Shown: in pieces, positions 1 to 64,000 of the stretch | Layout: the number at the start of each line of letters is the position of its first letter | Position numbering within the stretch: the first letter of the stretch is position 1 | Assembly (NCBI GenBank): GCA_024679565.1 | Contig: JAIBDD010000002.1 | Coordinates: 54,590 to 118,589, forward strand | Length of the DNA stretch: 64,000 nucleotides | Origin: Bacteroidota bacterium | Lineage (GTDB): Bacteria; Bacteroidota; Bacteroidia; NS11-12g; UBA9320 | Direction of reading: 5' to 3' | Translations under genes and position numbers: made by a program | Notes under the pieces: generated by a model | The model's input: the letters and a program-made list of their open reading frames with translations, nothing else | Databases searched by the model: none | Told to the model about the DNA's origin: nothing

Positions 1-99
1 GTTCTCGACCGAGTAACTGCGTATAAATCGCGTATGGAAAACACCGTACTTGATAAAGCTGATCGTATAGAAGACATTGGGTTTGAATCGTATTTGAGC
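1..99 (+). CDS. 3' end of an upstream CDS (partial, unidentified)
   Basis: Frame 1 is open from the window start to a TGA at 97-99 (..VLDRVTAYKSRMENTVLDKADRIEDIGFESYLSNS*). No family recognised. Confidence 0.3.
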
Positions 100-104
100 A
101 ATTC

Positions 105-680
105 ATGATTATTCATGAAGACACGCTAATCAGCGATGACGTTTTAAAGGAATTTTTTGCCTGTGACGTACTTAAATGCAAAGGGGCTTGCTGTATTGAG
201 GGAGATAAGGGAGCACCGGTGTCAACAAGTGAAGTCGCTGAAATTGACAGAATTAAAGACACAATTTACGAAGAACTGAGTCAAGAACACATTGACTTTA
301 TAGAGGCCAACGGTTTTTATGAAGAAGATGATGACGGAGAACTTGTGACCACATGTATGGATGATGGCAAGTGTTGTTTTGTCGTAGAAAATGCCAATGG
401 CATATTGAATTGTGGTATTGAAAATGCCTACTATAAAAACAAAGTAGATTTTATTAAACCAATAAGCTGTCACCTATATCCGGTTAGAATTAAAGAATTT
501 GACACCTATACGGCGCTTAATTATCACCAGTGGTATTTATGTTCGGATGCTTGCGACAAAGGCAATACCGAACAAGTTAAAGTCTACGAATTTGTCAAAA
601 CCGCATTACAACGCCGTTTTGGAGACAAGTGGTACGAAGGATTAAAACAAATCGATAACGATTTGAACGCTACTAAATAG
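105..680 (+). CDS. DUF3109-like cysteine-rich protein
   Basis: 191 aa with Cys clusters (CDVLKCKGACCIEGD, DDGKCCFVV, CHLYP, CSDACDKG). Length and motif layout typical of Bacteroidota DUF3109 proteins. Confidence 0.6.
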   Translation: MIIHEDTLISDDVLKEFFACDVLKCKGACCIEGDKGAPVSTSEVAEIDRIKDTIYEELSQEHIDFIEANGFYEEDDDGELVTTCMDDGKCCFVVENANGILNCGIENAYYKNKVDFIKPISCHLYPVRIKEFDTYTALNYHQWYLCSDACDKGNTEQVKVYEFVKTALQRRFGDKWYEGLKQIDNDLNATK

Positions 681-2964
681 AAGACTTCAGTTGGAAGGTC
701 ACCAAGCGTGGGGCACCAATGTCGGCAGGTCTTTCCATGTACTCCACATTGCCATAATTATTCACAATCACAGATAACTTTAATCGATAACTTAGGCGAT
801 ACGACATCCGCAAATCTGTTACCCAATACCCTTTAGGATTTAAGTTTAACCCGGTTTGAACACCAGGTACGAAAAAAGCAAATAACGGATCAACAAAGGC
901 CTTGTCGATATTTTGAACTTGACTTTGGTAGCGCCATGATATCCCCACATTAATGCGCTTTATTCGATAAGAAACATCCATCTTAAAAGTTCTTAAACTA
1001 CGATACTTAAGTACTCCATTTGTTGCATCCGAACTTGTAGATGTATAGGTCAACGCATTGCCTACACTGTCGTTAGCAAATACATAACCCGTATTTTCAG
1101 CAACTGGTAAAGAGCTTGTGTAGCCACCAAAAACGCGGACATTCCCTTTAAGAACTCTCATCTGACCAACCACACTCAGGTCTAACCCCGTAATTTTCGT
1201 TGGTCCGGTATTCAGTGATTTAAATCCTAATCCGTATCCATTTCCGGCTGAAACGTCGCTAGACCATTGGCCAAACGTAAATTCCATCATGTTTTCGTAA
1301 GACATCTGAAAAAGGGCAACATCCATATAGCCCTTAATTTTCTTGGTTTTAAAGCCCTGTTTAATCCCAATTTCAATATTATCACCTGTTTCAGATTTTA
1401 AGTTACTATTCGGATACACCGAAATGGCGCCAACTGTAGTCTTTATGTATGATTCTCCAATGGTTGGAAATCGATATCCTTGACCATAACTTGCTCGCAA
1501 ATAGGTGGCTTTAGCCAGTCCATAATTCATTCCAGCCCTAAACACAGGTTTTGACTCCGAATAATCATTCAGGCTATAATTTTCGTATCGCAGTCCTACA
1601 GAATAAGTTAATTTATTCCATTTGTGATTTAACTGTCCATACAAGGCTTGATTACTTGCCTTCTGAGTTCCGGTAAACAAAGGGCTATTTGTGACCGTAG
1701 AAATTACTGTGGCTCCATAAACAATATCAATGTCGTTCTTTATCGGATACGTAGATTGGTAATCAGCATACAACATGGTGCTTTTGTTGGATTGGTTTAT
1801 CGCTGTGTCTCCATTATCAACTTGATTGTCAATGCTTAAAAACCTAGTTTTTATGTTGTGTTGCCAACCCTTTTTCGTTTTATAACTCATAAACGGATCA
1901 ACTCGAAATTTTAATCCATTGGTTATGGTTGTTTGGTCATCTAAAGCATTATAAGCACTGTCGTAACTTTTCCATAACAAAAAAGAACCATTATTCGTTG
2001 ATAATAAGTGTGTTCTAACACCAAAATTAAAATTATCCTTTACCCTGTAGCGATAATCTAGGCCGGCATGTACTCTTTCGTCAAAATCCCCAAATCTGTA
2101 GCCCTGATCATCTATATATTCAAATGTCGTAACGAAGTCGTGCTTACCTGATCTTCTCAAATCTGTGACACGTACTCCATTAGAATTCTGATTATTACCA
2201 GTCCAATTTAAAGTTTTTCTTGAAGCATTCGAATATTGCCCTGTGTATAGCGTAACCTTAGTAAGGGCTTTTTGACCTGGCCAGGAAGACCGTATGTTAA
2301 TCATTCCGTTTAAAGCGGAAGAACCATAGAGCACAGAACTCGCCCCTTTCACCACTTCCATGTTCCGTATGTTGTCGGTTGTGATAAAATTCCATTGTAC
2401 TTGACCAGCATCACCACTTATCAGAGGAATTCCATCAACCACAAGAAGTGCTCTTGTACCTGCACCGTAGCTCCAGCCAGCACCGTTTCTTATGTTTATT
2501 TGACCATCTGTAACCACCACGCCTGGCACTTGGTTTACGATTTCATCAGCCGTAACGGTATTTTTATCAACGATTAAACTCGGGCTGACGGCTTCAATCG
2601 AGACGATTTGATTTTTCAACGCTCGACCTACCTTATCAGAACCTATAACTGTTTGATCCAGCATAGTACCATAGGCGTCGTTAAGCGTTACCCGCGACCC
2701 ATTGACAAAACCCGTAGTTATCAATACGCGTTTTTTATAAGATATGTGACTAATTTCTAACTGTTTAGAGGAGGTAATGAGACTAAATCGTCCGAAGGAA
2801 TCCGTTACGGCAATATTCTCTGTGCTGTCTAAATCCTTCACTACGGCATCTGAAATGGGTTGTTTGGACTCATTTATAACAAACCCGCTTATCGGACGTA
2901 ATTGTGCCTCAGCAATACCACTAAACAAAACTGCGACTATCAAAATATACCATTGCTTCATCAC
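673..2964 (-). CDS. TonB-dependent outer-membrane receptor
   Basis: 763 aa with a signal peptide (..FSGIAEAQ) and an N-terminal plug region (DEIVNQVPGVVVTDGQINIRNG..ALLVVDGIP). Long beta-barrel with Gly/Tyr-rich strands. Confidence 0.85.
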   Translation of the reverse strand: MMKQWYILIVAVLFSGIAEAQLRPISGFVINESKQPISDAVVKDLDSTENIAVTDSFGRFSLITSSKQLEISHISYKKRVLITTGFVNGSRVTLNDAYGTMLDQTVIGSDKVGRALKNQIVSIEAVSPSLIVDKNTVTADEIVNQVPGVVVTDGQINIRNGAGWSYGAGTRALLVVDGIPLISGDAGQVQWNFITTDNIRNMEVVKGASSVLYGSSALNGMINIRSSWPGQKALTKVTLYTGQYSNASRKTLNWTGNNQNSNGVRVTDLRRSGKHDFVTTFEYIDDQGYRFGDFDERVHAGLDYRYRVKDNFNFGVRTHLLSTNNGSFLLWKSYDSAYNALDDQTTITNGLKFRVDPFMSYKTKKGWQHNIKTRFLSIDNQVDNGDTAINQSNKSTMLYADYQSTYPIKNDIDIVYGATVISTVTNSPLFTGTQKASNQALYGQLNHKWNKLTYSVGLRYENYSLNDYSESKPVFRAGMNYGLAKATYLRASYGQGYRFPTIGESYIKTTVGAISVYPNSNLKSETGDNIEIGIKQGFKTKKIKGYMDVALFQMSYENMMEFTFGQWSSDVSAGNGYGLGFKSLNTGPTKITGLDLSVVGQMRVLKGNVRVFGGYTSSLPVAENTGYVFANDSVGNALTYTSTSSDATNGVLKYRSLRTFKMDVSYRIKRINVGISWRYQSQVQNIDKAFVDPLFAFFVPGVQTGLNLNPKGYWVTDLRMSYRLSYRLKLSVIVNNYGNVEYMERPADIGAPRLVTFQLKSSI

Positions 2965-3006
2965 TCTATTTTAACTAAATTCGTGTTATACAAGTTTAGT
3001 GAAAAT

Positions 3007-3726
3007 ATGCGACGCATTCTTCTTATCATACCGGTTTTGCTTTTTGCCCTATTGGGGTTTAGTCAAAATTGCATCTCCGACCAAAATATTAAAGAGGTAG
3101 GATTTCATCCAAAAACGATAGAACCTGCATACGTTGATTCCGTTTACAAGCAAGTACTTCAAGTACGTATTTTTAAAGATACGTCCGTTGTACTAAATGG
3201 TAACCCAGTGTTGGCTACGATTGATTCTATTGTAGTCAATGGAATTGAAGGCATGCCCACTGGTTTTTACTACTCCTGTTCCAATAAAAACTGTACGTTT
3301 ATTCCTGATTCAACAGGTTGCGCAACTATGGAAGGCACAGCTTCGAAAGGTGATATTGGAGAATACCCGCTAGAAATTCAAATTAAGATTTACGCTAAAA
3401 TATTTGGTACCGTTAGTACAACTCAAGATGATACTATCCGACAGTTTACCATGTTTGTTGAAGATTTAAGTAGTGCTCATACGCTAACAAAACCACGGAC
3501 ATACTTATATCCGAATCCGACGTCAGATGGGACAATTCAATTGTCGAATTCTTTTTATGAAGATTTAGGCGCTGTAACGTGTATCAATGCGCTAGGGCAA
3601 ATCGTTGATTTTAACATAGTAAACGGCAAAATCGATTTGGTTAACCCTGTTGACGGATTGTATACCATTACAATTCAGACCAAAACAGGTCAAACCTTTA
3701 CCGAGCGGGTGTTGTTTAAACACTAA
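3007..3726 (+). CDS. secreted hypothetical protein with type-A T9SS C-terminal sorting domain
   Basis: Start moved to the ATG at 3007 ([20 protein letters not shown] signal peptide). The tracked 2902 start overlaps the convergent receptor gene. C-terminus [12 protein letters not shown]...[23 protein letters not shown] is a Por/T9SS CTD. Confidence 0.7.
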
Positions 3727-3739
3727 TAAACCCATTTAC

Positions 3740-4900
3740 ATGACACGTGTTGTAGTAGGTCTTTCTGGAGGCGTTGACTCGTCTGTTGCTGCTGCCTTAT
3801 TGTTAGATCAAGGCTATGATGTCATTGGTGTGTTTATGAAAAACTGGCACGACACGGATGCTACGATTAGTGACGACTGCCCTTGGGAAGAAGACAGTAA
3901 AGACGCCCTCATTGTTGCTGAGAAGCTAGGAATCCCATTTCAAACGCTTGATTTAAGCGCAGTATATAAAGAGCGCATAGTCGACTATATGTTTGCAGAA
4001 TACAAAGCTGGACGGACGCCTAACCCAGATGTATTGTGCAATCGAGAAATTAAATTTGACGTATTCTTAGAGGCTGCGCAATCACTTGGCGCCGACTACG
4101 TTGCAACTGGACATTATTGCCAAAAAGAAATTACAAAATCGGATGACGGTGACATTGTGCACCTCATTGCTGGCAAGGATCAAAACAAAGACCAATCCTA
4201 TTTTTTGTGTCAAGTCAACCAAGAACAACTTTCAAAAGCCCTTTTCCCTATAGGCCATTTAGAAAAGAGTGCGGTTCGGGCTATTGCCAGAGAAAGAGAC
4301 CTTATTACTGCTGATAAAAAAGACTCGCAAGGTTTATGTTTTATCGGAAAAGTACGATTGCCTGATTTTTTACAGCAGCAGTTGAAACCAAAGCCAGGCA
4401 ATATCGTTGAGATTTCACCAGAGTCAGGTTTATATGGTTCTGATATGGAGAGCGACATACACGAAATGTCGTATCAAGAAAGTGATGGTTCGGTGGTTGG
4501 AAGGCACCAAGGTGCTCATTTCTATACCATTGGTCAGCGCAAAGGGCTGGGTGTTGGTGGCAAAGAAGAACCTCTTTTTGTGATAGGAACAAATGTCGAT
4601 TCGAATACCATTTACGTTGGAATGGGTGATCACCATCCTGGCTTATCTCGAAAGAACTTATTTATAGATGCAGCGGATGTGCATTGGGTACGACCAGATT
4701 TATCCCTAAAAATAGGAGATGAAAAAACATATTTGTGCCGAATTCGTTACCGCCAAACGTTACAAAAAGCGACGTTATCAAGAACCAAAGAAGGTCTGAT
4801 TATTTCGTTCGACGAGCCACAAAAAGCGATTGCTGCAGGTCAGTTTGCCGCTTGGTACGACAACAATGAGTTAATTGGCAGCGGAATTATTGGTGCTTAA
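3740..4900 (+). CDS. mnmA: tRNA 2-thiouridine(34) synthase MnmA
   Basis: PP-loop SGGVDSSV after [11 protein letters not shown]. Length (387 aa) and overall sequence fit MnmA. Start set at the ATG at 3740 rather than the tracked upstream start. Confidence 0.9.
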
Positions 4901-5745
4901 TCGAACCTTAAGCCAAATCTAATATCTATCCTATGATAGAATATTTCTTCTTTTATTTGGGCAACTCTACTAGATCCAAATTCCCATACAAATCCTTGAT
5001 ATTCAGCTTTAAGCGTTTGATACTTGTATCCAAACTTTAGATACCAACTTCTCTTTTCGTGACGTTTGTTTGTTATACCAAAACCAGGATTAAAATACAA
5101 TCCACCCGTAACTTTTGAATTATCACGCCATGAATATTCAGACAAATGAGGGAGGCCAAACCCTGTACCATAAAAATAAAACCAAGATTTATTTTGTTCC
5201 TTAAATCTACCGTAATACTCTAAACCTAATGGTACAATCGTAACATCAGGCCACAAATATGCGTCATAACCTATGGTGGCTGCTAAATGGTGCCTGTAAT
5301 TAAACCCTTTACCATAGCCAAAGTTGACACTACCGCCAGCCACAGGATCACCCCAATAATCAAGACCAAGTGGGATACCTGCATCAAAAAAGAAATATGT
5401 ACCCGAATCCCGAAATGGTTTGTTCACTTTTTGGGGCTTAACCAAAGCTCTTGCTCGCTCTTTTATCTCAGCATCAATAAAACTTACACTCAGAATATCA
5501 CCCCAAGGAATGTGTAAGGTATCCTGTTGGTTAACAAATAAGTCGATACTTTTTTGATAATCGATCTTAATTACTTTGCCTTCAACCGTTGTTCCCGACT
5601 TTAAATCGACCCGGGCATAGTTCTGTTTTACCTGAGCATAAGATGTGGACGTTAATACCATCAAAACCATGATGAATAAAAAATGAACTAACCGTGAAAT
5701 TCGGCTAGAATAAAGTCCTGAAAACTTTGTTAGTTTTGAATACAT
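4897..5745 (-). CDS. hypothetical outer-membrane (beta-barrel-like) protein
   Basis: Signal peptide (..[13 protein letters not shown]). Aromatic/Gly-rich alternating strands ([30 protein letters not shown]). No family assigned. Confidence 0.5.
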
Positions 5746-5758
5746 TTCGGCGGAATTT

Positions 5759-6976
5759 ATGAAAAACCTTCCTGTTTATATAGTCATTTTTATTTCAGTT
5801 TTAGCGCTAAATTCATGTACGTCAAATTGTGACACGTCGGTATACTATTATGCAAAAGTGCCTGTGTATGGAAGCATTGAAACCTTGCGAAAAGGTTTTG
5901 AAATTAAAGGTGTTCAACCCATGGACACCATCACACAAATAGTGGAATTGGACCACGCATACTTTTTGGAAGAAAAAGGGAAAGGAGTTCATGTGGTAGA
6001 CAAGGTAAATTTCACCGAACCTAAGCGCATTGCTTTTATTAGCATCCCTGGATATTTATCGCTTGAAGCAATCAATAATACACTGTATGTTGGTCAGGCC
6101 ACCGACCTTGTTAGTATCGATGTATCTGACCTGAACTCAATCCAAGTTGAAGCTAGAATAAGTAATGTGTTTAACGCGGATTATGTTAAATCTGACTCCT
6201 TCATTGTGGGTTACACCGAAGCGTATGTGCGACTGATTCTTGAGGATGCACATTGTGCAGAAACACACATCATGCCCGAGAATCGCTCTGAGATCGAAAG
6301 CCAGTCTGTCGAGCCGCATGTTGATCTGCACATCACCAACAACCATTTACATGCTTGTGATAACAAAAACGTATCAAGTTTTTCGATAAGTGGTGGTGAC
6401 TTAACCTTTCGTGCATCTAATTCTATAGTGTCGGGAAGAAATACTGGAAGCCCAAAAATTAACAGTACCCGAGAGTTTGTTGCTGTTGGTACTCCAAGGT
6501 CAAATATTTTCCTTTTTCAGACTGACGGTTCTTTATCTCGAGTTGTCTCCACATTTGTAAGCAGTCCGTTCACCTGTGGCAACTTTTACCTATTTCAAAA
6601 CGCTGCAATCTATACCGACTTTAGAACAAGCTCCAATCAAAATTGTAACTCACAAAACACCCTACATATTCATCCAATAAATGGGTTAAGTCAACCCTTT
6701 ATGCCAAGGCAGTTTCCGTTCACTCAGCCTCAATCTATATCAATCGTGGATTCCTCAATGTTATTGTGTGATGGAAATGCCGGTTTTAGCCTGTTCGATT
6801 TTAAAAGCCCTTCTACATTCAACCCTGACTCCGATATGTTTGACGAAATCACAACTGTTCACAGTGCTGTGAGCGCATTATCGAAAGAGAGAATATTGAT
6901 TTGGGGAAATGATGGTTTGTTTTATTTCAATGTGGAACAACCAACAAATATTCGGTTGATTACAGAAATAAAATAA
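5759..6976 (+). CDS. lipoprotein, LVIVD-repeat-like beta-propeller
   Basis: Lipobox LALNSC. Repeated segments resembling LVIVD repeats (GVHVVDKVNF, LVSIDVSDLNSIQ). Confidence 0.5.
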   Translation: MKNLPVYIVIFISVLALNSCTSNCDTSVYYYAKVPVYGSIETLRKGFEIKGVQPMDTITQIVELDHAYFLEEKGKGVHVVDKVNFTEPKRIAFISIPGYLSLEAINNTLYVGQATDLVSIDVSDLNSIQVEARISNVFNADYVKSDSFIVGYTEAYVRLILEDAHCAETHIMPENRSEIESQSVEPHVDLHITNNHLHACDNKNVSSFSISGGDLTFRASNSIVSGRNTGSPKINSTREFVAVGTPRSNIFLFQTDGSLSRVVSTFVSSPFTCGNFYLFQNAAIYTDFRTSSNQNCNSQNTLHIHPINGLSQPFMPRQFPFTQPQSISIVDSSMLLCDGNAGFSLFDFKSPSTFNPDSDMFDEITTVHSAVSALSKERILIWGNDGLFYFNVEQPTNIRLITEIK

Positions 6977-7215
6977 AGGGCGTGAAAGTTGAAAAATCCC
7001 TAAAAAATAGGATTTGGCCCCCAGCAGTATCGCAACCTTCCACCGTTTGACTTGCGTCTCTTTCACCGAAATGAATGAGGCCTGGTTTTGAAACACCGGT
7101 TAAGCCGGTAAAGTATAAGTGTTGAATTTTTCAATCGGATTCAACGCCCTGCTTCAAAGGTAACTTTTTTATCCCGCTCGCACTTAGATAAAGCTATATT
7201 TTTGTCGCATTATTT

Positions 7216-8217
7216 ATGCGTCATTTACACGGTAAAACCTCGTTGGTAAGCATCATTCTTCCTTTTAAAAATGAGGAGGACTATTTAGGTGAATGCATTG
7301 ACTCCATCATCAATCAAACGCATGCACAATGGGAGTTAATTTTAGTGGATGATAACAGTACCGATGCGAGTCCTAGAATTGCACAAAATTCGGCCAAAAA
7401 TGACAAACGAATTAGATACTTCAAAAATCCCAACAGCGGTGTAATAGAAGCGCTACAATACGGTTTCAAACAATCTACCGGCAACCTAATATCTAGGATG
7501 GATGGCGACGATATCAAAACTATCGACAACCTTGAACAATTGGTTTATGCTGTTTCGCCAGGAAAGATCGCAATTGGGCTGGTGCAATATTTTCGGTCAG
7601 ACGGGCTTGGCGCAGGGTATTCGCAATACCAACAGTGGTTAAATGACCGGACTAAAACGAACAATAGTTTTGCAGAAATATACAAGGAGTGTGTGGTTCC
7701 TTCACCGTGCTGGTTGGCTCACCGCGACGACTTTTTGAAGTCAGGCGGGTTTGAGTCAAATAAATACCCTGAAGATTACGACTTGTGCTTTCGCTTTTAC
7801 GAGGCTGGCCTCAAAACACAAGGCACAGTAGGTATTATTCATCAATGGCGAGATCATCCAACCCGCACTACTCGAGTGTCAAAACACTATTCCGACAATC
7901 GGTTTATGCAATTGAAGCTTCACTACTTTAGTTTAATCGATTTGAACCCTGCCCAAGAATTGGTATTGTGGGGTGCAGGTAAAAAAGGTAAAGCCATCGC
8001 CAAGTATTGGACAGAAAATGGCATTCTGTTTAGCTGGCTAACCGACAACAAAAACAAAATCGGTCATAATATTTACGGTACCGTCTTAGAGTCGACCGAA
8101 ACGTTCGACCCAAGCCCAACACATCAAGTCGTAATTGCGGTAGCCGACAAGCAAGGGCAATTAGACATACAAGAAAAGATTAACGGTACAAAATCAGATG
8201 TCTTCTGGTTTTGTTAG
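7216..8217 (+). CDS. family 2 glycosyltransferase
   Basis: VSIILPFKNEEDYLGECIDSIINQT...ELILVDDNSTD is an N-terminal GT-A fold with a DxD-type motif. 333 aa. Confidence 0.8.
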   Translation: MRHLHGKTSLVSIILPFKNEEDYLGECIDSIINQTHAQWELILVDDNSTDASPRIAQNSAKNDKRIRYFKNPNSGVIEALQYGFKQSTGNLISRMDGDDIKTIDNLEQLVYAVSPGKIAIGLVQYFRSDGLGAGYSQYQQWLNDRTKTNNSFAEIYKECVVPSPCWLAHRDDFLKSGGFESNKYPEDYDLCFRFYEAGLKTQGTVGIIHQWRDHPTRTTRVSKHYSDNRFMQLKLHYFSLIDLNPAQELVLWGAGKKGKAIAKYWTENGILFSWLTDNKNKIGHNIYGTVLESTETFDPSPTHQVVIAVADKQGQLDIQEKINGTKSDVFWFC

Positions 8218-9440
8218 GCTAGTTCAAAAACGGTAATTTCTGGCCAGATACCGAACCTCCCTGGAAAACCTAGGTACCCAAAACCTCTATTGACATACAG
8301 TTGTTGACCTCCCTCTTTATATAAGCCGGCCCATTCTGGATAAACATATTTAATTGGACTCCACTTGAACCCTCCGGTTTCTATGCCAAATTGCATGCCA
8401 TGGGTATGCCCACTAAACATAGCGTCTACCTGTGGGTAGTCCTGTAGTATTTCACCTCGCCAATGACTAGGGTCGTGGGAAAGAAGCAAGGTAGGAATAT
8501 TTGCATCAACCCCAGAAATCGCCTTAGACATATCTCCGTATTTTTTAAAATGCATTTTTGCTCCCCAGTTTTCTATGCCAACAACCGCCAATTGTGCTCC
8601 ATCTTTCTCAATAATTTGATGCTCATTCATAAGCAACCGCCAACCAAGATTATCGTGTACTTTTTGAATTTTGGCTTTGTTTATGGGTAAATCTTTAGGT
8701 GTAAAGTTTGGTACATATTCTCCATAATCATGATTACCCATTGTTGCAAATACTCCTAGTGGTGCACTGATTTGAGAAAAAACGTCGATATAATCATCCA
8801 TCTCGCTCGCATCGTTATTTACAATATCTCCTGTAAAAAAGACCATGTCTGCCTTTTGGTCATTAATCATGTCAACGCCTTTTTGTACGGCATCCTTACT
8901 CCAAAAACTACCACTATGTATATCAGAAATTTGTACCAGTTTTAACCCTTTGAACGCTTCAGGCAAATTATCAATTTTTAATTTTTGGTTGACCACTTGA
9001 TACTGGTGAGACCCTCGTATAACACCGTAAGAAAGGGCCGCACCAAAACCCGTCGCCAGCAAAGCTCCAGATTTCATTAAAAAAGACTTCCTAGTGATTC
9101 CTTCTTCTGGTTTTGCACTGGCCTGAAACAAGGTCCCTATCCACTGCACTAGCCTAATGATATCGTCAATAGCCATGAACAAACCCCAGATTAACTGAAC
9201 CATTAAAAAAATGAAAAAATAACTGAGCGCCACCTTAGTCCAAAAACCTATCGGGGTCGTGCGCATATGCAAAGTGGTGTATATCAAACAGCCGTACGCC
9301 AGTGCCACAACCACCCAATACAGGATTTTAAAAATGGTTGACGATTTACCCTCAAAGTTTTGGATGATAATCTTATACCCCTGAAAAACATACAGGTTTA
9401 AGAGTAGTAAGATCCCAAGAAATATGACAATAGGTTTCAT
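8214..9440 (-). CDS. membrane-anchored metallophosphoesterase (calcineurin-like)
   Basis: N-terminal TM helices, then phosphoesterase motifs (GDIVNND, GNHDYGEY, SGHTHGMQ). Stop overlaps the convergent GT2 stop by 4 bp. Confidence 0.8.
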   Translation of the reverse strand: MKPIVIFLGILLLLNLYVFQGYKIIIQNFEGKSSTIFKILYWVVVALAYGCLIYTTLHMRTTPIGFWTKVALSYFFIFLMVQLIWGLFMAIDDIIRLVQWIGTLFQASAKPEEGITRKSFLMKSGALLATGFGAALSYGVIRGSHQYQVVNQKLKIDNLPEAFKGLKLVQISDIHSGSFWSKDAVQKGVDMINDQKADMVFFTGDIVNNDASEMDDYIDVFSQISAPLGVFATMGNHDYGEYVPNFTPKDLPINKAKIQKVHDNLGWRLLMNEHQIIEKDGAQLAVVGIENWGAKMHFKKYGDMSKAISGVDANIPTLLLSHDPSHWRGEILQDYPQVDAMFSGHTHGMQFGIETGGFKWSPIKYVYPEWAGLYKEGGQQLYVNRGFGYLGFPGRFGIWPEITVFELA

Positions 9441-9594
9441 TGTTTAAGCGTCGCCTTTAAAGAAGCGATGCAAAGTAGACAAATCGAAATCACTTTTGTT
9501 TCGTTTTTATCGATTATAGCACTGAACTAGACAGTTTTATAAATTGTTAAAACAACTTGGGGCATTTAATTGTATATACATATAATTTTGTTCT

Positions 9595-10053
9595 ATGTCA
9601 CTCGAAGAAGATATTAAACAGGAAAAATTTAGATCAGAGTATCAAAAGCTGGCGATTAACATCGCCTTTACAAATAGTTATTTGACTAATTTACTAAACA
9701 ACTATTTGAAGCCTTACGACCTCTCTATGCAACAGTACAACGTACTTCGTATTTTAAGAGGTAAACATCCTAACCCCGTGTCTATCAATACGATAACTGA
9801 CAGAATGATTGACAAAATGAGCAATGCGTCGAGGTTGGTAGAGAAGTTGCGTAAGAAAACTATGATACTCCGTCAAACCTGTAATACCGATAAGCGTCAG
9901 GTAGATGTTTGTATTACGACCAAAGGACTAGAAATTTTGGCAGAGATAGACGCATTGATGGGACGATACGAGCAACAATTTGCCCATTTAGACCAATCAG
10001 AAGTATCGATTGCAAACAAAGTTTTAGACGATTTGAGAAAAAATAATAAATGA
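9595..10053 (+). CDS. MarR family transcriptional regulator
   Basis: Winged-helix region LSMQQYNVLRILRGKHPNPVSINTITDRMIDKMSNASRLVEKL. 152 aa. Confidence 0.8.
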   Translation: MSLEEDIKQEKFRSEYQKLAINIAFTNSYLTNLLNNYLKPYDLSMQQYNVLRILRGKHPNPVSINTITDRMIDKMSNASRLVEKLRKKTMILRQTCNTDKRQVDVCITTKGLEILAEIDALMGRYEQQFAHLDQSEVSIANKVLDDLRKNNK

Positions 10054-10649
10054 ATAAAAAGACAAAAACCAGTACGATATTATCCTTAATAGGATTAACC
10101 TTACTAAGCTTCACCGCCGCAGTCACCTCGACCGATTATACGGTATTAGCCAGTAAAAGTTCTGTTAAATGGACTGGGTATAAGCCTGGTGGAGAACACC
10201 AAGGTATTGTAAAAATAAAAAGCGGCACGTTATCCATGGAAGAAGATATGATAACATCAGGAAACATAGTGATTGACATGCCAACGATTAAGGTGACTGA
10301 CTCTGAAAGCACAAAACTTCTTAACCACCTTAAAGGGCAAGACTTTTTTAACGTTGCCAAGTTCCCTGCGAGTACATTGGTGTTAACCGACTGCAAATCA
10401 TTAAGTGTTGACTCTACAGGTAAACACACCTTGCAGATGACCGGAGATATGACCATTTTAGGTAAAACGCAGTCTCTTACATTTACTGCCGTAAACACTG
10501 CAAAAACAGCAAACTATATGTTTTATAATGCCAAGCTTACCATCGATAGAACAAAATTTGGTATCATTTATAAATCTAGTTTGTTGGGAGACGCGATGAT
10601 TAAAGACAATTTTGATTTAGCGATAAAATTGATCGCCAAAAAGAATTAG
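10050..10649 (+). CDS. YceI-like periplasmic protein
   Basis: Signal peptide plus YceI-like motifs (SSVKWTGYK...GEHQGIVKIKSG). 4-bp overlap with the upstream MarR gene suggests one operon. Confidence 0.75.
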   Translation: MNKKTKTSTILSLIGLTLLSFTAAVTSTDYTVLASKSSVKWTGYKPGGEHQGIVKIKSGTLSMEEDMITSGNIVIDMPTIKVTDSESTKLLNHLKGQDFFNVAKFPASTLVLTDCKSLSVDSTGKHTLQMTGDMTILGKTQSLTFTAVNTAKTANYMFYNAKLTIDRTKFGIIYKSSLLGDAMIKDNFDLAIKLIAKKN

Positions 10650-10663
10650 GGAAACCGGAACAC

Positions 10664-10695
10664 AAAAAAAAGACGTCAGATGACGTCTTTTTTTA
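10664..10695. terminator. bidirectional rho-independent terminator
   Basis: A-run, hairpin agacgtca-ga-tgacgtct, then T-run. Lies between convergent YceI-like (+) and M1 peptidase (-) genes. Confidence 0.7.
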
Positions 10696-10713
10696 TGCAA
10701 TTTATATTGTCTT

Positions 10714-12636
10714 TTAGCTCTTACGCTTAAGCCCTAAAATTTCTTCAATACTATTCGAAGAAACCGCATGATATCCGGGCTTCGCCAATTCATACACGCG
10801 CTTTGCCCATTCTTTACCATCTTCCGTTTTCACTAAAGCTTCGTACAATGGCGACAAGAACTTTCGACGACCTACAGAAGTAAGGAAGCTTTCCATATTA
10901 TCGTAGGCGGGTTCATATTGAACGGCTATGCAGTGTTGAAACCAGTCACAGAGTATTTCATTATTCCCACTGTTTGTCAAATCAAACACGTTATCCAACT
11001 CGGCCACTTGATTCACATCTAACTTATCCTTCAGCCCTCTCAAAAAGTATAACCAATGGTGGGTTGTCCAGTTTTCGGTTAAAAGTTCGTCTGCCTGATC
11101 CCCGTTCATAAATTTAAGTATTTCCACCTCTACTTTTTCCAGCTCACCCGATTCAGGATTCGGTGCTGACGAAGGAAGGCCCGGACCATAAATCCATTCT
11201 TTAGGCTGGATTTTGGCATACAAATTTGAATCCCCTTTTAACAAATGTTTATCTAAGTAAGCCTCAAACTTCGCTGTGTTCATTGACTTAAAGGCATTTT
11301 CTGAAAAATACTGCTTTAAGAAAACGTCAAATTTTTCTCGGCCAACAGCGAATTCGATTGTTTGAAGAAAGAAGCGCCCTTTTTCGTAAGCAATATCCGT
11401 CAAACCATCATCAGGATTTCTTCCTGTTAATTCCAAATACAAATGGGTATCGTCCACCTTGTTTTCTCTCGTCAGGCGCTCTATAGTGTGCTGTAACTCT
11501 CCCATACCAAGCTTGGTTTGCATCTCTTCATAAGGTTTGCCGAAGATTTTTTCCATAATCCTTTGCTCAAAATAAACCGTGAAACCTTCGTTCAACCAAA
11601 AGTCATCCCATGTTTCGTTGGTTACCAAATTTCCTGACCACGAATGGGCAAGCTCATGTGCTATCAACGCTACTAAACTTCTATCACCCGCAATAATTGT
11701 AGGTGTTGCGAATGTCAAACGCGGGTTCTCCATTCCACCAAATGGGAAACTTGGAGGAAGAACAACTACATCATATTGACCCCAAGCATACTTGCCATAT
11801 AATGCCTCGGCACTGTCGATCATACTTTGCATATCTTGAAATTCCCAAACGCATTTCTTTAACATACTAGGCTCGGCATAAACGCCGCAGTTTCTGCCCA
11901 ATTGTTCGTACTCCAAATCACCTACGGTTAACGCCAACAAATAGGACGAGACTGGTTGGTTCATTGTAAAAGAATATACGCCGTCTTTGGTCTTCTTTTG
12001 TCCATTCTCAGCGCTCATTAAGGCAATTAAATCAGGTAGTGTCGTAATACTCGCGCTATAAGTAAACTTAACACCTGGGCTGTCTTGACACGGAATCCAT
12101 GTGCGCGCTAGTATCGCTTGAGACTGACTAAATAAATACGGGTGCTTCCCACCAGCGGTTTGCTGTGGCTTTAACCATTGCAATGCCTCAGCAGAAGGGT
12201 CAGTTTCGTAAAAGATTGTGACGCTCTTGGTCTTCTTTTTTAGGTTTATGGCTAAATCTTGTCCAAAATATTCTACATCCTCGGAGAGCAAGAACTCTGC
12301 CTCACTACCGTCGTTCAGAAGTATTTTTTCGATATTCAGTTGACGACTATCAAGATGCAAAACAGTTGCATTTGTTTTTCGGTCTAAGTCAAGACGTACG
12401 CTGCCTTTAAGTACTCTTTTCTCAAAGTCTACGGCTAAGTCTAGATGCATATGACGTACCGAGACTTCATGCGGATTGCTGAAGGAATGCGCGTCGGCTG
12501 TCACCTCCATTGATTCGGCTGTTGACCCCTGACTGGATTCGGTATTTAAAGCGGTATTGTTTTTGCAACTATTAAGTAAAGGTAGTGAAAGTAAGATCAG
12601 GCTTGAACTTACGGTGAGTCTAGTAATTCTGTTCAT
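10714..12636 (-). CDS. M1 family zinc aminopeptidase (leukotriene A4 hydrolase / cold-active aminopeptidase-like) lipoprotein
   Basis: GGMEN exopeptidase motif and HELAHSWSGN...NEGFTVY zinc site (HExxH...E). Start set at MNRITRL..LLNSC (lipobox) at 12636. Confidence 0.85.
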   Translation of the reverse strand: MNRITRLTVSSSLILLSLPLLNSCKNNTALNTESSQGSTAESMEVTADAHSFSNPHEVSVRHMHLDLAVDFEKRVLKGSVRLDLDRKTNATVLHLDSRQLNIEKILLNDGSEAEFLLSEDVEYFGQDLAINLKKKTKSVTIFYETDPSAEALQWLKPQQTAGGKHPYLFSQSQAILARTWIPCQDSPGVKFTYSASITTLPDLIALMSAENGQKKTKDGVYSFTMNQPVSSYLLALTVGDLEYEQLGRNCGVYAEPSMLKKCVWEFQDMQSMIDSAEALYGKYAWGQYDVVVLPPSFPFGGMENPRLTFATPTIIAGDRSLVALIAHELAHSWSGNLVTNETWDDFWLNEGFTVYFEQRIMEKIFGKPYEEMQTKLGMGELQHTIERLTRENKVDDTHLYLELTGRNPDDGLTDIAYEKGRFFLQTIEFAVGREKFDVFLKQYFSENAFKSMNTAKFEAYLDKHLLKGDSNLYAKIQPKEWIYGPGLPSSAPNPESGELEKVEVEILKFMNGDQADELLTENWTTHHWLYFLRGLKDKLDVNQVAELDNVFDLTNSGNNEILCDWFQHCIAVQYEPAYDNMESFLTSVGRRKFLSPLYEALVKTEDGKEWAKRVYELAKPGYHAVSSNSIEEILGLKRKS

Positions 12637-12766
12637 TCTTATCGATAACTTGAGGTCAAATATAGCATCACTACAATAAAACAATGTTTATAACGTTCAT
12701 TGCGTAACCGAAAATTTAATTACGCAAAGTGAACTATATGTATAATTTTGCACAACTTGTTAAGAA

Positions 12767-13618
12767 ATGAAAAAGATTTATAAAATTAAACCACTACAAG
12801 GACAAACATGGCTAAGAAGGTTTAGCCTATTGTTGACTTTGTTATGCAGCTTGGCTTTTATTTCTAATGCTCAAGACGACGAATACTCTGATGACTACTC
12901 TGACGATTATTCTTCCGACTACTCTGAAGACTATGAAGACGATTACTCTGGAGACAGCAGTGACGAATACTCTGAAGATGGTGATTACGGTGATGACTAC
13001 GGAGATGATGACTTTGGAGATGCATTCGGTAGTAGCAAACGTGAAGAGTACGTTCCAAAGAAAATCATTCGTAAACCCTACATAAGATTTGTTCCTCCTT
13101 ACGACTCCTCACGCGAGCTTGTATTATACAAAGCGGTTATAGAGGTTATGGACCGAGACGGTTATGAAGTAGAAATTGACACAATCCGTTTTCGTACGAA
13201 TCAATGGTTAGAAGCTGAATTCGGTAAGAACTTGAAAAAGTTTTTAACGATGGATGGCATTAATGATGCTGCTGGAGAAAACGAACACAAAATAACGATA
13301 CATGGTGCATTCCCTTGTGAAATTCAACCAAATGAATTTACAACGGTTACTGAAGGAATGGTAGAGTATGACATGGAAATACGTGTTAGAGACGGTAGAT
13401 ACCGTTATACGGTTAAAAACCTTGTTCATATCGCCGAGCCTCGTCCAGGGGAGAAAGAAGGTGAAAGAACATACTTTGAGTACCTGATGAAAAGTGAAGA
13501 CGATGTTAGAGCGGGTGATAGAATTTTAGTCGCTGCTGATAAGAAAATCAACTCCATGATGACTGAGTTACGGAAAACTTGTCAAACAAATCCTATCGAA
13601 GAAGATGATGACTGGTAG
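12767..13618 (+). CDS. secreted protein with N-terminal Asp/Tyr/Ser-rich low-complexity region
   Basis: Signal peptide (..LAFISNAQ), then ~50 aa of DDYS/DEYS/GDDY repeats and a ~190-aa globular C-terminal domain. No enzymatic motif recognised. Confidence 0.6.
   Translation: MKKIYKIKPLQGQTWLRRFSLLLTLLCSLAFISNAQDDEYSDDYSDDYSSDYSEDYEDDYSGDSSDEYSEDGDYGDDYGDDDFGDAFGSSKREEYVPKKIIRKPYIRFVPPYDSSRELVLYKAVIEVMDRDGYEVEIDTIRFRTNQWLEAEFGKNLKKFLTMDGINDAAGENEHKITIHGAFPCEIQPNEFTTVTEGMVEYDMEIRVRDGRYRYTVKNLVHIAEPRPGEKEGERTYFEYLMKSEDDVRAGDRILVAADKKINSMMTELRKTCQTNPIEEDDDW
12875..13020 (+). repeat. short in-frame tandem repeat (gat gac tac tct variants) encoding the DDYS-rich tract
   Basis: Direct reading: gacgacgaatactct gatgactactct gacgattattct tccgactactct gaagactatgaa gacgattactct... 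Confidence 0.7.
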
Positions 13619-13645
13619 ACAATAATTCTATGAAAAATATTGATA

Positions 13646-13682
13646 CCCCTATGTCAACAATCAATTGGCATAGGGTTTTTTT
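13646..13682 (+). terminator. rho-independent terminator
   Basis: Stem ccctatg / cataggg with a 15-nt loop, followed by a run of seven T. Confidence 0.65.
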
Positions 13683-14189
13683 ATGTCTAAACTTTGTGTC
13701 AACAAAAGAATAAAAATCATGAGTAACACAGTAATGGGTCTTGACAAAGTAGGTGTAGAGCGGGTGGTAAACCGATTGAATGATCTCCTTTCATCGTATC
13801 AAATTTTTTATCAAAACTTGCGTGGGTATCATTGGAACATTATCGGAAAAGACTTCTTTGAATTACATCTAAAATTTGAAGAATTCTACAATAACGCCCA
13901 AATAAAAATCGATGAAATCGCAGAGCGTGTGCTCACTTTAGAAGCAACGCCACTGCACAGCTTTAACCAATATACCAAGCATGCAAAGATTAGTGCACAC
14001 GAAAATGTGACTGATGGCTCAGAAGCGGTTAATCAAATTAAAATTCAGTTAGAACAGCTGGTTATTCAACAAAGAGAAACGCTTGAAATCGCAGAAGATA
14101 ACAAAGACATTGCTACCTCTGATTTAATGACGCAATACATATCAGAACAGGAAAAAACAATTTGGATGTTAAAGTCCTTTTTGTCGTAG
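13683..14189 (+). CDS. dps: Dps family DNA-binding ferritin-like protein
   Basis: LRGYHWNIIGKDFFELHLKFEEFYN...IDEIAERV is the Dps ferroxidase-centre region. Alternative start at 13719 gives 157 aa. Confidence 0.8.
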   Translation: MSKLCVNKRIKIMSNTVMGLDKVGVERVVNRLNDLLSSYQIFYQNLRGYHWNIIGKDFFELHLKFEEFYNNAQIKIDEIAERVLTLEATPLHSFNQYTKHAKISAHENVTDGSEAVNQIKIQLEQLVIQQRETLEIAEDNKDIATSDLMTQYISEQEKTIWMLKSFLS

Positions 14190-14190
14190 C

Positions 14191-15033
14191 CTATTTGTTA
14201 CGCATATTTTTAACGGCGCGCCAAATAATTGGCGGCATCCAGTTGCTTGCAAAGTTTACAATGGAATTGTACTTGCGCATACCCTTCTCGCTCTCCACTC
14301 CTTTTCTGTCTACAAACAGCGTTGTGTGGTCTTCTAATCCTTCATTCACTTCATGTGATGGACGACCATTGGTGTAGTAGTATAGCGCCAGTGACCTTCG
14401 ACTTCTGTCTTCAGGACAACTTAACTTATCTGGGTGTCCGTGGTATGAAAAATCTGTGGTCGAGAACATAGCCATTCGGTTAAATAAGGGCAATATTTTC
14501 TTCTCACCAACAGTCATGTCTTCGTTCCAAAGCTCAAAGTGTCCGCCATATTCTTCCTTCCAGTCTTTGTTCAGATATACCAAAACATTCAACCTTCTAT
14601 CTAAGCCAGTGCGTTTGTTTTTATTAAAATCAGCGTGGACTTTCAAAAACCCACCGCGTTTAATTTGGTGACAGCCTCCACCTTCGAAATACGGATCTCC
14701 TAGTAAATCTTCGATACCCGTAAGTTCCGAAAGAAAATTTAGAAAAGGTTCTGAGTTTAAAAAGTGCATAAACACTTTGGTAGCCTTCCCAAATCTGTCT
14801 TCTCCGCGTGAAGCAAGCTTTACCTCATTAGGCGTTTTATACTGAATATCCCCCTTATCACCCATATCTGGAAACTCAGATAATACCAATGATAAAAATT
14901 CCGAATTAAAGAAATCATCAAAATAAATATTTGGGAAAGGAGAGTTAGATGAATAGGCGCTTTTATAGTGACTTGCAAGTCCCATTAATTCGTCATATTC
15001 GATGTCTAACACTTTATATTCTCCGATATACAT
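14191..15033 (-). CDS. 2OG-Fe(II) oxygenase superfamily protein (putative)
   Basis: HxD...H-like arrangement (KVHADFN ... FSYHGHPD) and jelly-roll-like composition. Family assignment is tentative. Confidence 0.45.
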   Translation of the reverse strand: MYIGEYKVLDIEYDELMGLASHYKSAYSSNSPFPNIYFDDFFNSEFLSLVLSEFPDMGDKGDIQYKTPNEVKLASRGEDRFGKATKVFMHFLNSEPFLNFLSELTGIEDLLGDPYFEGGGCHQIKRGGFLKVHADFNKNKRTGLDRRLNVLVYLNKDWKEEYGGHFELWNEDMTVGEKKILPLFNRMAMFSTTDFSYHGHPDKLSCPEDRSRRSLALYYYTNGRPSHEVNEGLEDHTTLFVDRKGVESEKGMRKYNSIVNFASNWMPPIIWRAVKNMRNK

Positions 15034-15070
15034 ACATTAGCTTTAAGGTGTAAAAAAAAGAAATATTTTT

Positions 15071-18000
15071 GTGACAACAAAGACACGTACGAATATGATA
15101 CAATATAAGTTGTGGAACAACATACTGGGATGGATAAGTTTCGCGATCGCGATGGTCGTTTACTCAATGACTGTTGAGCCATCGGTACCCTTATGGGATT
15201 GCGGCGAGTTTATCTCTGCTTCATACAGTTTACAAGTAGTTCACCCTCCTGGTGCTCCACTTTTCTTGCTTTTGGGGCGTTTGTTTTCTTTGTTTGCGCC
15301 AAGTGCCGAACATGTAGCACTTGCCGTTAATATGTTATCGGTTGTTGCCAGTGCATTGACTGTTGGTTTTACTTTTTGGATCACCACACATTTTGCAGTA
15401 AAGGCATTACACCTGAACGTTCAAAACCCAACCGTGTCTGTTGAAAATAGCATGACCATCTTTGGATCGGGCTTGATTGCAGCATTAGCCTTAACGTTTA
15501 TGGATACTTTCTGGTTCAGTGCAGTTGAAGCAGAAGTATACGCTTCCTCCTCTTTGTTTACAGCCTTATCGTTTTGGGGAATATTAAAGTGGGAGACAAA
15601 CAAGGACAAACCAAAATCAAATCGTTGGTTGGTATTTATAGCCTACACCATTGGTTTATCAATAGGACTTCACTTACTTAACTTACTGGTTATGCCAGCG
15701 GTAGTGTTATACTACTTCTTTAACCAATATGAAGTAAACCGAATGAATGTAATTCGTGCTTTAGGTATTGGAGCGGGTTCATTGGTATTTATTAACTGGG
15801 GATTGATTCCTGGGGTACCAAAAATCGCTGCATTCTTCGACAAGATTTTTGTAAACAGCCTCGGTTTACCGTTCAACTCTGGTGTATTGTTCGCAGTTGC
15901 ATTGGTAATAGGCTTGATAATCTTTGGTATTCGATATACGATCATTAATAAAAAGCCATTACTCAACTTAGTGATGTTGTGTACAACGTTTATTTTAATT
16001 GGTTATAGTTCATATTCAATGGTAGTAATTCGTTCGTTGGCCGAACCAGCAATTGACATGAACGATCCTGAAGATGCCTACAGTTTATTAAGCTATATTC
16101 AACGTGAACAATATGGTGATCGTCCATTATTTAAAGGCCCATACTACAACGCACGTTTGAAGCCACCTTATTACAAAGAAGGTTCTGCTCAATATCGAAA
16201 TGGTATAGACAGTGAAGGAAAGCCAGAATATGTAAAAACTGGAAACCGAACTGAGTATGTTTGGGACGATAGATACCTTACCAATTTCCCACGTATGGGT
16301 GATTTAACCGACAAGAATAAAGGGTACAAGTATTGGTATAAGGAACGTGAAAAAACCGACGGAAACGGGAATAAAGAAATAGTTACGCCTGACTTTAAAG
16401 ACAACATTGGGTTCATGATGAACTACCAACTGGGCTGGATGTATTGGCGATATTTCTTCTGGAATTTTGGTGGAAGACAAAGTGACATTCAAAACGTCGA
16501 CAATAACATTTTTGAAGGCAACTGGATGAGTGGTATAGGTGCATTCGACAATCGTCGTATTGGACCACAAGACAATATTCCTGCTTCTTTGTCAAGCAAT
16601 AAAGCACGAAACAAGTACTACCTCATTCCATTCTTCCTAGGATTAATTGGGATATTCTTTCAGTTCACTCGACAGAAATTGGACGCAACCGTTGTTCTTG
16701 CACTATTTGTGTTTACAGGAATGATGATTGTAATTTATCTGAATCAACCGCCTTTAGAACCAAGAGAACGGGATTACACCAACGTTGGGTCGTATCAAAC
16801 TTTCTGTATTTGGATTGGTTTGGCTGTATTGGCCATTGCCGAAGCGCTAAAGAAGTATATAAATGGGAAATTAGCAGCTGTAGTTGCTATTCTGGTTTGT
16901 GCTACGGCACCTTACCTAATGGGGTCACAAAACTGGGACGACCATGACCGTTCTGACAGATACTTGGGTATCAGTTTTGCAAAAAACTACTTAAACTCCT
17001 GTGACGAAAACGCCATTTTATTTACCAATGGTGATAACGATACGTATCCATTGTGGTACGCACAAAACGTAGAAGGGTACAGAACTGATGTAAGGGTGAT
17101 TAACCTAAGTCTTTTAAGTACCGAATACTACGCTCAAGCACTTACAAGAAAGTACTATGGATCAGAACCATTGCCTTTGAGTATTATACCTAGTGATAAA
17201 TTAAAAGACGGCGAGCGCGAAAGCTTAGCATGGAAAAAAGACAATCCATTCTTTAACTCAACGGATTACTACAACCTGGCAACAGTGCTAAAATTTATGA
17301 TTAGCGACGACGACAGACACAAAGCTGCCTCGAATCCTGTAAAGCCAAGCGAGTTAGAAAACTACCTACCAAGCCGGAATGTAATTGTACCTGTAGACAA
17401 AGACGCAGTGCTTAAATCAGGTATGTTAGAAGAAAAGGATACGGGTAAAATAGTAGATAATATCCAGTTCAATTTAGGTTCTCGATTGATGAAAGGAAGT
17501 ATTGTAATGCTTGATATAATCGCTTCCAATGCTGCAAATGGCTGGGAACGACCAATCTACTTTACAACAACAACTGGAGACGACACCTACGCTGGTTTGG
17601 AATCATACTTCCGACATGAAGGTTTGACTTATCGACTTGTTCCGATGAAACACAATTGGGATCAATATAGAGGCCTCGTTGATAAAGAATTAATTTATAA
17701 AAGGTTAATGAAAGACTTCACTTGGGGCAATATGGATAAGGGCACTATGTTCTTAGACCACAAAGCCACCCTAGTGCCTCGTAACCTTAGAATTCTATTC
17801 GTTCAGGTTGCTCAGCAATACTCTAGTGAAGGAGATACGGCTAAAGCCAAAGAATTACTTCTTGAATCGTTACGTGTTATTCCAGAATCAGTATTACCGA
17901 TGGATGTTTACGTTCGATCGTACTACATAGAAATGCTTAATACGAGCGGAGACTTAGAAACAGCCAAAATGTTGTTAGACCGAAGTGTGAATCAAATCAC

Positions 18001-18184
18001 AGAGGAAATGGCATACTATCGTAAACTGGCAACCAATAAGGACCGAAAATTTAAGAAAATTGGTAAACAAAAGTTAGAATCTACTGCACGAGACTTACAG
18101 CAAAATATTGGCATCGCAACACGAATGAGTGATTCGACAGCTGTCAATACGTTGTCTAATTTGCAGAGTACTTTTAGCAGATAA
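15071..18184 (+). CDS. DUF2723 family large polytopic membrane protein (putative glycosyltransferase-like)
   Basis: 1037 aa. N-terminus VEPSVPLWDCGEFISASYSLQVVHPPGAPLF matches the conserved DUF2723 start. Many TM helices, then a large soluble C-terminal domain. Confidence 0.75.
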   Translation: MTTKTRTNMIQYKLWNNILGWISFAIAMVVYSMTVEPSVPLWDCGEFISASYSLQVVHPPGAPLFLLLGRLFSLFAPSAEHVALAVNMLSVVASALTVGFTFWITTHFAVKALHLNVQNPTVSVENSMTIFGSGLIAALALTFMDTFWFSAVEAEVYASSSLFTALSFWGILKWETNKDKPKSNRWLVFIAYTIGLSIGLHLLNLLVMPAVVLYYFFNQYEVNRMNVIRALGIGAGSLVFINWGLIPGVPKIAAFFDKIFVNSLGLPFNSGVLFAVALVIGLIIFGIRYTIINKKPLLNLVMLCTTFILIGYSSYSMVVIRSLAEPAIDMNDPEDAYSLLSYIQREQYGDRPLFKGPYYNARLKPPYYKEGSAQYRNGIDSEGKPEYVKTGNRTEYVWDDRYLTNFPRMGDLTDKNKGYKYWYKEREKTDGNGNKEIVTPDFKDNIGFMMNYQLGWMYWRYFFWNFGGRQSDIQNVDNNIFEGNWMSGIGAFDNRRIGPQDNIPASLSSNKARNKYYLIPFFLGLIGIFFQFTRQKLDATVVLALFVFTGMMIVIYLNQPPLEPRERDYTNVGSYQTFCIWIGLAVLAIAEALKKYINGKLAAVVAILVCATAPYLMGSQNWDDHDRSDRYLGISFAKNYLNSCDENAILFTNGDNDTYPLWYAQNVEGYRTDVRVINLSLLSTEYYAQALTRKYYGSEPLPLSIIPSDKLKDGERESLAWKKDNPFFNSTDYYNLATVLKFMISDDDRHKAASNPVKPSELENYLPSRNVIVPVDKDAVLKSGMLEEKDTGKIVDNIQFNLGSRLMKGSIVMLDIIASNAANGWERPIYFTTTTGDDTYAGLESYFRHEGLTYRLVPMKHNWDQYRGLVDKELIYKRLMKDFTWGNMDKGTMFLDHKATLVPRNLRILFVQVAQQYSSEGDTAKAKELLLESLRVIPESVLPMDVYVRSYYIEMLNTSGDLETAKMLLDRSVNQITEEMAYYRKLATNKDRKFKKIGKQKLESTARDLQQNIGIATRMSDSTAVNTLSNLQSTFSR

Positions 18185-18219
18185 GAAAAGATCGGCAGTT
18201 TGCCCATCTGCACATTAAC

Positions 18220-18957
18220 ATGGAAAAGAAACCGCAACCAAAGCAGCTGATTTACGGCATTCATGCAGTGCAAGAAGCTATTGAAGCAGGCAAGCAGTTT
18301 GAAAGAATTTACATTTTAAAAACAGACAAAGGCGAAGCTTTGATGGAGCTTAACGCTCTAATTAAAACAAATCGACTCCCGGTTCATCACGTGCCAATCC
18401 ACAAGTTAAACAGATTGTCGCGTGGCAACCATCAGGGTGTTGTTGCCTTTTTGTCTTTGATTCCAAACGTTGAAATTGATGAAATCATCACTCGAGCGTT
18501 CGAAGCAGGTGAAGATCCAAAAATTTTGGTGCTCGATGGAATTACAGATGTACGAAATTTTGGTGCTTTAAGCCGGTCGGCACTGGCATTTGGATTTCAT
18601 GCGGTGGTTGTACCTAATAAAGGTTCAGCGCTAATTCATCAAGACGCAGTAAAAGCTTCAGCCGGTGCGCTGATGAAAATACCTGTCTCCAAATCAATCA
18701 ATCTCAGCCGATCATTGGAAGCGATGAAAGGCTTTGGCTTAAAAGTTATAGGAATAACAGAAAAAGCCTCTGAATCCATTCGCGATATGAAAATAAACGA
18801 GCCTGTTGCGTTGGTATTAGGAAATGAAGAAACGGGATTACATCAAAACAGTTTAGCACTATGTGATGCCACCTATGGTATCGAAATATCGGAAGATATT
18901 GACTCCTTAAATGTGTCGGTTGCAGGAGCAATTGCTATGTTTCAGGCGTCAATTTAG
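18220..18957 (+). CDS. rlmB: 23S rRNA (guanosine-2'-O)-methyltransferase RlmB (SpoU/TrmH family)
   Basis: N-terminal IYGIHAVQEAIEAG, SpoU motifs LVLDGITDVRNFGALSRSA and LVLGNEETGL. Confidence 0.85.
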   Translation: MEKKPQPKQLIYGIHAVQEAIEAGKQFERIYILKTDKGEALMELNALIKTNRLPVHHVPIHKLNRLSRGNHQGVVAFLSLIPNVEIDEIITRAFEAGEDPKILVLDGITDVRNFGALSRSALAFGFHAVVVPNKGSALIHQDAVKASAGALMKIPVSKSINLSRSLEAMKGFGLKVIGITEKASESIRDMKINEPVALVLGNEETGLHQNSLALCDATYGIEISEDIDSLNVSVAGAIAMFQASI

Positions 18958-19147
18958 TGGTTTTGAACACCTTGTATTTCGACTAATTTCATCTCAAAAT
19001 TTCCTCACAATCACATCTAACTGATAACGAGTTAGTTATGCCAGAATTGGCACAGTTCTTGTATTTTAAAACTAAACAAGTTTTTGCTTGTTTTTTTGAA
19101 GTAGAAATTTATTTTCGCGAACAATTGAGACAGATTAATATTATTTT

Positions 19148-19369
19148 ATGTATTGGACTTTAGAACTAGCATCCTATTTAGATGACGCACCTTGGCCAGC
19201 GAGCAAAGATGAGTTAATAGATTATGCCATTCGATCTGGTGCTCCTTTGGAAGTTGTAGAAAACCTACAAGAATTAGAGGATGACGGAGATGCATTTGAA
19301 TCAATCGATGAGGTATGGAGTGAATATCCGACCACAGACGATTATTTCTTTAACGAAGATGAGCTATAA
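19148..19369 (+). CDS. DUF2795 domain small protein
   Basis: 73 aa. YLDDAPWPASKDELIDYAIRSGAP..VVENLQEL is characteristic of DUF2795. Confidence 0.6.
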   Translation: MYWTLELASYLDDAPWPASKDELIDYAIRSGAPLEVVENLQELEDDGDAFESIDEVWSEYPTTDDYFFNEDEL

Positions 19370-19391
19370 ACAGCAGAAACATATTTTGTTG

Positions 19392-19416
19392 AACCGGGCT
19401 TTCGCCCGGTTTTTTT
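19392..19416. terminator. bidirectional terminator hairpin
   Basis: ccgggc-tttc-gcccgg followed by a T-run. The stop of the minus-strand hydrolase gene lies in the T-run. Serves convergent genes. Confidence 0.7.
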
Positions 19417-20086
19417 ATGCCATAAATTCAACAACCTCCTCCACTACATCATCAGACTTTAAACCATTGTTGTGCCCTAAACCTTCAGTTTCCATAAGTT
19501 TACTATTGGTAACTTGCGCAAACGCCTTCACCTCTTCTATGCTTACCTCTGGGTCATCATGGTCACCAATAACAAGTATTTTAGGTAGTTCTTTTACTTC
19601 TTGTATTCTATTGTAGATGGAGTAATAATTAAAGTCTTGGTCAAATTTCGCCCATAAGCGTTTTAACAGCGCTTGTTTCACTTGATTGCTTCCATTTATC
19701 TGCTCCATAAACCTGTTCATTATCGATTCGGCATAAGCTGCAGAATTGGCCACTACCAGCCTATCGACCTTATGCGTGTTTTCTGTCAGAAACAATACAC
19801 TAGCCATTGCGCCTAACGAATGCCCAACAAGTGCATAAACAGTATCGAAGTGATTGACGATAGCCTCTACTGTGGCTTTAAACTCCAGAACATTGGTTGT
19901 TTTACCTTCAGACTTTACATGACCCGGCAAGTCTGGAATCACAACGGTAAAACCTTTTTGCACCAATGGATCGATGAACTTTCTAAAGTGAAAACCTTTG
20001 CTGCTCCAACCATGTACCAAAACCACCACTGGCCCTTTGCCCCAGTACCATGCATTTGTTCTTTTACCCGCGATGGTAAAGCTCAA
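19415..20086 (-). CDS. alpha/beta hydrolase fold protein
   Basis: VVVLVHGWSSKG...LVGHSLGAM nucleophile elbow (GHSLG). 223 aa. Confidence 0.8.
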   Translation of the reverse strand: MSFTIAGKRTNAWYWGKGPVVVLVHGWSSKGFHFRKFIDPLVQKGFTVVIPDLPGHVKSEGKTTNVLEFKATVEAIVNHFDTVYALVGHSLGAMASVLFLTENTHKVDRLVVANSAAYAESIMNRFMEQINGSNQVKQALLKRLWAKFDQDFNYYSIYNRIQEVKELPKILVIGDHDDPEVSIEEVKAFAQVTNSKLMETEGLGHNNGLKSDDVVEEVVEFMA

Positions 20087-20336
20087 CTTGATTCCTTGCC
20101 TTTTTTTCTAGATCTAAAGGATGTGATTTTAGCCTAAATGGCTTGAAGAATAAATAATATGCAAACCTTCCTGCTAAATTGGGGCTTAACCAACCCAAGA
20201 ACTGAACCAATAATTGAATTGCTTTCTGCATTAAATTCTGTTGTATGACAAAGGTGTATTGTTAGCCCCGAAATCTTTGACCAAGTTGGGGTTTATTTTA
20301 CCAGATATACGATGTAGGACAATTGCAGCTATAATC

Positions 20337-21140
20337 CTAAGGTAATAGTGCATTAATTATTTCGTTTGTTTTGGGGATTAGTAAGCGGTGCCCACCATCT
20401 ACGAGTTTTAAGTGTGTATTAGGGACCAACTTCTGATACCGTTTGGCACTTTTATAGGAAATCACACTATCAGATTTACCATAAATTAGAAACGACCTGA
20501 TGTCTGACTCCCCTATTTCAGCAATTGTTTTAGAGATACCAGGACTAATTCTTGCCGTACTCGACCAGCGATCAAATAATTCCTGACGTTTACTTAGGGT
20601 ATCTACGGTAGATTTATAAAACTTCAAGGCTTTCGGGTTAATTAATCCGAGCTTCTTGATAAACTTAACTGTAGAGAAAAACCATCCAGGATAGAGCACA
20701 AAGCTTTTAAAAAGTAATTGGCCTACACTCGTTTTTGTAATAAAACTAAAGGCGGGTTTTCGTTTCAACCCATCAGCTGCGATTAACCACAAGTCGTTTA
20801 TTTTATCCTTGAAAGCAACGGCAAAACCGAGTGCGTAATTTCCACCAATACTATAGCCAAGTAAGCTTATTGATTCACTCGCCTTTACATAAAGCAAAAA
20901 ACGAGTCATTAAGTCTGCCAACAATTCTGGCGTTAGCTTCTCTTTTTCGCCCCAAATTGTTTTACCTTGAAAAGGTAAATCGACAGAAACAAGCCGATAT
21001 TTCTTACCCAAACTTTGCTCGAAAACGTTGAAAACGGTACAATCTTGGCCGTAACCATGGAAGCAAATCAAGGTTTCTGTACCCTCACCAAACTCCACAT
21101 AATTGATTTGTGAATTCCTCCATGTAAATACCTTTTCCAC
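20337..21140 (-). CDS. alpha/beta hydrolase fold protein
   Basis: ICFHGYGQD...LLGYSIGGNYALG (GYSIG elbow). 267 aa. Confidence 0.75.
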   Translation of the reverse strand: MEKVFTWRNSQINYVEFGEGTETLICFHGYGQDCTVFNVFEQSLGKKYRLVSVDLPFQGKTIWGEKEKLTPELLADLMTRFLLYVKASESISLLGYSIGGNYALGFAVAFKDKINDLWLIAADGLKRKPAFSFITKTSVGQLLFKSFVLYPGWFFSTVKFIKKLGLINPKALKFYKSTVDTLSKRQELFDRWSSTARISPGISKTIAEIGESDIRSFLIYGKSDSVISYKSAKRYQKLVPNTHLKLVDGGHRLLIPKTNEIINALLP

Positions 21141-21195
21141 AATGTATTAATTAGTACTTTAAAGTCTTAATTTTGCCCAATTTGAAAGAAAACTA

Positions 21196-24012
21196 ATGCC
21201 CAAAGATACTTCATTAAAATCAGTCCTAATTATTGGTAGTGGTCCCATTATCATAGGCCAAGCCTGTGAATTTGATTACTCCGGCTCTCAAGCATCGAGA
21301 AGTCTAATGGAAGAAGGGATTTCAGTTACGTTAATTAACTCGAATCCGGCCACCATTATGACGGATCCTGTTATGGCCGACAACATTTACTTGCTGCCGT
21401 TAACTCCAGAATCAATCGAGTCAATTCTAGCGAAGCACGATATAGACGCGGTACTGCCAACAATGGGTGGTCAAACTGCACTAAATTTAGCCAAGGAGGT
21501 AGATGAGCTTGGCATTTGGGAGAAGTACAATGTGCGCATGATTGGCGTAGACATGGAAGCCGTTGAGAAGACTGAAAACCGTGAGGAATTTCGTCGATTA
21601 ATGGTAGAAATAGGCATCGGTGTTGCACCATCCAAAATTGCTAATTCGTTTTTAGAAGGCAAAGAAGCGGCACAGCAATTGGGCTTCCCACTTGTAATCC
21701 GTCCTTCCTATACCCTTGGTGGTTATGGTGGTGGCTTTGTGCATTCAAAAGACGAGTTTGATGAATCTTTAAAGAGAGGATTAGAGGCTTCACCAACGCA
21801 CGAAGTATTGGTTGAACAAGCCGTTTTGGGTTGGAAAGAATACGAATTGGAATTGCTACGTGATGCCAACGATAACATAACCATCATTTGTACGATCGAA
21901 AATTTCGATCCGATGGGCATTCATACTGGGGACTCTATTACCGTTGCGCCAGCAATGACCTTGAGTGATACTTGTTTTCAAGAGATGCGCGATCAGTCCA
22001 TTAAAATGATGCGAAGCATCGGAAATTTTGCCGGTGGCTGTAATGTTCAGTTCTCTGTTAATCCTGAAAATGAAGATATAATCGCAATTGAGATTAATCC
22101 ACGTGTAAGTCGGTCTTCTGCACTTGCATCGAAAGCAACGGGTTATCCTATCGCCAAAATCGCTGCTAAACTAGCGATTGGCTATCATTTAGATGAATTA
22201 AAGAATCCAGTAACCAAAACGACTTCTGCATTTTTTGAGCCGTCAATTGACTATACGATTGTTAAGATTCCAAGATGGAATTTTGCAAAATTCCCTGGTG
22301 CTGATACGCAACTCGGTCTTCAAATGAAATCTGTGGGTGAGGTGATGGCAATCGGACGTAGTTTCCAAGAAGCCATCCAAAAAGCCTGTCAGAGTCTTGA
22401 GCTAAAAAGAATGGGCTTGGGTTGCGATGGTTACGAAGAGCGTAATTTAGAAAAGCTAATCGACAGTCTTAAAAATCCAAGTTGGGATAGACTATTCCAT
22501 ATTAAAGATGCAATTTCCTTAGGTGTGCCTATTACGTCTATACAGGAGGCCACGAAAATTGACCGTTGGTTCTTAGAACAGATTTACGACTTGGTCAAAA
22601 CAGAAAGAGAAATTAAGAAGTATACACTTCAAAACATAGAGCCTTCCGTTTTACGTATTGCTAAGGAAAAAGGTTTTTCTGATTACCAAATAGCACATAC
22701 CATGGGCAGTTGTACCGAAGATGATGTCTTTGAAAAAAGAAGTGAATTAGGTATCAAACGTGTTTACAAAATGGTTGATACATGCTCTGCCGAGTTTGAA
22801 TCACCTACCAACTATTTCTATTCGTCATTCGACGGAGAAAACGAGTCGGTTGTTACAGAAAAAAAGAAAGTTGTCGTTTTAGGGGCGGGTCCAAACCGAA
22901 TTGGTCAAGGTATTGAATTTGATTATTGCTGTGTTCATGGTCTAATCGCTTCCAAAGAAATGGATTACGAAGCTATCATGATTAACTGTAACCCTGAAAC
23001 TGTGTCGACTGATTTCGACATGGCGAACAAGCTTTATTTTGAGCCTGTTTTTTGGGAACACCTAATAGAGATTATTGAACTAGAAAAACCTGAAGGTGTA
23101 ATCGTTCAACTCGGTGGTCAAACCGCCTTAAAACTTGCTGAACGTTTGCATGAAAAAGGTATTAAAATCATTGGTACCGCATTTCCTGATATGGACTTAG
23201 CAGAAGACCGCGGTTCGTTTTCTGACTTGTTGAAGGAGCTAGGAATTCCCTACCCAGATTATGGTGTTGCAGACAACGCTTATGAAGCTGTTGAAATTGC
23301 AAACAGAGTTGGGTACCCTGTATTGGTTCGCCCTTCTTATGTTTTAGGTGGACAAGGAATGAAAATTGTCATCAACGACGAAGATTTGCAAAAAGCAGTT
23401 ATCGATCTTCAGGGTGACCTGCCAGATAATAAAATTCTGATTGATCACTTCCTTGATAGAGCTGAAGAGTCTGAAAGTGACAGTATCTGTGATGGTGAGG
23501 ATGTTCATATTTTAGGTATGATGGAGCACATCGAACCTGCCGGCATACATTCTGGCGATTCATCTGCCGTATTACCTCCATTCAGTTTCTCACAATCTGT
23601 ACTTGACCAAATGGAAGAGTACACGGAAAAAATAGCCCACGCATTAAACATTAGAGGCTTGCTGAATATTCAGTTTGCCGTTAAAGATGATAAAGTATAT
23701 GTAATTGAAGCGAACCCAAGAGGCTCAAGAACGGTACCATTCATTTGCAAAGCATACGAAGTGCCGTACGTTAACATTGCAACTAAAATTATGCTAGGTA
23801 CGCACAAACTAAAAGACTTCGACATTGTTAAAAAGCCTAAAGGCTACGCAATTAAGAAGCCTGTATTCTCCTTCAATAAGTTTCCTAACGTAAACAAGGA
23901 ATTGGGTCCTGAAATGAAGTCAACCGGTGAGGCAATCTTATTTGTTGACGACTTAAAAGATCCTTACTTCAGAGATTTATACAAAGAGAAATCGATGTAC
24001 CTAAGTAAATAA
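21196..24012 (+). CDS. carB: carbamoyl-phosphate synthase large subunit
   Basis: 938 aa with duplicated ATP-grasp halves (KSVLIIGSGPIIIGQACEFDYSGSQA and KKVVVLGAGPNRIGQGIEFDYCCVH) and a C-terminal MGS-like domain. Confidence 0.95.
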   Translation: MPKDTSLKSVLIIGSGPIIIGQACEFDYSGSQASRSLMEEGISVTLINSNPATIMTDPVMADNIYLLPLTPESIESILAKHDIDAVLPTMGGQTALNLAKEVDELGIWEKYNVRMIGVDMEAVEKTENREEFRRLMVEIGIGVAPSKIANSFLEGKEAAQQLGFPLVIRPSYTLGGYGGGFVHSKDEFDESLKRGLEASPTHEVLVEQAVLGWKEYELELLRDANDNITIICTIENFDPMGIHTGDSITVAPAMTLSDTCFQEMRDQSIKMMRSIGNFAGGCNVQFSVNPENEDIIAIEINPRVSRSSALASKATGYPIAKIAAKLAIGYHLDELKNPVTKTTSAFFEPSIDYTIVKIPRWNFAKFPGADTQLGLQMKSVGEVMAIGRSFQEAIQKACQSLELKRMGLGCDGYEERNLEKLIDSLKNPSWDRLFHIKDAISLGVPITSIQEATKIDRWFLEQIYDLVKTEREIKKYTLQNIEPSVLRIAKEKGFSDYQIAHTMGSCTEDDVFEKRSELGIKRVYKMVDTCSAEFESPTNYFYSSFDGENESVVTEKKKVVVLGAGPNRIGQGIEFDYCCVHGLIASKEMDYEAIMINCNPETVSTDFDMANKLYFEPVFWEHLIEIIELEKPEGVIVQLGGQTALKLAERLHEKGIKIIGTAFPDMDLAEDRGSFSDLLKELGIPYPDYGVADNAYEAVEIANRVGYPVLVRPSYVLGGQGMKIVINDEDLQKAVIDLQGDLPDNKILIDHFLDRAEESESDSICDGEDVHILGMMEHIEPAGIHSGDSSAVLPPFSFSQSVLDQMEEYTEKIAHALNIRGLLNIQFAVKDDKVYVIEANPRGSRTVPFICKAYEVPYVNIATKIMLGTHKLKDFDIVKKPKGYAIKKPVFSFNKFPNVNKELGPEMKSTGEAILFVDDLKDPYFRDLYKEKSMYLSK

Positions 24013-24013
24013 G

Positions 24014-24250
24014 ATGTTTTTTAGAAACCTGCTGTTATTACTTGTTGCCTACTTACTTTGGCGTTTTATAAGCAAAGCCTGGCGTTTTCGAAAACTGGTT
24101 ATCAACCAAAGAGATGAGTTTTTGAACCAAACACGCGCTGCCGAAAAACAGACAAGACAGGACGGTGAAATCAACATTCAATCAAGTAAAAAAACAAAGC
24201 CTAGTACCTCTGACGATGGCACGTACATTGATTACGAGGAAGTAGATTAG
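24014..24250 (+). CDS. small single-TM protein (DUF4834-like)
   Basis: 78 aa with N-terminal TM helix LLLLLVAYLLWRFI and acidic tail ..DYEEVD. Starts 2 bp after the carB stop. Confidence 0.45.
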   Translation: MFFRNLLLLLVAYLLWRFISKAWRFRKLVINQRDEFLNQTRAAEKQTRQDGEINIQSSKKTKPSTSDDGTYIDYEEVD

Positions 24251-24320
24251 TTTTAAAGCATTGACCGCTTTAAAAGTTGGTCAAGTGTTTTTTGTATAAT
24301 ATTGTGTAAATGATAGTTAT

Positions 24321-26459
24321 ATGAAATCTTCCATTTACACTACGCTTGGCTTTCTTATTGTTCTTATATCCTCAAATTCGTTTGCTCAGAACGTAGCACT
24401 CCACTTTGATGGAAGTGATGATGTGGTTCAAACATCAAACCCAGGTATTAGTGGTCAAAATGCACGAACAGTGGAAGCGATCATTCGCACCACCGCAAAT
24501 TGTGACCCTCAAAAAGGAGGTAAACAAAAGGTAATAGTTGATTGGGGTGCAGCGTCAACCGGTGCAAGGTTTACGCTAAATATAAAAACAGATAATGCCT
24601 TACGTTTAGAGGTTCAGGGATCTGGCATGAATGGTCAGACAGCTATAAATGACGGCAAATGGCACCATGTAGCTGCTGTGTATTCACAGGTTGGTAAGCA
24701 AAATAACATAGCCTTATATGTTGATGGTGTTTTAGATACAAGTGGAAGCATTCCTACTTCTATAAATACTGGTACTTCAATTAACGTTCGCATTGGTCAG
24801 CGTGTTGATGGTATTAATAGTTTTGACGGCGAGATTGATGAAGTACGCATTTTTAACCGCATTCGTACGCAGTCTGAGATTAAAGCAGATATGGGTAAAG
24901 AATACTGTTCCAACTCGAAAGGATTAGTCGGTTATTATAAACTTAACGAAGGCAATCCAGGTTCTACAAATACTTCGAACAAAACAGCAAAGGATTATTC
25001 ATCCACCAAAAAAAATGGAACCTTAAGTAACTTCAGTCTATCCGGTTCAAAATCCAATTGGGTCACTGGTGACACGCTAACTGGTGGAGACACTAAGTCA
25101 ACTGAAGATGTGTTTGGATGTTATACCTACACGACTATAGATGGTACGGTCTATTCGTCTCCTGGCAAGTATACCCGTAAAATTCCAAATGCGGCTGGTT
25201 GCGATTCTCTAATAACGTTAAACGTTACACTTGGGAGGGTTTACCATTTCACTCGTCATACGGTTTGTGACTCCTTTGTAATGCCTTTGGGAAGAGTAGT
25301 CTACCAAACTGGTTTCTATCGTGATACAATAAAGGGTGTTGCACCGAAAGGTTGTGATTCTGTATTAATCATGGAGGTAAAGGTCAACCCAAAAGTTGAA
25401 ACTCAAGAAGACATAGTGGTGTGTGATTCCATTTCGATTAATAACAAGTGGTACTTCTCTGATATCGAACTTTCTCAAAATGGAACGGCAGTAACTGGGT
25501 GCGACTCTATTCACTCAATAGATATAACAGTGAACGAATCAAGCTCAGCAACTTTGTTTGAAACACATTGCGACCGATTTACCTCTACCCTAGGGAATAC
25601 GTATACCAAATCGGGTATTTATAAAGAAAAACTATCTAAGGCTAATAAGTATAAGTGCGATTCACTAGTAGTTATTGATTTAACCATAAACAATAGCAGT
25701 AATGTTACTATTCCTTTGCAGGACTGCGACTCATTTATCTCGCCTGCAGGTTATCACTATCTCACAACAGGAGTCCATACTGAACGCTATACTTCACAAT
25801 ATGGATGTGACTCAATAATTGCCTACGACCTTACTTTATCCGAAACCAAAAGCAGTGAGAATAAATTAGAAGTTTGCGATTCTGTTTTAATCAACAATGT
25901 TTGGCGTACAAATACAGGCATTATTAAATATACAGATGCAACCAGTGCCGGCTGTGATTCTAATGTTACCATCGATCTTAAGGTTGTCAAACCCGATATG
26001 TCCGTAGATATTTCAAATCACATGCTTTCTGTTACTCAAGAAGCAATATCATATCAATGGATTGATTGTAACACAAACAAAGAAATATCAGGAGCAACTA
26101 AGAAGTCGTACACAGCTACATACTCCGGTTCATTTGCCTGTATTATTAACCTTAACAGCTGTACAAAACAAACCGATTGTTATGACGTTATTGGTCTTGC
26201 AGCAGGAAACACGACTAAATCACAGAATCGAATTCGTGTTGTGCCAAATCCAAATAACGGTTCATTTCATATAGTCAGTTATTCCAATTATCGAATTATT
26301 AGTTATGATTTAAGAGACTTAACCGGTCGTCTTATTATGAGTAAAGATGGGTTAAATGACAGTAATGTTCATCTTAACCACAAACTAATACCAGGCGTGT
26401 ATATTCTAAATATTGGTACTGGAAACACGCACGAATCAATTCGATTGAGCGTTCAATAA
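24321..26459 (+). CDS. secreted LamG/ConA-like lectin-domain protein with six ~47-aa Cys repeats and type-A T9SS CTD
   Basis: Signal peptide. LamG-like block (ALHFDGSDDVV...GKWHHVAAVY...LYVDGV...EIDEVRIFNR). Six repeats, each with two CDS motifs (vCDSf...GxYxxxxxxxxGCDSxxxxxLtv). C-terminal VVPNPNNGSFHIV...GVYILNIGTGNTHESIRLSVQ. Confidence 0.75.
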   Translation: MKSSIYTTLGFLIVLISSNSFAQNVALHFDGSDDVVQTSNPGISGQNARTVEAIIRTTANCDPQKGGKQKVIVDWGAASTGARFTLNIKTDNALRLEVQGSGMNGQTAINDGKWHHVAAVYSQVGKQNNIALYVDGVLDTSGSIPTSINTGTSINVRIGQRVDGINSFDGEIDEVRIFNRIRTQSEIKADMGKEYCSNSKGLVGYYKLNEGNPGSTNTSNKTAKDYSSTKKNGTLSNFSLSGSKSNWVTGDTLTGGDTKSTEDVFGCYTYTTIDGTVYSSPGKYTRKIPNAAGCDSLITLNVTLGRVYHFTRHTVCDSFVMPLGRVVYQTGFYRDTIKGVAPKGCDSVLIMEVKVNPKVETQEDIVVCDSISINNKWYFSDIELSQNGTAVTGCDSIHSIDITVNESSSATLFETHCDRFTSTLGNTYTKSGIYKEKLSKANKYKCDSLVVIDLTINNSSNVTIPLQDCDSFISPAGYHYLTTGVHTERYTSQYGCDSIIAYDLTLSETKSSENKLEVCDSVLINNVWRTNTGIIKYTDATSAGCDSNVTIDLKVVKPDMSVDISNHMLSVTQEAISYQWIDCNTNKEISGATKKSYTATYSGSFACIINLNSCTKQTDCYDVIGLAAGNTTKSQNRIRVVPNPNNGSFHIVSYSNYRIISYDLRDLTGRLIMSKDGLNDSNVHLNHKLIPGVYILNIGTGNTHESIRLSVQ

Positions 26460-26465
26460 TGCCCT

Positions 26466-26515
26466 TGAAAAAATAAATGCCAATCAAGTAATTATGTTAC
26501 TTGATTGGCATTTTT
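26466..26515. terminator. bidirectional rho-independent terminator
   Basis: 14-bp perfect stem atgccaatcaagta / tacttgattggcat with a 7-nt loop, flanked by an A-run and a T-run. Lies between convergent genes. Confidence 0.8.
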
Positions 26516-26517
26516 AG

Positions 26518-28002
26518 TTACCGCTGAATAACAATACGTGCCCTGTATTCTTGATTCCCTTGTTTAACGTCAAGAATATATATTCCACTTGATAAACCAG
26601 AAACATTAGACGCATACAAGCCATTTGTGCGCTTTGTGGTTTCCACGTTCATTAATTTGCCCGTTAAATCCGTAAAAGTAATTGCAGCGTTTCCTGTGTT
26701 GATCGTTGATTTAATCGTAACCAAATTATTACTAGGATTTGGATATACGACATAACTTATCGTCGTTTTAGATACATTTGGAATGTTTACGAATCGTGCT
26801 GTATTGCCATCGCCATAGTCAACATCTAGTGTATCGCCAAGATACAACCAAGGAGGATTAAACTGTGCTGTTTCTCCTAAACAGTATTGGCTTCGGAAAG
26901 GATTTATGGAAAAATTTAAAATGTCTGCTCCAGTTCCAATGGTTAGTGTGCGTGTTGTTGTGTAGCTAGTGCCACACATATATTCAAATGTGGCTTCGAC
27001 AGTATATGAACCATCCTTGGTATACGCATGTATAAAACTGTTATTGTTGTTAGACAATGTGTCAAATGATCCATCTCCATAATTTAAGACCGTTCTAATG
27101 GCTGAATATGAACTTACAGAGCCGCGTAACTTTTGCCCTAAACACAGTTTGTCTGTGTTAAAGTAAATATTTCCATTTCTCATGAAAGAAGTAGTCACAT
27201 TGACTTTTTGCCTTGAGGTATCAATGCCGCATCCATTGTACGCAATAGCCATTACCTCATATTCACCAACAGACGGGTAACCATACTCTAATTCATCCAA
27301 TCTGGTATTCTTTCCGTCGCCTAAATAAACACGTAAACTGTCTAATGGTGAATTTCCTGGCCAAACACTAACGTTCACCAATTGGTTAGGGCACACCTCA
27401 GTTGGATTAATGCTTAACCCCCCATCTGGTTTGGCACGTGCGTCGTCTACAATCGTAACGACTTGACTACTTTCTTGGTCTCCACAAAAACCCTTAACCT
27501 TTAACTTAATGGTGTGCATACCCGTTGCCTTATACGTATGGCGCGGATACAATTGATTTGACGTTGTACCGTCTCCGAAATCCCACATTAGGCTGTCATA
27601 CCCATTGATATTACTCCACTCAGAAATCGTTAGAGACGTACCCAAACAATAGTAGCCATTGGTACTCGATTGATTCAAACTAAAGTTCGTTTCAATTTTA
27701 GGGTGCACGCGGATAAATATCTCTGCTGAATCTGTTGACATGCCGTTAGTGGCCGACAAAAGAACATAGTAGGTGCCAGGATTACCGAAATTCTTTTTAA
27801 TAACAGGGTTTATTGTTGAACTTGGCACTGTTCCATCACCAAAGTCCCATTGGTATAAAGAAGCCCCCTGACCCGTATACGTTAAAGTAACATCTTGACC
27901 CGTACAAATGATACTGTCCGACACGCTAAACGAAGCTATTACTTGAGCTTGAGCGTAACAATAAGTCGCAACAAATGCGAATAATAGTAATACTTTTTTC
28001 AT
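26518..28002 (-). CDS. PKD-repeat secreted protein with type-A T9SS CTD
   Basis: Start set at MKKVLLLFAFVATYCYAQAQ (28002). Several PKD signatures (WDFGDGT x2, YLGDGKN, NYGDGSF, DYGDGNT). C-terminal YPNPSNNLVTIKS...GIYILDVKQGNQEYRARIVIQR. Confidence 0.8.
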   Translation of the reverse strand: MKKVLLLFAFVATYCYAQAQVIASFSVSDSIICTGQDVTLTYTGQGASLYQWDFGDGTVPSSTINPVIKKNFGNPGTYYVLLSATNGMSTDSAEIFIRVHPKIETNFSLNQSSTNGYYCLGTSLTISEWSNINGYDSLMWDFGDGTTSNQLYPRHTYKATGMHTIKLKVKGFCGDQESSQVVTIVDDARAKPDGGLSINPTEVCPNQLVNVSVWPGNSPLDSLRVYLGDGKNTRLDELEYGYPSVGEYEVMAIAYNGCGIDTSRQKVNVTTSFMRNGNIYFNTDKLCLGQKLRGSVSSYSAIRTVLNYGDGSFDTLSNNNNSFIHAYTKDGSYTVEATFEYMCGTSYTTTRTLTIGTGADILNFSINPFRSQYCLGETAQFNPPWLYLGDTLDVDYGDGNTARFVNIPNVSKTTISYVVYPNPSNNLVTIKSTINTGNAAITFTDLTGKLMNVETTKRTNGLYASNVSGLSSGIYILDVKQGNQEYRARIVIQR

Positions 28003-28136
28003 GTCCTTTTTGTTACAAAGTTCCTGTGGTTTATCAGCTACCACACTGCTCAGAATCAGAAGAATCAACTGATTATCAGCACAAACATTTACAAACTTTG
28101 TAACTAACTTATGAGGTTACCCCCAGACATAAAAAG

Positions 28137-29183
28137 CTACATCAGTACATCCTTTACGGGTTTAATTGGCTCTGGCAAATCCTTTTCACCTAGCATCTCC
28201 AAAAGGTCTATTTCTATCGTTCGGCATAAAGACAACATGGGTATGTCGTTGCCAAGTCCTTCAAATGGGTTTTCTGAATAATCACCAATGAGTTCCATCA
28301 TCAAAAACACCCAGCCTACAATCACAGTAAAAGGTATAGACAGCCATGCGCCCCATTCACTCAAGTCATGAAACTCGGTTACCAAGCCAAAAGGAAGTAA
28401 GAAGATAAACAACCCAACAAACACCAAACTCATACTACCATATTGGCGAGGAAGTGGGAATTTCTTAATTCGCTCGGCTTTACCTTGGTGCGTATAAAAG
28501 TCATTTAATATTCCTTGAAGCTCCATATGACGAAAATCGTCAATAAGGTTTTGCTTTCTGAATTCCTTTAAATCCTGCGCTTGTTGATCAATTATCTGTG
28601 TTGCTGTATTTTGACTGTTAATTAAACGATCTACTTCTTCTTTTGGAAGACAACGTGGTAATTCGTATGCGGTAACATCGTCGCCGTACAAACCAATACC
28701 ATAAGATTTAAATGATGATTTCGTTTTCCTTCTAACCAAACGCCCTTGGTTTATATGTTCCCATTGTGTTGGAATCAACAATTGGCTTCTAAGAGAATAC
28801 AGCCACGCAATGTGTCGATATACAAGTCGTTTGTGTACTCCAGTGATTGTTTCTTCTGAAGCCTCTTCATCCCTAAATTGATTTGTGACAAAGCCTCTTA
28901 CACTTGCTCCCCACATTCGGCTACTGTTTACAATAGCTCCCCAAATCTTTCTAGCCTCCCACAGTCTATCGTATGAGCTATTATTCTTGAATCCAACGTA
29001 GAAAGCAACTGCTGTACCCACTAAGGAAACAGGCAACCATGGTACCTCAAATGCATAAATCTTCTTGCTGTGCAGAAATTCGATAAACAACGGAACAAGT
29101 GTTGCCCATGCTATTAACCATATCAGGTGACCACCAGAAAACGTCATCACCCCTTTGAAAGTGAAATTCTTTCTTACAAACAT
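28137..29183 (-). CDS. bestrophin-family (UPF0187/YneE-like) anion channel homologue
   Basis: TM helices plus the conserved block YVGFKNNSSYDRLWEARKIWGAIVNSSR typical of bacterial bestrophin homologues. Confidence 0.7.
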   Translation of the reverse strand: MFVRKNFTFKGVMTFSGGHLIWLIAWATLVPLFIEFLHSKKIYAFEVPWLPVSLVGTAVAFYVGFKNNSSYDRLWEARKIWGAIVNSSRMWGASVRGFVTNQFRDEEASEETITGVHKRLVYRHIAWLYSLRSQLLIPTQWEHINQGRLVRRKTKSSFKSYGIGLYGDDVTAYELPRCLPKEEVDRLINSQNTATQIIDQQAQDLKEFRKQNLIDDFRHMELQGILNDFYTHQGKAERIKKFPLPRQYGSMSLVFVGLFIFLLPFGLVTEFHDLSEWGAWLSIPFTVIVGWVFLMMELIGDYSENPFEGLGNDIPMLSLCRTIEIDLLEMLGEKDLPEPIKPVKDVLM

Positions 29184-29185
29184 TG

Positions 29186-32100
29186 TTAATCAATTATCAG
29201 TTTTCTGTTTAAACTACCCTGATGCGTATTCAGTTCTAATATGTATATCCCTGATGTGAGTTTGCTATTTACTTCAATGCTTGTCCCACTAAGACCATTC
29301 TTTGTCAGTACAACTTTACCAAGTTGGTCATAAATAACCAATGTGCCATTTACGCACGCTTCATCAAGCTCAATCAAAAATTTGCCATCGTTTGGATTGG
29401 GGTAAAGCGCTCCAGTAATACTTTTCACATCCAATACACTACTCAATGTGTCTTTAGACACAATAACAGTATAGTCTTCCACTTCTCCACTTTCCAAACC
29501 ACATGGGTCAACCTCGTTTGATGTATATCTGCACACAACGCGCAGTCTTAGTTCTTTGTCAAGTACTACGTCACTAGGGATGGTGAACGTGCCCAAACTT
29601 GAATGACTGCCATCAATTTGACCCATATTTAGTCGCTCGTTACTTTCAAATTCTGCGTCTAAGTCGTAGTCAATCCAAGCCTCTACTTTGTTAAGCTCAA
29701 AATGATAATTAAGTTCCATCGAAAGCGTGTAGGTTTGGTTTTGCATCAGGTGGACGATGCTGTCTGTGTAATCACCATAGTACTCTTGGTTTGTCGTATT
29801 TGACATGCTTTCTAGTCCCACATATTTAATCCAATCAGCCCCTGTACCAGATCCCCCTCTGCCTTCACAATAAACAAAAGGTCGAACCCTGTAATGATAC
29901 CTGTAAGACGTTGTGATTTCACCACTGTTAGATTCTACTATCAACTTGAAGTATATATCGTCGCCTTCTTCTTCTGAAGGAATTCCCTGCTTCGACATCC
30001 ATGTGTTGCCAGAAGTGTTTTCAAGTTCAATTTCACTGCCTAAGGTTATGGCATTCTTTGACCACAATAACTTTGCATTCTTTACACCATTCTTTGATTC
30101 GATTTCTATAGTTACAACTTGATCAAAACCCTTTCTTGGTGTTCGATCTGTAACTACTTCGGTTGTGGAGACTTGCAAGATTCTTGGATAAGATGCTTTG
30201 GCAATTGTTGTATTTTCCCAAAGTCCACGTCCCCATGACGCTGCTCTTAATGTATTGCTTCCGTGATGTATTTCTAAGTCTTTAACGGTAACATTTGGCA
30301 GCTGGTCGTTATACAACGTCCACGAATTTGCATTCATGCTTTTGTAGTAAACACCTATCTCTCCACCTACATATATGTACGAAGAGTCAGATTGATCCAT
30401 TGTTACTGTTCGCAATGGCATATCTCCAAGGTTATACGTGATGTTTTGCCAACTCTGCCCTAAATCGTGTGATATGAATACTTTTTGATTGTCTCTTTGA
30501 TGTCGATTATAGGTGACAACAAGCGTACTATCTTTTAACGGATGAAATGCAATATCAGTCACACTATAATTAGGCAGATTTGAACGAATATCCGTCCATG
30601 TTTTACCCCCGTCTTGCGTAAGTCGGATAGTAGAATTTCTAGAAATCGCAATAATATCAGAATTGTTTTGAGCGATATCCGCATCCTTAACTAACCCAAT
30701 ATTGGGAGCACTGTAAAATTCCCAAGACACTCCAAAATCATCACTAACAAAAATTGAATCTGCAAAGTGATATAGTCTAAAGTGGTTTAAAGGGTCTAAC
30801 AACAATGGTGCTTCCCAGTCGGCTTGACCCGAACCACGTCTAGGGTTACCCACAGATGTTCGCGTTTGACCTCCATTTCTCGTTATGTTTCTCGATCCAT
30901 ATTGCCAGCTGCCTATCATCCAATCACTGTTAAGCGGTTGTACAATGCCTTCCATTCCATCACCACCATTCCATTCAACCCAACCTGCTTCTTTCAAAAT
31001 GCTGGTGCCGTTGTCTTGTGATCCTGCTATGTTCGCATAGATATTGGATTGGCTTAAACCCACAGCATAAAATTCACGAATCGCTGTACCATCATTCAGT
31101 CTCGTCCAAGTTGTACCATTATCCGAACTTTTTGCTAAATATCCATCCGTACCTAAATAAAATACGCCATTTAGGCATTCTGCTGTTCGAATATCCGCAT
31201 GTACATAAGCCGCATTTCTATTACTCCATTTCGTGACTTGTTTAAAGGTTTGACCTTCATCCGTACTTGCCTCCGTATCGACATAACCGTAAATCATGTT
31301 TTTTACGTCTAAATCCGACACGGCAAAGCCTAAACAGCTTTCGTCAGGATTTGATAAAAAGGTAAAAAATGCGCCTTGGTTTTTTGAGCGCCAAACACCA
31401 TTGGTAGACGCCACATACACATTGTTTGGTGCGCTTGGCGAAACGGCAATATGCAGTTTTGCATTATTGTTATCTGCAATTAGCGCAGAATTGTTCCAGG
31501 TTTTACCTGTATCGTTTGAGTACTTAAGATAATTTCTATCAGATTGATAATAATCGTATGCGTAAATACGGGCAGGGTTAGTTGGATGAAATTCCATGTC
31601 TGTATTCCTTCCAGAGAATACAAGCGTCCAAGTTTGCAAATTGTCTTTCGACAGATACATCCCATTCGACGTGCCTATGTATATTATTCCCGTTCTCGTC
31701 GGGTGAAACGCTATTTTGTAAATTCTATGATTTCTACCTAATCCACCAAAAGATGTTGCTAAGGGATTGAATTTCGTCTCAAACCACGTTGTTCCGCCAT
31801 CACTAGATCTGAAAAGACCATGTGTATTGGCATTGCCCCCTTGACGAGCGGCAATTAAAATATCGTTATTATCAGACGGATTAACACTCAAAGATTCTAC
31901 ACCTGAAACCACTAAGGTATCCGTCGTATTTTCCCAGTTCTTTCCACCATCTGATGTTCTCCAAAAACCACCGCTCCTTGATCCAAGGAATATTTGGTCT
32001 GTATTGGATGGGTTTACCCAAAACGTTTCAACCCTACCAATACCTGGAGAATAGTGCGAGGTGATGTTATTGGCATCCCAAGGTCCTAATTCTTCCCAGC

Positions 32101-32431
32101 CGTTTTCGAGTGCTTTTCCGTGTTTGTTAACTCGGCCGTTTGATACGTTTCGATAGCTTTCAATCGCACCAAGATCATAGGCATTTAGTCTATCTCCTGA
32201 AGGAAAATATTTGCTCTCGTTTTCGTTTTTCCAACGCTGATATCCTTTCCAACCGCTACCTTTCCCTGTACCATTTTTATCGAAATAGACTTCCGCTGAA
32301 TCAACAACTTCATAGAAATTGTAGTTGATGTCATCCATCATCCATTTGTAAGACTTTTCTTGACCAAAACCAAGCGTCGCTATTAATGAAATAGATACAA
32401 CTGCTATTAATTTTTTACTTCTCTTAAACAT
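29186..32431 (-). CDS. BNR/Asp-box (sortilin/VPS10-like) beta-propeller protein with GEVED domain and type-A T9SS CTD
   Basis: Start set at MFKRSKKLIAVVSISLIATLGFGQ (32431). At least 7 Asp-box motifs (SDGGKNW, SDGGTTW, NDTGKTW, TDEGQTF, SDNGTTW, QDGGKTW, HDLGQSW). GEVED motif (LESGEVEDYTVIV). C-terminal YPNPNDGKFLIEL...GIYILELNTHQGSLNRKLIID. Confidence 0.8.
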   Translation of the reverse strand: MFKRSKKLIAVVSISLIATLGFGQEKSYKWMMDDINYNFYEVVDSAEVYFDKNGTGKGSGWKGYQRWKNENESKYFPSGDRLNAYDLGAIESYRNVSNGRVNKHGKALENGWEELGPWDANNITSHYSPGIGRVETFWVNPSNTDQIFLGSRSGGFWRTSDGGKNWENTTDTLVVSGVESLSVNPSDNNDILIAARQGGNANTHGLFRSSDGGTTWFETKFNPLATSFGGLGRNHRIYKIAFHPTRTGIIYIGTSNGMYLSKDNLQTWTLVFSGRNTDMEFHPTNPARIYAYDYYQSDRNYLKYSNDTGKTWNNSALIADNNNAKLHIAVSPSAPNNVYVASTNGVWRSKNQGAFFTFLSNPDESCLGFAVSDLDVKNMIYGYVDTEASTDEGQTFKQVTKWSNRNAAYVHADIRTAECLNGVFYLGTDGYLAKSSDNGTTWTRLNDGTAIREFYAVGLSQSNIYANIAGSQDNGTSILKEAGWVEWNGGDGMEGIVQPLNSDWMIGSWQYGSRNITRNGGQTRTSVGNPRRGSGQADWEAPLLLDPLNHFRLYHFADSIFVSDDFGVSWEFYSAPNIGLVKDADIAQNNSDIIAISRNSTIRLTQDGGKTWTDIRSNLPNYSVTDIAFHPLKDSTLVVTYNRHQRDNQKVFISHDLGQSWQNITYNLGDMPLRTVTMDQSDSSYIYVGGEIGVYYKSMNANSWTLYNDQLPNVTVKDLEIHHGSNTLRAASWGRGLWENTTIAKASYPRILQVSTTEVVTDRTPRKGFDQVVTIEIESKNGVKNAKLLWSKNAITLGSEIELENTSGNTWMSKQGIPSEEEGDDIYFKLIVESNSGEITTSYRYHYRVRPFVYCEGRGGSGTGADWIKYVGLESMSNTTNQEYYGDYTDSIVHLMQNQTYTLSMELNYHFELNKVEAWIDYDLDAEFESNERLNMGQIDGSHSSLGTFTIPSDVVLDKELRLRVVCRYTSNEVDPCGLESGEVEDYTVIVSKDTLSSVLDVKSITGALYPNPNDGKFLIELDEACVNGTLVIYDQLGKVVLTKNGLSGTSIEVNSKLTSGIYILELNTHQGSLNRKLIID

Positions 32432-32465
32432 AGTATCCAAATGTAATTCATCTATTGTAAACTGA

Positions 32466-33758
32466 TTACCCCAATCCCCGTTTGTATGTTTCCAAAGCAC
32501 GAATCCTTGCCAATTTATGATCAACCATAGGGTTCGGATACTTCTCAGTTGACACTTCCGGAATCCATTTGGCGACATATTGCCATTGTCCATCAAATTT
32601 CCTTAACTGTTCGATGGGGTTAAATATCCTAAAATAGGGCGCTGCATCACATCCCGTTCCTGCTGCCCACTGCCAGTTTCCATTGTTTGAAGCCAGCTCG
32701 AAATCAAGCAGTTTAGAGGCAAAATATGCTTCCCCCCATCGCCAATCAATCAGAAGGTGTTTACACAAAAAACTAGCGGTGACCATGCGGACACGGTTAT
32801 GCATATACCCTGTTGCATTTAATTGTCGCATTCCGGCATCAACCATTGGGTACCCCGTATTGCCCGAACACCACTTCTCAAATTCTGACCTATCATTCCG
32901 CCATTCAATGCTATCGTACTTTCTCTTGAAATTATGTTCGACAACAGATGGAAAATGATACAAAATTTGCATAAAAAACTCGCGCCATATGAGCTCAGAC
33001 ACAAAAACCGCATTGTCTTTTACTTCACTCAGTATGGTTCTAATACCAATTGTTCCAAATCGCAAGTGCGGGCTTAGGTAGCTTGTTTTATCAACAGCTG
33101 GTAAATCTCGGTTTTGTGCATACCCTGATAAGTCGTCGATATTAAAGGGTTTAACCTCAATATTTGATTTTTCAAAACCTATTTCAGCAAGAGATAACGA
33201 CGCTCCAGCCGTTTTGTACCAGTTCGGTTTGCCTGGGTTTTCCATTGGTTTAACCTCGTTTAAATGTATGTGCTGAAGCCATCTGTTTTTAAAAGGAGTG
33301 TATACCGTATAAGGAGATCCATCTGCCTTAACCACTTCATTTTTTTCGACCATTACTTGGTCTTTAAAGGTGTTAAAAGGGATTTTTTTGGATTGAAGGA
33401 GTTCGTTAATTTTTTCGTCGCGATACCTCCCATAAGGTTCGTAATCGTGATTGGAATACACCGTTGCAATTTCCCAGTCTTTCATCAACGTCTTGAAAAC
33501 ATCTAACGGGTTTCCATTGAACATGAACAACCCTGATTGATGGCGGGTTAATTTTTGATGAATTTCTTTTAAACGCTCGTGGATAAAAGAAACCCGCGGG
33601 TCGTTTGAATCAAGCTCGTTTAGGATTTCATCATCGAAGATAAATATAGGGACGACAGGGTGCCCAGACTTCAACGCCTTGGATAAGCCCACATTGTCTT
33701 CCAATCGTAAATCACGACGAAACCAAAATACGGCAACTTGGTCTTTTTGATTAGTCAT
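32466..33758 (-). CDS. deoxyribodipyrimidine photolyase / cryptochrome-family flavoprotein
   Basis: N-terminal VFWFRRDLRLEDN. FAD-binding region WREFF, TGYPMVDAGMRQL, NNGNWQWAAGTG. Start set at MTNQKD. Confidence 0.85.
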   Translation of the reverse strand: MTNQKDQVAVFWFRRDLRLEDNVGLSKALKSGHPVVPIFIFDDEILNELDSNDPRVSFIHERLKEIHQKLTRHQSGLFMFNGNPLDVFKTLMKDWEIATVYSNHDYEPYGRYRDEKINELLQSKKIPFNTFKDQVMVEKNEVVKADGSPYTVYTPFKNRWLQHIHLNEVKPMENPGKPNWYKTAGASLSLAEIGFEKSNIEVKPFNIDDLSGYAQNRDLPAVDKTSYLSPHLRFGTIGIRTILSEVKDNAVFVSELIWREFFMQILYHFPSVVEHNFKRKYDSIEWRNDRSEFEKWCSGNTGYPMVDAGMRQLNATGYMHNRVRMVTASFLCKHLLIDWRWGEAYFASKLLDFELASNNGNWQWAAGTGCDAAPYFRIFNPIEQLRKFDGQWQYVAKWIPEVSTEKYPNPMVDHKLARIRALETYKRGLG

Positions 33759-33801
33759 TATCTGAAACATAACAGATAAAACCCATTTCCGTTTGCGACT
33801 A

Positions 33802-36456
33802 CTACATTTGGTTCGGAATCTGTTCTGTCGAGAATTCGTATAACCTATCTGCCTCTTCTTCTTTTAGTCGTTTTACCAATTCTAAAGCATCTGGAACAAC
33901 GTCACTACACAACACAATTAACGACCCATCCACCGCGTTGTCTACCGCATGTTTTATGGCCTCAGATTCGGAAGGTATTATGGTTGTTTTAATGTTGGGA
34001 TCATGCATTTTGATTCCATCATCCAACATTTTTATCAACTCCTCCTCCGTTTTACCTCTTAATCGTTTGTCTTGACGAATGATAATCTCATCAAACATAT
34101 CAGCAGCGATGCTACCCATTTCATTATTGTCTTCTACTCTTCTGTCTCCAATTCCTGCTATAATACCGACCTTAACCGTGCACTCAATGTTTTCAATAAA
34201 TTGCTGAAGTGCTCGCATCCCAGCGGGGTTGTGGGCATAATCCAACAGTATTTTGAAGTTCTTAAAGTGGAATAAATTCAATCTTCCTGGCGTTTGGGTT
34301 GGTGAAGGAATAAACGTTTCTAAAGCTACTTTAATATCCTCGTTGCTAAATCCTTGAACGTGTGCAGCTAGTACTGCTGGCAACACATTCTGAATCATAA
34401 ATTTGGCCTTTCCTCCATACGTTAATGGAATATTTACCGCTTTGGATATTCTCATTTTCCATTCGCCACGGCAAATCGTGATATAGCCATTTTCGTAGAT
34501 AGCACTTAAGCCGTCTCGCTTTTGCATGGCTTTGATATGGATGTTTTCCTCGTCCATAGAGAACAGGGCCACATTACATTCCACCTTTTTTCTCATTTTA
34601 TAAACCAGATCATCATCGGCATTCAGGATGGCATAACCATTTGGAAGTACCGTTTCTGGAATTACACCTTTTACTGCAGCGAGTTGCTCGATGGTATGAA
34701 TTCCTTTAAGGCCTAAATGGTCGGCGGCCACATTGGTGACAATTCCAACATCGCAATTCTTAAACCCTAAACCTGCACGCAGCAATCCACCTCTCGCAGA
34801 TTCTAAAACCGCAAAATTGACTGTTGGGTCTTTCAATACAAATTCTGCGCTAGAAGGCCCTGTGCAATCTCCCTTCATCAAAAGTCTATTTTGAATATAC
34901 ACACCATCACTAGTCGTATATCCAACTTTGTAGCCTTTCATTTTCGCCATATAGGCAATCAAACGCGTGGTTGTTGTTTTCCCATTCGTTCCAGAAACAG
35001 CAACAATTGGAATTCTTGCGTTAGAACCTGGAGGGAATAATTTATCTATAACGGGTGCAGCAACATTGCGAGGTAAACCTGTGGTTGGTGCCAAATGCAT
35101 TCTAAACCCAGGGCCCGCATTAACTTCTAGCACCGCTCCTCTAGTATCCGCCAATGGCGTGCTGATATCAGAAGTCATTATGTCGATTCCGCAAATATCC
35201 AGTCCTATAATTTTAGAAATTCTTTCGGCCATAAATACGTTTGCTGGATGCACCACATCGGTTACATCTTCGGCCGTCCCTCCAGTACTTAAATTGGCGG
35301 TGTCTTTTAGTATTAACATTTCACCTTCAGAAATGACTGTGTCTACCGTATATCCCTTAGATTGAATCAACGTTTGTGTCAACTCATTCACCTTTATCGC
35401 GGTTAACACTTTTTCGTGTCCGTATCCACGTCTTGGGTCTTTGTTTACCTCGTCAATTAATTGTTGAATAGTTGATTTACCATCACCAATAACATGAGCC
35501 GGTGTTCTTTTTGCCGCAGCAACCAACTTGTGATTGATAACCAACAGTCGGTAGTCGTCACCCACAATAAACTTCTCAACGATTACCGCTCGAGACACCT
35601 TTTGCGCTTCTCTGAAGGCAACCAAAGCGTCTTCATAACTGTTTATGTTCACTGTAATTCCGCGACCGTGATTCCCATCGATTGGTTTAACCACTAGCGG
35701 AAAGCCAACATATCTGCAGGTCTCTTTCAAACTGCTTTCGCGTCTGATTATTTCTCCTCTTGGTACCTCAACTTCCGCCTGTTCTAAAAGATATTTTGTA
35801 TCCTCTTTGTCGCAGGCTAACTCTACGGCAATGTTGCTCGTTTCGCTTGTTACTGTGGCTTGAATTCTTTTTTGATTAGCTCCGTAACCCAATTGGCAAA
35901 GAGAATATTTATTTAACCTTAACCACGGTATGCCGCGTTTTTCTGCCTCTTCAACGATTGACCCAGTGCTTGGCCCGAGTCGTTCGTTTTCTCTTAAAAC
36001 ACGCATTTCTTGAATGTCTTCATCCAAGTCATATGATTCTCCACTAATTAATGCTTCACAAATGCGAACAGCAGCTCTCGCTGCATAGCGTCCCACATTT
36101 TCTTCCATGTACGCAAAAACCACATTATATACACCCTCTTCTCCATAACCACGTGTTCGTCCGAAGCCAACATCCATACCCGCTAAGGTTTGAATTTCTA
36201 GAGCAATGTGTTCAATAATATGACCCATCCAAGTGCCTTCTTCCACACGTTGAAAAAATCCACCTGGTGTACCCACTGAACATCTGTGGGCAAACATCGT
36301 AGGAAACATGTACTTTAACCTGTCTGCAAAACCATCAATTTTATCCGACGGTTTTTCTTCCATATCTTGAAGGTCAAGCACCATTACGATCAATCTGTGT
36401 CTTCTTACAGACCAATAATTTGGCCCTCGCATTGCTTGTATTTCTCTAATCTCCAT
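33802..36456 (-). CDS. cphA: cyanophycin synthetase
   Basis: 884 aa. N-terminal MRGPNYWSVRRHRLIVMVLDLQD...IDGF matches the CphA N-domain. Central ATP-grasp segment. C-terminal Mur-ligase-type P-loop VSGTNGKTTTTRLIAYM. Confidence 0.9.
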   Translation of the reverse strand: MEIREIQAMRGPNYWSVRRHRLIVMVLDLQDMEEKPSDKIDGFADRLKYMFPTMFAHRCSVGTPGGFFQRVEEGTWMGHIIEHIALEIQTLAGMDVGFGRTRGYGEEGVYNVVFAYMEENVGRYAARAAVRICEALISGESYDLDEDIQEMRVLRENERLGPSTGSIVEEAEKRGIPWLRLNKYSLCQLGYGANQKRIQATVTSETSNIAVELACDKEDTKYLLEQAEVEVPRGEIIRRESSLKETCRYVGFPLVVKPIDGNHGRGITVNINSYEDALVAFREAQKVSRAVIVEKFIVGDDYRLLVINHKLVAAAKRTPAHVIGDGKSTIQQLIDEVNKDPRRGYGHEKVLTAIKVNELTQTLIQSKGYTVDTVISEGEMLILKDTANLSTGGTAEDVTDVVHPANVFMAERISKIIGLDICGIDIMTSDISTPLADTRGAVLEVNAGPGFRMHLAPTTGLPRNVAAPVIDKLFPPGSNARIPIVAVSGTNGKTTTTRLIAYMAKMKGYKVGYTTSDGVYIQNRLLMKGDCTGPSSAEFVLKDPTVNFAVLESARGGLLRAGLGFKNCDVGIVTNVAADHLGLKGIHTIEQLAAVKGVIPETVLPNGYAILNADDDLVYKMRKKVECNVALFSMDEENIHIKAMQKRDGLSAIYENGYITICRGEWKMRISKAVNIPLTYGGKAKFMIQNVLPAVLAAHVQGFSNEDIKVALETFIPSPTQTPGRLNLFHFKNFKILLDYAHNPAGMRALQQFIENIECTVKVGIIAGIGDRRVEDNNEMGSIAADMFDEIIIRQDKRLRGKTEEELIKMLDDGIKMHDPNIKTTIIPSESEAIKHAVDNAVDGSLIVLCSDVVPDALELVKRLKEEEADRLYEFSTEQIPNQM

Positions 36457-36601
36457 ATCCTTCTATGTTATTATGCTGGTAAATGTGACCAAAAGCCACT
36501 AATGACGCGATAGAAGGCGTTGTTGTATACGCCTGCTGTACAATAATAACTTTTTTAATAATTAATGAAATTATACTTTGTTTTATTTACAAATTTGCGG
36601 G

Positions 36602-37465
36602 ATGGCAAAAGGGACACTAATTCCAATTGGAGGTAATGAGGATAAAGGAGATGGTTTAACAGAAAACTACTCGTTAGATTTTATCGAACAGGGAATATTA
36701 TCACACGTTGTTCGCGAATGTGGCGGAACAGATTCTTTAATTGTAGTTATTCCAACAGCATCAAGTATTCCTGAAGAAGTAGGTGAAAATTACCTTGACG
36801 CCTTTCAAAAATTAGGGTGTAACAATGTTTTGGTTTTAGACATTCGAAAAAAAGAAGACTCAGAAACTGCACATGCCATCGATCTGATTACCAGAGCCAA
36901 TTGTGTTATGTTTTCTGGCGGAGATCAGTCAAAAATTGCGAAAAAGATAGGTGGCACCGCTATTCATAAAATTCTAATGGACCGATATCAGGAAGATAAA
37001 GGTTTTGTGATTGCTGGAACAAGTGCTGGTGCGATGGCCATGTCCAATGAAATGATTGCAGGTGGAAGTAGTACGGAAGCATTTATTAAAGGTGCTGTTA
37101 AAATGTACACGGGTTTGGGTTTGGCTCCAGGCATAATGTTCGATACCCACTTCATAATGCGTGGTAGGTTTGGAAGAATAAGTGAAGCTGTTGCTAAGCA
37201 CCCAGAATTAATAGGCATAGGCTTAGCTGAAGACACTGGCTTGGTGATTAAAGAGGGTAATGACCTGAAAGTAATTGGGTCAGGGATGGTCATCATTTTT
37301 GATGGTAGCAGCTTGGTGCACAACAACGAAAAAATATTAGAGCCTGGTACACCAATGACCATAACCGACTTGAAGGTTCACGTGCTCTCTAATTCAGATA
37401 GATTTTCATTGACAGAAAGAAAGGTTACGGTACTTCCAATTGACGCACCTTTCGAGTTCGACTAA
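36602..37465 (+). CDS. cphB: cyanophycinase (peptidase S51)
   Basis: GTLIPIGGNEDK N-terminus. Ser nucleophile block VIAGTSAGAMAMS. Diverges from cphA across a 145-bp promoter region. Start set at MAKGTL (36602). Confidence 0.85.
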   Translation: MAKGTLIPIGGNEDKGDGLTENYSLDFIEQGILSHVVRECGGTDSLIVVIPTASSIPEEVGENYLDAFQKLGCNNVLVLDIRKKEDSETAHAIDLITRANCVMFSGGDQSKIAKKIGGTAIHKILMDRYQEDKGFVIAGTSAGAMAMSNEMIAGGSSTEAFIKGAVKMYTGLGLAPGIMFDTHFIMRGRFGRISEAVAKHPELIGIGLAEDTGLVIKEGNDLKVIGSGMVIIFDGSSLVHNNEKILEPGTPMTITDLKVHVLSNSDRFSLTERKVTVLPIDAPFEFD

Positions 37466-37471
37466 TACTTG

Positions 37472-38404
37472 CTATTTGTAAATCGCAACCTGGGTTTCTT
37501 GACCAGAAATATGTTGCGCTCTATACATCCCTTCGGTATTAAATGGCATAGTTATATTGCCTTCTGAATCGACAGCAATTAATCCCCCATCTCCACCGAT
37601 TTCAAGTATTCTCTTGTTAATTACTTCGTTAGCAGCCTCCTCAAGTGTGCAACCTTTAAATTCTATAAGTGCGCTTACCTCATAAGCAACAACACCTCGA
37701 ATAAAGAACTCTCCACTGCCGGTACAAGAAACAGCACACGTTTTATTATTTGCATAGTTCCCAGATCCAATCATTGGGCTATCACCTATTCTCCCAAAAC
37801 GCTTGTTAGTCATTCCGCCAGTAGATGTAGCAGCAGCTACGTTGCCATTTTGATCTAATGCAACAGCACCTACAGTCCCAAATTTGTGATCCTTAGACTT
37901 AGAATGATCGAGTTGAAAAGAATCCGTGTCTTTAATTTCTTGCCATTGGTCGTAACGCAATTGGTCAAAGAAGTATGCCTCGTCCACTGTTTTGACGTTT
38001 TGAGATTTTGCAAATTCCATAGCTCCATCTCCACCTAAAAAAACGTGTTCAGAATTATCCATGACCTTGCGTGCCAACTGAATTGGGTTTTTAATCCCAG
38101 ATATTAATCCTACTGCACCTGCTTCTTTGTTGGACCCGTCCATTATGGAGGCATCCATTTCATGTGCGCCATCTGCCGTGAAGACACTTCCTTTGCCTGC
38201 ATTAAACAGAGGCGAATCTTCCAAGACTGTAACCGCTTTTTCAACGGCATCGACAGCTGAACCACCATTTTGCAAAATTTCGTATCCAGCATTAATACTG
38301 GCTTCGAGTGATGCTTTATACGCTGCTTCTTTACTGGTCGTCATCATACCTTTAACCAAGGTTCCTGCCCCACCATGTATAGCGATAGAAAATTTATTCA
38401 TCAT
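37472..38404 (-). CDS. iaaA: isoaspartyl dipeptidase / plant-type L-asparaginase (Ntn hydrolase)
   Basis: IAIHGGAGT N-terminus. Autoprocessing/nucleophile region GTVGAVALDQNGNVAAATSTGGMTNKRFGRIGDSPMIGSGNYA. Confidence 0.85.
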   Translation of the reverse strand: MMNKFSIAIHGGAGTLVKGMMTTSKEAAYKASLEASINAGYEILQNGGSAVDAVEKAVTVLEDSPLFNAGKGSVFTADGAHEMDASIMDGSNKEAGAVGLISGIKNPIQLARKVMDNSEHVFLGGDGAMEFAKSQNVKTVDEAYFFDQLRYDQWQEIKDTDSFQLDHSKSKDHKFGTVGAVALDQNGNVAAATSTGGMTNKRFGRIGDSPMIGSGNYANNKTCAVSCTGSGEFFIRGVVAYEVSALIEFKGCTLEEAANEVINKRILEIGGDGGLIAVDSEGNITMPFNTEGMYRAQHISGQETQVAIYK

Positions 38405-38412
38405 TCAATCTA

Positions 38413-39453
38413 TTACTTGTACCACTTCTTTTTAAGCCAAAACGATAAACGCACCAACAAAATTAATGCCGGTACTTCTACTAATGGTCCTATCACACCT
38501 GCAAATGCTTGCTTACCATGTATACCAAAAACAGCGATGGCTACAGCAATGGCTAATTCAAAGTTATTACCAGCGGCAGTAAACGAAACTGAAGCGTTCT
38601 GTGCGTAAGTCGCTCCCAACAATTTGCTAAATAGGAAACTGATAAAAAACATCACGACAAAATAGATAACCAATGGAATCGATATTCTTAGTACGTCCAT
38701 AGGTAAATCAACAATGTACTCACCCTTTAGCGAAAACATCACGACAATGGTAAATAGCAGAGCAACAAGAGTCATGGGTGATATTTTGGGTATAAACGTA
38801 TTGTTGTACCAGTCTAACCCTTTTTGTTTGACCAACAACGCTCTTGTAACAATACCGGCTAAAAAAGGAATACCTAAATAAATGGCCACACTCTCGGCAA
38901 TTGTGCCAATAGATATATCGACTATGGCCCCTTCAAAGCCAAATAGTGGTGGCAGTTTGGTAATAAACAACCAAGCGTAAAAACTATATCCAAATACTTG
39001 AAAAACACTATTTAACGCAACTAAGCCAGCACCATACTCACTACTTCCGTCAGCTAAGTCGTTCCAAACCAGAACCATAGCGATACAGCGCGCCAAACCA
39101 ATTAAAATCACCCCGACCATGTATTCAGGGTAGTCATGCAAAAATGTCACGGCCAATACGAACATCAAAACTGGTCCGATTATCCAGTTAAGCACCAGCG
39201 ATAACGTAAGTACTTTTACGTTCTTAAAAACCACAGGAAGTAGGCTATAATTAACTTTGGCTAATGGTGGATACATCATGAGTATAAGGCCAATGGCAAT
39301 TGGAATATTGGTTGTTCCATGACTCAAAGAATCAACGACTTTGGCTGTGTTTGGAACGAAATATCCAATGGCAACACCAAGCGCCATTGCGATAAAAATC
39401 CAAAGTGTTAAGTATTGGTTTAAGAAGCTAAGTTTTTTTGTGTTTTTAGACAT
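38413..39453 (-). CDS. acr3: arsenite efflux permease, ACR3 family
   Basis: 346 aa with ~10 TM helices. N-terminal [27 protein letters not shown] is typical of Acr3. Confidence 0.85.
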
Positions 39454-39461
39454 TGTTAAGG

Positions 39462-40055
39462 TTATTGTGAAAATAGGAATTTCATTTCTGTTGCAATCTT
39501 TTCAGAAGTTTTCAAATAGGTTTCAGTTTCAGTCTCTGTACCATCCGACGCTTTAGGGTCAATATACGTTAAGGGGATTCGCTTAACCGCATGCGGAATA
39601 ACAGGACAGTTTTGATCGGCATGATCGCATGTCATAATGGCTATAAATCGTTTGGGATTCGCTTCATCAGAATGGAGCTTCGAAAAAAGTGAAATAGGTT
39701 CTTTCTCCGCATCGAAATTTACATGATATACGGGATTGTTTAGTCCGGTTCGACTCACTTGGAAACCGGTCACCTCGAGTGCATGTACTGTTCGAGGGTT
39801 ACACTCGGTTATCTCTACCCCGCCCGAAAAGCAATTCACATCATACGCGAAATACTCCGATAAGCATTGTGCCCACACTTGAGCAAACTGGCTTCGTCGA
39901 GAGTTGTGGGTGCAAATGAAGTTAAGGTTAACTTCTCCATTTTGCTCCATCTCTTGTTTTATTTGCTCCGACACGTCACGCAACTGGGCCTGCCGTGGTA
40001 AAGGAATAGCCTCAACAGACAGGTCGTCGATATATATTTTTAATGATCCCTCCAT
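39462..40055 (-). CDS. arsC: arsenate reductase-like low-molecular-weight phosphotyrosine phosphatase with N-terminal extension
   Basis: P-loop CTHNSRRS (CX5R) lies about 58 aa into the protein (58 from MEGSL). Unusual ~45-60 aa N-terminal extension. Start at MEGSLKIY (40055) avoids overlap with the upstream gene. Confidence 0.65.
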
Positions 40056-40056
40056 A

Positions 40057-40530
40057 TTAACAGCAACCACCGCCCGGTGTACAGCACGATTCAGCATCGG
40101 GTGTTAATGACGCCAAGCTCTTCTGTACTTTTTCCATAGGTATGCCGCAATTGTCTTTAGCTAAGCAATCTGTATAGGTGTTTGTTAAAACAAAATCTTT
40201 CCCGTCGAAACTCAGCCCATACTTTCCAATCGTATTGGATTGATATTCGACCTCAATATCACCATCGGTCAATTCAAGTATGTTTTCAGACAAGTTGATG
40301 ATGTCCAAAAATTTGGTAGGAGCAATTCGATGATCATAATCGTTGGCTTCCCAGAGCTGGAAGTTAATCGTGTTGTCCTCTCTTACTTTTCCACCGCAAT
40401 CGATGAAATGTTTTGACACTGCTCCAATTTCTGTCACATGAAAATGTTGTGGAACATACGAACCGTTAGGCAACTTGAAGCGAACTTCGCCTATTGATGT
40501 TAGCTGTGATTTTACTTCTGATAATTTCAT
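40057..40530 (-). CDS. ars-operon-associated protein (DUF6428-like) with C-terminal vicinal-cysteine tail
   Basis: Start set at MKLSEVKSQ. Ends ...ESCCTPGGGCC. Lies between arsR and arsC on the same strand with 1-10 bp gaps. Confidence 0.5.
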   Translation of the reverse strand: MKLSEVKSQLTSIGEVRFKLPNGSYVPQHFHVTEIGAVSKHFIDCGGKVREDNTINFQLWEANDYDHRIAPTKFLDIINLSENILELTDGDIEVEYQSNTIGKYGLSFDGKDFVLTNTYTDCLAKDNCGIPMEKVQKSLASLTPDAESCCTPGGGCC

Positions 40531-40540
40531 ATTTATACTT

Positions 40541-40873
40541 TTAACAACAGTTGTCTCCGCAAGAGGTAAATTGATCAAACAATTGATTGAGCATGTTTCT
40601 AATCTCTTCCCATCGCAAAGGGTTTATACAATAACTTACAGAAGTTCCCTCAATGGAACCCTGAATGATACCAACGTCTTTGAGTTCTCGTAAATGTTGA
40701 CTAATCGTCGCCTGTGCCAAACCCAACTCAGCCACCAAATCTCCATTTATACAAGCATTTGTTTTGAGTAAATGTTGAACAATGGCTATCCGTGCTGGGT
40801 GTGCAAAGGCTTTTGAAACCGTTGCGAGCTCATTTTGCACGTTGTCAAATAAATTTTTCTTAGTAACCCTCAT
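40541..40873 (-). CDS. arsR: ArsR/SmtB family metalloregulator
   Basis: HTH LAQATISQHLRELKDVGII. Canonical ELCVCDL replaced by NACINGDL. C-terminal SCGDNCC cysteine cluster. Confidence 0.8.
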   Translation of the reverse strand: MRVTKKNLFDNVQNELATVSKAFAHPARIAIVQHLLKTNACINGDLVAELGLAQATISQHLRELKDVGIIQGSIEGTSVSYCINPLRWEEIRNMLNQLFDQFTSCGDNCC

Positions 40874-40938
40874 TTGTATATTGCAATATTACGATGAATG
40901 TATTAAACCAACAACATAATTATCAGTAATCTTAAAAT

Positions 40939-43353
40939 TTAGGATATAAATTCAGGATACGTTTCGGGGTCAGAATCACTCATCAACCCATAAACGACGG
41001 TAAACACATCTTCGGCATTCGGCTTAGAAAAATAATCGCCATCTGTGCTATATGCTGGTCTATGCGCACGTGAAGTGATTGTTTTAGGCTGCGCGTCAAG
41101 CCAACGGTAACCCTCTTGCTTTTCTAAAACATGCTGCAACATATATGCTGTTGCCCCACCAGGTACGTCTTCATCCAAGAAAACAATCTTATTCGTTTTC
41201 TCAAGAGACTTTACGATGTTTTTATCCAAATCGAAAGGCAACAAAGACTGTACATCAATTAATTCGACAGATATTCCATGTTCTTCTAATTGCTTAATGG
41301 CATCCTCGGCAATTCTGCAACACGACCCATAGGTCACTAATGTTACATCAGAACCTTCTTGCAGTACTTCTACTTGGCCTAATGGCATCGTATAAGAGCC
41401 CAAATTGTCTGGTTTTCTTTCTTTCAAACGATACCCATTAAGACACTCAACAACAATTGCTGGTTCATCTGAAAGCAGCAACGTGTTATAGAAACCAGCC
41501 GCCTTAACCATATTGCGAGGTACTAAAACATGCATTCCTCGTACGGCATTTATAATCATCGACATGGGTGATCCACTATGCCAGATTCCTTCCAGTCGAT
41601 GACCTCTTGTTCTTATAATAACAGGATTTTTCTGTCCTCCTTTGGTTCGATATTGCAATGTCGCAATGTCGTCGCTCATTATTTGAATCGCGTAAATCAA
41701 ATAGTCGAGATATTGAATCTCCGCTATTGGCCTCAACCCTCGAAGAGATGCCCCAACGGCTTGTCCGATAATGGTGTTTTCACGAATACCAGTGTCCATT
41801 ACACGATTAATCCCGTGTTTTTCTTGAAGACCTGCGAAGCCCTGGTTTACGTCACCTATGTGGCCAAGATCTTCTCCAAACGCAACTACAGTTTTGTCTC
41901 GGTTTAATGCACCATCAAAACATTGTTGCAGTATTTCAAAGCCATTTAGTAACTCACTATCATCACTATACGCTGCAGGTATTTCGTTGACTTTAAGCGC
42001 GTTCCATTCCGACTCGCTATACAAATGACTAGAATAACGTTCTTTGTTTACGTTCTTATAATCGTCATACCAATTGATTACAGCCTGTCGGCCATTACTT
42101 TCTTCACCAATTGTTAAACGTAGTGCTTTAGCCACAGAAACACCTAAATCTTTTCGTATTGCGTTTTTGTCTGCACTTAGTCCTTTAATAAGTGCATTTA
42201 TTTCCTGTTGTTGACTAGACTCTTGACTCAAAGCCTCAAGCGCTTGTATACAAACGGCCTTTTCTTCTTGAATAGGTTTTATATATGCAGTCCAGGCGCC
42301 TTCTTTAGCCGCTTTAACTTCAGCAACAGCCTCCTCTTCAACGGCAATCAATTCTTCTTCCGTGGCTACCTTGCTTGTAACCATCCAAGAACGCATTTGG
42401 GCAATACAATCATATTGTGCTTCCCATTCTAATCTTTCTTTCGATTTATATCGTTCGTGTGAACCTGAAGTCGAATGACCTTGCGGCTGTGTTACTTCTG
42501 TCACATGAATAATGGCAGGAACGTGGTTTTTACGACATTTAGCAGCCGCTTTAGCATATGTTTTAACTAGCTCAGGATAGTCCCATCCTTTAACCGTGTA
42601 AAGGTCGTAACCCAATCCATCCTTGTCTGTTTTAAACCCTTTCAAAATAGAGCTTAGATTTTCTTTTGTCGTTTGATATTTTGCCGGAACAGAAATTCCA
42701 TACGCATCGTCCCATATCGAAACCAACATTGGTATTTGAAGTACACCTGCTGCGTTTATCGATTCCCAGAAAGGCCCCTCGCTTGTACTGGCGTTGCCAA
42801 TAGTACCAAAACCAATCTCATTTCCATTAATGGAAAAGTCAGTTAAATCATGAAGGGCTTGGTTGTCACGATAGAGTTTGGATGCCCATGCAAGGCCAAC
42901 CAGTCGACTCATTTGTCCTGCAGTAGGACTAATATCAGAAGATGAATTATAGTTTTCTGTTTGAATTTTCCAGCTCCCGTCGTCATTTAACAAACGAGTT
43001 CCAAAATGCCCATTCATACTTCTACCTGCACTTGCTGGCTCTTCTTCAACACTGGTTATGGCGTACAGTTGTGCAAAAAACTCGCGCTCCGAACTAATGC
43101 CTTTAGCAAACATGAACGTTTGATCTCGATAATACCCAGATCGAAAGTCACCTTTCTCGAAAGCCTTTGCCATGGCAAGTTGAGCAACCTCTTTACCATC
43201 TCCAAAAATGCCAAACTTAGCTTTTCCAGTTAAGACCTCTTTTCGTCCTAATAAACTAGCTTGGCGACTTCTGTAAGCAATCTTATAATCATTGATGATT
43301 TCAGATAGAAACTCTTCTTTACTGATATTTGCTTTTTCCGCCACTTGACTCAT
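40939..43353 (-). CDS. fused alpha/beta E1 component of a TPP-dependent 2-oxoacid dehydrogenase
   Basis: 804 aa. The N-terminal half resembles an E1-alpha and the C-terminal half an E1-beta subunit (transketolase-like pyrimidine-binding and C-terminal domains). Confidence 0.7.
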   Translation of the reverse strand: MSQVAEKANISKEEFLSEIINDYKIAYRSRQASLLGRKEVLTGKAKFGIFGDGKEVAQLAMAKAFEKGDFRSGYYRDQTFMFAKGISSEREFFAQLYAITSVEEEPASAGRSMNGHFGTRLLNDDGSWKIQTENYNSSSDISPTAGQMSRLVGLAWASKLYRDNQALHDLTDFSINGNEIGFGTIGNASTSEGPFWESINAAGVLQIPMLVSIWDDAYGISVPAKYQTTKENLSSILKGFKTDKDGLGYDLYTVKGWDYPELVKTYAKAAAKCRKNHVPAIIHVTEVTQPQGHSTSGSHERYKSKERLEWEAQYDCIAQMRSWMVTSKVATEEELIAVEEEAVAEVKAAKEGAWTAYIKPIQEEKAVCIQALEALSQESSQQQEINALIKGLSADKNAIRKDLGVSVAKALRLTIGEESNGRQAVINWYDDYKNVNKERYSSHLYSESEWNALKVNEIPAAYSDDSELLNGFEILQQCFDGALNRDKTVVAFGEDLGHIGDVNQGFAGLQEKHGINRVMDTGIRENTIIGQAVGASLRGLRPIAEIQYLDYLIYAIQIMSDDIATLQYRTKGGQKNPVIIRTRGHRLEGIWHSGSPMSMIINAVRGMHVLVPRNMVKAAGFYNTLLLSDEPAIVVECLNGYRLKERKPDNLGSYTMPLGQVEVLQEGSDVTLVTYGSCCRIAEDAIKQLEEHGISVELIDVQSLLPFDLDKNIVKSLEKTNKIVFLDEDVPGGATAYMLQHVLEKQEGYRWLDAQPKTITSRAHRPAYSTDGDYFSKPNAEDVFTVVYGLMSDSDPETYPEFIS

Positions 43354-43492
43354 GTATTCTTTGATTTGATACTAATGAAAAAACCACGCTTTATTTGTTA
43401 AACTTGCACCCAAAGCGTGGTGCAAAAGTACCAAATTTGACGCATTTAATTTAACAAAATGGCTGTCGCATTGTTATACATTAGCACGACAA

Positions 43493-43918
43493 ATGCATAA
43501 AATGAAATCGAACAAAGAATATACTGGTCCTATTATCCTTTTTGACGGTGTTTGCAATTTATGCAACTCTTCGGTCGACAAGGTTATACGATGGGATAAG
43601 AAAAAGAAATTTCGATTTGCTTCCTTACAATCAGCGTTTGCTATAAACCTCCTGAATAACTCTTCCGTTAATCCTAAAGATTTAAAGAGCATTGTATACT
43701 ACCATGAAGGAAAAGTCAAACAAAAGTCGAACGCCGTTTTGGCGATCGTTTTTCAACTTGGCTTTCCCTATTCGTTACTCTATGTCTTTAAACTTATTCC
43801 TCGCTTTTTGCGCAATTATGTATACGATATAGTGGCTAAAAATAGGTACCAGTGGTTTGGCGAAAAAGAGACTTGTCGGATTCCAACGGAAGAAGAGAAG
43901 TCCCTATTTATGGGTTAG
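43493..43918 (+). CDS. DCC-family (DUF393) thiol-disulfide oxidoreductase
   Basis: ILFDGVCNLCNSSVDKVIRWDKKKKFRFASLQS contains the hallmark DCC motif. Confidence 0.75.
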   Translation: MHKMKSNKEYTGPIILFDGVCNLCNSSVDKVIRWDKKKKFRFASLQSAFAINLLNNSSVNPKDLKSIVYYHEGKVKQKSNAVLAIVFQLGFPYSLLYVFKLIPRFLRNYVYDIVAKNRYQWFGEKETCRIPTEEEKSLFMG

Positions 43919-46070
43919 TTTGGTTTAGACTTGCCCCTGCTGATCTATCTACTTTTATGGATGGGTTTCCTGAGTAACTAAAATTCGATGCTGCGTTTAA
44001 ATCCCCTGTTAATTCTGAGGTTACTTCAGCTGATGCTTTAGACGCTCCACTCATATCAACATTTGCATTTTCCGTTGTTAGATTTTTTCCATTAAAGTTT
44101 GATGCCCCATTTAACTCGAGCAACAAGAGGTCGGTTTTACCGGCAAACGTTGACATAGACCCACCTGAACCATCGATTGAAATTTTTTCTGAAATAATGT
44201 TGTTCACTTCTACTTCGGACGCCCCTGTCAATCGAAGATCAAAATATGACTTCTCATTGTCAGAAGCGTCCAAAGTAACTTTACAAGATCCTGCAACCTC
44301 TAACGCTTTTAAGTTTGAAAGCTGAATAGTGATGACTTCGTCTTCACCAACAAAGCTCTTTTTTTGTGTTAACTCAATTTTGTTGTCAGATATATCGACA
44401 TCCACCCATTTACGTCCATCATCACGTGCTGGAATATCAACACCAGATTCATTGCCTTCAATTACACGAACAGTTAGTGCACCATTAACTTCAAGCTCGT
44501 TGTAATCTCCATCCATACTGTTATATTTCTGTTTGGATATTTTCTCAGAACAATCTTCACATCTAAAGCCCGCCTCTGACATATAAAAAACATGACCGGC
44601 CATATTCGCATCATCGATATCTTGAAGGTTGTCTACATGGTGGATTATCTGTTTGGTAGATTCATGAAATATGACTGTCTGCCCAATCGGGACCTTAACC
44701 GTTAAAAATAATGATGCGGACGTAATGTGCCTCTTATCATTCAATAACACCTTCTCACTAAGCAATAAAGTGTTGTTTGTCAATCTATAGGCGGGGGCAA
44801 TTGCTTCGGTAGATTCTTTAGCAACATCTTCATTCCTTCCTCTAGCAGACTTTTGAACTTTTAGCTCAACGTTATTTCCAGACGATTGGATTACATCAAG
44901 TTTAATGTTTCTCCTCGTTTTCGTATACTCTTCTGCTAACAAATCATCTACCCGCAAAATAATTGTATCGCTATTCACATCAAGTGTTTCGACAACTGTA
45001 GCAGTTCCTTCCGACTGGTATTCTCGTGCATTATAAAAGAATCCAATTATGGCTAAAATAATGGCAAGAAACCAACCTGAAATCATAGATTGCTTTACCG
45101 GTTTTGATGGTTTAGGAACGGCCGAAAGTACTTCTGGTAATATGTGAATGGCTAGATACGCCAATGGTATAGCAAAAATCAAGTAGAACGCAATTTTAAA
45201 GAACCACGATCCGGCACCCAGAACCATAACATTAAATACATTTCCGTCAATCCGAATATTTGAATCCAGGTTAAAGAAATGGCCATTAAACAAAATACCC
45301 ATCAAAGACGAAATGAGTAAAACAATAATTCCTACGAAAGCCATCACTGCAAAGAGTTTGAAAAATGCACCGAATACCCGCTTAAGAAACCCAAAAAAGG
45401 ACTCAAAAAAATGCGATACGGACTTTCTGTTTTCTGGAGAAGCGATACGGTCGTAAGCTGCTTTTGCCTCACTATGTATGGTATTCTTTATATTCTCTAT
45501 ATTGGGTGACTCACCCATCATTTCTAGTTTTTCAGCAGTAGTTTTTGCCCCAGGTAAAATGGCCCACAAAATGATATATATCCAAAACCCGAACCCGAAC
45601 ACCAATAAAGAAACTAGCCATAGAATACGCAGTACCGTTGGGTCAAAGTCAAGATACTTGGCAAGCCCCGCACAGACACCACCGATTTGCTGGTTGTCTA
45701 TGTCTCGAAACAAGCGTCTTTTCGCTCTAGATGAAGATTTCGTTTTTGCGTCTTTTTGTTTTGGCTCTTCGGTCGCATTTCCCGAAGTAGTTTCTTGTGG
45801 TTCTGCTTCGGCTTCAAAGTCTGATGGGTAACCCATTGTTTGTGCCACATCCTCCACATCCTGCATGCTGATTGAAATTTTTGTTTCATTCAATTTAGCC
45901 TGAAGCATTTCTCCAACACGCAACTCAATGTCGGCAATGATCTCATCACCGTTTTCCGTATCTCTGAAATGATTCCCAATGTTTTTTAAATAATCCCTTA
46001 GGGAGTCAAAAGCATCTTCTTCGATTGTAATGGCAATTCCGCCAATGTTGATGGTAGCTATCTTATTCAT
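43908..46070 (-). CDS. large PspC-domain membrane protein with C-terminal DUF2807/GIN-like beta domain
   Basis: PspC block GGVCAGLAKYLDFDPTVLRILWLVSLLVFGFGFWIYIILWAI. Several further TM helices. C-terminal Gly/Ala/Ser/Asn-rich repeat region. Confidence 0.75.
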   Translation of the reverse strand: MNKIATINIGGIAITIEEDAFDSLRDYLKNIGNHFRDTENGDEIIADIELRVGEMLQAKLNETKISISMQDVEDVAQTMGYPSDFEAEAEPQETTSGNATEEPKQKDAKTKSSSRAKRRLFRDIDNQQIGGVCAGLAKYLDFDPTVLRILWLVSLLVFGFGFWIYIILWAILPGAKTTAEKLEMMGESPNIENIKNTIHSEAKAAYDRIASPENRKSVSHFFESFFGFLKRVFGAFFKLFAVMAFVGIIVLLISSLMGILFNGHFFNLDSNIRIDGNVFNVMVLGAGSWFFKIAFYLIFAIPLAYLAIHILPEVLSAVPKPSKPVKQSMISGWFLAIILAIIGFFYNAREYQSEGTATVVETLDVNSDTIILRVDDLLAEEYTKTRRNIKLDVIQSSGNNVELKVQKSARGRNEDVAKESTEAIAPAYRLTNNTLLLSEKVLLNDKRHITSASLFLTVKVPIGQTVIFHESTKQIIHHVDNLQDIDDANMAGHVFYMSEAGFRCEDCSEKISKQKYNSMDGDYNELEVNGALTVRVIEGNESGVDIPARDDGRKWVDVDISDNKIELTQKKSFVGEDEVITIQLSNLKALEVAGSCKVTLDASDNEKSYFDLRLTGASEVEVNNIISEKISIDGSGGSMSTFAGKTDLLLLELNGASNFNGKNLTTENANVDMSGASKASAEVTSELTGDLNAASNFSYSGNPSIKVDRSAGASLNQTNP

Positions 46071-46077
46071 TTTTTAA

Positions 46078-46404
46078 TTATAGGCTTGTTAATTGTTTCA
46101 CAGAATAGCTTAATACCTTCCATGTCTTGTCTAATTCGGTCAAAAAGGCTGTGCCTTCTGCAGTTATTGAATAATACTTTCGAGGCGGTCCTTGATCCGA
46201 CTCCTTCCAATTATAATCAAGAAATCCTGCGTTTTTTAATCTGGTTAACAAGGGATAAAGTGTCCCTTCCACGATTAAAAGTTTAGCGTCTTTCAACTTT
46301 CCAATTATGTCAGAGGCGTATATTTCCTCACTACTGATTATTGCCAATATGCAATACTCAAGTATTCCTTTCCGCATCTGTGCTTGTATATTTTCTAACT
46401 TCAT
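46078..46404 (-). CDS. PadR family transcriptional regulator
   Basis: GILEYCILAIIS...YASDIIGKL...EGTLYPLLTRLKNAGFL winged helix. Immediately upstream of the PspC-domain gene, a conserved pairing. Confidence 0.85.
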   Translation of the reverse strand: MKLENIQAQMRKGILEYCILAIISSEEIYASDIIGKLKDAKLLIVEGTLYPLLTRLKNAGFLDYNWKESDQGPPRKYYSITAEGTAFLTELDKTWKVLSYSVKQLTSL

Positions 46405-46509
46405 GTGGGTGTAACTCTTATTTGGTTATGCAAATATATATGTTTTGCATGGTACCATGCAATACAAAGTACTATAAAAGTTTTGTTTTAATCGACAAAG
46501 AGCAGTCGA

Positions 46510-47181
46510 CTAGTCGAAACATTCCATCAGAAACAGGATGCCCGAATCAAACTGTATCTCAATGATACCGTCGGTTTCCGCTTCGTTGCTACTTCCTGTT
46601 CTTTGTGGAATAATAAAATCTTCTTGATGTAGATTAAATTTTAACCCAGTCGTCTCAATTCCACGAACATCAGTCATTGGAATAAGAGAAATGATGGACT
46701 CGGCACTGAAATATTTGGCAAACTTTGCTGGTTTTGAGGGCAGCATATAGGCTTTGGAATAATCGTCGATTATGCAAATGGGCATATTCGAACCATATTT
46801 GGCGACAGTAATTAAATTGTTATGAGAGTGGTCTAATCTTTTACCCGTAGCCCAAACAATGTTAGCCGCTTTGTGTCCGGTGTCTAAAAGATACTTTATA
46901 CCTTTTTCCAGGTCTGTTGTCTCTTGATCTTCAATAACAATCCAATCAATCTGCTGCTCGTCTTCTACACTAAGTCGATTGACATTTAAACTATCAAAAT
47001 CTCCAATTACCGCATCAACCTTGATACCCTTCATAAGCACCCGGTCTAAAGCACCGTCTAATACAAGCACAAAAGGGTTCCACTCTAGCAGCTGATTAAG
47101 TACTTCATTAGAACACTCATCTCCATTGGCAATGATAAGTGCTGGCTCTTGCTTGTCGCGGACGAAATGGTGTGATGACAT
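46510..47181 (-). CDS. thiamine pyrophosphokinase
   Basis: ALIIANGD...VDAVIGDFDSL catalytic motif and a C-terminal thiamine-binding region. 223 aa. Confidence 0.7.
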   Translation of the reverse strand: MSSHHFVRDKQEPALIIANGDECSNEVLNQLLEWNPFVLVLDGALDRVLMKGIKVDAVIGDFDSLNVNRLSVEDEQQIDWIVIEDQETTDLEKGIKYLLDTGHKAANIVWATGKRLDHSHNNLITVAKYGSNMPICIIDDYSKAYMLPSKPAKFAKYFSAESIISLIPMTDVRGIETTGLKFNLHQEDFIIPQRTGSSNEAETDGIIEIQFDSGILFLMECFD

Positions 47182-47266
47182 TCTTGACTATATAGTTACA
47201 ACTATGTGTGCGTAAAATACGTACTTTGTTAGCATTAAGGTGTTATACAAATTTACTCACGATCAA

Positions 47267-49318
47267 ATGCCGACAAAAATCATTCTAGCCCTTTTATCAG
47301 TTTTGCTGATATCGTCTTGCAAACGAAAAGAGAAAACCTGGGACACAAATATTAAAGCTCCGTTATTCAAAGCAGAACTTGGTTTCAATAATCTTTTAGA
47401 TGACAGCCTTCTGGTTGTTCAATCAGATAAAAGTTATAGCCTAAGTTATGACTATGGATATGCCATCGACAGTGTTGGAAGTTATCTTGATGTTCCAGAC
47501 ACTCTTGACAAGGTGAAAATCACGCTTGACAAGCTTGTGTTGGCTGACCGTACGTATGTAGACACCTTTACATTGCGCGAAATGGATCCTCAAACAGGTT
47601 TGTTTGATGGGTTAACTCTACCCTTTGATGCTCAAAAAATTGAAAACCCACAAGGAGAACAAGAAATAGATGTTAGTGAGGAGTTCTTCCAAACAGCCAA
47701 ATTCAACAAAGGCTTTTTGGATATTAAGATTCACAACGACCTACCCGTTTATGTGGATGTAATCATATTTAAACTCGTCAATAAACAAAGTGGTGAAATT
47801 GTAGCACAAGACACCTTTACAGATATTGCACCAGATGATTCTTCGTCCAAATCTATTGATTTGGCCGGTAAGGTTGTGGACGGCGTGATGGTTGGCAGCA
47901 TTGTTAGAGTCGAAACACGAGCAAGCAACGGTCCTGTGCTTATTGATGCCGATAAAGGCGTTCGTCTATCGTTGTCCGTTCATTCTCTTGAACCAGAGTA
48001 TGCAACGGCCATTTTTCCTGAACAAACTTTAGTAGAAGACAAACAGGAAGTAGTGTATAAATTTGGTGGTCCGCTTATTACAGAAATTAAGGCACGAAGT
48101 GGTACGGTCAAAATGCGAATTTCCAGTACCATCGCTGAAGAAATCATCATCGACTATTCCTTCCCGAATAGTGGGGAAAATGGAGATTTTAATAAGCCAT
48201 TTAATAAGCAATATCGTGTACCCGCTGCTAAACCAGGCACAACACAGGTTATTGAGGGCACCTTCCCTTTGGACGGATATGTGATGCAATACAAAGGACA
48301 AGATCCAACACAACCACCCTTTTTCAACACCGTATATAGTGAACTTACGGCTCGAACTGTGTATTCAGGAGAAGTAAGAGACTTGTCTTTAGATGATTTT
48401 GTTGAGATAGAATTTGGGTTGGTAGATATAAAACCAGAATATGCCTTTGGCGACTTTGGAAAGAAAGAATTTGAATTGAACGAAACTGTTGATATTCCTA
48501 TTTTCAAAAACGTATCTGGCGCAATCGATTTAGAATCGGTTAAAATGAATCTCTTCCTTGATAATGCTTTTGGCATCCAAGCGTTAACGACAGTGAATTC
48601 AATCACCGCCAGTAACTCAATGAACAATAACTCGGTTTCATTAACGCACCCAGAGGCCATTGGTCAAGACATTTTATTAACCAGAGCAACCAACCCCCCT
48701 TTGTTAGCCCATACGCAGTTTTATGAGTTTGATCAAAACACATCAAATATTAAAGCGTTTTTCGAGGTTCTCCCGGATCAAATAACCACCGATTTAAAAA
48801 TAATTAGTCGCCCTAACGGAAGTAATGACTATACGGATTTTGTTAAAGACGAAAGCTACCTTCGGGCTAGGTTAAATGTTGTAATGCCGGTTCAATTCTC
48901 TGCCGACAACCTCACGTTAGTAGAAAAACAACCCTTTGATTTCAATTCTCTTGAAAATGCCGAAAAGATAAAAAGTGGGTCATTCAAGCTAAAAGTACTT
49001 AACGACTACCCATTTGACGCCGAGATAAAAGTTGAGTTTTTAAATGAAGTTGACGAAGTTCTTCTACCTCTATTTGCCTCAGGCGAAAAAATTGAAGCAG
49101 CACAAATAAATGGTGCAACAGGTAAAACAGATGAGGCGGCGCTTAGTTACCTAACTGCTACCATATCAGAACAACAGATGGACATCATTCGGGAGTCAAC
49201 AAAGGTGCGCATAACCAGTGTGTTTGATTCACCCAATGGTTCGCCCAACAAAATATTTAGTGATTACTTACTTAAAACTCAATTGTCGGCAGACTTTGTT
49301 TATGAACAGACTTTATAA
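47267..49318 (+). CDS. hypothetical lipoprotein (~680 aa)
   Basis: Start set at MPTKIILALLSVLLISSC (lipobox). Tracked start is 47240. No recognised domain. Confidence 0.55.
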   Translation: MPTKIILALLSVLLISSCKRKEKTWDTNIKAPLFKAELGFNNLLDDSLLVVQSDKSYSLSYDYGYAIDSVGSYLDVPDTLDKVKITLDKLVLADRTYVDTFTLREMDPQTGLFDGLTLPFDAQKIENPQGEQEIDVSEEFFQTAKFNKGFLDIKIHNDLPVYVDVIIFKLVNKQSGEIVAQDTFTDIAPDDSSSKSIDLAGKVVDGVMVGSIVRVETRASNGPVLIDADKGVRLSLSVHSLEPEYATAIFPEQTLVEDKQEVVYKFGGPLITEIKARSGTVKMRISSTIAEEIIIDYSFPNSGENGDFNKPFNKQYRVPAAKPGTTQVIEGTFPLDGYVMQYKGQDPTQPPFFNTVYSELTARTVYSGEVRDLSLDDFVEIEFGLVDIKPEYAFGDFGKKEFELNETVDIPIFKNVSGAIDLESVKMNLFLDNAFGIQALTTVNSITASNSMNNNSVSLTHPEAIGQDILLTRATNPPLLAHTQFYEFDQNTSNIKAFFEVLPDQITTDLKIISRPNGSNDYTDFVKDESYLRARLNVVMPVQFSADNLTLVEKQPFDFNSLENAEKIKSGSFKLKVLNDYPFDAEIKVEFLNEVDEVLLPLFASGEKIEAAQINGATGKTDEAALSYLTATISEQQMDIIRESTKVRITSVFDSPNGSPNKIFSDYLLKTQLSADFVYEQTL

Positions 49319-50495
49319 TCTCGTCGTTCTTATTCTTTTATACGGCACCTGCTTCGGACAGGAAGGTGACTCGGTAAATCAAAATACGACCTTCCAAAAG
49401 GAAATATCCATTGACAAAAAATTAGTTGTTGTTGGAAATGGCGGTGTCATTACAAGCTTTCTCAATAATAGTTTAGTGAAGGAAAATCATTGGACTGATG
49501 AAATCATTCAAAATCAAATCAACGCCCTGGGTAGCAAAAATCGTTTTGGTGCTTATGTGGCTTTTGATGCAACATACCACATAGGGAATGGCACTTTTTT
49601 CGGAGCTGGTTATCAAAACATAATTGGTGCGACTACACAAAAATCTATTTTTCAACTGATTCTAGAGGGAAACAAAAACCAACCCAACATTACCTTAGAT
49701 CAGCATAACGGGTTCGAACAAATCGGGTTTGCATTTGTAACTGTCGGCAAAGAGTTCGTTGACTCTTCCGCTCAACGTAAAACTAGTTTTAGCGTAAACC
49801 TTTACGGAAGACAAAATTATTCTAAGTATAGTGCCGATGGAGGCACCTTTGATTTAGACAGCGCTGGTGAATCAATCCAAGTAAACGATGCCGCCCTCTC
49901 AATTTCCCAAGACATTTCAGATCCATTCAACACCTTTGGTATAGGCGCTAGTTTTAAAATGAATCAAATTTTCAACGAAAATCTTATCTCGTTTGAAATC
50001 AACAATCTTGGCGTTTTCTTTGGTTCCAATATCCGCTCGGCACAAATGATAGAGGCATGCACCTTCGACGGTTTCAACCTTTCTTCTCAAATAAATAACG
50101 CCGGAGGCGTTACACTTCAAGATTCCGTAAATAACAATTACTTTGAAACAGATACTTCAAGTGCTGTTCAGTTATTGCCGTTTTCAACACGTTTTGCGAT
50201 AAGTAAACCACTTGGAAATAGGAATTCTTTTAGAGCAGAAATACATTACCTATACTTCACAGGTTATTACCCCTTGTTAAAAGCTGAATACCATCAGCGT
50301 TTTAAGGGCACAAATGCCTCTTGGAATGTAGGTGCACGTGTTGGTGGTTTTGGAAATTATGCCCTGTCGCTTGGAACCTATATTCCCCTCGGCAAACACA
50401 CGATAACAGCAAAAATTGCTGGTTTAGAATCTATGGTTTCAGAAAATCTACCTGTGAATTGGTGTGGTCAAATCGGTTTAAAGTTTATGCTTTAA
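49302..50495 (+). CDS. hypothetical secreted protein, likely outer-membrane beta-barrel
   Basis: Start at MNRLYNLVVLILLYGTCFGQ (49302), overlapping the upstream gene by 17 bp. Gly/aromatic-rich alternating segments. Ends GQIGLKFML. Confidence 0.5.
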   Translation: MNRLYNLVVLILLYGTCFGQEGDSVNQNTTFQKEISIDKKLVVVGNGGVITSFLNNSLVKENHWTDEIIQNQINALGSKNRFGAYVAFDATYHIGNGTFFGAGYQNIIGATTQKSIFQLILEGNKNQPNITLDQHNGFEQIGFAFVTVGKEFVDSSAQRKTSFSVNLYGRQNYSKYSADGGTFDLDSAGESIQVNDAALSISQDISDPFNTFGIGASFKMNQIFNENLISFEINNLGVFFGSNIRSAQMIEACTFDGFNLSSQINNAGGVTLQDSVNNNYFETDTSSAVQLLPFSTRFAISKPLGNRNSFRAEIHYLYFTGYYPLLKAEYHQRFKGTNASWNVGARVGGFGNYALSLGTYIPLGKHTITAKIAGLESMVSENLPVNWCGQIGLKFML

Positions 50496-52738
50496 ACCCC
50501 TTTATTTGTTATCGTATCAACCAACCCTTTTGTAAACTGTAACAATTCTTCTACCTCGGTAGAACTTGCGAATCTGTAGTTTTGAAACACCAACAAACCA
50601 TTCTCATTTCCTTCAATATGGTACCTGTTGTTATCTGATAGGTATTGAATAATTTCTTTGGTAAAAAAGGTCTTTACTTTTTCTGGGTTCTGTCCTTTTA
50701 CAGCAAAATCATCTGTGAACTTTTCGTCGTCAAATGAAATTTCTTCTCGTTTAGCAAAATCCAAAATACGTTTTAGCCAACCTTCCTTTTCAATTTCGAA
50801 CCGTGGTAAATCAATATCTTGAAGCAACACTAACACAGCTGTTGTTTGATGCACCTCGGTAGCAAGAAATGCCCCCTCATCAAAAGTTATATCACAGATC
50901 TCCCATTTGACATTCGAGTCACCAAGAACGCCTTTAATTCGGTTTTTTGAAAACTCAATCGGTCTTGACTCAAACATCATGAACTTTCTAAACCTTGACT
51001 TACTCCACACAACGCTTGGATCAAACGTCCATTTATTTTTTGCCGATAACTCCTTTAACTTTTGTTGACGCTTACTTAAAAATAGACTTGTTTTGGGTGG
51101 CAATACATGTAGGCTTAGCGGGTGCTGAGAAGTAGTAACATGCATATCTAACCCAATAATGTCAAAAGTGCCCCCTTCGTTGGCATTTTTATCATCCCAG
51201 TCTTTCATGATTTCTAACACCGAGTGATCTACCAACCTTGCCTGTGAAAAATCAATAATCACATCGCGTCCATAACCAATTTGCTCCAATTGTTTCGACA
51301 ATTGTAAGACATTGGAAAAATTAGAAATTCCTTTAACTTTTAATATCACTTTGTTTTCGTCATCAGACACCAAATATTGCGGCTTGCGCAGGTACTTAAA
51401 AAACAAGTTTATGGGTATATGTGATTTTACCAGGTGGATTAAAAGGGTAATTAAAATACCCGCAATTAACCCTGTTTTTAAATCATATTGAAGTGTTGAA
51501 ATTATGGTGAAGGCAACGATAACTACCTGTTCGTATCCAAGTTTCATAGTGTCGCGGAACATTTTAGGGGAAGCTAGCTTGATCCCAGTAAAGACCAATA
51601 TTGCGGCTAACGCAGCCAATGGCACCATTTGAATTTCATCAATTAAGAAGAATACTAAAGCAAGCAAAATTAGTCCGTGAAAAAAGTTAGACCACTTTGT
51701 TCTTGCGCCGTGATTTATATTCAGTGAACTCCGAACGATTACCGTAATTACAGGCAAGCCTCCAACAAAACCAGCAACAATGGTACTTATTCCTGTGCCT
51801 ACAAGGTCTTTGTTAAGGTTGGTCAATCGTTTATGTGGATCTAGTTTGTCAACCGCCTTACAACTCGGTATTGTTTCAATTGTACTTACAAGAAAAACAC
51901 TTATCGCGGTAGCCCAAAAAACACCTGTCCCTATTAAGCTAAAGTCTGGCCGTAGGTTAAAACTCTCGGTTATGTCTGCAACCTGTATAAGGTTTTTGGG
52001 TCCGACCATATAGCCGTTTCCAAACAAGGAAATAACATGTTCTTCGGGTAATCCAAATATGAAGTAAAACGGAATGGCAATCAATAGCACAAGCATAGGT
52101 GCCGGTATATAGTGCAGCACTTTCAGCTTGTTGATAAACATTGGGTGCGTGATTAAAATGATTAAACTTATGATAGAAATAAACGCTATCGGCCAATTGA
52201 TGTTTTGGATATTACTTGGTAACGCGGTGATGCTATCTATGGCTGAAGCTTTCCCAAACCCCGTATCCAGTGCGATATGAATTTGACTTGCAAAAATGAT
52301 AATCCCGATGGCCGCTAGAACTCCCCTAACTACTGAGGCGGGCAATAACTCACCGTACTTTCCCCATTTTAGCAAACCCATTAAGGCCTGCATTGCTCCG
52401 GCAACCATAATTGCTGCCATATAATGATTGTAGCCTGATCCTCCTCCTGCTTTTGCTAATGTGACAACACCGATTAATGAAACACCAACCAGACCTGCGC
52501 CTGGCCCGTTGATTCCGACATTACTGCCTCGAATAAAAGTGGTAAGCAAACCTCCAATGATGGCGGAAATAACTCCAGCCATGGGTGGCACGGCAGAACC
52601 GGATGCGATAGATATGCCAAGCCCGAGGGGCAATGCAACTAGCGCAACGCTGATTGCAGCAATTAGGTCGTGTCTCCAGTTTTGCTTTAATCCAGCAAGA
52701 CCAGTTTTGGGTAGGTTTAATAAAAGAGGGTCGCTCAT
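50492..52738 (-). CDS. SulP-family anion transporter with STAS domain and extra C-terminal domain
   Basis: N-terminal WRHDLIAAISVALVALPLGLGISIASG is SulP-typical. STAS-like segment around VILKVKGISNFSNV...IIDFS. A further ~190 aa of unknown domain follow. Confidence 0.8.
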   Translation of the reverse strand: MSDPLLLNLPKTGLAGLKQNWRHDLIAAISVALVALPLGLGISIASGSAVPPMAGVISAIIGGLLTTFIRGSNVGINGPGAGLVGVSLIGVVTLAKAGGGSGYNHYMAAIMVAGAMQALMGLLKWGKYGELLPASVVRGVLAAIGIIIFASQIHIALDTGFGKASAIDSITALPSNIQNINWPIAFISIISLIILITHPMFINKLKVLHYIPAPMLVLLIAIPFYFIFGLPEEHVISLFGNGYMVGPKNLIQVADITESFNLRPDFSLIGTGVFWATAISVFLVSTIETIPSCKAVDKLDPHKRLTNLNKDLVGTGISTIVAGFVGGLPVITVIVRSSLNINHGARTKWSNFFHGLILLALVFFLIDEIQMVPLAALAAILVFTGIKLASPKMFRDTMKLGYEQVVIVAFTIISTLQYDLKTGLIAGILITLLIHLVKSHIPINLFFKYLRKPQYLVSDDENKVILKVKGISNFSNVLQLSKQLEQIGYGRDVIIDFSQARLVDHSVLEIMKDWDDKNANEGGTFDIIGLDMHVTTSQHPLSLHVLPPKTSLFLSKRQQKLKELSAKNKWTFDPSVVWSKSRFRKFMMFESRPIEFSKNRIKGVLGDSNVKWEICDITFDEGAFLATEVHQTTAVLVLLQDIDLPRFEIEKEGWLKRILDFAKREEISFDDEKFTDDFAVKGQNPEKVKTFFTKEIIQYLSDNNRYHIEGNENGLLVFQNYRFASSTEVEELLQFTKGLVDTITNKGV

Positions 52739-52800
52739 GAATAGGGCAAAATATCAAAACCAATCAAGAAGTCAAAATTAATTTCTTGATTAGGCCGAAA

Positions 52801-54102
52801 TTATGCCGTTGCCATCTTCTGACGGTCTGAATAAAGTGGGAACTGTCGCATCATTGCATTTACTTCCGTAGTAACCTCATTTAGAACACTTTCATCGTCA
52901 TGATTATTTAACGCACGGTCGATTAAGCTTACGATTGTCGCCATTTGCTCTTCCTTTAATCCACGTGTTGTAATGGCTGGGGTGCCAATGCGCATTCCTG
53001 ACGTTACAAACGGAGATCGAGTTTCTTGTGGAACGGTATTTTTATTGATGGTTATATGACATCGAACCAAGGTGTCTTCTGCCATGCGACCCGTTAAGTC
53101 TTCAAACTTTGTTCTCAAATCGATTAACATCAAATGATTGTCTGTTCCACCTGAAATGACTTTATAGCCACGTTTTTCAAATTGGCGTGCCATTTCTTTG
53201 GCGTTCAAAACGAGCTGTTTACAATAAGTCTTGTACTCTTCTGTATCTGCTTCTTTAAAAGCTACCGCTTTACCTGCAATAACGTGTTCTAAAGGTCCAC
53301 CTTGACTTCCAGGAAATACGGCAGAATCCAAAAGAGCCGTCATCTTACGTAAATTCCCTTTACGATCTCGTGTGCCTCGTTTGTTTTCGAAATCTTCTCC
53401 CACCATAATCATTCCTCCTCTTGGCCCTCTTAACGTTTTGTGGGTTGTAGTAGTAAGTATATGGCAATGTTTGACAGGGTCGTTTAGCAAACCTGTGGCG
53501 ATTAGCCCAGATGGGTGTGAAATATCTGCAAGCAAGATAGCATCTACTTTATCAGCAATTTCTCTAAACCTAGCATAGTCCCAATCTCTCGAATAACTTG
53601 ATGCTCCACAGATTATCAATTTTGGCTTTTCGCGTAGTGCTATTTCCTCAACGCTATCCATATCTACTAATCCAGTTTCATGGTCTATACCATAGTGGAA
53701 CGCAGTATATGTTTTTCCTGAAAAATTTACAGGTGAACCATGTGTTAAGTGGCCCCCATTCGATAAATCAAACCCAAGCAACTTTTCTCCTGGTTCTAAA
53801 CAAGCTAGCATAACTGCTGCATTGGCTTGTGAGCCAGAGTGTGGCTGCACATTCGCCCATGATACGCCGAACAACTTTTTTGCTCTATCAATGGCAATCT
53901 GTTCAACTTGGTCAACTACCTCGCAACCACCATAATAGCGTTTGCCAGGTAATCCTTCAGCATACTTGTTTGTCAATACACTTCCAACCGCCTGAAGCAC
54001 TTGTTCAGAAACAAAGTTCTCACTTGCGATTAACTCAATACCTTCTTGTTGACGGTGTAATTCTTGGTTGATTAAATCAAAAATCTCTGTATCCATTTCC
54101 AT
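52801..54102 (-). CDS. glyA: serine hydroxymethyltransferase
   Basis: Start set at MEMDTEIFD (54102). PLP-Lys region [16 protein letters not shown] and GlyA-typical length (434 aa). Confidence 0.95.
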
Positions 54103-54215
54103 TTTATTGTACACACAAAGATAACTAAACCGCTGTGGTGTAAGCCAATTCTGTCTACAATTTATTAATTTGCGATTACTAACTACAGAAAGTAACATTT
54201 GAAATCATTGATATA

Positions 54216-57200
54216 ATGCGTAATTATCGTTCAGCTCATACTCTGCAAAATAGAAACTTGCTGCCCAACATTTTCCGATGGGCGTCTTCACTAATTTTCT
54301 TACTGTCCACATTTTCAGCGACTTACGGACAAGGCGTTGGTGTAAATGAGGATGGTACTGATCCGGACCCATCTGCCATTCTTGACGTAAAGTCAAATTC
54401 AAGAGGTATGTTGGTTCCACGACTCACAAAAGCCGTAAAGCTAGGAATACCCGGCCCTGCCAACGGTTTGTTGGTGTACCAAACCGACGACACGATTGGT
54501 TTTTGGTATTATGACATAAATAGGTGGAAACCCGTTTTTCAAAATATCACGGCAGGTAATGGCTTAACGGGCAACAAAATTGAAGGGTATGGCACCATTA
54601 ATTTAGAACCTACAGGAATTACGACCGGTCAATATGGAAATGCCGACTCTATACCACAGTTTACGGTTAATGCATTCGGACAGTTGGTGTTTGCGCGCAA
54701 TGTTGCTTTGCGAGAACAAGATGGCATTATTGGAAATGAAATAACAGACACCGCAAATAGTTTAGGACTGCTTAACAGAGCAGGTTCTGGAACCTCTGCT
54801 GATCCATACACCGTTGGTGTAAACAGTGGAAGTTCACAAAATGATATTTGGATGTGGGACGGCAACAATTGGGTGTTAACCCAGTTTCCATTTGAACAAG
54901 ACAGTATAATCGGAAATGAAATTAGTGATACCGCCCAATCTAGGGGCATATTGATTCGGAATGGTCGTGGAAACTCCGCAAATCCATACACACTAGGGGT
55001 AACAGCTGGTTCGGCTATCGGGGATGTTTTTATGTGGGACGGTAATAAGTGGGTTTCAAATCCCATTGTTTTCCCAACAGAACAAGACGGCATTATTGGA
55101 AACGAACTTACGGATACCACTAACGCTAGGGGCGTCATAAACCGTCAAGGAAGTGGCACCACAGCAAATCCGTATAAAATATCAGTAAACGCAGGAAACA
55201 ATGTCGGTGACGTTTGGATGTGGGACGGCAATAAATGGACGTCATCATCTGTCACTATTCCAAGCGAACAAGACAGTGTTATTGGAAACGAGGTAACGGA
55301 TACAATTAATGCACGTGGCGTGTTAAACCTCTACGGTTCAGGCACACAAACAAATCCATTAAAAATGGGAATAGAACCAGGCAACTCGACTGGTGATGTG
55401 TGGATGTGGAATGGCTCCTCTTGGGTGCCCTCTCAGATTACTCACCCACCAGTTATTATTCCAAAAGAAAAAGACAGTGTCATTGGTAACGAAATTGCAG
55501 ATACATTTAACACGTATGGTTTGATTGTCAGACAAGGCAGCGGAACAGATGTTGACCCTTATACCATAGGAGCAAAACCTGGAACCAGCGCAGGACAATC
55601 TTTAGTGTGGGATGGAACAAAGTGGGTGCTTACAACCATCGTTATTCCATTGGAAAAAGACAGTGTCATTGGTAATGAAATTGCAGATACACTGGGGTCT
55701 AATGGGATTTTAACAAGGGGCGGAACTGGGGTCGACGCAGACCCATTTACAGTTGGCATAAACAGTGGTTCAGCCTCCGGTGATGTTTGGATGTGGAACG
55801 GTACTTCTTGGGTGCCTACACAAATCACGCACCCAAATGAAGTGGATGGAATAATTGGTAATGAGTTGACTGATACAATAAACGCAAGAGGTGTTTTGCA
55901 GCGTTCAGGATCTGGAACGGTAGCGAACCCATACAAAATTGGGGTAACGACAGGTAAAAGCAACGGAGACGTATGGATGTGGAATGGCTCGAATTGGGTA
56001 CCGTCACAAATCGTTCACCCGAACGAGGTTGATGGTATTGTGGGTAATGAAGTTACAGACACCATTGCCAATGGCTTCTTAAACTTAACTGGTGCAGGTA
56101 CCGCAGCTAGCCCTAAAAAGGTGGGACTAAAGTCTGGTAATACAGTAGGAGATGTTATTGTTTGGGATGGCACAACATGGGTGCCCGGTTATTTAGACCG
56201 AAACACGTTGGATATGGCCTATGACGAAGGCGGTGCTGGAAATGGTAGGACAATTACCGCCGATAATGGCGCAGTAGAAATAAAAGGAGCTGATGGGTTT
56301 TTGGTTGACGGAAAAGTTGGGACAGGCGCTACAGCGGGTTCCATTGGTGCAAGTACACGTTTACACTTTAACCCAAGAACATCTGCATTTCGCGCAGGAA
56401 CTGCTGTAGCAACAGAGTGGGACGCAGCCAATTTGGGGCTTTACTCTACAGCTTTTGGATATGGCTCGCTTGCTTCAGATGACTACACATTTGCTGCCGG
56501 TAAAGGCGCAAGTGCCGTTGGTGATCACAGTATTGCCATCGGTGATAGTACAGTAACTCTACTTGAGTATTCCATTGCCATGGGAAATAGGTCGGTGACA
56601 GGTGGTAAAAACACAATGGCCATTGGAACAGGAAATACCGCATATGGTCAATACTCCTTTATTACAGGAATTAACTCTAGATCATTAGGTACAAATTCTG
56701 GAATATTTGGTGAAGAGTGTTTTGTATTAAGTGGATACAAACATGGCTATGCCTTTGGTCATAGAGATACCGTAAAGGGCGATTATGCTGTGGCCATCGG
56801 TCATAATGCATATTCTGAAGGAACTGGAGCGGTTGCCATTGGATTTAACGTGCGCACAAATAACCCGTATTCTGTCGCTATTGGAAACAATGCCGATGCT
56901 ATTGCTGACAGGTCTGTGGCTATAGGAAGCTTTGTGTCGACCAACCTAAAAAATGGCTCATTCATATTTGGTGACGGAAGTACAACAACAACCATGTTTA
57001 GTCCTGCTCAACACACCATGACTATGCGTTTTAACAACGGGTATAGACTTTACTCCAAATCAGATTTAACTACTGGTGTTTACATGCTGAATGGCGGTAC
57101 ATCATGGACTTCGGTTTCGGATAGAAACATGAAAGAAAATTTTGAAGATATAAATGGAGAAGACCTTCTCGATAAAATAGAAGATCTACCCATTACTAAA

Positions 57201-57464
57201 TGGAATTACAAAGGAAACCCCGATAGCGTTAAGTTCATTGGGCCAATGGCGCAAGACTTCCATAAATCTTTTGGTTTGGGTGGTTCTGACAGCCTTGGTA
57301 TTAGCACACTAGCTTTTGATGGTGTAAACATCGCAGCCGTGCAAGCTCTTATTGTGCGTACCAATAAGATAGAAAATTTAGAATCAACAATATCTAAACA
57401 AGGTGCTGAAATTAAAGCCCTAAAAGAAGAGATTGTAGCTATTAAGAATTTACTTAAAAAATAG
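54216..57464 (+). CDS. phage-tail-fibre-like secreted protein with 8 tandem ~62-aa repeats and a C-terminal peptidase S74 intramolecular chaperone domain
   Basis: Signal peptide (..STFSATYGQ). Conserved N-terminal block DPSAILDVKSNSRGMLVPRLT. Repeats EQDGIIGNEITDT...GSGT..NPY..GV..G...GDVWMWDGN.W. Hep_Hag/beta-helix-like AIG-rich region. C-terminus VSDRNMKENFEDI...KFIGPMAQDF... plus coiled coil matches the endosialidase/tail-fibre IMC domain. Confidence 0.75.
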   Translation: MRNYRSAHTLQNRNLLPNIFRWASSLIFLLSTFSATYGQGVGVNEDGTDPDPSAILDVKSNSRGMLVPRLTKAVKLGIPGPANGLLVYQTDDTIGFWYYDINRWKPVFQNITAGNGLTGNKIEGYGTINLEPTGITTGQYGNADSIPQFTVNAFGQLVFARNVALREQDGIIGNEITDTANSLGLLNRAGSGTSADPYTVGVNSGSSQNDIWMWDGNNWVLTQFPFEQDSIIGNEISDTAQSRGILIRNGRGNSANPYTLGVTAGSAIGDVFMWDGNKWVSNPIVFPTEQDGIIGNELTDTTNARGVINRQGSGTTANPYKISVNAGNNVGDVWMWDGNKWTSSSVTIPSEQDSVIGNEVTDTINARGVLNLYGSGTQTNPLKMGIEPGNSTGDVWMWNGSSWVPSQITHPPVIIPKEKDSVIGNEIADTFNTYGLIVRQGSGTDVDPYTIGAKPGTSAGQSLVWDGTKWVLTTIVIPLEKDSVIGNEIADTLGSNGILTRGGTGVDADPFTVGINSGSASGDVWMWNGTSWVPTQITHPNEVDGIIGNELTDTINARGVLQRSGSGTVANPYKIGVTTGKSNGDVWMWNGSNWVPSQIVHPNEVDGIVGNEVTDTIANGFLNLTGAGTAASPKKVGLKSGNTVGDVIVWDGTTWVPGYLDRNTLDMAYDEGGAGNGRTITADNGAVEIKGADGFLVDGKVGTGATAGSIGASTRLHFNPRTSAFRAGTAVATEWDAANLGLYSTAFGYGSLASDDYTFAAGKGASAVGDHSIAIGDSTVTLLEYSIAMGNRSVTGGKNTMAIGTGNTAYGQYSFITGINSRSLGTNSGIFGEECFVLSGYKHGYAFGHRDTVKGDYAVAIGHNAYSEGTGAVAIGFNVRTNNPYSVAIGNNADAIADRSVAIGSFVSTNLKNGSFIFGDGSTTTTMFSPAQHTMTMRFNNGYRLYSKSDLTTGVYMLNGGTSWTSVSDRNMKENFEDINGEDLLDKIEDLPITKWNYKGNPDSVKFIGPMAQDFHKSFGLGGSDSLGISTLAFDGVNIAAVQALIVRTNKIENLESTISKQGAEIKALKEEIVAIKNLLKK
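54714..56210 (+). repeat. in-frame tandem DNA repeat, 8 units of ~186 bp (one of ~204 bp), within the tail-fibre-like gene
   Basis: Recurring blocks such as gatgtttggatgtgggacggcaa and gaacaagacagtgtcattggaaacga at about 186-bp spacing. Confidence 0.75.
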
Positions 57465-57483
57465 AAAATAGCCCTTACGCTAA

Positions 57484-59787
57484 ATGAATAAACTGTTATC
57501 ATATATCGTTTTAACACTATCGGTATCTCCCGTATTTGCACAGGGCTGGGTTACCAAAGATGCCCATGTGGTGTTAAAAGATAATGCCCATGTGGTAATA
57601 CATGGCGCAACAGCAAATTATACCAGTAAAGGAACCGCCTTGGTTACTGCCTCAAACAACGGCACTGTGCACCTTGATGGAGATTGGAATAACATTGGAA
57701 CATCACCTGCAGTCGGAAACAACGACGGGACTGTAGAGCTAACAGGTAACAACCAGCAAATCATGGGTAGTCGGTCTACCTCATTTAATAACTTAACACT
57801 GTCGGGCGGCGGTATAAAGTCAATATTGGTTTCGACCCTCGTTGGTGGTGGTTTTTCGGGTGCCAAAAATGGTAAATTGGACTTAACCAACCGACACTTG
57901 TTGTTGAATTCCAATACTTTAATAATAAATAATCCGTCAGCGGGTGCCTTTTCCAGAACAAGCGGTTTGCTGCTTGGAGAAACGAATCCGAGTGTTGGCT
58001 ATAGCAAAGTACAATGGAATGTTAGGAGCGGTGTTCCTGGATCCCTACATAGCATACCCTTTGGCACGACCGATTTTCTGTATATACCCCTGTCGATTGA
58101 TGTTACATCAGCTGGCACACAAGTAGCCGATTCTGGATACATTGCGGTAGCCACCTACCCGACTAATACAACAGCCGTACCCAACAATAGGCCCTTACCA
58201 ATAGGTGTGCCTCATCTCGATAACCAATATAAAATTGAAAATGATACAAAAGCGCTAGACCGTTTTTTTGTTATTACAACCAATGGTTATACGTCTAACC
58301 CAATTGTTAAACTTGGGTTTACCTACGTCGATAGAGAGTGGGATGGCTCTGCAGGCGGCCTTAATGATATTATAGAAAAGGATTTGAAACCATCTCGGTT
58401 CGATGTGGGTTTTGCGTCTTGGAATTACAACATAAATGGGACCACGAGTGTTTCCAATAACGAAACGGTAACAGAAAATCTTAGAAGTTATTCCGGTGCG
58501 TGGGTGCTAAGTAATTACCCGTACTGTCCTGTTCCAAACTTTACCTTTAACAATGACTGTTATTTGGAACCCATTTTGTTTACAGACTCCTCCTATATTC
58601 AATTGGGGAGTATCGACACCTCCGTTTGGGAGTACGAAAACAATACTGCGCACAATGTTAATACATTGCTTCATGGCTTTAGCAGCGACGGCACCTTTAA
58701 CATAAAACGAAAGGTTCGTGGCAATCGTGGGTGTTGGGATTCCATTACCAAGTCTGTTCAGGTGTACCCCTTACCGCAAAGTAGTTTCATGCATAATGAT
58801 ACCTGTGCAAGCGATGTAACAAAGTTTACCTCGACGTCAACCTCAACTTTGGGTATGCCGTTAACGCAAGATTGGACTATTGATGGTTCAACATATAAAA
58901 CGGTTTCGCCAAATCATGCCTTCGGCACCACAGGCATAAAGGACGTTACCTTAATCACAAAAAACACGTTTAATTGCTTTGACACCTTGAATAGTTCTGT
59001 TGAAATTAAACCTTTACCAGAAATAATTTTCCGGTTTGAAAATATTTGTGAACGTCAGGATGCCTTTTTCTACGACAGCTCTAAAACCAAAGGGAGTATT
59101 GACGATTGGCGCTGGAAAGTCAGAGGAAAAATTGTTTCTTATCTACAAGACCATCAGCAAGTCTTCAATACGGCTGGAAGTTATCCTGTTCAATTACGTG
59201 TTCAAAATAGTTTCGGTTGCCTAGATTCAGTAGAGCAAAATATAACTGTATGGCCTAAAGCCAAAGCCAAGTTTGACCTTTTTCCAGAGGATATTTATAT
59301 CACAGATCCTTTCGTAAACTTTGTTGAAAGTGGCTCAGACGCAAATTCGTGGAATTGGTATTTCGGTGATTTTAGTCCAGAAGAATTTGGCCCAGAAGTA
59401 ATGCATCAATATTTAGACACTGGAATATTTAGAGCGAGGCTCATCGCCAATAACAACTTTCGATGTGCCGATACTTTTTATCGTACCGTTATCATTAAAC
59501 CTAACTTAAACATCTTCATACCAAATGCATTTAGCCCTGGCCCTGATAACGATGTAAACACCACATTTGGTCCTGGCGGCATGTTATATGGTATTAAGTC
59601 TTTAGATATGACCATTTACACAAGATGGGGTGAGAAAATTTACCACACCGATGACATTGAAAAACCTTGGAATGGAACATATCAAGGGGCATTGGTTCAA
59701 GAAGGAACTTACCTATACTTAATTACGGTTAAAAACGTCTACAACGACATATTTAGGTATTCCGGTTCGTTAACCGTGATACGCTAA
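57484..59787 (+). CDS. PKD-domain secreted protein with type-B T9SS (gliding-motility-associated) C-terminal domain
   Basis: Signal peptide MNKLLSYIVLTLSVSPVFAQ. PKD-like WNWYFGDFSP. C-terminus IPNAFSPGPDNDVNTTF...YTRWGEKIY...WNGTYQGALVQEGTYLYLITV matches the type-B CTD pattern (PNAFSPNGDGxND...RWG...WDGxxxG...GxYxY). Confidence 0.75.
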   Translation: MNKLLSYIVLTLSVSPVFAQGWVTKDAHVVLKDNAHVVIHGATANYTSKGTALVTASNNGTVHLDGDWNNIGTSPAVGNNDGTVELTGNNQQIMGSRSTSFNNLTLSGGGIKSILVSTLVGGGFSGAKNGKLDLTNRHLLLNSNTLIINNPSAGAFSRTSGLLLGETNPSVGYSKVQWNVRSGVPGSLHSIPFGTTDFLYIPLSIDVTSAGTQVADSGYIAVATYPTNTTAVPNNRPLPIGVPHLDNQYKIENDTKALDRFFVITTNGYTSNPIVKLGFTYVDREWDGSAGGLNDIIEKDLKPSRFDVGFASWNYNINGTTSVSNNETVTENLRSYSGAWVLSNYPYCPVPNFTFNNDCYLEPILFTDSSYIQLGSIDTSVWEYENNTAHNVNTLLHGFSSDGTFNIKRKVRGNRGCWDSITKSVQVYPLPQSSFMHNDTCASDVTKFTSTSTSTLGMPLTQDWTIDGSTYKTVSPNHAFGTTGIKDVTLITKNTFNCFDTLNSSVEIKPLPEIIFRFENICERQDAFFYDSSKTKGSIDDWRWKVRGKIVSYLQDHQQVFNTAGSYPVQLRVQNSFGCLDSVEQNITVWPKAKAKFDLFPEDIYITDPFVNFVESGSDANSWNWYFGDFSPEEFGPEVMHQYLDTGIFRARLIANNNFRCADTFYRTVIIKPNLNIFIPNAFSPGPDNDVNTTFGPGGMLYGIKSLDMTIYTRWGEKIYHTDDIEKPWNGTYQGALVQEGTYLYLITVKNVYNDIFRYSGSLTVIR

Positions 59788-59840
59788 ATCTGAGGGAACT
59801 TTATAATCGTTCCGTATTACTCAAAAACAAAAAGTTGAAG

Positions 59841-60092
59841 TTACACCTGTACTAGAACGTACTCGTAATGCTCCATTACTTGATTGGCCAATAACTCTTT
59901 ACAAGCTTTTTCAACTTGTGCTTTGGCTTGCGCCTCATCTGCTGCTTCAAGTTCAACCATAATGTGTTTTCCAATTCGCACATTATTGATGTCTTTTAAG
60001 CCCAACAAATGCATGCTCTGATGTACTGTTTTCCCTTGAGGATCTAATAAAGCCTTTTGGGGCATCACGTTAATTTCCGCTCTGAAAGTCAT
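59841..60092 (-). CDS. purS: phosphoribosylformylglycinamidine synthase subunit PurS
   Basis: 83 aa. MTFRAEINVMPQKALLDPQGKTV...HIMVELEA is PurS-typical. Confidence 0.85.
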   Translation of the reverse strand: MTFRAEINVMPQKALLDPQGKTVHQSMHLLGLKDINNVRIGKHIMVELEAADEAQAKAQVEKACKELLANQVMEHYEYVLVQV

Positions 60093-60775
60093 TCGGCAAA
60101 ATTACGTATTAACGATAGAATTATGTACGTAAAAATGATAAGAGTTACACCAAAAAAACCAAACAACGCTAAGTGACCCAAACACAGGATAATAAAAATA
60201 TACTGTAGCTGATTGTCCTTCCATTTCAGGTTTTTAAGCTTTAAAGAAAACATTCTAAAATTAGCCACCATTAGAATAGATGCGAGTATAGGGATGGCCA
60301 AAAACAAATACTGAGAAACAAAAACCGTTTCGGGTATATGTCTATCATATTCAATTAGAAAGGGCCAAGAACTTAACCAAAGGGCGGTAACCGTTGTAGT
60401 TAAACCATAGAACTCCACATCTTGCCGCTCATCGTTGTTATACTTGGCTAAACGGAGGGCCGCAAAAATGGGTATGATTAGCGCAACGTAATGTATCCAG
60501 CCAGTGTTGTACTGCATCTGAAGACTGAAAATCATAATACTCGGTGCCACACCAAAACTAACCAAGTCTGCCAGACTGTCTAGGTCTTTGCCCACGTCAG
60601 ATGAAACCTTCAGTAATCGTGCAATTAGACCATCCAAAAAGTCGGGAATGGTTGCTAATGCGATAAACGTAGAAGCCCAAAGTACCTCATGATTCATTGA
60701 GCAAACTATAGAAAGTACACCCAATCCTAGGTTGCTTAATGTGAAGGCGTTTGGTATGTGTTTAAGAATTTTCAA
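60089..60775 (-). CDS. pssA: CDP-alcohol phosphatidyltransferase (phosphatidylserine synthase-like)
   Basis: IPNAFTLSNLGLGVLSI N-terminus. DFLDGLIARLLKVSSDVGKDLDSLAD matches the CDP-OH transferase motif D-G-x2-A-R-x8-G-x3-D-x3-D. Confidence 0.8.
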   Translation of the reverse strand: MKILKHIPNAFTLSNLGLGVLSIVCSMNHEVLWASTFIALATIPDFLDGLIARLLKVSSDVGKDLDSLADLVSFGVAPSIMIFSLQMQYNTGWIHYVALIIPIFAALRLAKYNNDERQDVEFYGLTTTVTALWLSSWPFLIEYDRHIPETVFVSQYLFLAIPILASILMVANFRMFSLKLKNLKWKDNQLQYIFIILCLGHLALFGFFGVTLIIFTYIILSLIRNFAE

Positions 60776-60862
60776 ACTTTTGTCTGTTTTTCGTGTTTGA
60801 TTGTCTAATCAAGCTGGTTCGCAAAATAAGCCCAGTAATTTTGCAAAAAAAAATAACAGTCT

Positions 60863-63232
60863 ATGTACAGAATTTTTTGTCTCCTGTCGCTTTTCTTATT
60901 TGCGTCGGGTGCATTTGCCCAAAAATATACCGTTAGTGGGCGTATTTCAGACGGAAGTTCAGGTGAAGATTTACTTTACTCCACAGTACTTGTAAAAGAC
61001 AAATCGTTAGGAACTGAAGCCAATGATTACGGCTTCTACTCGCTAACCTTGGACCCAGGTGAATATACCTTGGTATATGAATACGTTGGGTTCGCTACCA
61101 TTGTTAAGGTTATTGACCTTCAAAAAGACACCACGCTAAACATTGAGCTTATGCCTAACGGCGAACGCTTAAAAGACGTTGTGATTGATCTGGACAAACG
61201 TGAAAGACAGGTTGAAAACAAACAAATTTCGGTGGTAAACATGGACATCAAAACCATCAAGGAGATTCCTGTCATCTTTGGCGAAGTAGATGTTTTGAAA
61301 ACCATTACCCTTCTGCCAGGTATACAATCTGCAGGTGAAGGTAATTCAGGTATTAACGTAAGGGGAGGCTCTCAAGACCAAAACTTAATTCTGCTTGATG
61401 AAGCAACCGTTTATAACGCATCTCACTTACTCGGATTCTTTTCGGTATTTAATGGCGATGCGATCAAGGATATACAGGTGTACAAAGGTGGCATACCAGC
61501 ACAATATGGCGGTAGGCTTGCTTCCCTACTCGACATCAAAATGAAAGATGGTAATAAAAAGAAATACGGTGCAACGGGTGGAATCGGTACGATTTCAAGT
61601 CGTTTGACCTTAGAGGGCCCGATTAAAAAGGATACTTCATCATTCATGATTGCTGGTCGTCGATCGTATGCAGATGTTTTTCTGCCATTTTCAGGTAGCG
61701 AACTTGCAAGAGAAAGTACACTCTATTTTTACGATCTTAACCTTAAACTGAATTATAAGCTTTCTGACAAAGACAAGCTTTTTGCTAGTGGATATTTTGG
61801 TAGAGACGTTTTTGGTTTCGGCAGTTTGTTTGGTATAAACTGGGGAAACGCAACCGGAACTGTTCGTTGGAATCACCTATTTAACAAGAAACTATTCTTG
61901 AACACCTCGTTTGTGTTCAGTGATTTTAATTATGGTTTTAATTTTGAGTTTGCAGAAAACGCCGCTTTTGGTCTTGAGCAAAACATCCGTGATTTTTACA
62001 TAAAGCCGGATTTCACCTATTACATGTCTCCCAAAAACACGTTGCGTTTTGGCATGCAGCTTACGCGTCACTATTTCAAACCAGGAAAGTTCTTTGCTGC
62101 CAATGAAGAAACGAGAAAAACATTTACTGAAGACTTAATCTTAGAAAACAAAAACGCCTTAGAAGGTGCTGTTTACATTGACGATGAAGTAAAATTTAGC
62201 AAAAAATTCAATGTGCGCTACGGTGCTCGACTTTCATCGTTTTCAAACATCGGTGGAACGGAATACAACTATACCAAAAACGAAAATTATGCCCCTATCG
62301 ACAGTTTAACTAGAGAAACTGTATATAGCCAGGGCAACATCTACAACACCTATTGGGGATTAGAGCCAAGACTCGCCCTTAGTTATAATGTTGCGAAAAA
62401 AACAGCCGTTAAGGCTTCATACAATCGTACGTTTCAATACATTCAACAGGCGTCTAATACGGCATCTGCTTTCCCAACCGACCAATGGTTTTCGTCCAAC
62501 CTAAACATTGAACCACAAATTGCTGATCAAGTGGCGGTGGGTGTTTTCAAAAACTTTAATAAGGGAATTGAAACCTCGTTGGAGGTGTATTATAAAACCA
62601 TGCAGAACCAAATTGACTATCGTGATGGTGCCGTTTTGGTTTTCAATGAACAGTTAGATGGCGAGTTACTTACTGGTACTGGTCAGGCATATGGTACAGA
62701 ATTGTTTTTGAGTAAAACCGAAGGCCTAACAACAGGGTTTATATCTTACACGTTATCTAAAACAACAAGAAACACCATTGGGATTAACAATAATGAAGAT
62801 TATGTTGCCAATTTTGATATTCGGAATAACCTTTCTGTTGTTGCAACGCGTAAAATTATGGCACAATTGTCTGCTTCTGCCACGTTCACCTATACAACAG
62901 GTAAGCCTTATACCACGCCAGAAGGCAAATACTTTTGGGCTGGAGATTGGTACCCTTTATACGGCGAACGTAACAATGCTAGGTTGCCAGATTACCACCG
63001 TTTAGACATCGGCATAACATGGAAAAATAAACCAACCAAAAAATACAAAAGCAGTTGGAACCTATCTGTGTATAACGCCTACAACAGAGCGAATGCCTAC
63101 GCCATTTACTTCCGAACGGCAACGCCAGAAGAAGCTGCAGAAAATGAGTTTGTGCAAAGTGGAGATCAGGTTGCAGTACAAGTAACCTTGTTTAAAATCT
63201 TACCATCTATAACCTGGAATTTCGAATTTTAA
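60863..63232 (+). CDS. TonB-dependent receptor with N-terminal carboxypeptidase-regulatory-like domain
   Basis: Signal peptide. CarbopepD_reg-like KYTVSGRISDGSSGEDLLYSTVLVKD...GEYTLVYEYVGF. Plug region. Barrel ends ...ITWNFEF (C-terminal Phe). Confidence 0.85.
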   Translation: MYRIFCLLSLFLFASGAFAQKYTVSGRISDGSSGEDLLYSTVLVKDKSLGTEANDYGFYSLTLDPGEYTLVYEYVGFATIVKVIDLQKDTTLNIELMPNGERLKDVVIDLDKRERQVENKQISVVNMDIKTIKEIPVIFGEVDVLKTITLLPGIQSAGEGNSGINVRGGSQDQNLILLDEATVYNASHLLGFFSVFNGDAIKDIQVYKGGIPAQYGGRLASLLDIKMKDGNKKKYGATGGIGTISSRLTLEGPIKKDTSSFMIAGRRSYADVFLPFSGSELARESTLYFYDLNLKLNYKLSDKDKLFASGYFGRDVFGFGSLFGINWGNATGTVRWNHLFNKKLFLNTSFVFSDFNYGFNFEFAENAAFGLEQNIRDFYIKPDFTYYMSPKNTLRFGMQLTRHYFKPGKFFAANEETRKTFTEDLILENKNALEGAVYIDDEVKFSKKFNVRYGARLSSFSNIGGTEYNYTKNENYAPIDSLTRETVYSQGNIYNTYWGLEPRLALSYNVAKKTAVKASYNRTFQYIQQASNTASAFPTDQWFSSNLNIEPQIADQVAVGVFKNFNKGIETSLEVYYKTMQNQIDYRDGAVLVFNEQLDGELLTGTGQAYGTELFLSKTEGLTTGFISYTLSKTTRNTIGINNNEDYVANFDIRNNLSVVATRKIMAQLSASATFTYTTGKPYTTPEGKYFWAGDWYPLYGERNNARLPDYHRLDIGITWKNKPTKKYKSSWNLSVYNAYNRANAYAIYFRTATPEEAAENEFVQSGDQVAVQVTLFKILPSITWNFEF

Positions 63233-63234
63233 CC

Positions 63235-64000
63235 ATGAAGAATACGATAAAAATAGTAGTGGCTATAGTCACTTTGGCACCCTTAAATGCTTGTGAAAAA
63301 GTTGTTCAGCTCGACCTTCCTAATGCTGATGCAATAGTTGTTATTGAAAGTCAAATCTCTAACCAAACAGAAAAGTGGGTAGTAAACCTAGCCCTAACCC
63401 AACCTTACTTTGATCAATCAGGTATTGCTTTTGTTGACGACGCACGGGTATATATTGAAGACAACAACGGTACTATAGACACGCTAGTTTACGATGCTGA
63501 TGGAAACTACGTTAGTAAAGTGGATAAGACCTGTATTATTGGTGATGTGTATACACTGCGTGTAGTGCATGGATCTAAAACCTACACGGCAACAGAAAAG
63601 TGCTTTTACCAAGACACCATTGATTTGGTTCAGTCGTACTATTTGCCTGAAAGAAACGGTTTTATACCTGTTGGTTATTATGTGTTCGAAAAAGCTGGAG
63701 AATACGAACCAGATGGTGATTTCTATATGTGGAGTATCTATCAAAACGGAAACATTCTAACAGATTCAATTGGTTACCTAATCGACTCGGATGAGTTTAG
63801 AGAAACTGGCTTTTTTAATATTTCTATTGACCCAAACGACCCGCTTAAAGACATTGATCGTGGCGTCTTCCCTCGTCCTTTTCCATGGAGTTTTGAAAAA
63901 GGGGATAGCGTAACTGTTGAGCAACTTAGAATAAGTGAAGATTACTACAACTTTATATCAGAGTTTAGCACACAACAGCAACGGTCTGGTACTCCTTTCG
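63235..64000 (+). CDS. DUF4249-like lipoprotein (5' partial; runs off window end)
   Basis: ATG 3 bp after the receptor stop. MKNTIKIVVAIVTLAPLNAC lipobox. Open frame to the window end. The TBDR + DUF4249 lipoprotein pairing is common in Bacteroidota. Confidence 0.6.
   Translation, partial: MKNTIKIVVAIVTLAPLNACEKVVQLDLPNADAIVVIESQISNQTEKWVVNLALTQPYFDQSGIAFVDDARVYIEDNNGTIDTLVYDADGNYVSKVDKTCIIGDVYTLRVVHGSKTYTATEKCFYQDTIDLVQSYYLPERNGFIPVGYYVFEKAGEYEPDGDFYMWSIYQNGNILTDSIGYLIDSDEFRETGFFNISIDPNDPLKDIDRGVFPRPFPWSFEKGDSVTVEQLRISEDYYNFISEFSTQQQRSGTPF

What the first reader, a model, noticed from the sequence alone, without database searches (positions are those of the whole stretch)
12767..13618. Secreted protein with an extreme Asp/Tyr/Ser-rich acidic tract encoded by a short tandem DNA repeat
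After the signal peptide comes ~50 aa of almost pure D/E/Y/S/G (DDEYSDDYSDDYSSDYSEDYEDDYSGDSSDEYSEDGDYGDDYGDDDFGD) before a globular domain. The tract could bind calcium or mineral surfaces, or simply act as a polyanion. The underlying DNA (12875-13020) is a 12-nt-period repeat, which could mediate strain-to-strain length variation. Out-of-frame ORFs on both strands through this tract (12864-13058 and 12867-13085) are artefacts of the repeat.
Basis: seen in the sequence. Interest (0 to 1): 0.5.

Follow-up and report, generated by a model that had tools for sequence, protein, structure and literature searches.

The report
Acidic disordered arm of DUF4468 protein
An exported Bacteroidota protein of unknown function (DUF4468 fold) carries a 50-residue, almost pure Asp/Tyr/Ser disordered arm that selection keeps stable rather than variable, and in most lineages sampled its gene sits back-to-back with a periplasmic aminopeptidase gene; this is a useful lead, not a surprise.

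Summary

The tract is the N-terminal disordered arm (pLDDT below 50) of a small Bacteroidota subfamily, about 50 clusters at 50% identity. Every member has such an arm, but its composition depends on lineage:
- D/Y/S in this clade;
- G/W/D/T and nearly neutral in freshwater relatives;
- poly-Lys/Pro in one member.

The 12-nt DNA periodicity is real but degenerate, and the 4-residue peptide pattern (D-D-Y-S/G) explains all of it. The tract is under purifying selection (dN/dS about 0.05). It is identical across dozens of contigs, and differs by one codon from a relative with near-saturated synonymous divergence. It is therefore not a length-variable locus.

Unexpected extras:
- an invariant Gln after the signal peptide (Bacteroidetes Q-rule);
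- a conserved C-terminal acidic-Trp tail;
- a divergently adjacent lipoprotein M1 aminopeptidase of the ColAP/LTA4H type in 25 of 25 informative loci outside the freshwater clade.

Calcium or mineral binding remains untested.

The parts
12767..13618 (+). CDS, 283 aa: signal peptide + acidic disordered arm + DUF4468 domain + acidic-Trp tail. It is identical to NCBI MCO4818829.1, which is annotated 'hypothetical protein'.
12767..12871 (+). Sec/SPI signal peptide (aa 1-35, ...LAFISNA), followed by Gln36 (12872-12874). Gln36 is invariant in all 34 aligned homologues. This is the Bacteroidetes Q-rule position, so a pyroglutamate cap is predicted.
   Evidence: Q36 invariant; rule from PMC5837995 and PMC10653852; the cleavage site itself is inferred
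12875..13024 (+). Asp/Tyr/Ser/Gly acidic tract (aa 37-86, net charge -25) with the pattern [DE]-D-Y-[SG]. It is predicted to be disordered.
   Evidence: (pLDDT <50 for aa 36-91)
13025..13111 (+). Basic linker (SSKREEYVPKKIIRKPYI) and the motif RFVPPYDSS. Family-wide the motif is RF[VI]PPYD[ST][MLTIV], which matches the Bacteroidota O-glycosylation sequon. The window copy has the less common D-S-S.
13127..13591 (+). Structured DUF4468 / TBP-like domain plus a long C-terminal helix (aa 121-275).
13592..13615 (+). Disordered C-terminal tail PIEEDDDW-COOH. E279, D281 and W283 are invariant. Across the wider family the pattern is [DE]3-4 followed by W or F at the very end.
13647..13682 (+). Intrinsic-terminator-like hairpin (11 pairs) followed by a T-run, just after the stop codon. 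The gene looks monocistronic.
12743..12750 (+). TAATTTTG, a match to the Bacteroidetes -7 promoter box TAnnTTTG, 16 nt upstream of the ATG. The block from the box to the ATG is conserved in relatives.
   Evidence: the consensus is from established knowledge of Bacteroidetes promoters and was not tested here
10714..12636 (-). Divergently transcribed partner gene: a lipoprotein M1 aminopeptidase of the ColAP/LTA4H type (HEXXH-E and GxMEN motifs intact; lipobox LLNSC). It is adjacent in 25 of 25 informative loci outside the freshwater clade.

Best explanation
The tract is the intrinsically disordered N-terminal arm of a Sec-exported, probably periplasmic DUF4468 (TBP-like fold) protein.

Shown:
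- The arm is disordered in the model.
- It is present in every family member.
- It is patterned: aromatic residues fall every 3-4 positions, preceded by Asp and followed by Ser or Gly.
- It is held by purifying selection on composition and pattern.
- It is stable within populations.
- Its DNA periodicity is a by-product of the peptide pattern.

Inferred:
- After signal-peptidase I cleavage the new N-terminal Gln is cyclised to pyroglutamate, which shields the floppy arm from periplasmic aminopeptidases.
- The arm works as a flexible, strongly hydrated polyanionic spacer or 'bristle', with regularly spaced aromatic contact points. It keeps the domain soluble and extended and can bind divalent cations loosely.
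- Its extreme acidity is a lineage-level elaboration, not the family's core function. The whole protein and its neighbour enzyme are acidic in this clade, whereas freshwater relatives are near neutral.
- The conserved parts are the likelier sites of specific interaction: the [FYW]-G end of the arm, the RFVPPYD(S/T) motif, the DUF4468 domain and the acidic-Trp C-terminus.
For: Fold and disorder:
- Pfam DUF4468 at 24.2 bits against a cut-off of 22.6.
- In the AF2 model, aa 36-91 have pLDDT below 50 and aa 121-275 about 90.

Family-wide features:
- All 33 homologues, 61 genome loci and 39 more distant cluster representatives have a low-complexity arm after ...A/G-Q.
- Q36, PPYD and the terminal W are invariant.
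- Aromatic spacing of 3-4 occurs 149 times against 74 expected. Adjacent aromatics occur 11 times against 62 expected. Asp precedes Tyr in 53% of cases.

Selection and stability:
- Against L010 the tract has dN 0.06 and dS 1.25, the rest of the protein has dN 0.014, and there is one codon indel.
- The 90% cluster holds only two tract alleles. The window's tract sits on the exact window protein (26 contigs) and on a second variant (5 contigs). The other tract is shared by the sister allele (53 contigs) and its point variants.
- The lag-12 DNA signal equals the expectation from synonymous-codon reshuffling.

Acidity as a lineage trait:
- This clade: tract charge -16, domain charge -10, domain pI 4.9.
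- Freshwater clade: tract charge -4.7, domain charge +1.2, domain pI 7.9.
- The charge of the M1 neighbour co-varies with the arm's charge (rho 0.46).
- Published work finds that marine proteomes are more acidic than freshwater ones, most sharply in secreted proteins (PMC6706942).
- The Q-rule and pGlu protection come from PMC5837995 and PMC10653852.
Against: - No experiment or ligand prediction bears on what the arm binds.
- A pure 'spacer' role does not explain the strict aromatic periodicity or dN/dS of about 0.05.
- The marine origin of the close clade is inferred, not shown. Only the distant clade's record titles name lakes and rivers, and the pI comparison of neighbouring genes was weak.
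- Location is a default assumption: periplasm rather than cell surface or outer-membrane vesicles.
- Homologous sequences are related, so the counts are not independent.
Confidence: 0.55

Rival explanations
1. The protein is a dedicated partner of the adjacent lipoprotein M1 (ColAP/LTA4H-type) aminopeptidase, acting as regulator, inhibitor, adaptor or stabiliser. The disordered arm and/or the acidic-Trp tail dock on the enzyme. The pGlu cap makes the partner itself resistant to the enzyme.
For: - The M1 gene is divergently adjacent in 19 of 19 non-redundant close loci, while the next most conserved neighbour is present in only 11 of 19.
- It is also adjacent in 6 of 6 distant clusters (31-46% identity) whose other neighbours are completely different.
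- All partners carry a lipoprotein signal and intact catalytic motifs.
- The closest solved structure is ColAP, 3cia, E 6.5e-172.
- Both products are envelope proteins expressed from a shared intergenic region of about 130 bp.
Against: - The freshwater clade (about 45 loci) has no M1 gene within 5 kb. It sits in housekeeping synteny: TrhO-like gene upstream, rplM-rpsI-rpsB-tsf-pyrH downstream.
- There is no charge complementarity. The M1 enzyme is itself very acidic (net -28, pI 5.0) and acidifies in step with the arm.
- Canonical short DUF4468 proteins also carry the acidic-Trp tail without this pairing being shown.
- Adjacency shows co-regulation at most, not physical contact.
Confidence: 0.22
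2. This is the first reader's idea: the tract is a specific high-capacity Ca2+ (or mineral-surface, or Fe3+) binding module, like calsequestrin tails or phosphophoryn and osteopontin poly-Asp stretches.
For: - The tract has 25 carboxylates in 50 residues, together with Tyr and Ser.
- The Dps/ferritin gene lies immediately downstream in about half of the close loci.
- A polyanion will bind divalent cations for purely physicochemical reasons (established knowledge).
Against: - No known Ca-binding family matches in Pfam or NCBIfam.
- Acidity is not conserved in the family. Freshwater relatives carry about -5 net charge over 30-61 aa, and one member (P0071) has a poly-Lys/Pro arm.
- The Dps linkage is lost in 9 of 19 close loci and in all distant ones.
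Confidence: 0.13
3. The arm is a substrate for post-translational modification that defines its function. Candidates are Bacteroidota general O-glycosylation (a mucin-like glycosylated linker) or Tyr modification such as sulfation at acidic D-Y sites.
For: - D-[ST]-[AILVMT] sequons in the arm of the freshwater clade: 49 observed against 7.2 expected, present in 38 of 40 arms.
- The family-invariant PPYD[ST][MLTIV] motif is itself a sequon in 74 of 75 unique sequences.
- Under the published extended motif, in which L/I/V/T/A/S make up about 90% of third positions, the window protein has D-S-S at aa 63 and 113 and D-T-I at aa 138.
- D-Y within acidic surroundings resembles known Tyr-sulfation sites (from memory, not tested).
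Against: - There is no sequon enrichment in the acidic clade's arms (14 observed against 10.1 expected), and none of the canonical type in the window's tract.
- About half of all non-cytoplasmic Bacteroidota proteins carry the motif, so it is not distinctive.
- No sulfotransferase is seen among the neighbours.
- PPYD(S/T) may simply be structural.
Confidence: 0.07
4. The repeat is a contingency locus: slipped-strand mispairing changes tract length between strains.
For: - TRF detects period-12 arrays.
- Tract length differs between species.
Against: - Copies match only 61-75%. The longest exact repeat is 14 nt, and synonymous codons are mixed (GAC 11 / GAT 9).
- The tract is identical on 26 + 5 contigs for one allele and 53 + 3 contigs for the other, even in variants that carry point changes elsewhere.
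- There is only one codon of length difference at dS of about 1.
Confidence: 0.03

Closest known systems
DUF4468 (Pfam PF14730) proteins with solved structures: BACOVA_04320 (PDB 4e6f) and BDI_3606 (PDB 4jhy), both TBP-like fold with unknown function
   Different: The canonical members seen here are about 177-190 aa. This subfamily adds a 30-80 aa low-complexity N-terminal arm and the RFVPPYD(S/T) motif. In most lineages it is also paired with an M1 aminopeptidase gene.
BamC (E. coli lipoprotein 34)
   Different: This is an analogy of architecture only. Sequence identity is 13-15%. BamC is a lipoprotein and its arm is not acidic. No BAM genes lie nearby.
Polyanionic Ca2+-binding disordered regions (calsequestrin C-terminal tail, dentin phosphophoryn DSS repeats, osteopontin poly-Asp)
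   Same: They share an extreme Asp/Ser-rich, disordered, extracytoplasmic character.
   Different: There is no homology and no family match. The regular Tyr pattern is absent from those proteins. Acidity is not conserved across this family. Binding was not tested.
Colicin N-terminal disordered translocation domains (TolB box DGSGWSSENNPW; recalled from memory)
   Same: Some family members have Gly/Ser/Trp/Asp arms with strings such as DSGSGWDDENNPDS (P0030). Both are disordered arms that act inside the periplasm.
   Different: The resemblance is one of low-complexity composition only. The window protein has Tyr, not Trp, and no such string. This was not tested and remains a lead only.
Cold-active aminopeptidase ColAP (PDB 3cia) and leukotriene A4 hydrolase: the family of the partner gene, not of the tract protein
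   Same: The neighbouring gene product matches over its full length (E 6.5e-172 and about 1e-121), with intact HEXXH-E and GxMEN motifs and the conserved GRRK segment.
   Different: Here the enzyme is a lipoprotein. No partner protein has been described for this enzyme family in the searched literature.

Membership tests
DUF4468 (PF14730) | Pfam HMM score above the gathering cut-off | tested here: met
   Score 24.2 bits against 22.6, E 4.5e-5, aa 143-220. Distant relatives score 34-35 bits.
DUF4468 (PF14730) | TBP-like fold as in the solved members 4e6f and 4jhy | tested here: met
DUF4468 (PF14730) | Bacteroidota protein exported through an N-terminal signal peptide | tested here: met
   All 61 genome loci are Bacteroidota MAGs. 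A signal peptide plus A/G-Q is present in the aligned full-length sequences.
Bacteroidetes Q-rule substrates (SPI cleavage exposing Gln, then pGlu) | Gln immediately after the predicted SPI cleavage site | tested here: met
   Q36 is invariant in 34 of 34 sequences and present in the distant clusters. The cyclisation itself cannot be tested here.
Contingency locus / simple-sequence-repeat gene | Near-perfect tandem DNA units able to slip | tested here: not met
   Copy identity is 61-75%. The longest exact repeat is 14 nt. The lag-12 signal equals the peptide-only expectation.
Contingency locus / simple-sequence-repeat gene | Repeat-number polymorphism among close strains | tested here: not met
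   The 90% cluster has two tract alleles, one codon apart. Each is identical over dozens of contigs. dN/dS is about 0.05.
Known Ca2+-binding families (EF-hand, RTX, calsequestrin and others) | Match to a curated family model | tested here: not met
   There are no Pfam or NCBIfam hits other than DUF4468.
Known Ca2+-binding families (EF-hand, RTX, calsequestrin and others) | Measured cation binding | not testable with these tools
   This needs ITC, a 45Ca overlay or a hydroxyapatite assay.
Bacteroidota general O-glycoproteins | D-(S/T)-(L/I/V/T/A/S/M) sequon in an exported, soluble region | tested here: inconclusive
   The window protein has D-S-S at aa 63 and 113 and D-T-I at aa 138, but no canonical sequon in the tract. 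Sequons are enriched only in the freshwater clade's arms (49 against 7.2) and not in this clade (14 against 10.1). The motif is common in the phylum.
T9SS cargo / surface lipoprotein (true secretion beyond the periplasm) | C-terminal T9SS sorting domain, or a lipobox with a lipoprotein export signal | tested here: not met
   The C-terminus is the DUF4468 helix plus an 8-aa tail, and Pfam finds no CTD. Cys27 is not conserved in the family.

The most novel reading that the evidence does not exclude
The arm-bearing DUF4468 proteins form a two-gene envelope module with the ColAP/LTA4H-type lipoprotein aminopeptidase. The pGlu-capped protein would be a dedicated partner of the enzyme (regulator, inhibitor or substrate adaptor). 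It would dock through its disordered aromatic-acidic arm or its conserved [DE]n-Trp C-terminus. This would give the first function for DUF4468 and the first protein partner for a bacterial LTA4H-like M1 peptidase.
Probability: 0.22. Interest if true: 0.55.

Novelty: new member of a known kind. Interest (0 to 1): 0.3.

Why it matters
On its own the tract is an ordinary, if extreme, low-complexity disordered region on a catalogued hypothetical protein, and it is not a variable locus.

Its value is as an entry point into DUF4468. That family has had two crystal structures for over a decade but no known function, and this scan found essentially no literature on it. The comparison made here defines an arm-bearing subfamily with sharply conserved end motifs: pGlu-type Gln, RFVPPYD(S/T) and an acidic-Trp C-terminus. 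It also shows a deep, repeated genomic pairing with a periplasmic M1 aminopeptidase. That pairing turns 'function unknown' into a directly testable binding and activity hypothesis.

The contrast between acidic arms in this clade and neutral arms in freshwater relatives is also a clean single-protein example of how disordered regions follow lineage-wide shifts in charge.

Tried and rejected
- A PDB sequence search with the family profile gave no hit. Only fold comparison linked the protein to 4jhy and 4e6f.
- NCBIfam gave no match.
- A literature search for DUF4468 found two incidental mentions. A search for an LTA4H-like aminopeptidase partner found nothing relevant.
- The afdb50 fold library was unavailable.
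- tRNA and Rfam scans of the window found nothing.
- The perfect palindrome in the promoter (12700-12727) is not conserved exactly in any fetched locus. It was therefore not pursued as an operator.
- The O-glycosylation sequon is not enriched in this clade's arms, so a 'mucin-like glycosylated linker' reading was rejected for the window protein.
- Electrostatic docking of the polyanion on a basic M1 enzyme was rejected, because the enzyme is itself strongly acidic and co-varies in the same direction.
- The Dps/iron link was rejected, because that adjacency is lost in half of the close loci and in all distant ones.
- An acidic propeptide neutralising a basic mature domain was rejected, because the domain is itself acidic (net -12).
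- The comparison of neighbour-gene pI between clades was inconclusive, because the gene sets differ.
- A fused M1+DUF4468 paired-alignment AF2 run was prepared but not submitted.
- The C184/C272 disulfide idea was dropped, because the two Cys are not lost together in distant members.

Full report
**1. Observation**

- The ORF at 12767..13618 (+) encodes 283 aa.
- Residues 37-86 read DDEYSDDYSDDYSSDYSEDYEDDYSGDSSDEYSEDGDYGDDYGDDDFGDA: 20 D, 9 Y, 9 S, 5 E, 5 G, net charge -25.
- This is exceptional within the window. The best 50-aa stretch of any other ORF of at least 100 aa has 17 acidic residues, against 25 here.
- The N-terminus (MKKIYKIKPLQGQTWLRRFSLLLTLLCSLAFISNA|Q) is a Sec/signal-peptidase-I type leader.
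- A hairpin plus T-run follows the stop codon at 13647-13682.
- A TAnnTTTG-type box (TAATTTTG, 12743-12750) lies 16 nt before the ATG, inside a block that is conserved in relatives.
- The gene is therefore real and looks monocistronic.

**2. The DNA repeat**

- TRF reports period 12 at 12878-12933, but with only 72% matches (score 63), along with overlapping rows of period 9, 15, 24 and 36.
- The repeat finder shows eight 36-nt registers that are 61-75% alike.
- The lag-12 base identity is 0.558 against 0.448 +/- 0.039 when codons are shuffled (z 2.8). When the amino-acid order is kept and synonymous codons are redrawn, the expectation is 0.566 (z -0.3).
- The longest exact repeat is 14 nt, and its copies lie 84 nt apart.
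- Synonymous codons are mixed: GAC 11 / GAT 9, TAC 7 / TAT 2.
- The periodicity is therefore that of the peptide, with aromatic residues spaced 4,4,4,4,4,8,6,4,5. It does not come from recent DNA duplication.
- Both out-of-frame ORFs (12867..13085 + and 12864..13058 -) use the +1-shifted phase. There each forward triplet begins with the second base of a D/E/Y/S/G codon, which is never T. Their openness is a by-product of composition.

**3. The globular part**

- Pfam gives DUF4468 ('with TBP-like fold') at 24.2 bits against a cut-off of 22.6. NCBIfam gives nothing.
- An AF2 model built on 34 sequences has pLDDT below 50 for aa 36-91 and about 90 for aa 121-275. The order of elements is strand, long helix, four long strands, long C-terminal helix. 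The last 8-9 residues are disordered.
- Foldseek against the PDB puts 4jhy (BDI_3606) and 4e6f (BACOVA_04320, a 'DUF4468 family protein') on top, at E 7e-8 and 3e-6.
- Both top hits are structural-genomics entries without a known function. The held literature mentions DUF4468 only twice, and only incidentally.
- The C-terminal 190 aa are therefore not a known enzyme.

**4. The family**

- A word-indexed search found 33 homologues at 55-98% identity.
- A scan of one genome per species found 61 loci, all uncultured Bacteroidota MAGs.
- An exhaustive phmmer search of 1.84 billion cluster representatives found only 50 clusters at E <= 1e-3. The family is small.
- The layout is shared throughout: a signal peptide ending in A/G-Q, a low-complexity arm, a basic linker, K-P-Y-x-R-F-x-P-P-Y-D-(S/T)-(hydrophobic), the DUF4468 domain, a long helix, and a final [DE]3-4-W (sometimes F) as the last residues. 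A few of the most distant representatives depart from this at the C-terminus.
- In the 34-sequence alignment Q36, P110-P111-Y112-D113, E279, D281 and W283 are invariant.

The arm's composition depends on lineage:

| Lineage | Arm composition | Arm length | Evidence |
|---|---|---|---|
| Window's clade | D/Y/S/G, or D/E/W/G in a few members | 55-83 aa from Q to the RF motif | |
| Clade whose record titles name lakes and rivers (Baikal, Erken, Mendota-type, WHONDRS rivers) | G/W/D/T/A, only mildly acidic | 30-61 aa | |
| Other clusters | DPYADPY repeats, T/S/P/D-rich stretches, and a poly-Lys/Pro arm in P0071 | variable | |

**5. Pattern and selection**

- In the acidic clade, aromatic residues are evenly spread. 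A spacing of 3-4 occurs 149 times against 74 expected from shuffles, and adjacent aromatics occur 11 times against 62 expected.
- Asp precedes the aromatic residue in 53% of cases (background 29%). Ser or Gly follows it in 62%.
- Against the closest genome locus (L010) synonymous divergence is already about 0.9-1.25. Even so, the tract shows dN 0.06 and a single codon indel, against dN 0.014 for the rest of the protein.
- The tract thus evolves about four times faster than the domain but remains under clear purifying selection.
- The exact window protein is on record for 26 contigs (NCBI MCO4818829.1, 'hypothetical protein').
- Its 90% cluster contains only two tract alleles (the 283-aa and 282-aa types). 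Variants with point substitutions elsewhere keep the tract unchanged.
- This contradicts a hypervariable, slippage-prone locus.

**6. Acidity as a lineage trait**

| Measure (mean) | Window's clade | Freshwater clade |
|---|---|---|
| Arm charge | -16 | -4.7 |
| Domain charge | -10 | +1.2 |
| Domain pI | 4.9 | 7.9 |

- The neighbouring aminopeptidase is also strongly acidic (net -28, pI 5.0 in the window). Its charge co-varies with that of the arm (Spearman 0.46, p 0.02, not corrected for phylogeny).
- Published comparisons report more acidic proteomes in marine than in freshwater prokaryotes, with the sharpest difference in secreted proteins (PMC6706942).
- The acidic clade being marine is my inference and is not shown. 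A comparison of neighbour-gene pI was weak.

**7. Genomic context**

- In the window the gene is divergently adjacent to an M1 aminopeptidase at 10714-12636 (-), with Pfam domains Peptidase_M1_N, Peptidase_M1 and Leuk-A4-hydro_C.
- The same pairing holds in all 19 non-redundant loci of the close clade. The next most conserved neighbours (MarR, YceI, Dps, a TMEM260-like GT-C) are present in only 10-11 of 19.
- It also holds for six distant clusters at 31-46% identity (P0043, P0044, P0046, P0047, P0050, P0056), whose remaining neighbours are entirely different.
- All 24 full-length partners have a lipoprotein signal (for example LLNSC|K) and intact HEXXH-E and GxMEN motifs.
- The best solved match is the cold-active aminopeptidase ColAP (3cia, E 6.5e-172), followed by leukotriene A4 hydrolase at about 1e-121.
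- The exception is the freshwater clade. It has no M1 gene within 5 kb and sits between a TrhO-like rhodanese gene and rplM-rpsI-rpsB-tsf-pyrH.
- The pairing is strong evidence of co-regulation or a functional link, but not proof of contact. The lack of charge complementarity argues against simple electrostatic docking of the polyanion.

**8. Modifications**

- The invariant Gln after the leader fits the Bacteroidetes Q-rule. Cyclisation to pyroglutamate is reported to stabilise exported proteins, presumably against aminopeptidases (PMC5837995, PMC10653852). That would matter for a floppy arm encoded next to an aminopeptidase gene. This step is inferred.
- The family motif PPYD(S/T)(M/L/T/I/V) matches the phylum's O-glycosylation sequon in 74 of 75 unique sequences. 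The window copy is the one D-S-S.
- The freshwater arms are enriched in sequons (49 against 7.2 expected), but the acidic arms are not (14 against 10.1).
- Ser is an accepted third residue, and about half of all exported proteins carry the motif (PMC12871550). This remains a weak lead.

**9. Conclusion**

- The 'short tandem DNA repeat that drives length variation' reading is not supported.
- The 'polyanion / calcium binder' reading is untested, and is unlikely to be the family's core function.
- The most likely role is a selected, patterned, disordered polyanionic arm on a periplasmic DUF4468 protein, acting as a flexible spacer with aromatic contact points.
- The conserved end motifs and the aminopeptidase pairing are the best handles for finding the real function.
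- The object is a member of a known but uncharacterised family. Interest is modest.

Noticed in passing
window 10714-12684 (-): The mechanical ORF start (TTG at 12684) for the M1 aminopeptidase is probably wrong. The ATG at 12636 gives MNRITRL...LLNSC, a lipoprotein signal that is conserved in all 24 full-length partner enzymes. The best solved match is ColAP (3cia), then LTA4H.
   Followed up: yes
window 12700-12727: A perfect 8-bp inverted repeat, TTGCGTAA-N12-TTACGCAA, lies in the divergent intergenic region. It is unique in the window (0 expected by chance). In relatives it is only partly kept (for example ATGCGTAA...TTATGCAA in L010). It may be an operator.
   Followed up: partly
window 12743-12766, and the same position in L010-L021 and L007: The block TAATTTTGCACAACTTGTTAAGAA, which runs from the -7-like box up to the ATG, is almost invariant in relatives down to about 65% protein identity. 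That is far more conserved than neutral DNA at this divergence (dS about 1).
   Followed up: partly
L008 9093-9626; P0091; P0092: Canonical short DUF4468 proteins (177-190 aa, no long arm) also end in an acidic run plus Trp (KKDDW, PAEDW, KEEEW). The acidic-Trp C-terminus may therefore be a general, undescribed hallmark of DUF4468 proteins.
   Followed up: partly
window 15071-18184 (+): A 1037-aa TMEM260-like GT-C protein (PF11028, E 4e-69), of the protein O-mannosyltransferase-like type, is syntenic in 10 of 19 close loci. It lies near an exported protein rich in Ser and D-S motifs. No link has been shown.
   Followed up: no
window 13683-14189 (+) and 14191-15033 (-): A Dps/ferritin-like gene starts 65 nt after the stop codon of the DUF4468 gene. 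It converges on a P4H-like 2OG-Fe(II) oxygenase gene, with 1 nt between their stop codons. The trio is kept in about half of the close loci only.
   Followed up: partly
window 9595-10649 (+): A MarR-family regulator gene and a YceI-like gene overlap by 4 nt (10050-10053), which suggests an operon. They lie upstream of the M1 gene in 10-11 of 19 close loci.
   Followed up: no
P0022, P0030, P0032 / L008, L060 (close clade) and L024-L069: In some members Trp replaces Tyr in the arm. This gives strings such as DSGSGWEDSGSGWDDENNPDS, which resemble the colicin TolB-box region (recalled from memory). A semi-conserved (N)PDS(T) / D-T-A core sits in the middle of the arm in many members.
   Followed up: partly
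P0071 (distant family member): Its arm is poly-Lys followed by a Pro-rich stretch (QKRKRKKKKKKPVVIEQPAPEPPPEVP...), the opposite charge to the window's arm. Yet it has the same domain and a closely similar acidic-Trp tail (NTEDEW).
   Followed up: no

What the first reader, a model, noticed from the sequence alone, without database searches (positions are those of the whole stretch)
24321..26459. LamG-lectin T9SS cargo with six copies of a ~47-aa double-'CDS' cysteine repeat
Between the N-terminal LamG/ConA-like domain and the T9SS CTD lie six repeats. Each contains two invariant Cys-Asp-Ser triplets in a conserved frame (h-CDS-f/i-x4-G-x2-Y-x3-G-x-Y-x8-GCDS-x5-L-t-V/L-N). The two Cys per repeat probably form a disulfide in each small beta-module. 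I do not recognise this as PKD, SprB, HYR or cadherin-like, so it may be an undescribed extracellular repeat type.
Basis: seen in the sequence. Interest (0 to 1): 0.5.

Follow-up and report, generated by a model that had tools for sequence, protein, structure and literature searches.

The report
Disulfide-chained beta-repeat stalk, T9SS protein
The gene encodes a secreted Bacteroidota surface protein whose stalk is six copies of a roughly 51-residue beta module that is very common in this phylum yet absent from Pfam and NCBIfam, and whose cysteines most likely bridge each copy to the next rather than pairing within one copy.

Summary

- **The repeats.** The period is 49-52 aa, not 47. Ten of the 12 triplets are CDS, against 0.13 expected by chance.
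- **The family is very large.** A profile finds 35,449 clusters at 50% identity, including proteins up to 7,061 aa. In the 314 repeat proteins held here, arrays reach 58 consecutive units.
- **The same-repeat disulfide is not supported.** Cysteine losses are coupled between C1 of repeat n and C2 of repeat n+1: 132 joint losses, against 3 of C1 alone and 22 of C2 alone. C1 and C2 of the same repeat are lost together only twice. Direct-coupling contacts place the same two cysteines together.
- **Best reading.** The array is a rigid stalk with one disulfide across each module interface. It holds the LamG head away from the CTD-anchored end.

This is a new variant of a known kind, of moderate interest.

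The parts
24321..24386 (+). Signal peptide, residues 1-22 (MKSS...SNSFAQ|N).
   Evidence: Read from the sequence: a hydrophobic core followed by A-Q|N. No predictor was run, so this is inferred. It is the least conserved part among orthologues.
24408..24884 (+). LamG / concanavalin A-like domain, residues 30-188. This is the putative ligand-binding head.
   Evidence: Pfam PF13385 Laminin_G_3, E 1.6e-25, 90.4 bits against a cutoff of 27.6, covering the whole profile 1-151. It is the most conserved region among 7 orthologues, with a mean identity fraction of 0.76.
24885..25103 (+). Conserved segment, residues 189-261, carrying the invariant C196. It is proposed to cap the repeat array at its N-terminal end, with C196 as the candidate partner of C294.
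   Evidence: Identity fraction 0.73 among orthologues and C196 present in 7 of 7. C196 is also kept in a 37%-identical relative, L008. The pairing with C294 is inferred from parity only.
25104..25250 (+). Repeat 1, residues 262-310. C1 = C267 (CYT), C2 = C294 (GCDS).
   Evidence: HMM unit E 1.4e-15. Both Cys are invariant in 7 orthologues.
25251..25406 (+). Repeat 2, residues 311-362. C1 = C316, C2 = C345. Predicted bridge C267-C345.
   Evidence: HMM unit E 1.5e-11.
25407..25553 (+). Repeat 3, residues 363-411. C1 = C368, C2 = C394. Predicted bridge C316-C394.
   Evidence: HMM unit E 9.5e-11.
25554..25709 (+). Repeat 4, residues 412-463. C1 = C417 (CDR), C2 = C446. Predicted bridge C368-C446.
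   Evidence: HMM unit E 8.3e-16. It is part of the AlphaFold2 three-repeat model, pLDDT 93.6.
25710..25859 (+). Repeat 5, residues 464-513. C1 = C469, C2 = C496. Predicted bridge C417-C496.
   Evidence: HMM unit E 4.4e-13. It is part of the AlphaFold2 model.
25860..26000 (+). Repeat 6, residues 514-560. C1 = C519, C2 = C545. Predicted bridge C469-C545. C519 is left for the next domain.
   Evidence: HMM unit E 1.8e-11. It is part of the AlphaFold2 model.
26001..26204 (+). Ig-like domain, residues 561-628 (YQWIDC...CTKQTDC). It lies between the array and the CTD. C583-C620 probably form an internal pair, and C614 is the candidate partner of C519.
   Evidence: A profile of 36 homologous modules hits phage tail Ig-like domains (9c2d_S, E 1.6e-12), an 'Immunoglobulin-like domain protein' (9ncf_S) and Hoc (3shs). 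AlphaFold2 gives pLDDT 93.7. Foldseek gives TM 0.66 and rmsd 2.3 A to the MALT1 Ig-like C2-type domain 3bfo.
26241..26456 (+). T9SS type A C-terminal sorting domain, residues 641-712.
   Evidence: NCBIfam TIGR04183, E 1.1e-8, 34.9 bits against a cutoff of 23. NCBI names the identical protein MCO4818819.1 a 'T9SS type A sorting domain-containing protein'.

Best explanation
**What it is.** The ORF encodes a T9SS cargo protein. It has a LamG-type head, a stalk and a C-terminal sorting domain.

**The stalk module.** The stalk is six copies of a roughly 51-aa all-beta module that is un-modelled in Pfam and NCBIfam but extremely common in Bacteroidota. Its consensus is x-C-D/G/N-S-Y-T-W-x2-G-x-T-Y-x2-S-G-x-Y-x-D-T-L-x-N-x2-G-C-D-S-[IVLT]-x-T-L-x-L-T-[IV]-N.

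**Inferred fold of one module.**
- Strand A ends at C1.
- A short hairpin follows, carrying W8 and Y15.
- Strand B follows.
- A loop carrying G-C2-D-S follows.
- Strand C is central. It pairs antiparallel with B and parallel with A.
- After a 3-residue arc the chain runs straight on into strand A of the next module, so modules stack head to tail.

**Disulfides.** C1 at the top of module n pairs with C2 in the B-C loop at the bottom of module n+1. Every interface is therefore covalently stapled, and successive bridges interleave.
- Predicted in the window protein: C267-C345, C316-C394, C368-C446, C417-C496 and C469-C545.
- The two end cysteines are probably capped by neighbouring domains: C196-C294 and C519-C614.

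**Function.** The result would be a stiff rod, perhaps about 3 nm per module. That figure is a rough estimate from a 10-residue strand. The rod would present the LamG head away from the cell surface once the CTD end has been processed and anchored.

**Shown:** the domain architecture, the reality and abundance of the family, the absence of any family model, a confident all-beta prediction, and the coupling of cysteine losses.

**Inferred:** the three-dimensional topology (from couplings and secondary structure, because model coordinates could not be read), the existence of the disulfides themselves, the end caps, rigidity, the spacer role, and the ligand of the head.
For: **Architecture:**

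**Family**
- 562 hits with the repeat region. Their other domains are mostly PF18962 or CHU_C tails.
- 704 units in 121 proteins.
- period 49-53 aa, mode 51.
- 35,449 clusters at E <= 1e-3 and 13,191 at E <= 1e-30.
- 6,260 units in 314 proteins, with arrays of up to 58 units.

**Stability of the array**
- Seven orthologues at 39-66% identity all keep six units and all 12 Cys.

**Structure**
- AlphaFold2 on a three-repeat segment gives pLDDT 93.6 and pTM 0.67. It shows three main strands plus a mini-hairpin per unit.

**Couplings (4,449 two-repeat windows, Neff about 3,489)**
- B-C antiparallel ladder: 25-33, 24-34, 22-36, 21-37, 20-38.
- A parallel to C: 45(n-1)-33, 47(n-1)-35, 2-41, 4-44.
- The turn 42-47 of repeat n contacts 27-36 of repeat n+1.
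- Core contacts: W8 and Y15 with L37 and L39.
- C1(n) to C2(n+1) scores 2.28, against 1.42 for C1 and C2 of the same repeat.

**Cysteine losses (3,517 windows)**
- C1(n) and C2(n+1): both lost 132, C1 only 3, C2 only 22. Odds ratio 6,720, p 1e-211, in 37 proteins.
- These co-loss windows form 26 similarity clusters. For 33 of them the nearest relative is an intact window.
- C1 and C2 of the same repeat are both lost only 2 times.

**Array ends**
- The last unit of an array has lost C1 in 13% of cases, against 1% for internal units (p 9e-10).

**Parity**
- C196, the 12 repeat Cys and the three Ig-like Cys make 16 conserved cysteines.
- Ig-like modules that follow a repeat show the patterns CCCCC (72), CC-C- (12) and -CC-C (1).

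**Precedent**
- The T9SS cargo GhpA has a rigid stem of tandem Ig-like domains with disulfides between nearby domains (bioRxiv 10.1101/2024.01.29.577165).
Against: - No coordinates of the AlphaFold2 model could be read, so no Cys-Cys distance was checked.
- The topology is reconstructed from couplings and secondary structure.
- Loss events are not independent. The two largest similarity clusters hold 77 and 24 of the 132 cases.
- There are 22 windows that lack C2 but keep the upstream C1, which would leave a free thiol.
- The first unit of an array does not show fewer C2 than internal units: 92.6% against 93.5%. The N-terminal cap therefore rests on parity and on C196 conservation alone.
- C614-type cysteines also occur in Ig-like modules that are not preceded by a repeat.
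- Nothing tests rigidity, surface anchoring or LamG binding.
- Conserved aromatic and Thr-rich surfaces could mean that the repeats themselves bind something.
Confidence: 0.65

Rival explanations
1. Beads on a string. Each roughly 50-aa repeat is an independent mini-domain closed by its own C1-C2 disulfide.
For: - The array starts with a C1 (C267) and ends with a C2 (C545), so same-repeat pairing leaves no unpaired Cys within the array.
- There is a weak coupling between C1 and C2 of the same repeat, score 1.42.
Against: - C1 and C2 of the same repeat are lost together only 2 times, where about 6-8 would be expected by chance (odds ratio 0.2-0.3).
- When C2(n) is missing, C1(n) is kept in about 99% of 127 well-flanked units, counting six with C1 shifted by one residue.
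- Couplings put C1 near the far end of strand C (2-41, 4-44), while C2 lies at its start.
- This model leaves three conserved Cys in the Ig-like domain, plus C196, which is still conserved in orthologue L007 where C61 is absent.
Confidence: 0.05
2. The repeats are themselves the functional binding surface, for example multivalent glycan or cell-surface adhesion, rather than a passive spacer.
For: - The module occurs in giant proteins with dozens of units, in arrays of up to 58, with many different or no recognisable head domains.
- It is rich in conserved Tyr, Trp and Thr.
- The closest structural matches are adhesin-type arrays: GhpA, Rib and MpAFP.
Against: - Couplings place the conserved aromatics W8, Y15 and Y21 against L37 and L39, so they look like core residues rather than an exposed site.
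- Among orthologues the LamG head is more conserved (0.76) than the repeats (0.49-0.66).
- No binding test is possible with these tools.
- This reading is not exclusive of a stalk role.
Confidence: 0.2
3. The near-invariant D-S-[IVLT] after C2 is an O-glycosylation sequon, and the array is chiefly a scaffold that displays one glycan per module.
For: - D-[ST] is followed by A, I, L, V, M or T in 5,147 of 5,255 units. G-x-D-S is kept in 189 of 196 units that have lost C2, so the DS is conserved for its own sake.
- The Bacteroidota O-glycosylation motif is D-(S/T)-(A/I/L/V/M/T) (PMC8550257 abstract; PMC8729774).
- GhpA stem domains carry glycan densities.
Against: - The motif lies at the start of a buried-exposed alternating beta strand, where a hydrophobic third residue is expected anyway.
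- Asp-Ser could simply cap the loop.
- Abundant T9SS cargo of P. gingivalis avoid the motif (PMC8729774).
- No glycoproteomic data exist for these organisms.
Confidence: 0.3
4. The repeat is a very divergent, shortened member of a known Ig-like family such as SprB, PKD, Ig_7 or the GhpA-type repeats.
For: - Foldseek's three best PDB hits are GhpA fragments, E 5e-5 to 2e-4.
- Single units superpose on parts of Ig-like sandwiches over about 46 residues, rmsd 2.0 A (1xak).
- Repeats co-occur with SprB, PKD and Ig_7 domains in some proteins.
Against: - TM-score to GhpA is only 0.29-0.33, at rmsd 9.6-25.8 A.
- No Pfam family recurs among 65 segments: PKD_4 in 3 of 65 at E 0.044, Ig_7 in 2 of 65.
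- A profile search of PDB sequences does not find GhpA at E <= 10.
- hhalign against the protein's own Ig-like module gives probability 0.6%.
- A unit has three main strands and a mixed sheet, not a seven-strand sandwich.
Confidence: 0.1

Closest known systems
GhpA grappling-hook stem of Aureispira (PDB 9flp, 9fls, 9fly; bioRxiv 10.1101/2024.01.29.577165)
   Same: - It is a T9SS cargo of Bacteroidota.
- It is a long array of small tandem beta domains forming a straight, stiff stem.
- It has intramolecular disulfides between neighbouring domains, and glycans on the repeats.
- It gives the best Foldseek hits for the three-repeat model.
   Different: - There is no sequence relationship: the profile does not find it in PDB at E <= 10.
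- TM-score is only about 0.3.
- GhpA repeats are described as Ig-like domains and assemble as a heptamer. Here the unit is about 51 aa with three main strands, and nothing suggests oligomerisation.
SprB repeat (PF13573), Ig_7 (PF19081) and PKD (PF00801, PF18911): the usual repeats of gliding and T9SS surface proteins
   Same: They occupy the same niche, as tandem extracellular repeats upstream of a T9SS or CHU_C tail, and sometimes occur in the same proteins.
   Different: None matches the repeat in the window protein or recurs in 65 homologous segments. The cysteine pattern and the 51-aa period are different.
Rib-domain stalks of Gram-positive surface proteins, and the tandem extender modules of the Marinomonas adhesin MpAFP (PDB 6s5y, 8yke, 5k8g)
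   Same: Tandem small beta modules used as rod-like spacers that project a binding head. That functional description is from general knowledge. They appear as weak structural neighbours.
Ig-like domains of phage tail and Hoc proteins, and Ig-like C2-type domains. This applies only to the pre-CTD module, residues 562-624.
   Same: Profile hits at E 1.6e-12 (9c2d_S) and to Hoc. Foldseek TM 0.66 to an Ig-like C2-type domain.
   Different: The T9SS version carries three conserved Cys that the aligned phage domains lack at the YQWxDC position. It is only weakly recognised by Pfam Ig_7, in 9 of 36 members, best E 2.4e-4.

Membership tests
Laminin_G_3 / concanavalin A-like (PF13385) | Score above Pfam's gathering threshold over the whole profile | tested here: met
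   90.4 bits against a cutoff of 27.6, profile positions 1-151 of 151, residues 30-188.
T9SS type A cargo (TIGR04183 / PF18962) | C-terminal sorting domain at the extreme C-terminus, above the curated cutoff | tested here: met
   34.9 bits against a cutoff of 23, residues 641-712 of 712. An N-terminal signal peptide is read from the sequence and inferred. Actual secretion cannot be tested.
SprB repeat (PF13573) | Match of the repeat units to the family HMM | tested here: not met
   No hit at E <= 10 on residues 258-561. The family is not among those listed as recurring for the 65 homologous segments.
PKD (PF00801, PF18911) and PKD-like | Match of the repeat units to the family HMM | tested here: not met
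   No hit in the window repeats. PKD_4 appears in 3 of 65 segments at best E 0.044. By contrast, the neighbouring gene 26518-28068 scores 1e-31.
HYR (PF02494) and cadherin-like repeats | Match of the repeat units to the family HMM | tested here: not met
GhpA-type stem repeats | Sequence or fold similarity of a unit to the solved stem domains | tested here: inconclusive
   Foldseek E 5e-5 but TM 0.33 and rmsd 9.6 A. The sequence profile finds no GhpA chain at E <= 10.
GhpA-type stem repeats | Disulfides between neighbouring domains | tested here: inconclusive
   Cysteine-loss coupling and direct couplings indicate C1(n)-C2(n+1) bridges, which is analogous to GhpA. No bond was observed directly.
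Ig-like fold (pre-CTD module only) | Profile or fold match to solved Ig-like domains | tested here: met
   9c2d_S at E 1.6e-12, plus 9ncf_S 'Immunoglobulin-like domain protein' and Hoc 3shs. TM 0.66 and rmsd 2.3 A to 3bfo.
Bacteroidota general O-glycosylation substrates | Presence of the D-(S/T)-(A/I/L/V/M/T) motif in a protein that passes through the periplasm | tested here: met
   98% of units (5,147 of 5,255) fit the motif after C2. In the window protein, five of the six GCDS triplets are followed by L, V or I. The sixth reads GCDSN.
Bacteroidota general O-glycosylation substrates | A glycan actually attached to the motif Ser | not testable with these tools
   This needs glycoproteomics. 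Abundant T9SS cargo of P. gingivalis avoid the motif (PMC8729774).

The most novel reading that the evidence does not exclude
This roughly 51-aa module may be a phylum-wide, uncatalogued building block of Bacteroidota surface fibres with its own construction principle. A single chain would be turned into a covalently chained rod by interleaved disulfides, C1(n) to C2(n+1), capped by the adjoining domains. Each module would also carry an obligatory O-glycosylation site at G-C-D-S-[IVLT]. If so, the length of such stalks could be read from the repeat number.
Probability: 0.3. Interest if true: 0.6.

Novelty: new variant of a known kind. Interest (0 to 1): 0.45.

Why it matters
- **Annotation gap.** A module found in about 35,000 protein clusters, including some of the largest Bacteroidota proteins, has no Pfam-A or NCBIfam model. 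These proteins are therefore named only by their secretion tail. The repeats also produce misleading summed Pfam hits such as bpX5, DUF6319 and PilM. A family model would clean up the annotation of T9SS cargo in genomes and metagenomes.
- **Structural principle.** A disulfide across every module interface is a simple way to make a stiff single-chain stalk. It parallels the recently solved grappling-hook stem.
- **Testability.** The prediction can be checked directly by disulfide mapping, by a structure, and by mechanics with and without reduction. It could also be useful as a design element for rigid spacers.

Tried and rejected
- **Libraries.** The afdb50 fold library was unavailable, so only PDB was searched by fold.
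- **Pre-CTD module search.** The word-index homologue search with the 80-aa pre-CTD segment found no candidates. I collected that module instead with a local HMM over the loci and proteins already fetched.
- **PDB sequence searches.** Six-copy and 65-segment profiles gave nothing except 4mxn_A at E 0.009, which aligns on scattered GC-D/E motifs. I treat it as chance.
- **Array ends and isolated units.** Attempts to deduce the pairing from these were confounded by degenerate, undetected flanking units.
- **A false lead on pairing.** A first loss test using only three neighbouring Cys pointed to C2(n)-C1(n+1), odds ratio 3.4. The full five-position analysis showed this to be a by-product of alternating variant units, and the odds ratio of about 3-4 is dwarfed by 6,720.
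- **An artefact from unit boundaries.** A count based on HMM unit boundaries over-called C1 loss, because in 'IC-x-G' variants C1 lies a few residues upstream. I redid it with D-S anchors.
- **Underpowered coupling analysis.** The first run, with 449 windows, was dominated by repeat-to-repeat echoes. I repeated it with 4,449 windows.
- **Literature.** Searches for a prior description found none.
- **Relatedness of the two modules.** hhalign of the repeat against the Ig-like module gave probability 0.6%.
Full report
**1. What is at the coordinates**

Window 24321..26459 (+) is a single 712-aa ORF.
- Pfam places a complete Laminin_G_3 domain at residues 30-188, E 1.6e-25.
- NCBIfam places a T9SS type A sorting domain at residues 641-712, E 1.1e-8.
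- The identical protein is in NCBI as MCO4818819.1, named only 'T9SS type A sorting domain-containing protein [Bacteroidota bacterium]'.
- The cysteines at 267/294, 316/345, 368/394, 417/446, 469/496 and 519/545 define six units with a period of 49-52 aa.
- Ten exact CDS triplets occur where composition predicts 0.13. Repeat 1 begins CYT and repeat 4 begins CDR.
- The six copies are only 20-29% identical to each other, and Tandem Repeats Finder sees nothing at DNA level. The array is old, not a recent expansion.
- No other ORF of the window carries the unit.

**2. The repeat is a real, very large family without a model**

- The repeat region retrieves 562 proteins at E <= 1e-3. Their only recurrent annotated domains are T9SS tails, PF18962 or CHU_C.
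- An HMM iterated on those proteins finds 704 units in 121 proteins, and scores each window unit at E 1e-10 to 1e-15. The period is 49-53 aa, mode 51.
- Conservation is asymmetric. C1 is 98% conserved, but the residues after it are D 63% and S 68%. The second motif is G95-C99-D98-S96, followed by I, V, L or T.
- A profile of 65 three-repeat segments, run against 1.84 billion cluster representatives, finds 35,449 proteins at E <= 1e-3, 24,977 at <= 1e-10 and 13,191 at <= 1e-30. They include proteins up to 7,061 aa.
- In the 314 repeat proteins held locally there are 6,260 units, in arrays of up to 58.
- All 32 genome loci with repeats are Bacteroidota. The non-Bacteroidota loci listed match only the LamG part.

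No library holds a model for it.
- Pfam-A and NCBIfam give nothing on the window repeats, even at E 10.
- No family recurs among the 65 segments.
- Repeat-rich proteins yield only summed pseudo-hits with zero passing stretches, such as bpX5, DUF6319 and PilM.
- Precomputed Pfam columns that include accessions up to PF27xxx are likewise empty or show only tails.
- PDB sequences give nothing credible.
- Three literature searches found no description.

**3. Structure**

AlphaFold2 on window residues 412-562, with the 65-segment alignment, gives pLDDT 93.6 and pTM 0.67. Each unit shows:
- a 9-residue strand ending at C1 (strand A);
- a two-by-two-residue mini-hairpin;
- a 7-residue strand (B);
- a loop carrying G-C-D;
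- a 10-residue strand (C);
- a 3-residue connection to the next strand A.

**4. Which cysteines pair**

Model coordinates cannot be read, so I used evolution. I anchored units on the D-S motif, which survives even when C2 is lost: 189 of 196 such units keep it. I then scored five successive Cys positions in 3,517 unique windows.

| Pair tested | Both lost | Only one lost | Odds ratio |
|---|---|---|---|
| C1(n) and C2(n+1) | 132 | 3 (C1 only), 22 (C2 only) | 6,720 (p 1e-211) |
| C1(n) and C2(n), same repeat | 2 | 133-185 (C1 only), 151-152 (C2 only) | 0.2-0.3 |
| C2(n) and C1(n+1) | 19-20 | 134-141 (C2 only), 115-168 (C1 only) | 2.7-4 |

- The 132 joint losses come from 37 proteins. They fall into 26 similarity clusters, the two largest holding 77 and 24. 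For 33 of them the closest relative is an intact window. This is several events, not one, but far fewer than 132.
- The weak association of C2(n) with C1(n+1) is explained by alternating variant units.

Direct-coupling analysis of 4,449 two-repeat windows (Neff about 3,489) agrees independently.
- C1(n) to C2(n+1) scores 2.28, against 1.42 for the same-repeat pair.
- Non-cysteine couplings give a B-C antiparallel ladder.
- They also give an A-C parallel ladder: 45(n-1)-33, 47(n-1)-35, 2-41 and 4-44.
- Residues 42-47 of repeat n contact 27-36 of repeat n+1.
- There is a W8/Y15/Y21-L37/L39 core.

Together these couplings put C1 at the top of module n and C2 in the bottom loop of module n+1.

Two further observations fit. 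The last unit of an array has lost C1 in 13% of cases, against 1% for internal units (p 9e-10). The coupled pair is 76-79 residues apart in this protein, more than one period, so it cannot lie within one repeat.

**5. Consequences for this protein**

- Predicted bridges are C267-C345, C316-C394, C368-C446, C417-C496 and C469-C545.
- That leaves C294 and C519 without a partner in the array.
- All seven orthologues keep six units and all 12 repeat Cys. They also keep C196, C583, C614 and C620, making 16 conserved cysteines. C61 is absent in one orthologue, and C607 is unique to the window.
- In Ig-like modules that follow a repeat, the first and third Cys come and go together, while the middle one stays with C1 of the last repeat. 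The patterns are CCCCC (72), CC-C- (12) and -CC-C (1).
- The most economical map therefore adds C196-C294, C519-C614 and C583-C620. These three bridges are inferred from parity and conservation only.

**6. The rest of the architecture and the context**

- Residues 562-624 are an Ig-like domain. The evidence is profile hits to phage tail Ig-like domains at E 1.6e-12 and to Hoc, AlphaFold2 pLDDT 93.7, and TM 0.66 to an Ig-like C2-type domain. It is unrelated to the repeat: hhalign probability is 0.6%.
- Residues 196-260 are nearly as conserved as the LamG domain, 0.73 against 0.76. The repeats score 0.49-0.66 and the CTD 0.40.
- Synteny of carB, this gene, a PKD-type T9SS cargo and a bestrophin gene is kept in the closest MAGs. 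In those MAGs CarB is 92-94% identical but this protein only about 65%. That is usual for an exposed surface protein; the comparison rests on my own knowledge.
- Three T9SS cargo genes lie within about 8 kb.

**7. Mechanism proposed**

Established background, partly from PMC8729774 and partly from my own knowledge: T9SS cargo cross the inner membrane by Sec, fold in the periplasm, and are exported by way of the CTD. The CTD is then cleaved, and the new C-terminus is commonly linked to a surface glycolipid.

On that basis the C-terminal end is cell-proximal and the LamG head is distal. The six modules plus the Ig-like domain form the stalk. A disulfide across every interface would make the stalk stiff and resistant to unfolding. 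Ten-residue strands suggest about 3 nm per module; this is a rough estimate.

GhpA is the nearest precedent for a disulfide-braced stem in a T9SS cargo.

A non-exclusive alternative concerns G-C-D-S-[IVLT], which fits the Bacteroidota O-glycosylation motif in 98% of units. That could mean one glycan per module, or it could be purely structural.

**8. Verdict**

Its structural guess of one disulfide per repeat is contradicted.

The module is a new family with an unusual inter-repeat disulfide connectivity, inside a familiar category: tandem beta-repeat stalks of bacterial surface proteins. Its function rests on inference.

Interest is moderate. The abundance of the family and the missing model matter for annotation, and the connectivity is a clean, testable structural prediction. 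No major open question depends on it.

Noticed in passing
window 26001-26204 (residues 561-628): An Ig-like domain lies between the repeat array and the CTD. The full three-Cys pattern occurs in 88 of 111 modules preceded by a repeat, against 17 of 89 modules not preceded by one.
   Followed up: yes
window 24906-25100 (residues 196-260): This segment after the Pfam LamG match is almost as conserved as LamG itself (0.73 against 0.76) and carries an invariant C196. By eye, its sequence (GLVGYYKLNEG...NGTLSNF...SNWV) resembles the strands that usually precede LamG_3 domains. It could be a permuted extension of the head or an N-terminal cap of the array.
   Followed up: partly
window 26475-26513: A perfect 17-bp hairpin followed by a T-run lies in the 58-nt gap between this gene and the convergent downstream gene. 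It looks like an intrinsic terminator. The scan found one such site in the region, against 1.5 expected by chance.
   Followed up: no
window 26518-28068 (-) and 29186-32596 (-): Two more T9SS type A cargo genes lie next to the target. One has PKD domains, E 1e-31. The other has Sortilin/BNR and GEVED domains. A bestrophin-family gene lies between them at 28137-29183.
   Followed up: partly
proteins P0010, P0024, P0125, P0182, P0247 and others: Repeat-rich proteins collect whole-protein Pfam scores above threshold for unrelated families, such as bpX5, DUF6319, PilM, ATE_N and Putative_PNPOx_2. No single stretch passes. This is an annotation artefact caused by the un-modelled repeat, and it also shows in the precomputed Pfam columns.
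   Followed up: partly
proteins P0122, P0145, P0146, P0159, P0172: Giant proteins contain variant units in which C1 of one unit and C2 of the next are both replaced, sometimes alternating along the array. The D-S after the lost C2 is kept (GADS, GYDS, GVDS).
   Followed up: partly
loci L001 and L002 compared with window 21196-26459: In the closest MAGs, CarB is 92-94% identical while the adjacent repeat protein is about 65% identical. Within it, the signal peptide, the CTD and repeat 6 are the least conserved parts.
   Followed up: partly
window residue C607 (nt 26139-26141) and residue C61 (nt 24501-24503): C607 is present only in the window protein, 1 of 7 orthologues. C61 is missing in one orthologue, L007. 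Neither fits the proposed eight-disulfide map, so they may be free thiols.
   Followed up: no

Follow-up and report, generated by a model that had tools for sequence, protein, structure and literature searches.

Two cyanobacterial cyanophycin synthetases, SuCphA1 from Synechocystis sp. UTEX2470 (7lg5/7lgj/7txu) and TeCphA1 from Thermosynechococcus (7wac), are the closest described systems for the synthetase analysed here. Both have an N-G-M architecture, in chains of 879 and 910 aa, and the roles of their G- and M-site residues have been described (PMC9427784 and PMC9262961). In Synechocystis CphA1, a cryptic zinc-peptidase-like site in the N domain cuts cyanophycin into primers, and the complete Cx19HxxEH motif of this site is found in 83% of nr70 CphA1s (PMC9262961). 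The dipeptide polymerase CphA2 has lost the M-domain P-loop and Mlid and spans about 630-640 aa (PMC9427784). On the degradative side, Synechocystis PCC 6803 CphB (3en0) and 7uqv belong to the S51 fold family, with a GxSxG motif, a Ser-His-Glu triad, an Arg-rich pocket (residue roles in PMC3235067) and no signal peptide. Escherichia coli EcAIII (2zak, 2zal; residue roles in PMC9248843) is an isoaspartyl peptidase from a species without cyanophycin genes (PMC10206079).

Clusters of cphA1, cyanophycinase and iaaA were defined by Sharon and Schmeing (2023; PMC10206079) as three genes with at most 5 kb between them. In that survey, cphA1 occurs in 1,614 of 27,349 complete genomes, including 79 from cyanobacteria and 86 from Bacteroidota, and the trio is clustered in 49 of the 153 genomes that have all three genes. 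The cluster-encoded IaaA of the alphaproteobacterium Roseivivax halodurans (RhIaaA; 8dqm), an EcAIII-type enzyme, hydrolyses beta-Asp-Arg.

Here, we analysed a 64,000-nt stretch of DNA (the window) from a Bacteroidota bacterium (GCA_024679565.1 JAIBDD010000002.1:54590-118589). Three genes lie within it exactly where an earlier note on this DNA had placed them: cphA (33802-36456, minus strand; cyanophycin synthetase 1 (CphA1), 884 aa), cphB (36602-37465, plus strand; an intracellular-type cyanophycinase of peptidase family S51, 287 aa from ATG) and an iaaA-like gene (37472-38404, minus strand; an isoaspartyl (beta-aspartyl) peptidase/class 2 L-asparaginase of the Ntn-hydrolase type, 310 aa). 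The divergent 145-bp cphA/cphB spacer described there is also found, at 36457-36601 when the ATG start is used, and the Ntn-hydrolase gene does converge on cphB, the stop codons being 6 bp apart. Both gaps fall well within the published cluster definition. These are real, intact genes, and their profile matches are well beyond chance (cphA to TIGR02068, E=0; cphB to TIGR02069, E=9e-66; iaaA to PF01112, E=8.6e-116). Almost certainly, their products would synthesise cyanophycin, a polymer that stores nitrogen, cut it and digest it completely, a functional reading supported by homology only.

Cyanophycin synthetase

CphA scores 1254.2 bits against the TIGR02068 equivalog (cut-off 850; model positions 1-861 of 862) and 1178.5 bits against NF010623 (cut-off 877). 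The next-best families, GshAB (209 bits; cut-off 425) and MurE (129 bits; cut-off 373), fall well short of their thresholds. The structure 7lg5 matches residues 2-863 (E=9.7e-297), with 52% identity over 861 aligned residues. Cyanobacterial CphA1s score about 960-990 bits, compared with about 600 bits for the solved 7lgm and 7lgn, whose alignments begin at residues 63-76.

As in SuCphA1 and TeCphA1, a single chain unites an N domain, an ATP-grasp G domain and a Mur-ligase-like M domain comprising Mcore and Mlid. All are encoded on the minus strand: the N domain (Pfam Cyanophycin_syn, PF18921; aa 25-137) at 36046-36384, the G domain (about aa 159-475, with a Pfam RimK/ATP-grasp match at aa 215-318) at 35032-35982, and the Pfam domains Mur_ligase_M (aa 487-697) and Mur_ligase_C/Mlid (aa 724-851) at 34366-34998 and 33904-34287, respectively.

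The G-domain phosphate loop, IDGNHGR (aa 259-265; 35662-35682, minus strand), contains His263, the equivalent of His267 in both cyanobacterial enzymes, and alignment and translation place its partner Arg303 (Arg309) at 35548-35550 on the same strand. Across the G site, E215, H267, R309, R323, N394, S396, G456 and R458 of SuCphA1 correspond to E212, H263, R303, R317, N388, S390, G450 and R452, all identical. The M-domain P-loop, GTNGKTT (aa 489-495; 34972-34992, minus strand), carries K493 and T494 (K499 and T500), and alignment with translation locates the D579-H580 pair (D585/H586) at 34717-34722, minus strand. Among the Mg ligands, E552 (E558) is kept and T522 is conservatively replaced by Ser516; the equivalents of SuCphA1 S603 and K293 are also changed. 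The G, M and N domains keep all residues at which mutations abolish or weaken CphA1 activity, and all tested catalytic and substrate residues of SuCphA1 and TeCphA1, including those of the primer-generating site, are common to CphA. The hosts differ, those of SuCphA1 and TeCphA1 being cyanobacterial and that of CphA a heterotrophic flavobacterium.

The N-domain zinc-peptidase-like motif (36208-36282, minus strand) is complete, with C59 at 36280-36282 and H79-I-I-E82-H83 at 36208-36222. H57, C59, R70, H79, E82, H83, E87 and R100 are identical to SuCphA1 in the alignment, as checked in translation. It is the complete Cx19HxxEH that delimits the primer-independent CphA1 subclass, into which CphA would fall by its sequence.

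CphA retains both the M-domain P-loop and Mlid and therefore is no CphA2. The chains in 8fxh (642 aa) and 7ta5 (629 aa), which we take to be CphA2s, match only CphA residues 134-557 (E about 1e-60); they were deposited as 'RimK domain-containing protein ATP-grasp' and 'Glutathione synthase', respectively. By its sequence, CphA is a full-length cyanophycin synthetase 1. The earlier note had read an N domain, an ATP-grasp domain and a Mur-ligase-like P-loop in the 884-aa chain, all of which are seen in the Pfam domains and the translation. It had also named two findings that would undo the identification, a degenerate G or M domain and a best match to some other ATP-grasp paralogue or to a Mur ligase. 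Neither was found, and the identification therefore stands.

Cyanophycinase and isoaspartyl peptidase

The longest cphB reading frame opens at TTG 36578, but the closest relative (L001) has TTC at this codon. The likely start is ATG 36602: alignments to homologues, profiles and PDB chains set in at residues 3-6 of the protein read from there. CphB scores 221.9 bits against TIGR02069 (cut-off 126.6; model positions 1-250 of 250). Its identity to the solved cyanophycinases is low (7uqv, 43%, E=6.5e-51; 3en0, 32%, E=3.7e-39), and it has an 11-residue insertion near its N terminus relative to 7uqv. The fold family and active site are shared. The GTSAGA motif, earlier proposed to hold the S51 nucleophile, is encoded at 37016-37033 and contains Ser141; with His183 (37148-37150) and Glu210 (37229-37231), all on the plus strand and checked in translation, it corresponds to the S132/H174/E201 cyanophycinase triad. 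Pocket residues Q101, D172, R178, R180 and R183 are kept as Q109, D181, R187, R189 and R192, whereas Q173 has given way to T182; the active, extracellular CphE likewise has Thr at this position. The N terminus, MAKGTLIPIGGNEDKG, has no hydrophobic leader on inspection, and its residue 3 aligns to 7uqv residue 6. Judged by inspection only, CphB would be intracellular and without a secretion signal, unlike CphE.

The IaaA-like protein matches Asparaginase_2 (PF01112) with 386.8 bits over profile positions 2-309 of 309 and the EcAIII precursor (2zak) over its full length at 49% identity (E=3e-92). EcAIII, at 312 bits, outscores flavobacterial glycosylasparaginase (about 141) and taspase (about 113), and both chains of RhIaaA match as well (E=2.6e-46 and 3.2e-39). 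The Gly178/Thr179 autoprocessing site of EcAIII and its Thr179-Thr197-Thr230 triad are kept as G176/T177, T195 and T228, with the putative autocleavage site encoded at 37874-37879 (minus strand). Asn67, Arg207, Asp210, Gly231 and Gly233, which include the Asp-binding residues, are kept as N68, R205, D208, G229 and G231, the R205-I-G-D208 stretch lying at 37781-37792 (minus strand). In alignment with cytoplasmic homologues, the protein has no N-terminal extension. Against NF007589, a beta-aspartyl-peptidase equivalog whose cut-off of 567 was built around the E. coli protein, it scores 350.3 bits. Membership of the family and of its active-site type is established, but at the stringency of an equivalog the protein is not established as an orthologue of E. 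coli IaaA.

Spacers, neighbours and relatives

The Bacteroidota sigma-A -7 box has the consensus TAnnTTTG (PMC9723704). A motif scan found no exact copy in the 145-bp spacer, which we compared with the closest relative and 67 other relatives. Three near-matches are candidates: CAAATTTG (36590-36597, plus strand) faces cphB and is conserved in the closest relative, TACTTTGT (36574-36581, plus strand) is not conserved there, and TATTATTG (36548-36541, minus strand) faces cphA and is. We infer any promoter in this spacer only from such matches. No Rfam family was detected in the spacer, and the putative cphA leader folds no better than shuffled sequences (z=-1.0). At the other end, the tail-to-tail cphB-iaaA junction (37466-37471) leaves no space for an intergenic terminator. 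Many relatives have a junction just as tight; in about 20 of 67 loci, 6-30 bp separate the two genes.

On the same strand as iaaA, an arsR-DUF6428-arsC-acr3 operon ends 8 bp upstream of it, an arrangement that the earlier note had missed. No convincing terminator separates acr3 from iaaA, and iaaA could receive read-through from the arsenic-resistance operon. An exact TAnnTTTG box, TAATTTTG (38458-38465, minus strand), precedes the iaaA ATG by 53 nt and falls within the acr3 3′ end. Single-strand sequence of the window has one such motif per about 2.6 kb, and a match within 100 nt therefore suggests, but does not prove, an own promoter for iaaA.

We also surveyed the 80 species-representative genomes closest by CphA, all non-cyanobacterial, which gave 74 loci with enough flank. 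All three genes are present in 70 of these 74 loci, with the same order and orientation in 67, and the bearers span Flavobacteriaceae, Crocinitomicaceae, Saprospiraceae, Cyclobacteriaceae and Balneolaceae. In all-against-all ORF clustering, no family other than cphA, cphB and iaaA is conserved in most loci, and no transporter accompanies them consistently. Metagenome contigs from at least 51 blocks of the assembly collection also carry the exact CphA protein beside the same neighbours. The published survey had found IaaA or IadA in just 22% of cphA1-bearing Bacteroidota, most lacking a recognisable one; this figure is not directly comparable with ours, because our sample is biased to close CphA relatives. 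The trio is ordinary and already known in the literature, since dozens of marine Bacteroidota related to this one share its gene order and a description has been published. The claim that it is uncommon outside cyanobacteria finds no support, given the small cyanobacterial share of published cphA1 genomes, the 49 clustered trios and the non-cyanobacterial relatives surveyed here.

These data bear on whether iaaA belongs with its neighbours on the left or on the right. If cphA and cphB were the sole functional unit, the Asparaginase_2 gene would be a housekeeping isoaspartyl peptidase/L-asparaginase, last in the arsenic-resistance unit, and its adjacency to cphB would be meaningless. The 8-bp spacing behind acr3, the score under the NF007589 cut-off and the published 22% all fit such an arrangement, as do the promiscuity of RhIaaA and the roles of IaaA outside cyanophycin metabolism. 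We nevertheless consider it improbable. Among the relatives' loci surveyed, iaaA adjoins cphB in 70 of 74, across several families, whereas the arsenic operon stands beside the trio only in the window and its closest relative and is lineage-specific; the conserved partner of iaaA is therefore cphB. The candidate promoter box argues in the same direction, as does a published control in which an unrelated housekeeping gene was not clustered with cphA1 in 955 genomes (PMC10206079). Because cluster-encoded IaaA is promiscuous elsewhere, cyanophycin breakdown need not be the sole task of this enzyme.

Proposed working of the trio

Rather than store nitrogen for its host, the locus could be a 'cyanophycin utilisation locus' that mainly scavenges cyanophycin or beta-aspartyl dipeptides released by algae or cyanobacteria. 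Clusters of cyanophycinase and dipeptidase with this role are documented, including in the Bacteroidota member Flammeovirga pacifica, and the organism is a T9SS-bearing heterotroph, as noted earlier, in which secreted proteins and TonB-dependent receptors are numerous; among neighbouring proteins, three have the type A sorting domain of the T9SS and one the type B domain CHU_C. The CphE-like Thr at the Q173 position points the same way. However, scavenging loci combine cyanophycinase, dipeptidase and transporter without cphA1, whereas here cphA1 is full-length and intact, neither CphB nor IaaA is extended or led by a hydrophobic stretch at its N terminus, relatives show no conserved transporter beside the trio, and the neighbouring ACR3 belongs, by profile search, to the arsenite-efflux family. 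Scavenging as the main role is thus highly improbable. Least probable of all, and a variation within the best explanation rather than a true alternative, is that the intact genes serve a product or role other than classical granule cyanophycin, for example a polymer that is soluble and contains Lys, or a temporary sink, rather than a nitrogen reserve, for amino acids freed by proteolysis: sequence does not reveal polymer composition, and in Flavobacterium psychrophilum cphA is co-expressed with secreted metalloproteases when fish are present (PMC9723704), which suggests that amino acids from peptides feed it, but all Asp- and polymer-binding residues of cyanobacterial CphA1 are kept in CphA, with no sequence sign of changed specificity.

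The cyanophycin reading would have the three enzymes act in sequence. The G domain of CphA would add Asp after activating the backbone carboxylate at the polymer's C terminus to an acyl-phosphate, and the M domain would then ligate Arg to the side-chain carboxylate of the added Asp. The N domain would tether the polymer and, because its zinc site is intact, probably also clip it into primers, making the enzyme primer-independent. To mobilise the reserve, the cytoplasmic serine peptidase CphB would release beta-Asp-Arg dipeptides, and IaaA, after self-cleavage at Gly176/Thr177, would hydrolyse these to free Asp and Arg. This succession of synthesis, dipeptide release and dipeptide hydrolysis, already proposed in the earlier note, is supported by the equivalog matches, the solved-structure homologues, the catalytic residues and the synteny in relatives. 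The published activity of RhIaaA on beta-Asp-Arg and the transcriptional regulation of cphA in F. psychrophilum (PMC9723704) also speak for the cyanophycin reading. In the literature, cyanophycin itself has not been reported experimentally from the organism or, as far as searched, from close relatives. Divergent transcription of cphA and cphB from the 145-bp spacer would make synthesis and degradation separately regulable. Very probably, the trio is a module for storing cyanophycin inside the cell, complete in itself, in a marine or aquatic member of the Flavobacteriales.

Gene layout and identity of the three proteins

The six-frame ORF list of the window contains the three genes that the earlier note had described as a complete cyanophycin locus at 33802–38404. 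The cyanophycin synthetase gene cphA occupies 33802–36456 on the minus strand (884-aa ORF), the cyanophycinase gene cphB an ORF at 36578–37465 on the plus strand with its first ATG at 36602, and the iaaA-like gene, encoding an EcAIII/IaaA-type Ntn hydrolase, 37472–38404 on the minus strand (310-aa ORF). ATG 36602 is the likely start of cphB, because the upstream TTG reads TTC in L001, the locus closest to the window among the relatives, and because the alignments to TIGR02069 and 7uqv begin at residues 3–6 of the ATG form. With this start, the reported 145-bp spacer between the divergent cphA and cphB is confirmed at 36457–36601. The stop codons of cphB and the iaaA-like gene lie tail to tail, separated by 6 bp (37466–37471), which leaves no space for a terminator, so convergent transcripts would need to overlap or end within the opposite gene. 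Many relatives also have a gap of 6–30 bp at this junction. The GC content of the locus (0.40–0.42, against ~0.39–0.40 nearby) is unremarkable.

CphA is spanned over its whole length by the curated cyanophycin-synthetase equivalog TIGR02068 (1254 bits, cut-off 850), and Pfam identifies the CphA N-terminal, ATP-grasp, Mur_ligase_M and Mur_ligase_C domains. A Mur ligase or other ATP-grasp paralogue is rejected, as the NCBIfam models for GshAB, MurE, other Mur ligases and RimK all fall far below their own cut-offs. The top solved structures are cyanobacterial CphA1s (7lg5, E=9.7e-297; 7wac, E=4.5e-288); much lower scores were obtained for two further CphA1 structures and for a pair of short chains, 8fxh and 7ta5, which we take to be CphA2s.

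For all three proteins, the alignments were read against residues of published function. Window CphA is 52% identical to SuCphA1, the Synechocystis sp. UTEX2470 enzyme (7lg5), whose numbering is used here. In the N domain, H57, C59, R70, H79, E82, H83 and E87 are all identical, and the Cx19HxxEH zinc site is complete. In SuCphA1 this site cuts cyanophycin into primers, the E82Q variant, which loses it, is primer-dependent, and the motif is common to 83% of CphA1s (PMC9262961). G-domain residues E215, H267, R309, R323, N394, S396, G456 and R458 are identical, as are the M-domain P-loop GTNGKTT, E558 and D585/H586, while T522 is replaced by Ser. Conservation across the three domains predicts a complete, primer-independent CphA1. 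CphA2 lacks the M-domain P-loop and Mlid (PMC9427784); both are present in window CphA, which rules out this identity. The earlier assignment of the gene to cyanophycin synthetase, with its key G- and M-domain residues, therefore stands.

CphB scores 222 bits against the cyanophycinase equivalog TIGR02069 (cut-off 127) and matches three solved cyanophycinase chains in the PDB comparison. The nucleophilic Ser within GTSAGA is kept together with its His and Glu partners, as are the pocket residues Q101, D172, R178, R180 and R183. Q173 is Thr in the window protein, as in the active extracellular CphE (PMC3235067). By inspection, both CphB and the IaaA-like protein lack an N-terminal extension when compared with their cytoplasmic homologues and are therefore read as intracellular.

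The third protein gives a full-length match to the Ntn-hydrolase family Asparaginase_2 (387 bits). Its nearest solved relative is E. coli EcAIII/IaaA (E=3e-92, 49% identity), with glycosylasparaginases and taspase much more distant. At 350 bits it stays below the curated cut-off (567) set for the E. coli beta-aspartyl-peptidase equivalog, and strict orthology to that equivalog is thus not established by this test. Identity as a glycosylasparaginase is rejected, since that family scores 141 bits against 312 for EcAIII and the protein has no leader. The G176/T177 autocleavage site and the threonine triad are kept, and EcAIII Asn67, Arg207, Asp210, Gly231 and Gly233 are all retained (roles in PMC9248843). 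Taken together, profile, PDB and synteny evidence settles the predicted identities of all three proteins.

Conservation of the trio and its surroundings

A scan of one genome per species returned at least 596 stretches encoding relatives of window CphA. The best 80 of these are 74–91% identical and all come from non-cyanobacterial lineages, namely Flavobacteriaceae (including Kordia, Polaribacter, Winogradskyella, Aequorivita and Psychroserpens), Crocinitomicaceae, Saprospiraceae, Cyclobacteriaceae and Balneolaceae. cphA, cphB and iaaA occur together in 70 of the 74 loci with enough flanking DNA, and 67 of these 70 keep the window order and orientation, in which iaaA and cphB converge and cphB and cphA diverge; iaaA lies within 150 bp of cphB in 39 of the 67. 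Cultivated relatives with the trio include Kordia algicida OT-1 (L006) and Winogradskyella sp. R77965 (L026). When all ORFs of 90 aa or more from the 80 loci were clustered all against all, no family outside the trio proved to be present in most loci. The next commonest real family is DNA polymerase I (38 of 80), the remaining families around cphA are unrelated housekeeping or glycan-degradation genes, and no further module gene (transporter, regulator or peptidase) was found by this clustering.

The exact CphA protein with identical neighbours was also found on ENA and JGI metagenome contigs of up to 194 kb, in at least 51 collection blocks, which indicates an uncultured but frequently sampled source organism. 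L001, whose source is a MAG with the label uncultured Bacteroidia bacterium, shares the gene order of the window between a 2-oxoacid dehydrogenase E1 gene and a large T9SS cargo protein, a collinear stretch that takes in the ars genes, the trio and a photolyase.

The ars operon (38413–40873, minus strand) shares its strand with iaaA, stops 8 bp upstream of that gene and comprises arsR (40541–40873), a DUF6428 gene (40057–40578), an arsC-like gene of the low-molecular-weight-phosphatase type (39462–40097) and an ACR3 arsenite efflux gene (38413–39453), all on the minus strand. It adjoins iaaA only in the window and L001, and so has the appearance of an insertion specific to this lineage, next to the conserved trio.

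On the other side of cphA, ~1–6 kb downstream, 22 relatives carry a second, longer Asparaginase_2 paralogue of 329–350 aa (L007, L010, L012, L013, L015, L018–L020, L022, L025–L029, L040, L041, L047, L052, L062, L063, L066 and L067); none lies nearby in the window. In the one example inspected, it sits near GH92 alpha-mannosidase-like and MFS transporter genes. This paralogue is probably a glycosylasparaginase for N-glycan breakdown, outside the cyanophycin module.

Several other window genes were recorded. Four predicted T9SS cargo proteins lie at 24321–26459 (+), 26518–28068 (−), 29186–32596 (−) and 57484–59787 (+). Three have a type A Por_Secre_tail sorting domain, one of them being a 1136-aa BNR/Sortilin-like protein with a GEVED domain, and in the fourth PKD domains accompany a type B CHU_C domain. 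These proteins support a Bacteroidota origin. If the large cargo protein is read as its longest ORF, from TTG 32596, its first ~130 bp coincide with the 3′ end of the photolyase gene (32466–32596). On the identical metagenome contigs it is called at 1104 aa; the true start thus probably lies ~32 codons downstream, which would make most of the overlap an artefact of how the ORF is defined. A 1082-aa protein (54216–57464, +) with YadA-head repeats and a C-terminal Peptidase_S74 (endosialidase chaperone) domain appears adhesin- or tail-fibre-like; the surrounding 52–58 kb stretch has a GC content of 0.428, compared with ~0.39–0.40 elsewhere in the window. The carbamoyl-phosphate synthase large subunit (21196–24012, +), which supplies the arginine pathway, is encoded 10 kb away from cphA, and relatives show no linkage between the two. 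At only 938 aa, it matches positions 1–924 of 1058 in NF003671 and appears to lack the C-terminal region of that profile.

Putative promoters of the locus

Flavobacterial sigma-A promoters carry a −7 box, TAnnTTTG (PMC9723704), exact matches to which are expected in the window once per ~2.6 kb per strand. Such a box faces cphB in 53 of 69 relatives' spacers, ~32 nt from the cphB ATG, and TATATTTA lies ~37 nt upstream of the cphA ATG in 54 of the 69, often inside a longer conserved block, TATATATTTATAATCTTTCAC. Since this block is longer than a −7 box requires, it may include a regulator binding site. It is strongly conserved across many genera (spacers of L004–L048 and others, locus coordinates ~7880–8000).

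The window and L001 have a different spacer, common to both, in place of the TATATATTTATAATCTTTCAC-bearing one, and no exact TAnnTTTG box was found in it. Near-matches conserved in the two point toward cphB (CAAATTTG, 36590–36597) and toward cphA (TATTATTG, 36548–36541); the position of the former would leave the cphB mRNA with little or no leader. Some 68 promoter-proximal nt are conserved between the window and L001, in contrast to the diverged presumed leader of cphA. A riboswitch or other structured RNA in the spacer or leader is rejected, as Rfam families match nowhere in the 64-kb window and the presumed leader folds no better than its shuffles (z=−1.0). Within the end of acr3, 53 nt upstream of iaaA, there is an exact TAATTTTG, so that iaaA may have its own promoter despite abutting the ars operon. 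Generic scans are uninformative for a Bacteroidota genome, with 11 sigma-70 promoter-like sites versus 19.7 in shuffles and 7 terminator-like sites versus 6.0. The whole reading of promoters and regulation at this locus is one that we only infer.

A predicted cyanophycin storage cycle

The best-supported reading of the locus is an intracellular cyanophycin storage cycle; the synthesis, dipeptide release and hydrolysis proposed in the earlier note are backed by homology, conserved residues and conserved synteny. Following characterised homologues, CphA1 would alternately add Asp at the ATP-grasp G site, by acyl-phosphate chemistry, and Arg at the Mur-ligase-like M site, while its N domain would hold the growing chain and make primers. 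CphB would release beta-Asp-Arg dipeptides, which the self-processed Ntn hydrolase IaaA would split into Asp and Arg. Divergent transcription could let synthesis and breakdown be controlled separately.

The claim that such a trio is uncommon outside cyanobacteria is not supported. In a survey of 27,349 complete genomes (Sharon & Schmeing, Sci Rep 2023), cphA1 was found in 1,614, of which only 79 were cyanobacterial, 86 Bacteroidota and 903 Betaproteobacteria, among others; clustering of cphA1 with cyanophycinase was seen in 81% of genomes with both, and of all three genes in 49 of 153 (PMC10206079). These counts make the arrangement a described kind, not rare outside cyanobacteria, and cphA is annotated, with its expression analysed, in Flavobacterium psychrophilum (PMC9723704). 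The locus is an ordinary example of a cluster type described before, which curated models recognise automatically, and it matters little beyond annotation. Predicted primer independence is of interest for biotechnological cyanophycin production, but the underlying motif is common.

The locus is mildly useful to specialists, as the published survey leaves the dipeptidase step in Bacteroidota mostly unaccounted for: IaaA or IadA was found in only 22% of cphA1-bearing Bacteroidota, and their dipeptidase was called "undiscovered" (PMC10206079). In the relatives sampled here an IaaA-type gene accounts for this step and is, with few exceptions, linked to cphB. Our sample is biased toward the closest relatives of window CphA and consists of species representatives only, so that the published fraction and our 70/74 are not directly comparable, and their difference deserves a phylum-wide count. 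The same survey reports that an IaaA characterised from such a three-gene cluster is promiscuous and that Anabaena deliberately keeps the regulation of its dipeptidase separate from that of cphB (PMC10206079). It is a long shot, in our judgement, that iaaA–cphB–cphA is inherited as one unit in marine Flavobacteriales and allied Bacteroidota, with the "undiscovered" dipeptidase here being the cluster-linked IaaA, perhaps specialised for beta-Asp-Arg and perhaps coordinated with cphB through overlapping convergent transcripts across the 6-bp junction. On the storage-cycle reading, this uncultured aquatic flavobacterium is probably able to lay down cyanophycin as a reserve of nitrogen and carbon and to reclaim all of both, a capacity in keeping with the feast-and-famine existence of Bacteroidota that live on particles and in blooms.

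Follow-up and report, generated by a model that had tools for sequence, protein, structure and literature searches.

Few bacterial resistance systems have been mapped as well as arsenic detoxification, yet most entries in its standard list of parts derive from Proteobacteria and Firmicutes. In the R773-type ArsR repressor, the type 1 sensing site consists of Cys32-x-Cys34-x2-Cys37 in helix alpha-3. In AfArsR of Acidithiobacillus ferrooxidans, the type 2 site is made of Cys95, Cys96 and Cys102. A "new type" of ArsR, ArArsR, was described in Arsenicibacter rosenii SM-1 (Zhang et al. 2025, mLife; PMC11868830). This protein binds As(III) through Cys41, Cys80 and Cys82. Cys41 and Cys82 are needed for the response to As(III) and likewise to MAs(III), and a C80S mutant loses the As(III) response while keeping the response to MAs(III) (PMC11868830). 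ArArsR also ends in a vicinal cysteine pair, and single C107S or C108S mutants still respond in reporter assays (PMC11868830). In operons of the arsRDABC type, the gene directly following arsR encodes ArsD (Pfam PF06953), which partners the ArsA ATPase; the background on this protein was drawn from PMC4562236 and PMC6683785. The chaperone activity of ArsD requires Cys12, Cys13 and Cys18 and not the C-terminal Cys pairs, which have been connected with its part in repression and sensing (PMC4562236). Thioredoxin-coupled arsenate reductases are represented by S. aureus pI258 ArsC, B. subtilis ArsC and D. indicus ArsC2, all with a CX5R(S) P-loop, a pair of cysteines equivalent to Cys82/Cys89 and an Asp-Pro acid.

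Layout and conservation of the operon

The window analysed here is a 64 kb stretch of DNA from a member of the Bacteroidota. Four genes, originally predicted from the sequence to constitute a single-strand ars cluster with 1-10 bp spacers, were all recovered as open reading frames on the minus strand (Table 1), and direct reading of the sequence gave intergenic spacers of 10, 1 and 8 bp in the order arsR, DUF6428 gene, arsC and acr3. Family matches for ArsR, ArsC and Acr3 upheld the ars identity of the operon, and the motifs NACINGDL, SCGDNCC, SCCTPGGGCC and CTHNSRRS were all confirmed in the translated ORFs. A scan of the operon for sigma-70 promoters and terminators was uninformative in this Bacteroidota locus.

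Table 1. Coordinates of the operon's genes and of the putative ArsR operator within the window.
Feature	Position	Strand	Description
arsR	40873-40541	minus	110 aa; PF01022 E=1.9e-10; NF033788 64.3 bits (cutoff 55)
DUF6428 gene	40530-40057	minus	157 aa; PF20001 E=9.9e-63, full length
arsC (ArsC-like, long-form LMW-PTP)	40055-39462	minus	197 aa from MEGSL; TIGR02691 partial hits
acr3 (arsenite efflux carrier)	39453-38413	minus	346 aa; TIGR00832 435.3 bits (cutoff 282.8); PF01758
ArsR operator ATCGTAATATTGCAAT	40880-40895	minus	imperfect palindrome; ends 6 nt upstream of the arsR ATG

The gene order proved to be conserved in Bacteroidota. In 79 of 80 related genome loci DUF6428 is directly preceded by ArsR; with virtually every locus showing the same pairing, chance can hardly account for the arrangement. 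The exact order arsR-DUF6428-arsC-acr3 recurs in 35 of these loci. The long ArsC occurs in 61 loci, Acr3 nearby in 50 (leaving about 30 without it) and a MIP channel in 7, while no ORF for ArsA, ArsD or ArsB was detected within 6 kb on either side in the 80 loci scanned. The locus is an arsenic-resistance operon such as Bacteroidota commonly carry, and its ArsR and ArsC are variants of known proteins.

The ArsR repressor and its operator

The window ArsR has the ArsR/SmtB winged-helix domain (PF01022, NF033788) found in the ArArsR type and contains cysteines at positions 41 and 82 and, in its tail, at 105, 109 and 110. As originally predicted, the classical metalloid site is missing and a C-terminal Cys triad is present: the second Cys of the CVC motif is absent, and the type 1 site is reduced to the equivalent of Cys32, namely Cys41, within the sequence NACINGDLV. 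The resemblance further proposed, to the As(III) site of the Acidithiobacillus-type ArsR, was not sustained as a sign of that type. Both proteins have three cysteines near the C-terminus, two of them vicinal, but their order is reversed, with Cys95-Cys96-x5-Cys102 closing the dimerisation helix in AfArsR and C105-x3-C109-C110 at the very end of the window protein. AfArsR was not among the PDB sequence matches of the window ArsR at E<=1e-3, and relatives of the window protein retain the terminal CC alongside other sensing cysteines, so that the tail is not what defines the family.

The cysteine positions were compared with those of 79 operon-linked homologues. Cys41 and Cys82 are found in all 80 sequences, the C-x-C-G-D-L motif in 69, the wing residue Cys80 in 72 and the terminal CC in 78-80. 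Because the CC is kept so widely, mostly together with C-x-C-G-D-L and Cys80, it appears to be a constant of the family rather than a replacement site. The window protein shares with ArArsR the numbering of Cys41 and Cys82 and the terminal vicinal pair, and comes from the same phylum. It differs in having Asn43 and Ser80 (SVSYCIN) in place of cysteines, hence in lacking the third As(III) ligand, and in carrying the additional Cys105. Joint loss of Cys43 and Cys80 was seen in 8 of the 80 sequences, and an extra tail Cys occurs in 5 of these 8 as opposed to 8 of the 72 others, in a Fisher test that ignores shared ancestry. The window ArsR is a natural Asn43/Ser80 variant of the ArArsR type, whose special feature is the loss of these two cysteines.

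The operator points to the same type. The sequence ATCGTAATATTGCAAT is the sole match in the 64 kb window and was separately found as a palindrome. Comparison with the published sequence showed it to agree with the ArArsR footprint obtained with DNase I, TTTTATCGTAATATTGCGATCACAATC, and to be identical to the footprinted operator (PMC11868830). ArArsR-type repressors are characterised by the operator ATCGTAATATTGCGAT upstream of their own gene; an exact ATCGTAATATTGCAAT occupies this place in the window, and the core ATCGTAATATTGC(G/A)AT is common to the two systems. Allowing up to 3 mismatches, the 16-mer precedes arsR in 67 of the 80 sequences (45 exact). The genes under control differ: the ArArsR operon carries ArsM and ArsC, whereas the window operon carries DUF6428, ArsC and Acr3.

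The cysteine pattern suggests either that the window ArsR senses MAs(III) only or that its arsenite site has been rebuilt in the tail. In the first case the protein would be a natural methylarsenite-selective sensor, like ArArsR C80S or SpArsR, and its tail cysteines would take no part in sensing. Its Ser80 reproduces the substitution that left ArArsR with the MAs(III) response alone, and the unaffected behaviour of the single C107S and C108S mutants is consistent with an idle tail. However, the ArsC and Acr3 proteins placed under its control handle inorganic arsenic, the extra tail Cys is enriched in the Ser80 clade, and mutating one cysteine of a vicinal pair at a time can hide the role of the pair. 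We therefore regard methylarsenite selectivity as somewhat doubtful. Rather, we infer that following the loss of Cys80 and the gain of Cys105 the arsenite site would most likely be completed by cysteines of the tail.

A long-form ArsC

The ArsC-like protein matched TIGR02691 only partially, in two pieces and with a score of 54.8 bits (cutoff 174.3), and does not qualify as an equivalog. Alignment to B. subtilis ArsC (1jl3) identified a candidate catalytic set composed of C48/R54/S55, C143, C150 and D166. The P-loop, C48-THNSR-R54-S55, follows the CX5R(S/T) pattern and is invariant in 66 homologues, with C48 aligning to Cys10 of 1jl3; likewise invariant are C143-x6-C150 and D166-P167, which align to the Cys82/Cys89 pair and to the Asp general acid. 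The AF2 model (pLDDT 94.9) gave its best Foldseek matches with 8p5n, 1jl3 and 1ljl, at a target-normalised TM of about 0.8. With this fold and these residues in place, as in the S. aureus, B. subtilis and D. indicus enzymes, the window ArsC is predicted to be a thioredoxin-type arsenate reductase. It differs from the three enzymes in its P-loop sequence (CTHNSRRS), in its score far under the TIGR02691 cutoff, in an internal beta-hairpin insert some 20 aa long and in an N-terminal extension of 38 aa made of two helices with an invariant Arg. The family comprises 5377 homologues (coverage 89-100% in the 120 listed), and the window protein belongs to a divergent long-form subfamily.

The extension, which had been predicted subject to the choice of start codon, withstood scrutiny. 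Its length was measured relative to B. subtilis ArsC, residue 44 of the window protein aligning with residue 6. It is conserved in more than 5000 homologues, with R21 invariant and L25 at least 90% conserved, and it is confidently modelled as two packed helices (residues 3-10 and 19-39, pLDDT 92-98). A downstream ATG (MEQNG...) was considered as the start and rejected, since the length of the extension is conserved, R21 is invariant and the pLDDT values are high. Public gene calls use an upstream ATG, giving a protein of 211 aa and a 41 nt overlap with DUF6428; the homologue alignments favour the MEGSL start. Counted from there, the catalytic Cys is residue 48 and is preceded by 47 residues, not by the 58 first proposed. 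Both homology and modelling thus argue that the extension is real.

The DUF6428 protein

The second gene product, 157 aa long and not 158 as initially stated, matched PF20001 over positions 1-155 of 155 with 211 bits (cutoff 28.7). Its homologues in the databases exceed 8000, and a relative is encoded by at least 592 stretches of a collection of species-representative genomes. Searches for literature on DUF6428 or PF20001 returned nothing relevant, the wider ars/Bacteroidetes literature likewise yielded no paper on the gene, and no biochemical evidence was found in the searchable literature. The conserved positions are H29, H31, E34, D44, C45, Q58, D64, H67, R68, K73, E95, C122, C128, C150, C156 and C157. 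Among 79 diverse sequences C45, C122 and C156 never vary, and the conservation of C128, C150 and C157 reaches 90% or more. All 119 close homologues end in CC, as do 97 of 107 diverse ones. The two vicinal Cys pairs noted in the original prediction do exist in the window protein (CCTPGGGCC); they do not characterise the family, being shared by just 34 of the 107 diverse members, whereas 88 have C-x(3-7)-CC.

The predicted likeness of this tail to ArsD was confirmed. R773-type ArsD ends in GIPLDKVGLAPSGCCGGNTSCC and the DUF6428 protein in GIPMEKV...SCCTPGGGCC, so that a C-terminal GIPxxK...CC-x5-CC is common to both (CCGGNTSCC and CCTPGGGCC), and both genes directly follow arsR. A profile-profile comparison aligned the tails only, over 24 columns, with a probability of 36% and P=3.7e-4; BLASTP gave E=0.035. 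True homology was rejected on account of these weak scores and the restriction to the tail, in favour of a shared or convergent motif. Unlike ArsD, the DUF6428 protein has no match to PF06953 in Pfam and no fold match to the thioredoxin-like ArsD domain; it lacks the N-terminal CC-x4-C corresponding to Cys12-Cys13-Cys18, its conserved core cysteines being C45, C122 and C128; and no ArsA partner is encoded in any of the 80 loci. The tail had also been taken as a possible sign of a chaperone, a step which the dispensability of the C-terminal pairs for ArsD chaperone activity does not allow (PMC4562236): as the ArsD tail is not needed for chaperoning, the likeness by itself is no proof that DUF6428 is a chaperone.

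The AF2 model (pLDDT 89.8) shows an alpha/beta domain spanning residues 1-130, which a flexible linker connects to the CCTPGGGCC tail (pLDDT 56-59). A fold search of the PDB returned no solved structural relative of the model, and a sequence-profile search of the PDB returned no match. PHROGs gave no match either, and no recognisable DNA-binding domain was found in Pfam searches. Relatives of DUF6428 occur on 39 viral contigs, of which just 1 has ArsR or Acr3 alongside. The phage homologues (32-45% identity) keep the conserved polar residues of the folded domain and have a shortened linker, with the terminal CC 4 residues after Cys128. These shortened sequences suggest that the tail acts jointly with the C122/C128 region.

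These genomic data weigh against the suggested role as an arsenite chaperone for Acr3. DUF6428 is bound more tightly to ArsR than to Acr3 (79 as opposed to 50 of the 80 loci), and its distant members also adjoin ArsR, LMW-PTP or Acr3. With about 30 loci devoid of Acr3 and phage copies mostly devoid of ars neighbours, a dedicated Acr3 partner is not required. Our best guess is that DUF6428 is an arsenite-binding buffer or chaperone, its binding of As(III) and its partner both being inferred. A pure thiol chaperone would leave the conserved His, Glu, Arg and Lys residues of the folded domain unexplained.

The latter residues raise the alternative that DUF6428 is an enzyme, in which a metal or oxyanion site formed by His29, His31, Glu34, His67, Arg68 and Glu95 would act on an arsenical held by the Cys tail, by oxidation, demethylation or reduction. 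An analogy is offered by the C-As lyase ArsI, where a vicinal Cys pair holds the trivalent organoarsenical beside an Fe(II) centre. The polar residues are conserved as strongly as the cysteines, both in the 79 diverse sequences and in the phage homologues, and H29, H31, E34, H67, R68, K73 and E95 point to such a site or to catalysis more than to simple thiol binding. Stand-alone phage copies imply a function exerted without a co-encoded partner, and a fold with no solved relative leaves room for an active site. Yet neither Pfam at E up to 10 nor the PDB sequence and fold searches revealed similarity to an enzyme family, and the operon already holds a full reduce-and-export pathway, which makes an enzymatic role unlikely. 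More improbable still is a regulatory role, whereby DUF6428 would hand As(III) to the terminal CC of the ArArsR-type repressor or modulate the expression of the operon as a second protein of the ArsD kind: the link to ArsR is the tightest one (79 of 80 loci, and distant members), each of the two proteins has CC at its end, no role has been assigned to the terminal pair of ArArsR (PMC11868830) and the C-terminal pairs of ArsD are tied to repression and sensing (PMC4562236), but DUF6428 has no recognisable DNA-binding domain, its phage copies lack an ArsR neighbour and the arsRMC operon of A. rosenii functions without a DUF6428 gene (PMC11868830).

In the explanation we favour, to which we give a probability of about one half, the ArArsR-type repressor would bind the ATCGTAATATTGCAAT palindrome just upstream of its own start codon and be released by a trivalent arsenical, switching on the four co-oriented, tightly spaced genes. 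The long ArsC would reduce arsenate to arsenite through a thioredoxin-coupled cascade from Cys48 to Cys143 to Cys150, and Acr3 would export the product. DUF6428 would be a small protein of the cytosol; its flexible C(C)-x5-CC tail would provide three or four thiolates and, together with Cys45, Cys122 and Cys128, most likely bind As(III). It would serve as an arsenite buffer or hand-off protein, occupying the place that arsD takes after arsR in arsRDABC operons, with an unrelated fold and no ArsA partner. The arsenite site of the repressor itself would be the one rebuilt in its tail.

More broadly, and only tentatively, DUF6428 may stand for a new arsenic-handling class with a fold unseen in solved structures. 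It could be an arsenite chaperone or buffer serving ATP-independent exits (Acr3, aquaglyceroporins) and the ArArsR sensor, or else a metal-dependent arsenical enzyme; in either case it would be a core Bacteroidota ars gene that aquatic T4-like and jumbo phages have taken up as an auxiliary gene. The standard ars operon of Bacteroidota includes a gene of no assigned function which sits in the position of arsD, encodes an ArsD-like tail on an unrelated fold and is also found on phages; it may prove to be a new ars gene. The window ArsR offers a natural test of the site reported for ArArsR in 2025, having lost the ligand that separates arsenite from methylarsenite sensing, and therefore bears on the design of biosensors and on the movement of sensing sites within one scaffold.

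Composition and distribution of the operon

The four genes of the operon are co-oriented and separated by spacers of 10, 1 and 8 bp. Profile searches assigned the first product to the ArsR/SmtB family (PF01022; NF033788, 64 bits, cutoff 55), the second to DUF6428 (PF20001, full length, E=1e-62) and the fourth to ACR3 (TIGR00832, 435 bits, cutoff 283). The third product matched thioredoxin-type ArsC in part (TIGR02691, 54.8 bits, cutoff 174). The ORFs and profile matches confirmed the four-gene ars operon of the original prediction, and every motif cited there was found in the window proteins; the length given for the second protein was in error.

Features of the ars operon and adjoining genes (window coordinates)
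Feature	Position	Strand	Product	Source
arsR	40873-40541	minus	110 aa	ORF list and sequence
DUF6428 gene	40530-40057	minus	157 aa	ORF list and sequence
arsC-like gene (LMW-PTP-like)	40055-39462	minus	197 aa from MEGSL	
acr3	39453-38413	minus	346 aa	ORF list and sequence
Operator core	40880-40895			
Isoaspartyl peptidase gene	37472-38404	minus		
Cyanophycinase gene	36578-37465	plus		
Cyanophycin synthetase gene	33802-36456	minus		

Several estuarine and marine metagenome assemblies, as well as MAG GCA_040264775.1, contain this same DNA. Among named relatives, the closest are Bacteroidia and Crocinitomicaceae MAGs. A cyanophycin cluster adjoins the operon. Its isoaspartyl peptidase gene, co-oriented with acr3, starts 8 bp past the acr3 stop and may be transcribed by read-through from the ars promoter.

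Scanning a single genome from each species gave at least 592 stretches with DUF6428 relatives. ORFs were called in the best 80 loci and searched with the four window proteins; the resulting counts are lower bounds, since several contigs are truncated. ArsR lies upstream on the same strand in 79 of the 80 loci (within 120 bp in 72), the long ArsC is present in 61 and directly follows DUF6428 in 52, Acr3 is found in 50 and a MIP channel in 7. The gene order is conserved in Bacteroidota, and the exact four-gene order recurs in 35 loci. None of the 80 encodes ArsD, ArsA or ArsB. Genes further downstream encode, among others, GNAT acetyltransferases, methyltransferases, flavin monooxygenase together with flavin reductase, and short LMW-PTPs, all usual companions of ars genes. 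Remoter DUF6428 members (37-42% identity) likewise adjoin ArsR, LMW-PTP or Acr3. Together, these data indicate that the window operon is an ordinary member of a type very common in its phylum.

The accessory genes following the core vary (loci L005, L014, L021, L072 and others) and comprise ArsN-like GNAT acetyltransferases, MIP channels, an EamA transporter, methyltransferases, an FMO-like monooxygenase with flavin reductase, an ABC1 kinase and a TetR regulator. At L086:4610-6659 and L087:161-2210, a distant DUF6428 protein (P0350) accompanies ArsR; in place of ArsC or Acr3, the next product is a 375-aa protein that weakly matches thioredoxin-like families (AhpC-TSA, Thioredoxin_8). Four loci (L001, L020, L035, L073) come from MAGs labelled Akkermansia, Micavibrio, Ignavibacteriales and Nitrotoga, reflecting either horizontal transfer or binning contamination. 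Three show the Bacteroidota-style ArsR-DUF6428 arrangement; the exception, L020 (Micavibrio), is the sole locus of the 80 lacking an adjacent ArsR.

ArsR type and its natural Ser80 variant

In an alignment of the window protein and 79 operon-linked ArsRs (n=80), Cys41, Cys82 and Cys109 are invariant and Cys110 is present in 78 sequences, Cys43 in 69 (motif C-[IV]-C-G-D-[IL]) and Cys80 in 72 (the C-Y-C motif of the wing). This six-cysteine pattern is shared with ArArsR of Arsenicibacter rosenii, which a 2025 paper introduced as a new ArsR type. Its As(III) response requires Cys41, Cys80 and Cys82, its MAs(III) response no more than Cys41 and Cys82 (PMC11868830). The single mutants C43S, C107S and C108S retain the response; Cys43 was dispensable, and the terminal CC is not the sensing site in this characterised member (PMC11868830). 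The DNase I footprint of ArArsR is TTTTATCGTAATATTGCGATCACAATC (PMC11868830). Its core was also found independently 5′ of arsR, in 67 of 80 sequences with at most 3 mismatches (45 exact); the window holds a single exact match, ending 6 nt before the arsR ATG. Both cysteine pattern and operator therefore place the protein with ArArsR rather than with the Acidithiobacillus-type ArsR to which it was originally likened. The terminal CC is a constant of the family rather than a replacement for the classical site. The description of this ArsR type in 2025 supersedes that portion of the earlier interpretation.

The window ArsR belongs to a minority of 8 out of 80 in which Cys43 and Cys80 are both lost. 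Five of these 8 carry extra Cys in their last 14 residues versus 8 of the 72 others (Fisher's test p=0.002, uncorrected for shared ancestry). All 8 sequences without Cys80 also lack Cys43, and all 69 with Cys43 retain Cys80, even though Cys43 was dispensable in the ArArsR mutagenesis. The two positions may be coupled in a way not yet recognised, or the pattern may simply reflect a single clade. The reading slightly favoured is that the third As(III) ligand now comes from the tail (Cys105, Cys109 or Cys110), since the regulated genes handle inorganic arsenic. Slightly less favoured is the view that the protein acts like a C80S mutant, sensing MAs(III) only.

The long-form ArsC

For the 197-aa ArsC-like protein, 5377 homologues of similar size (about 200 aa) were retrieved, and the best 120 listed cover 89-100% of its length. 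Homologue alignments back the MEGSL start, 1 bp past the DUF6428 stop; public gene calls place it at an upstream ATG (211 aa), giving a 41-nt overlap with DUF6428 (window 40055-40097; L082-L084:8434-9069). Residue 44 aligns with residue 6 of B. subtilis ArsC, so the N-terminal extension amounts to 38 aa. The length of the first 40 residues is conserved, Arg21 being invariant and Leu25 conserved at 90% or more, and the AlphaFold model (pLDDT 94.9) forms two helices there (3-10 and 19-39, pLDDT 92-98) as well as a beta-hairpin insertion. The predicted extension is therefore real, these data ruling out a start-codon artefact. Counted from MEGSL, the catalytic Cys is residue 48 and not 59. In the B. 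subtilis alignment, Cys48/Arg54/Ser55 correspond to the P-loop, Cys143-x6-Cys150 to Cys82/Cys89 and Asp166-Pro167 to the general acid. The top Foldseek matches are the thioredoxin-type ArsCs 8p5n, 1jl3 and 1ljl (target-normalised TM ~0.8). The protein represents a long form of a known enzyme, a subfamily covered by no NCBIfam equivalog.

DUF6428 and its cysteine tail

More than 8000 database proteins match DUF6428 (766 clusters at 50% identity). Among 79 diverse members, E34, C45, Q58, H67, C122 and C156 are invariant, and H29, H31, T33, D44, G46, G47, D64, R68, K73, E95, T120, C128, C150 and C157 at least 90% conserved. The terminal CC is found in 119 of 119 close and 97 of 107 diverse homologues. 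Since a C-x3-7-CC tail (88/107) is commoner than two vicinal Cys pairs (34/107), the conserved unit is one of three thiols, the number that As(III) needs. Residues 1-130 are confidently modelled by AlphaFold (overall pLDDT 89.8), the tail poorly. A Foldseek search returned no solved structure at E<=1e-3 (TM <=0.24), a PDB profile search gave no match, and a literature search found no mention of the family.

The proposed resemblance to ArsD holds for the tail and reaches past the cysteines, while the folded domains are unrelated. A genuine R773-type ArsD, encoded between arsR and arsA on an E. coli plasmid, ends in FGIPLDKVGLAPSGCCGGNTSCC, the window DUF6428 protein in CGIPMEKVQKSLASLTPDAESCCTPGGGCC; ArsD homologues keep the GI-linker-CC-x4-5-CC pattern. 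In a profile-profile comparison the tails alone aligned (24 columns, P=3.7e-4, probability 36%). Unlike ArsD, DUF6428 has neither an ArsA partner nor the Cys12/13/18 site required for chaperone activity (PMC4562236; PMC6683785). The ArsD tail pairs (MBS2, MBS3), missing from some ArsDs, are tied to an older repressor/sensing role (PMC4562236; PMC6683785).

Scanning IMG/VR yielded 39 viral contigs with DUF6428 relatives, up to 390 kb, only one having ArsR and Acr3 adjacent. The gene stands alone in 38 (L092-L128; e.g. L128:4953-5381, L118:4953-5390), including T4-like and jumbo phages, the representative P0372 sitting in a T4-like contig. Flanking genes in 16 representative contigs include Gp23 capsid, PhoH, thymidylate synthase, dUTPase and DNA methylase. 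Phage copies retain the motifs HFH[VI]TE, DCGG, DH[RK], E[YF] and T.CLAPDKCG, and their tail is shortened to ...CG[VI]xGCC (e.g. ...APDKCGVSGCC). These copies suggest that DUF6428 can work without a co-encoded partner. Their terminal CC lies four residues past Cys128, which suggests that it acts jointly with Cys122 and Cys128.

Gene context and cysteine conservation make arsenite handling the likeliest role of DUF6428. ArsR would bind a palindrome overlapping its promoter and be released by a trivalent arsenical; ArsC would reduce arsenate with thioredoxin and Acr3 export the arsenite. DUF6428, produced in step with these proteins, would capture arsenite on the thiols of its tail and core and so lower free As(III); Acr3, a MIP channel or ArsR might then receive the arsenite from it. 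A serious rival is that DUF6428 is an enzyme, a view kept alive by the phage copies and by the conserved His/Glu/Arg/Lys residues. The main testable item of the operon is the function of DUF6428, with the natural Ser80 variant of ArsR ranking second. Overall, the original interpretation stands for the ArsD-like tail, the ArsC extension and the gene order, and is superseded for ArsR type and terminal-CC sensing.
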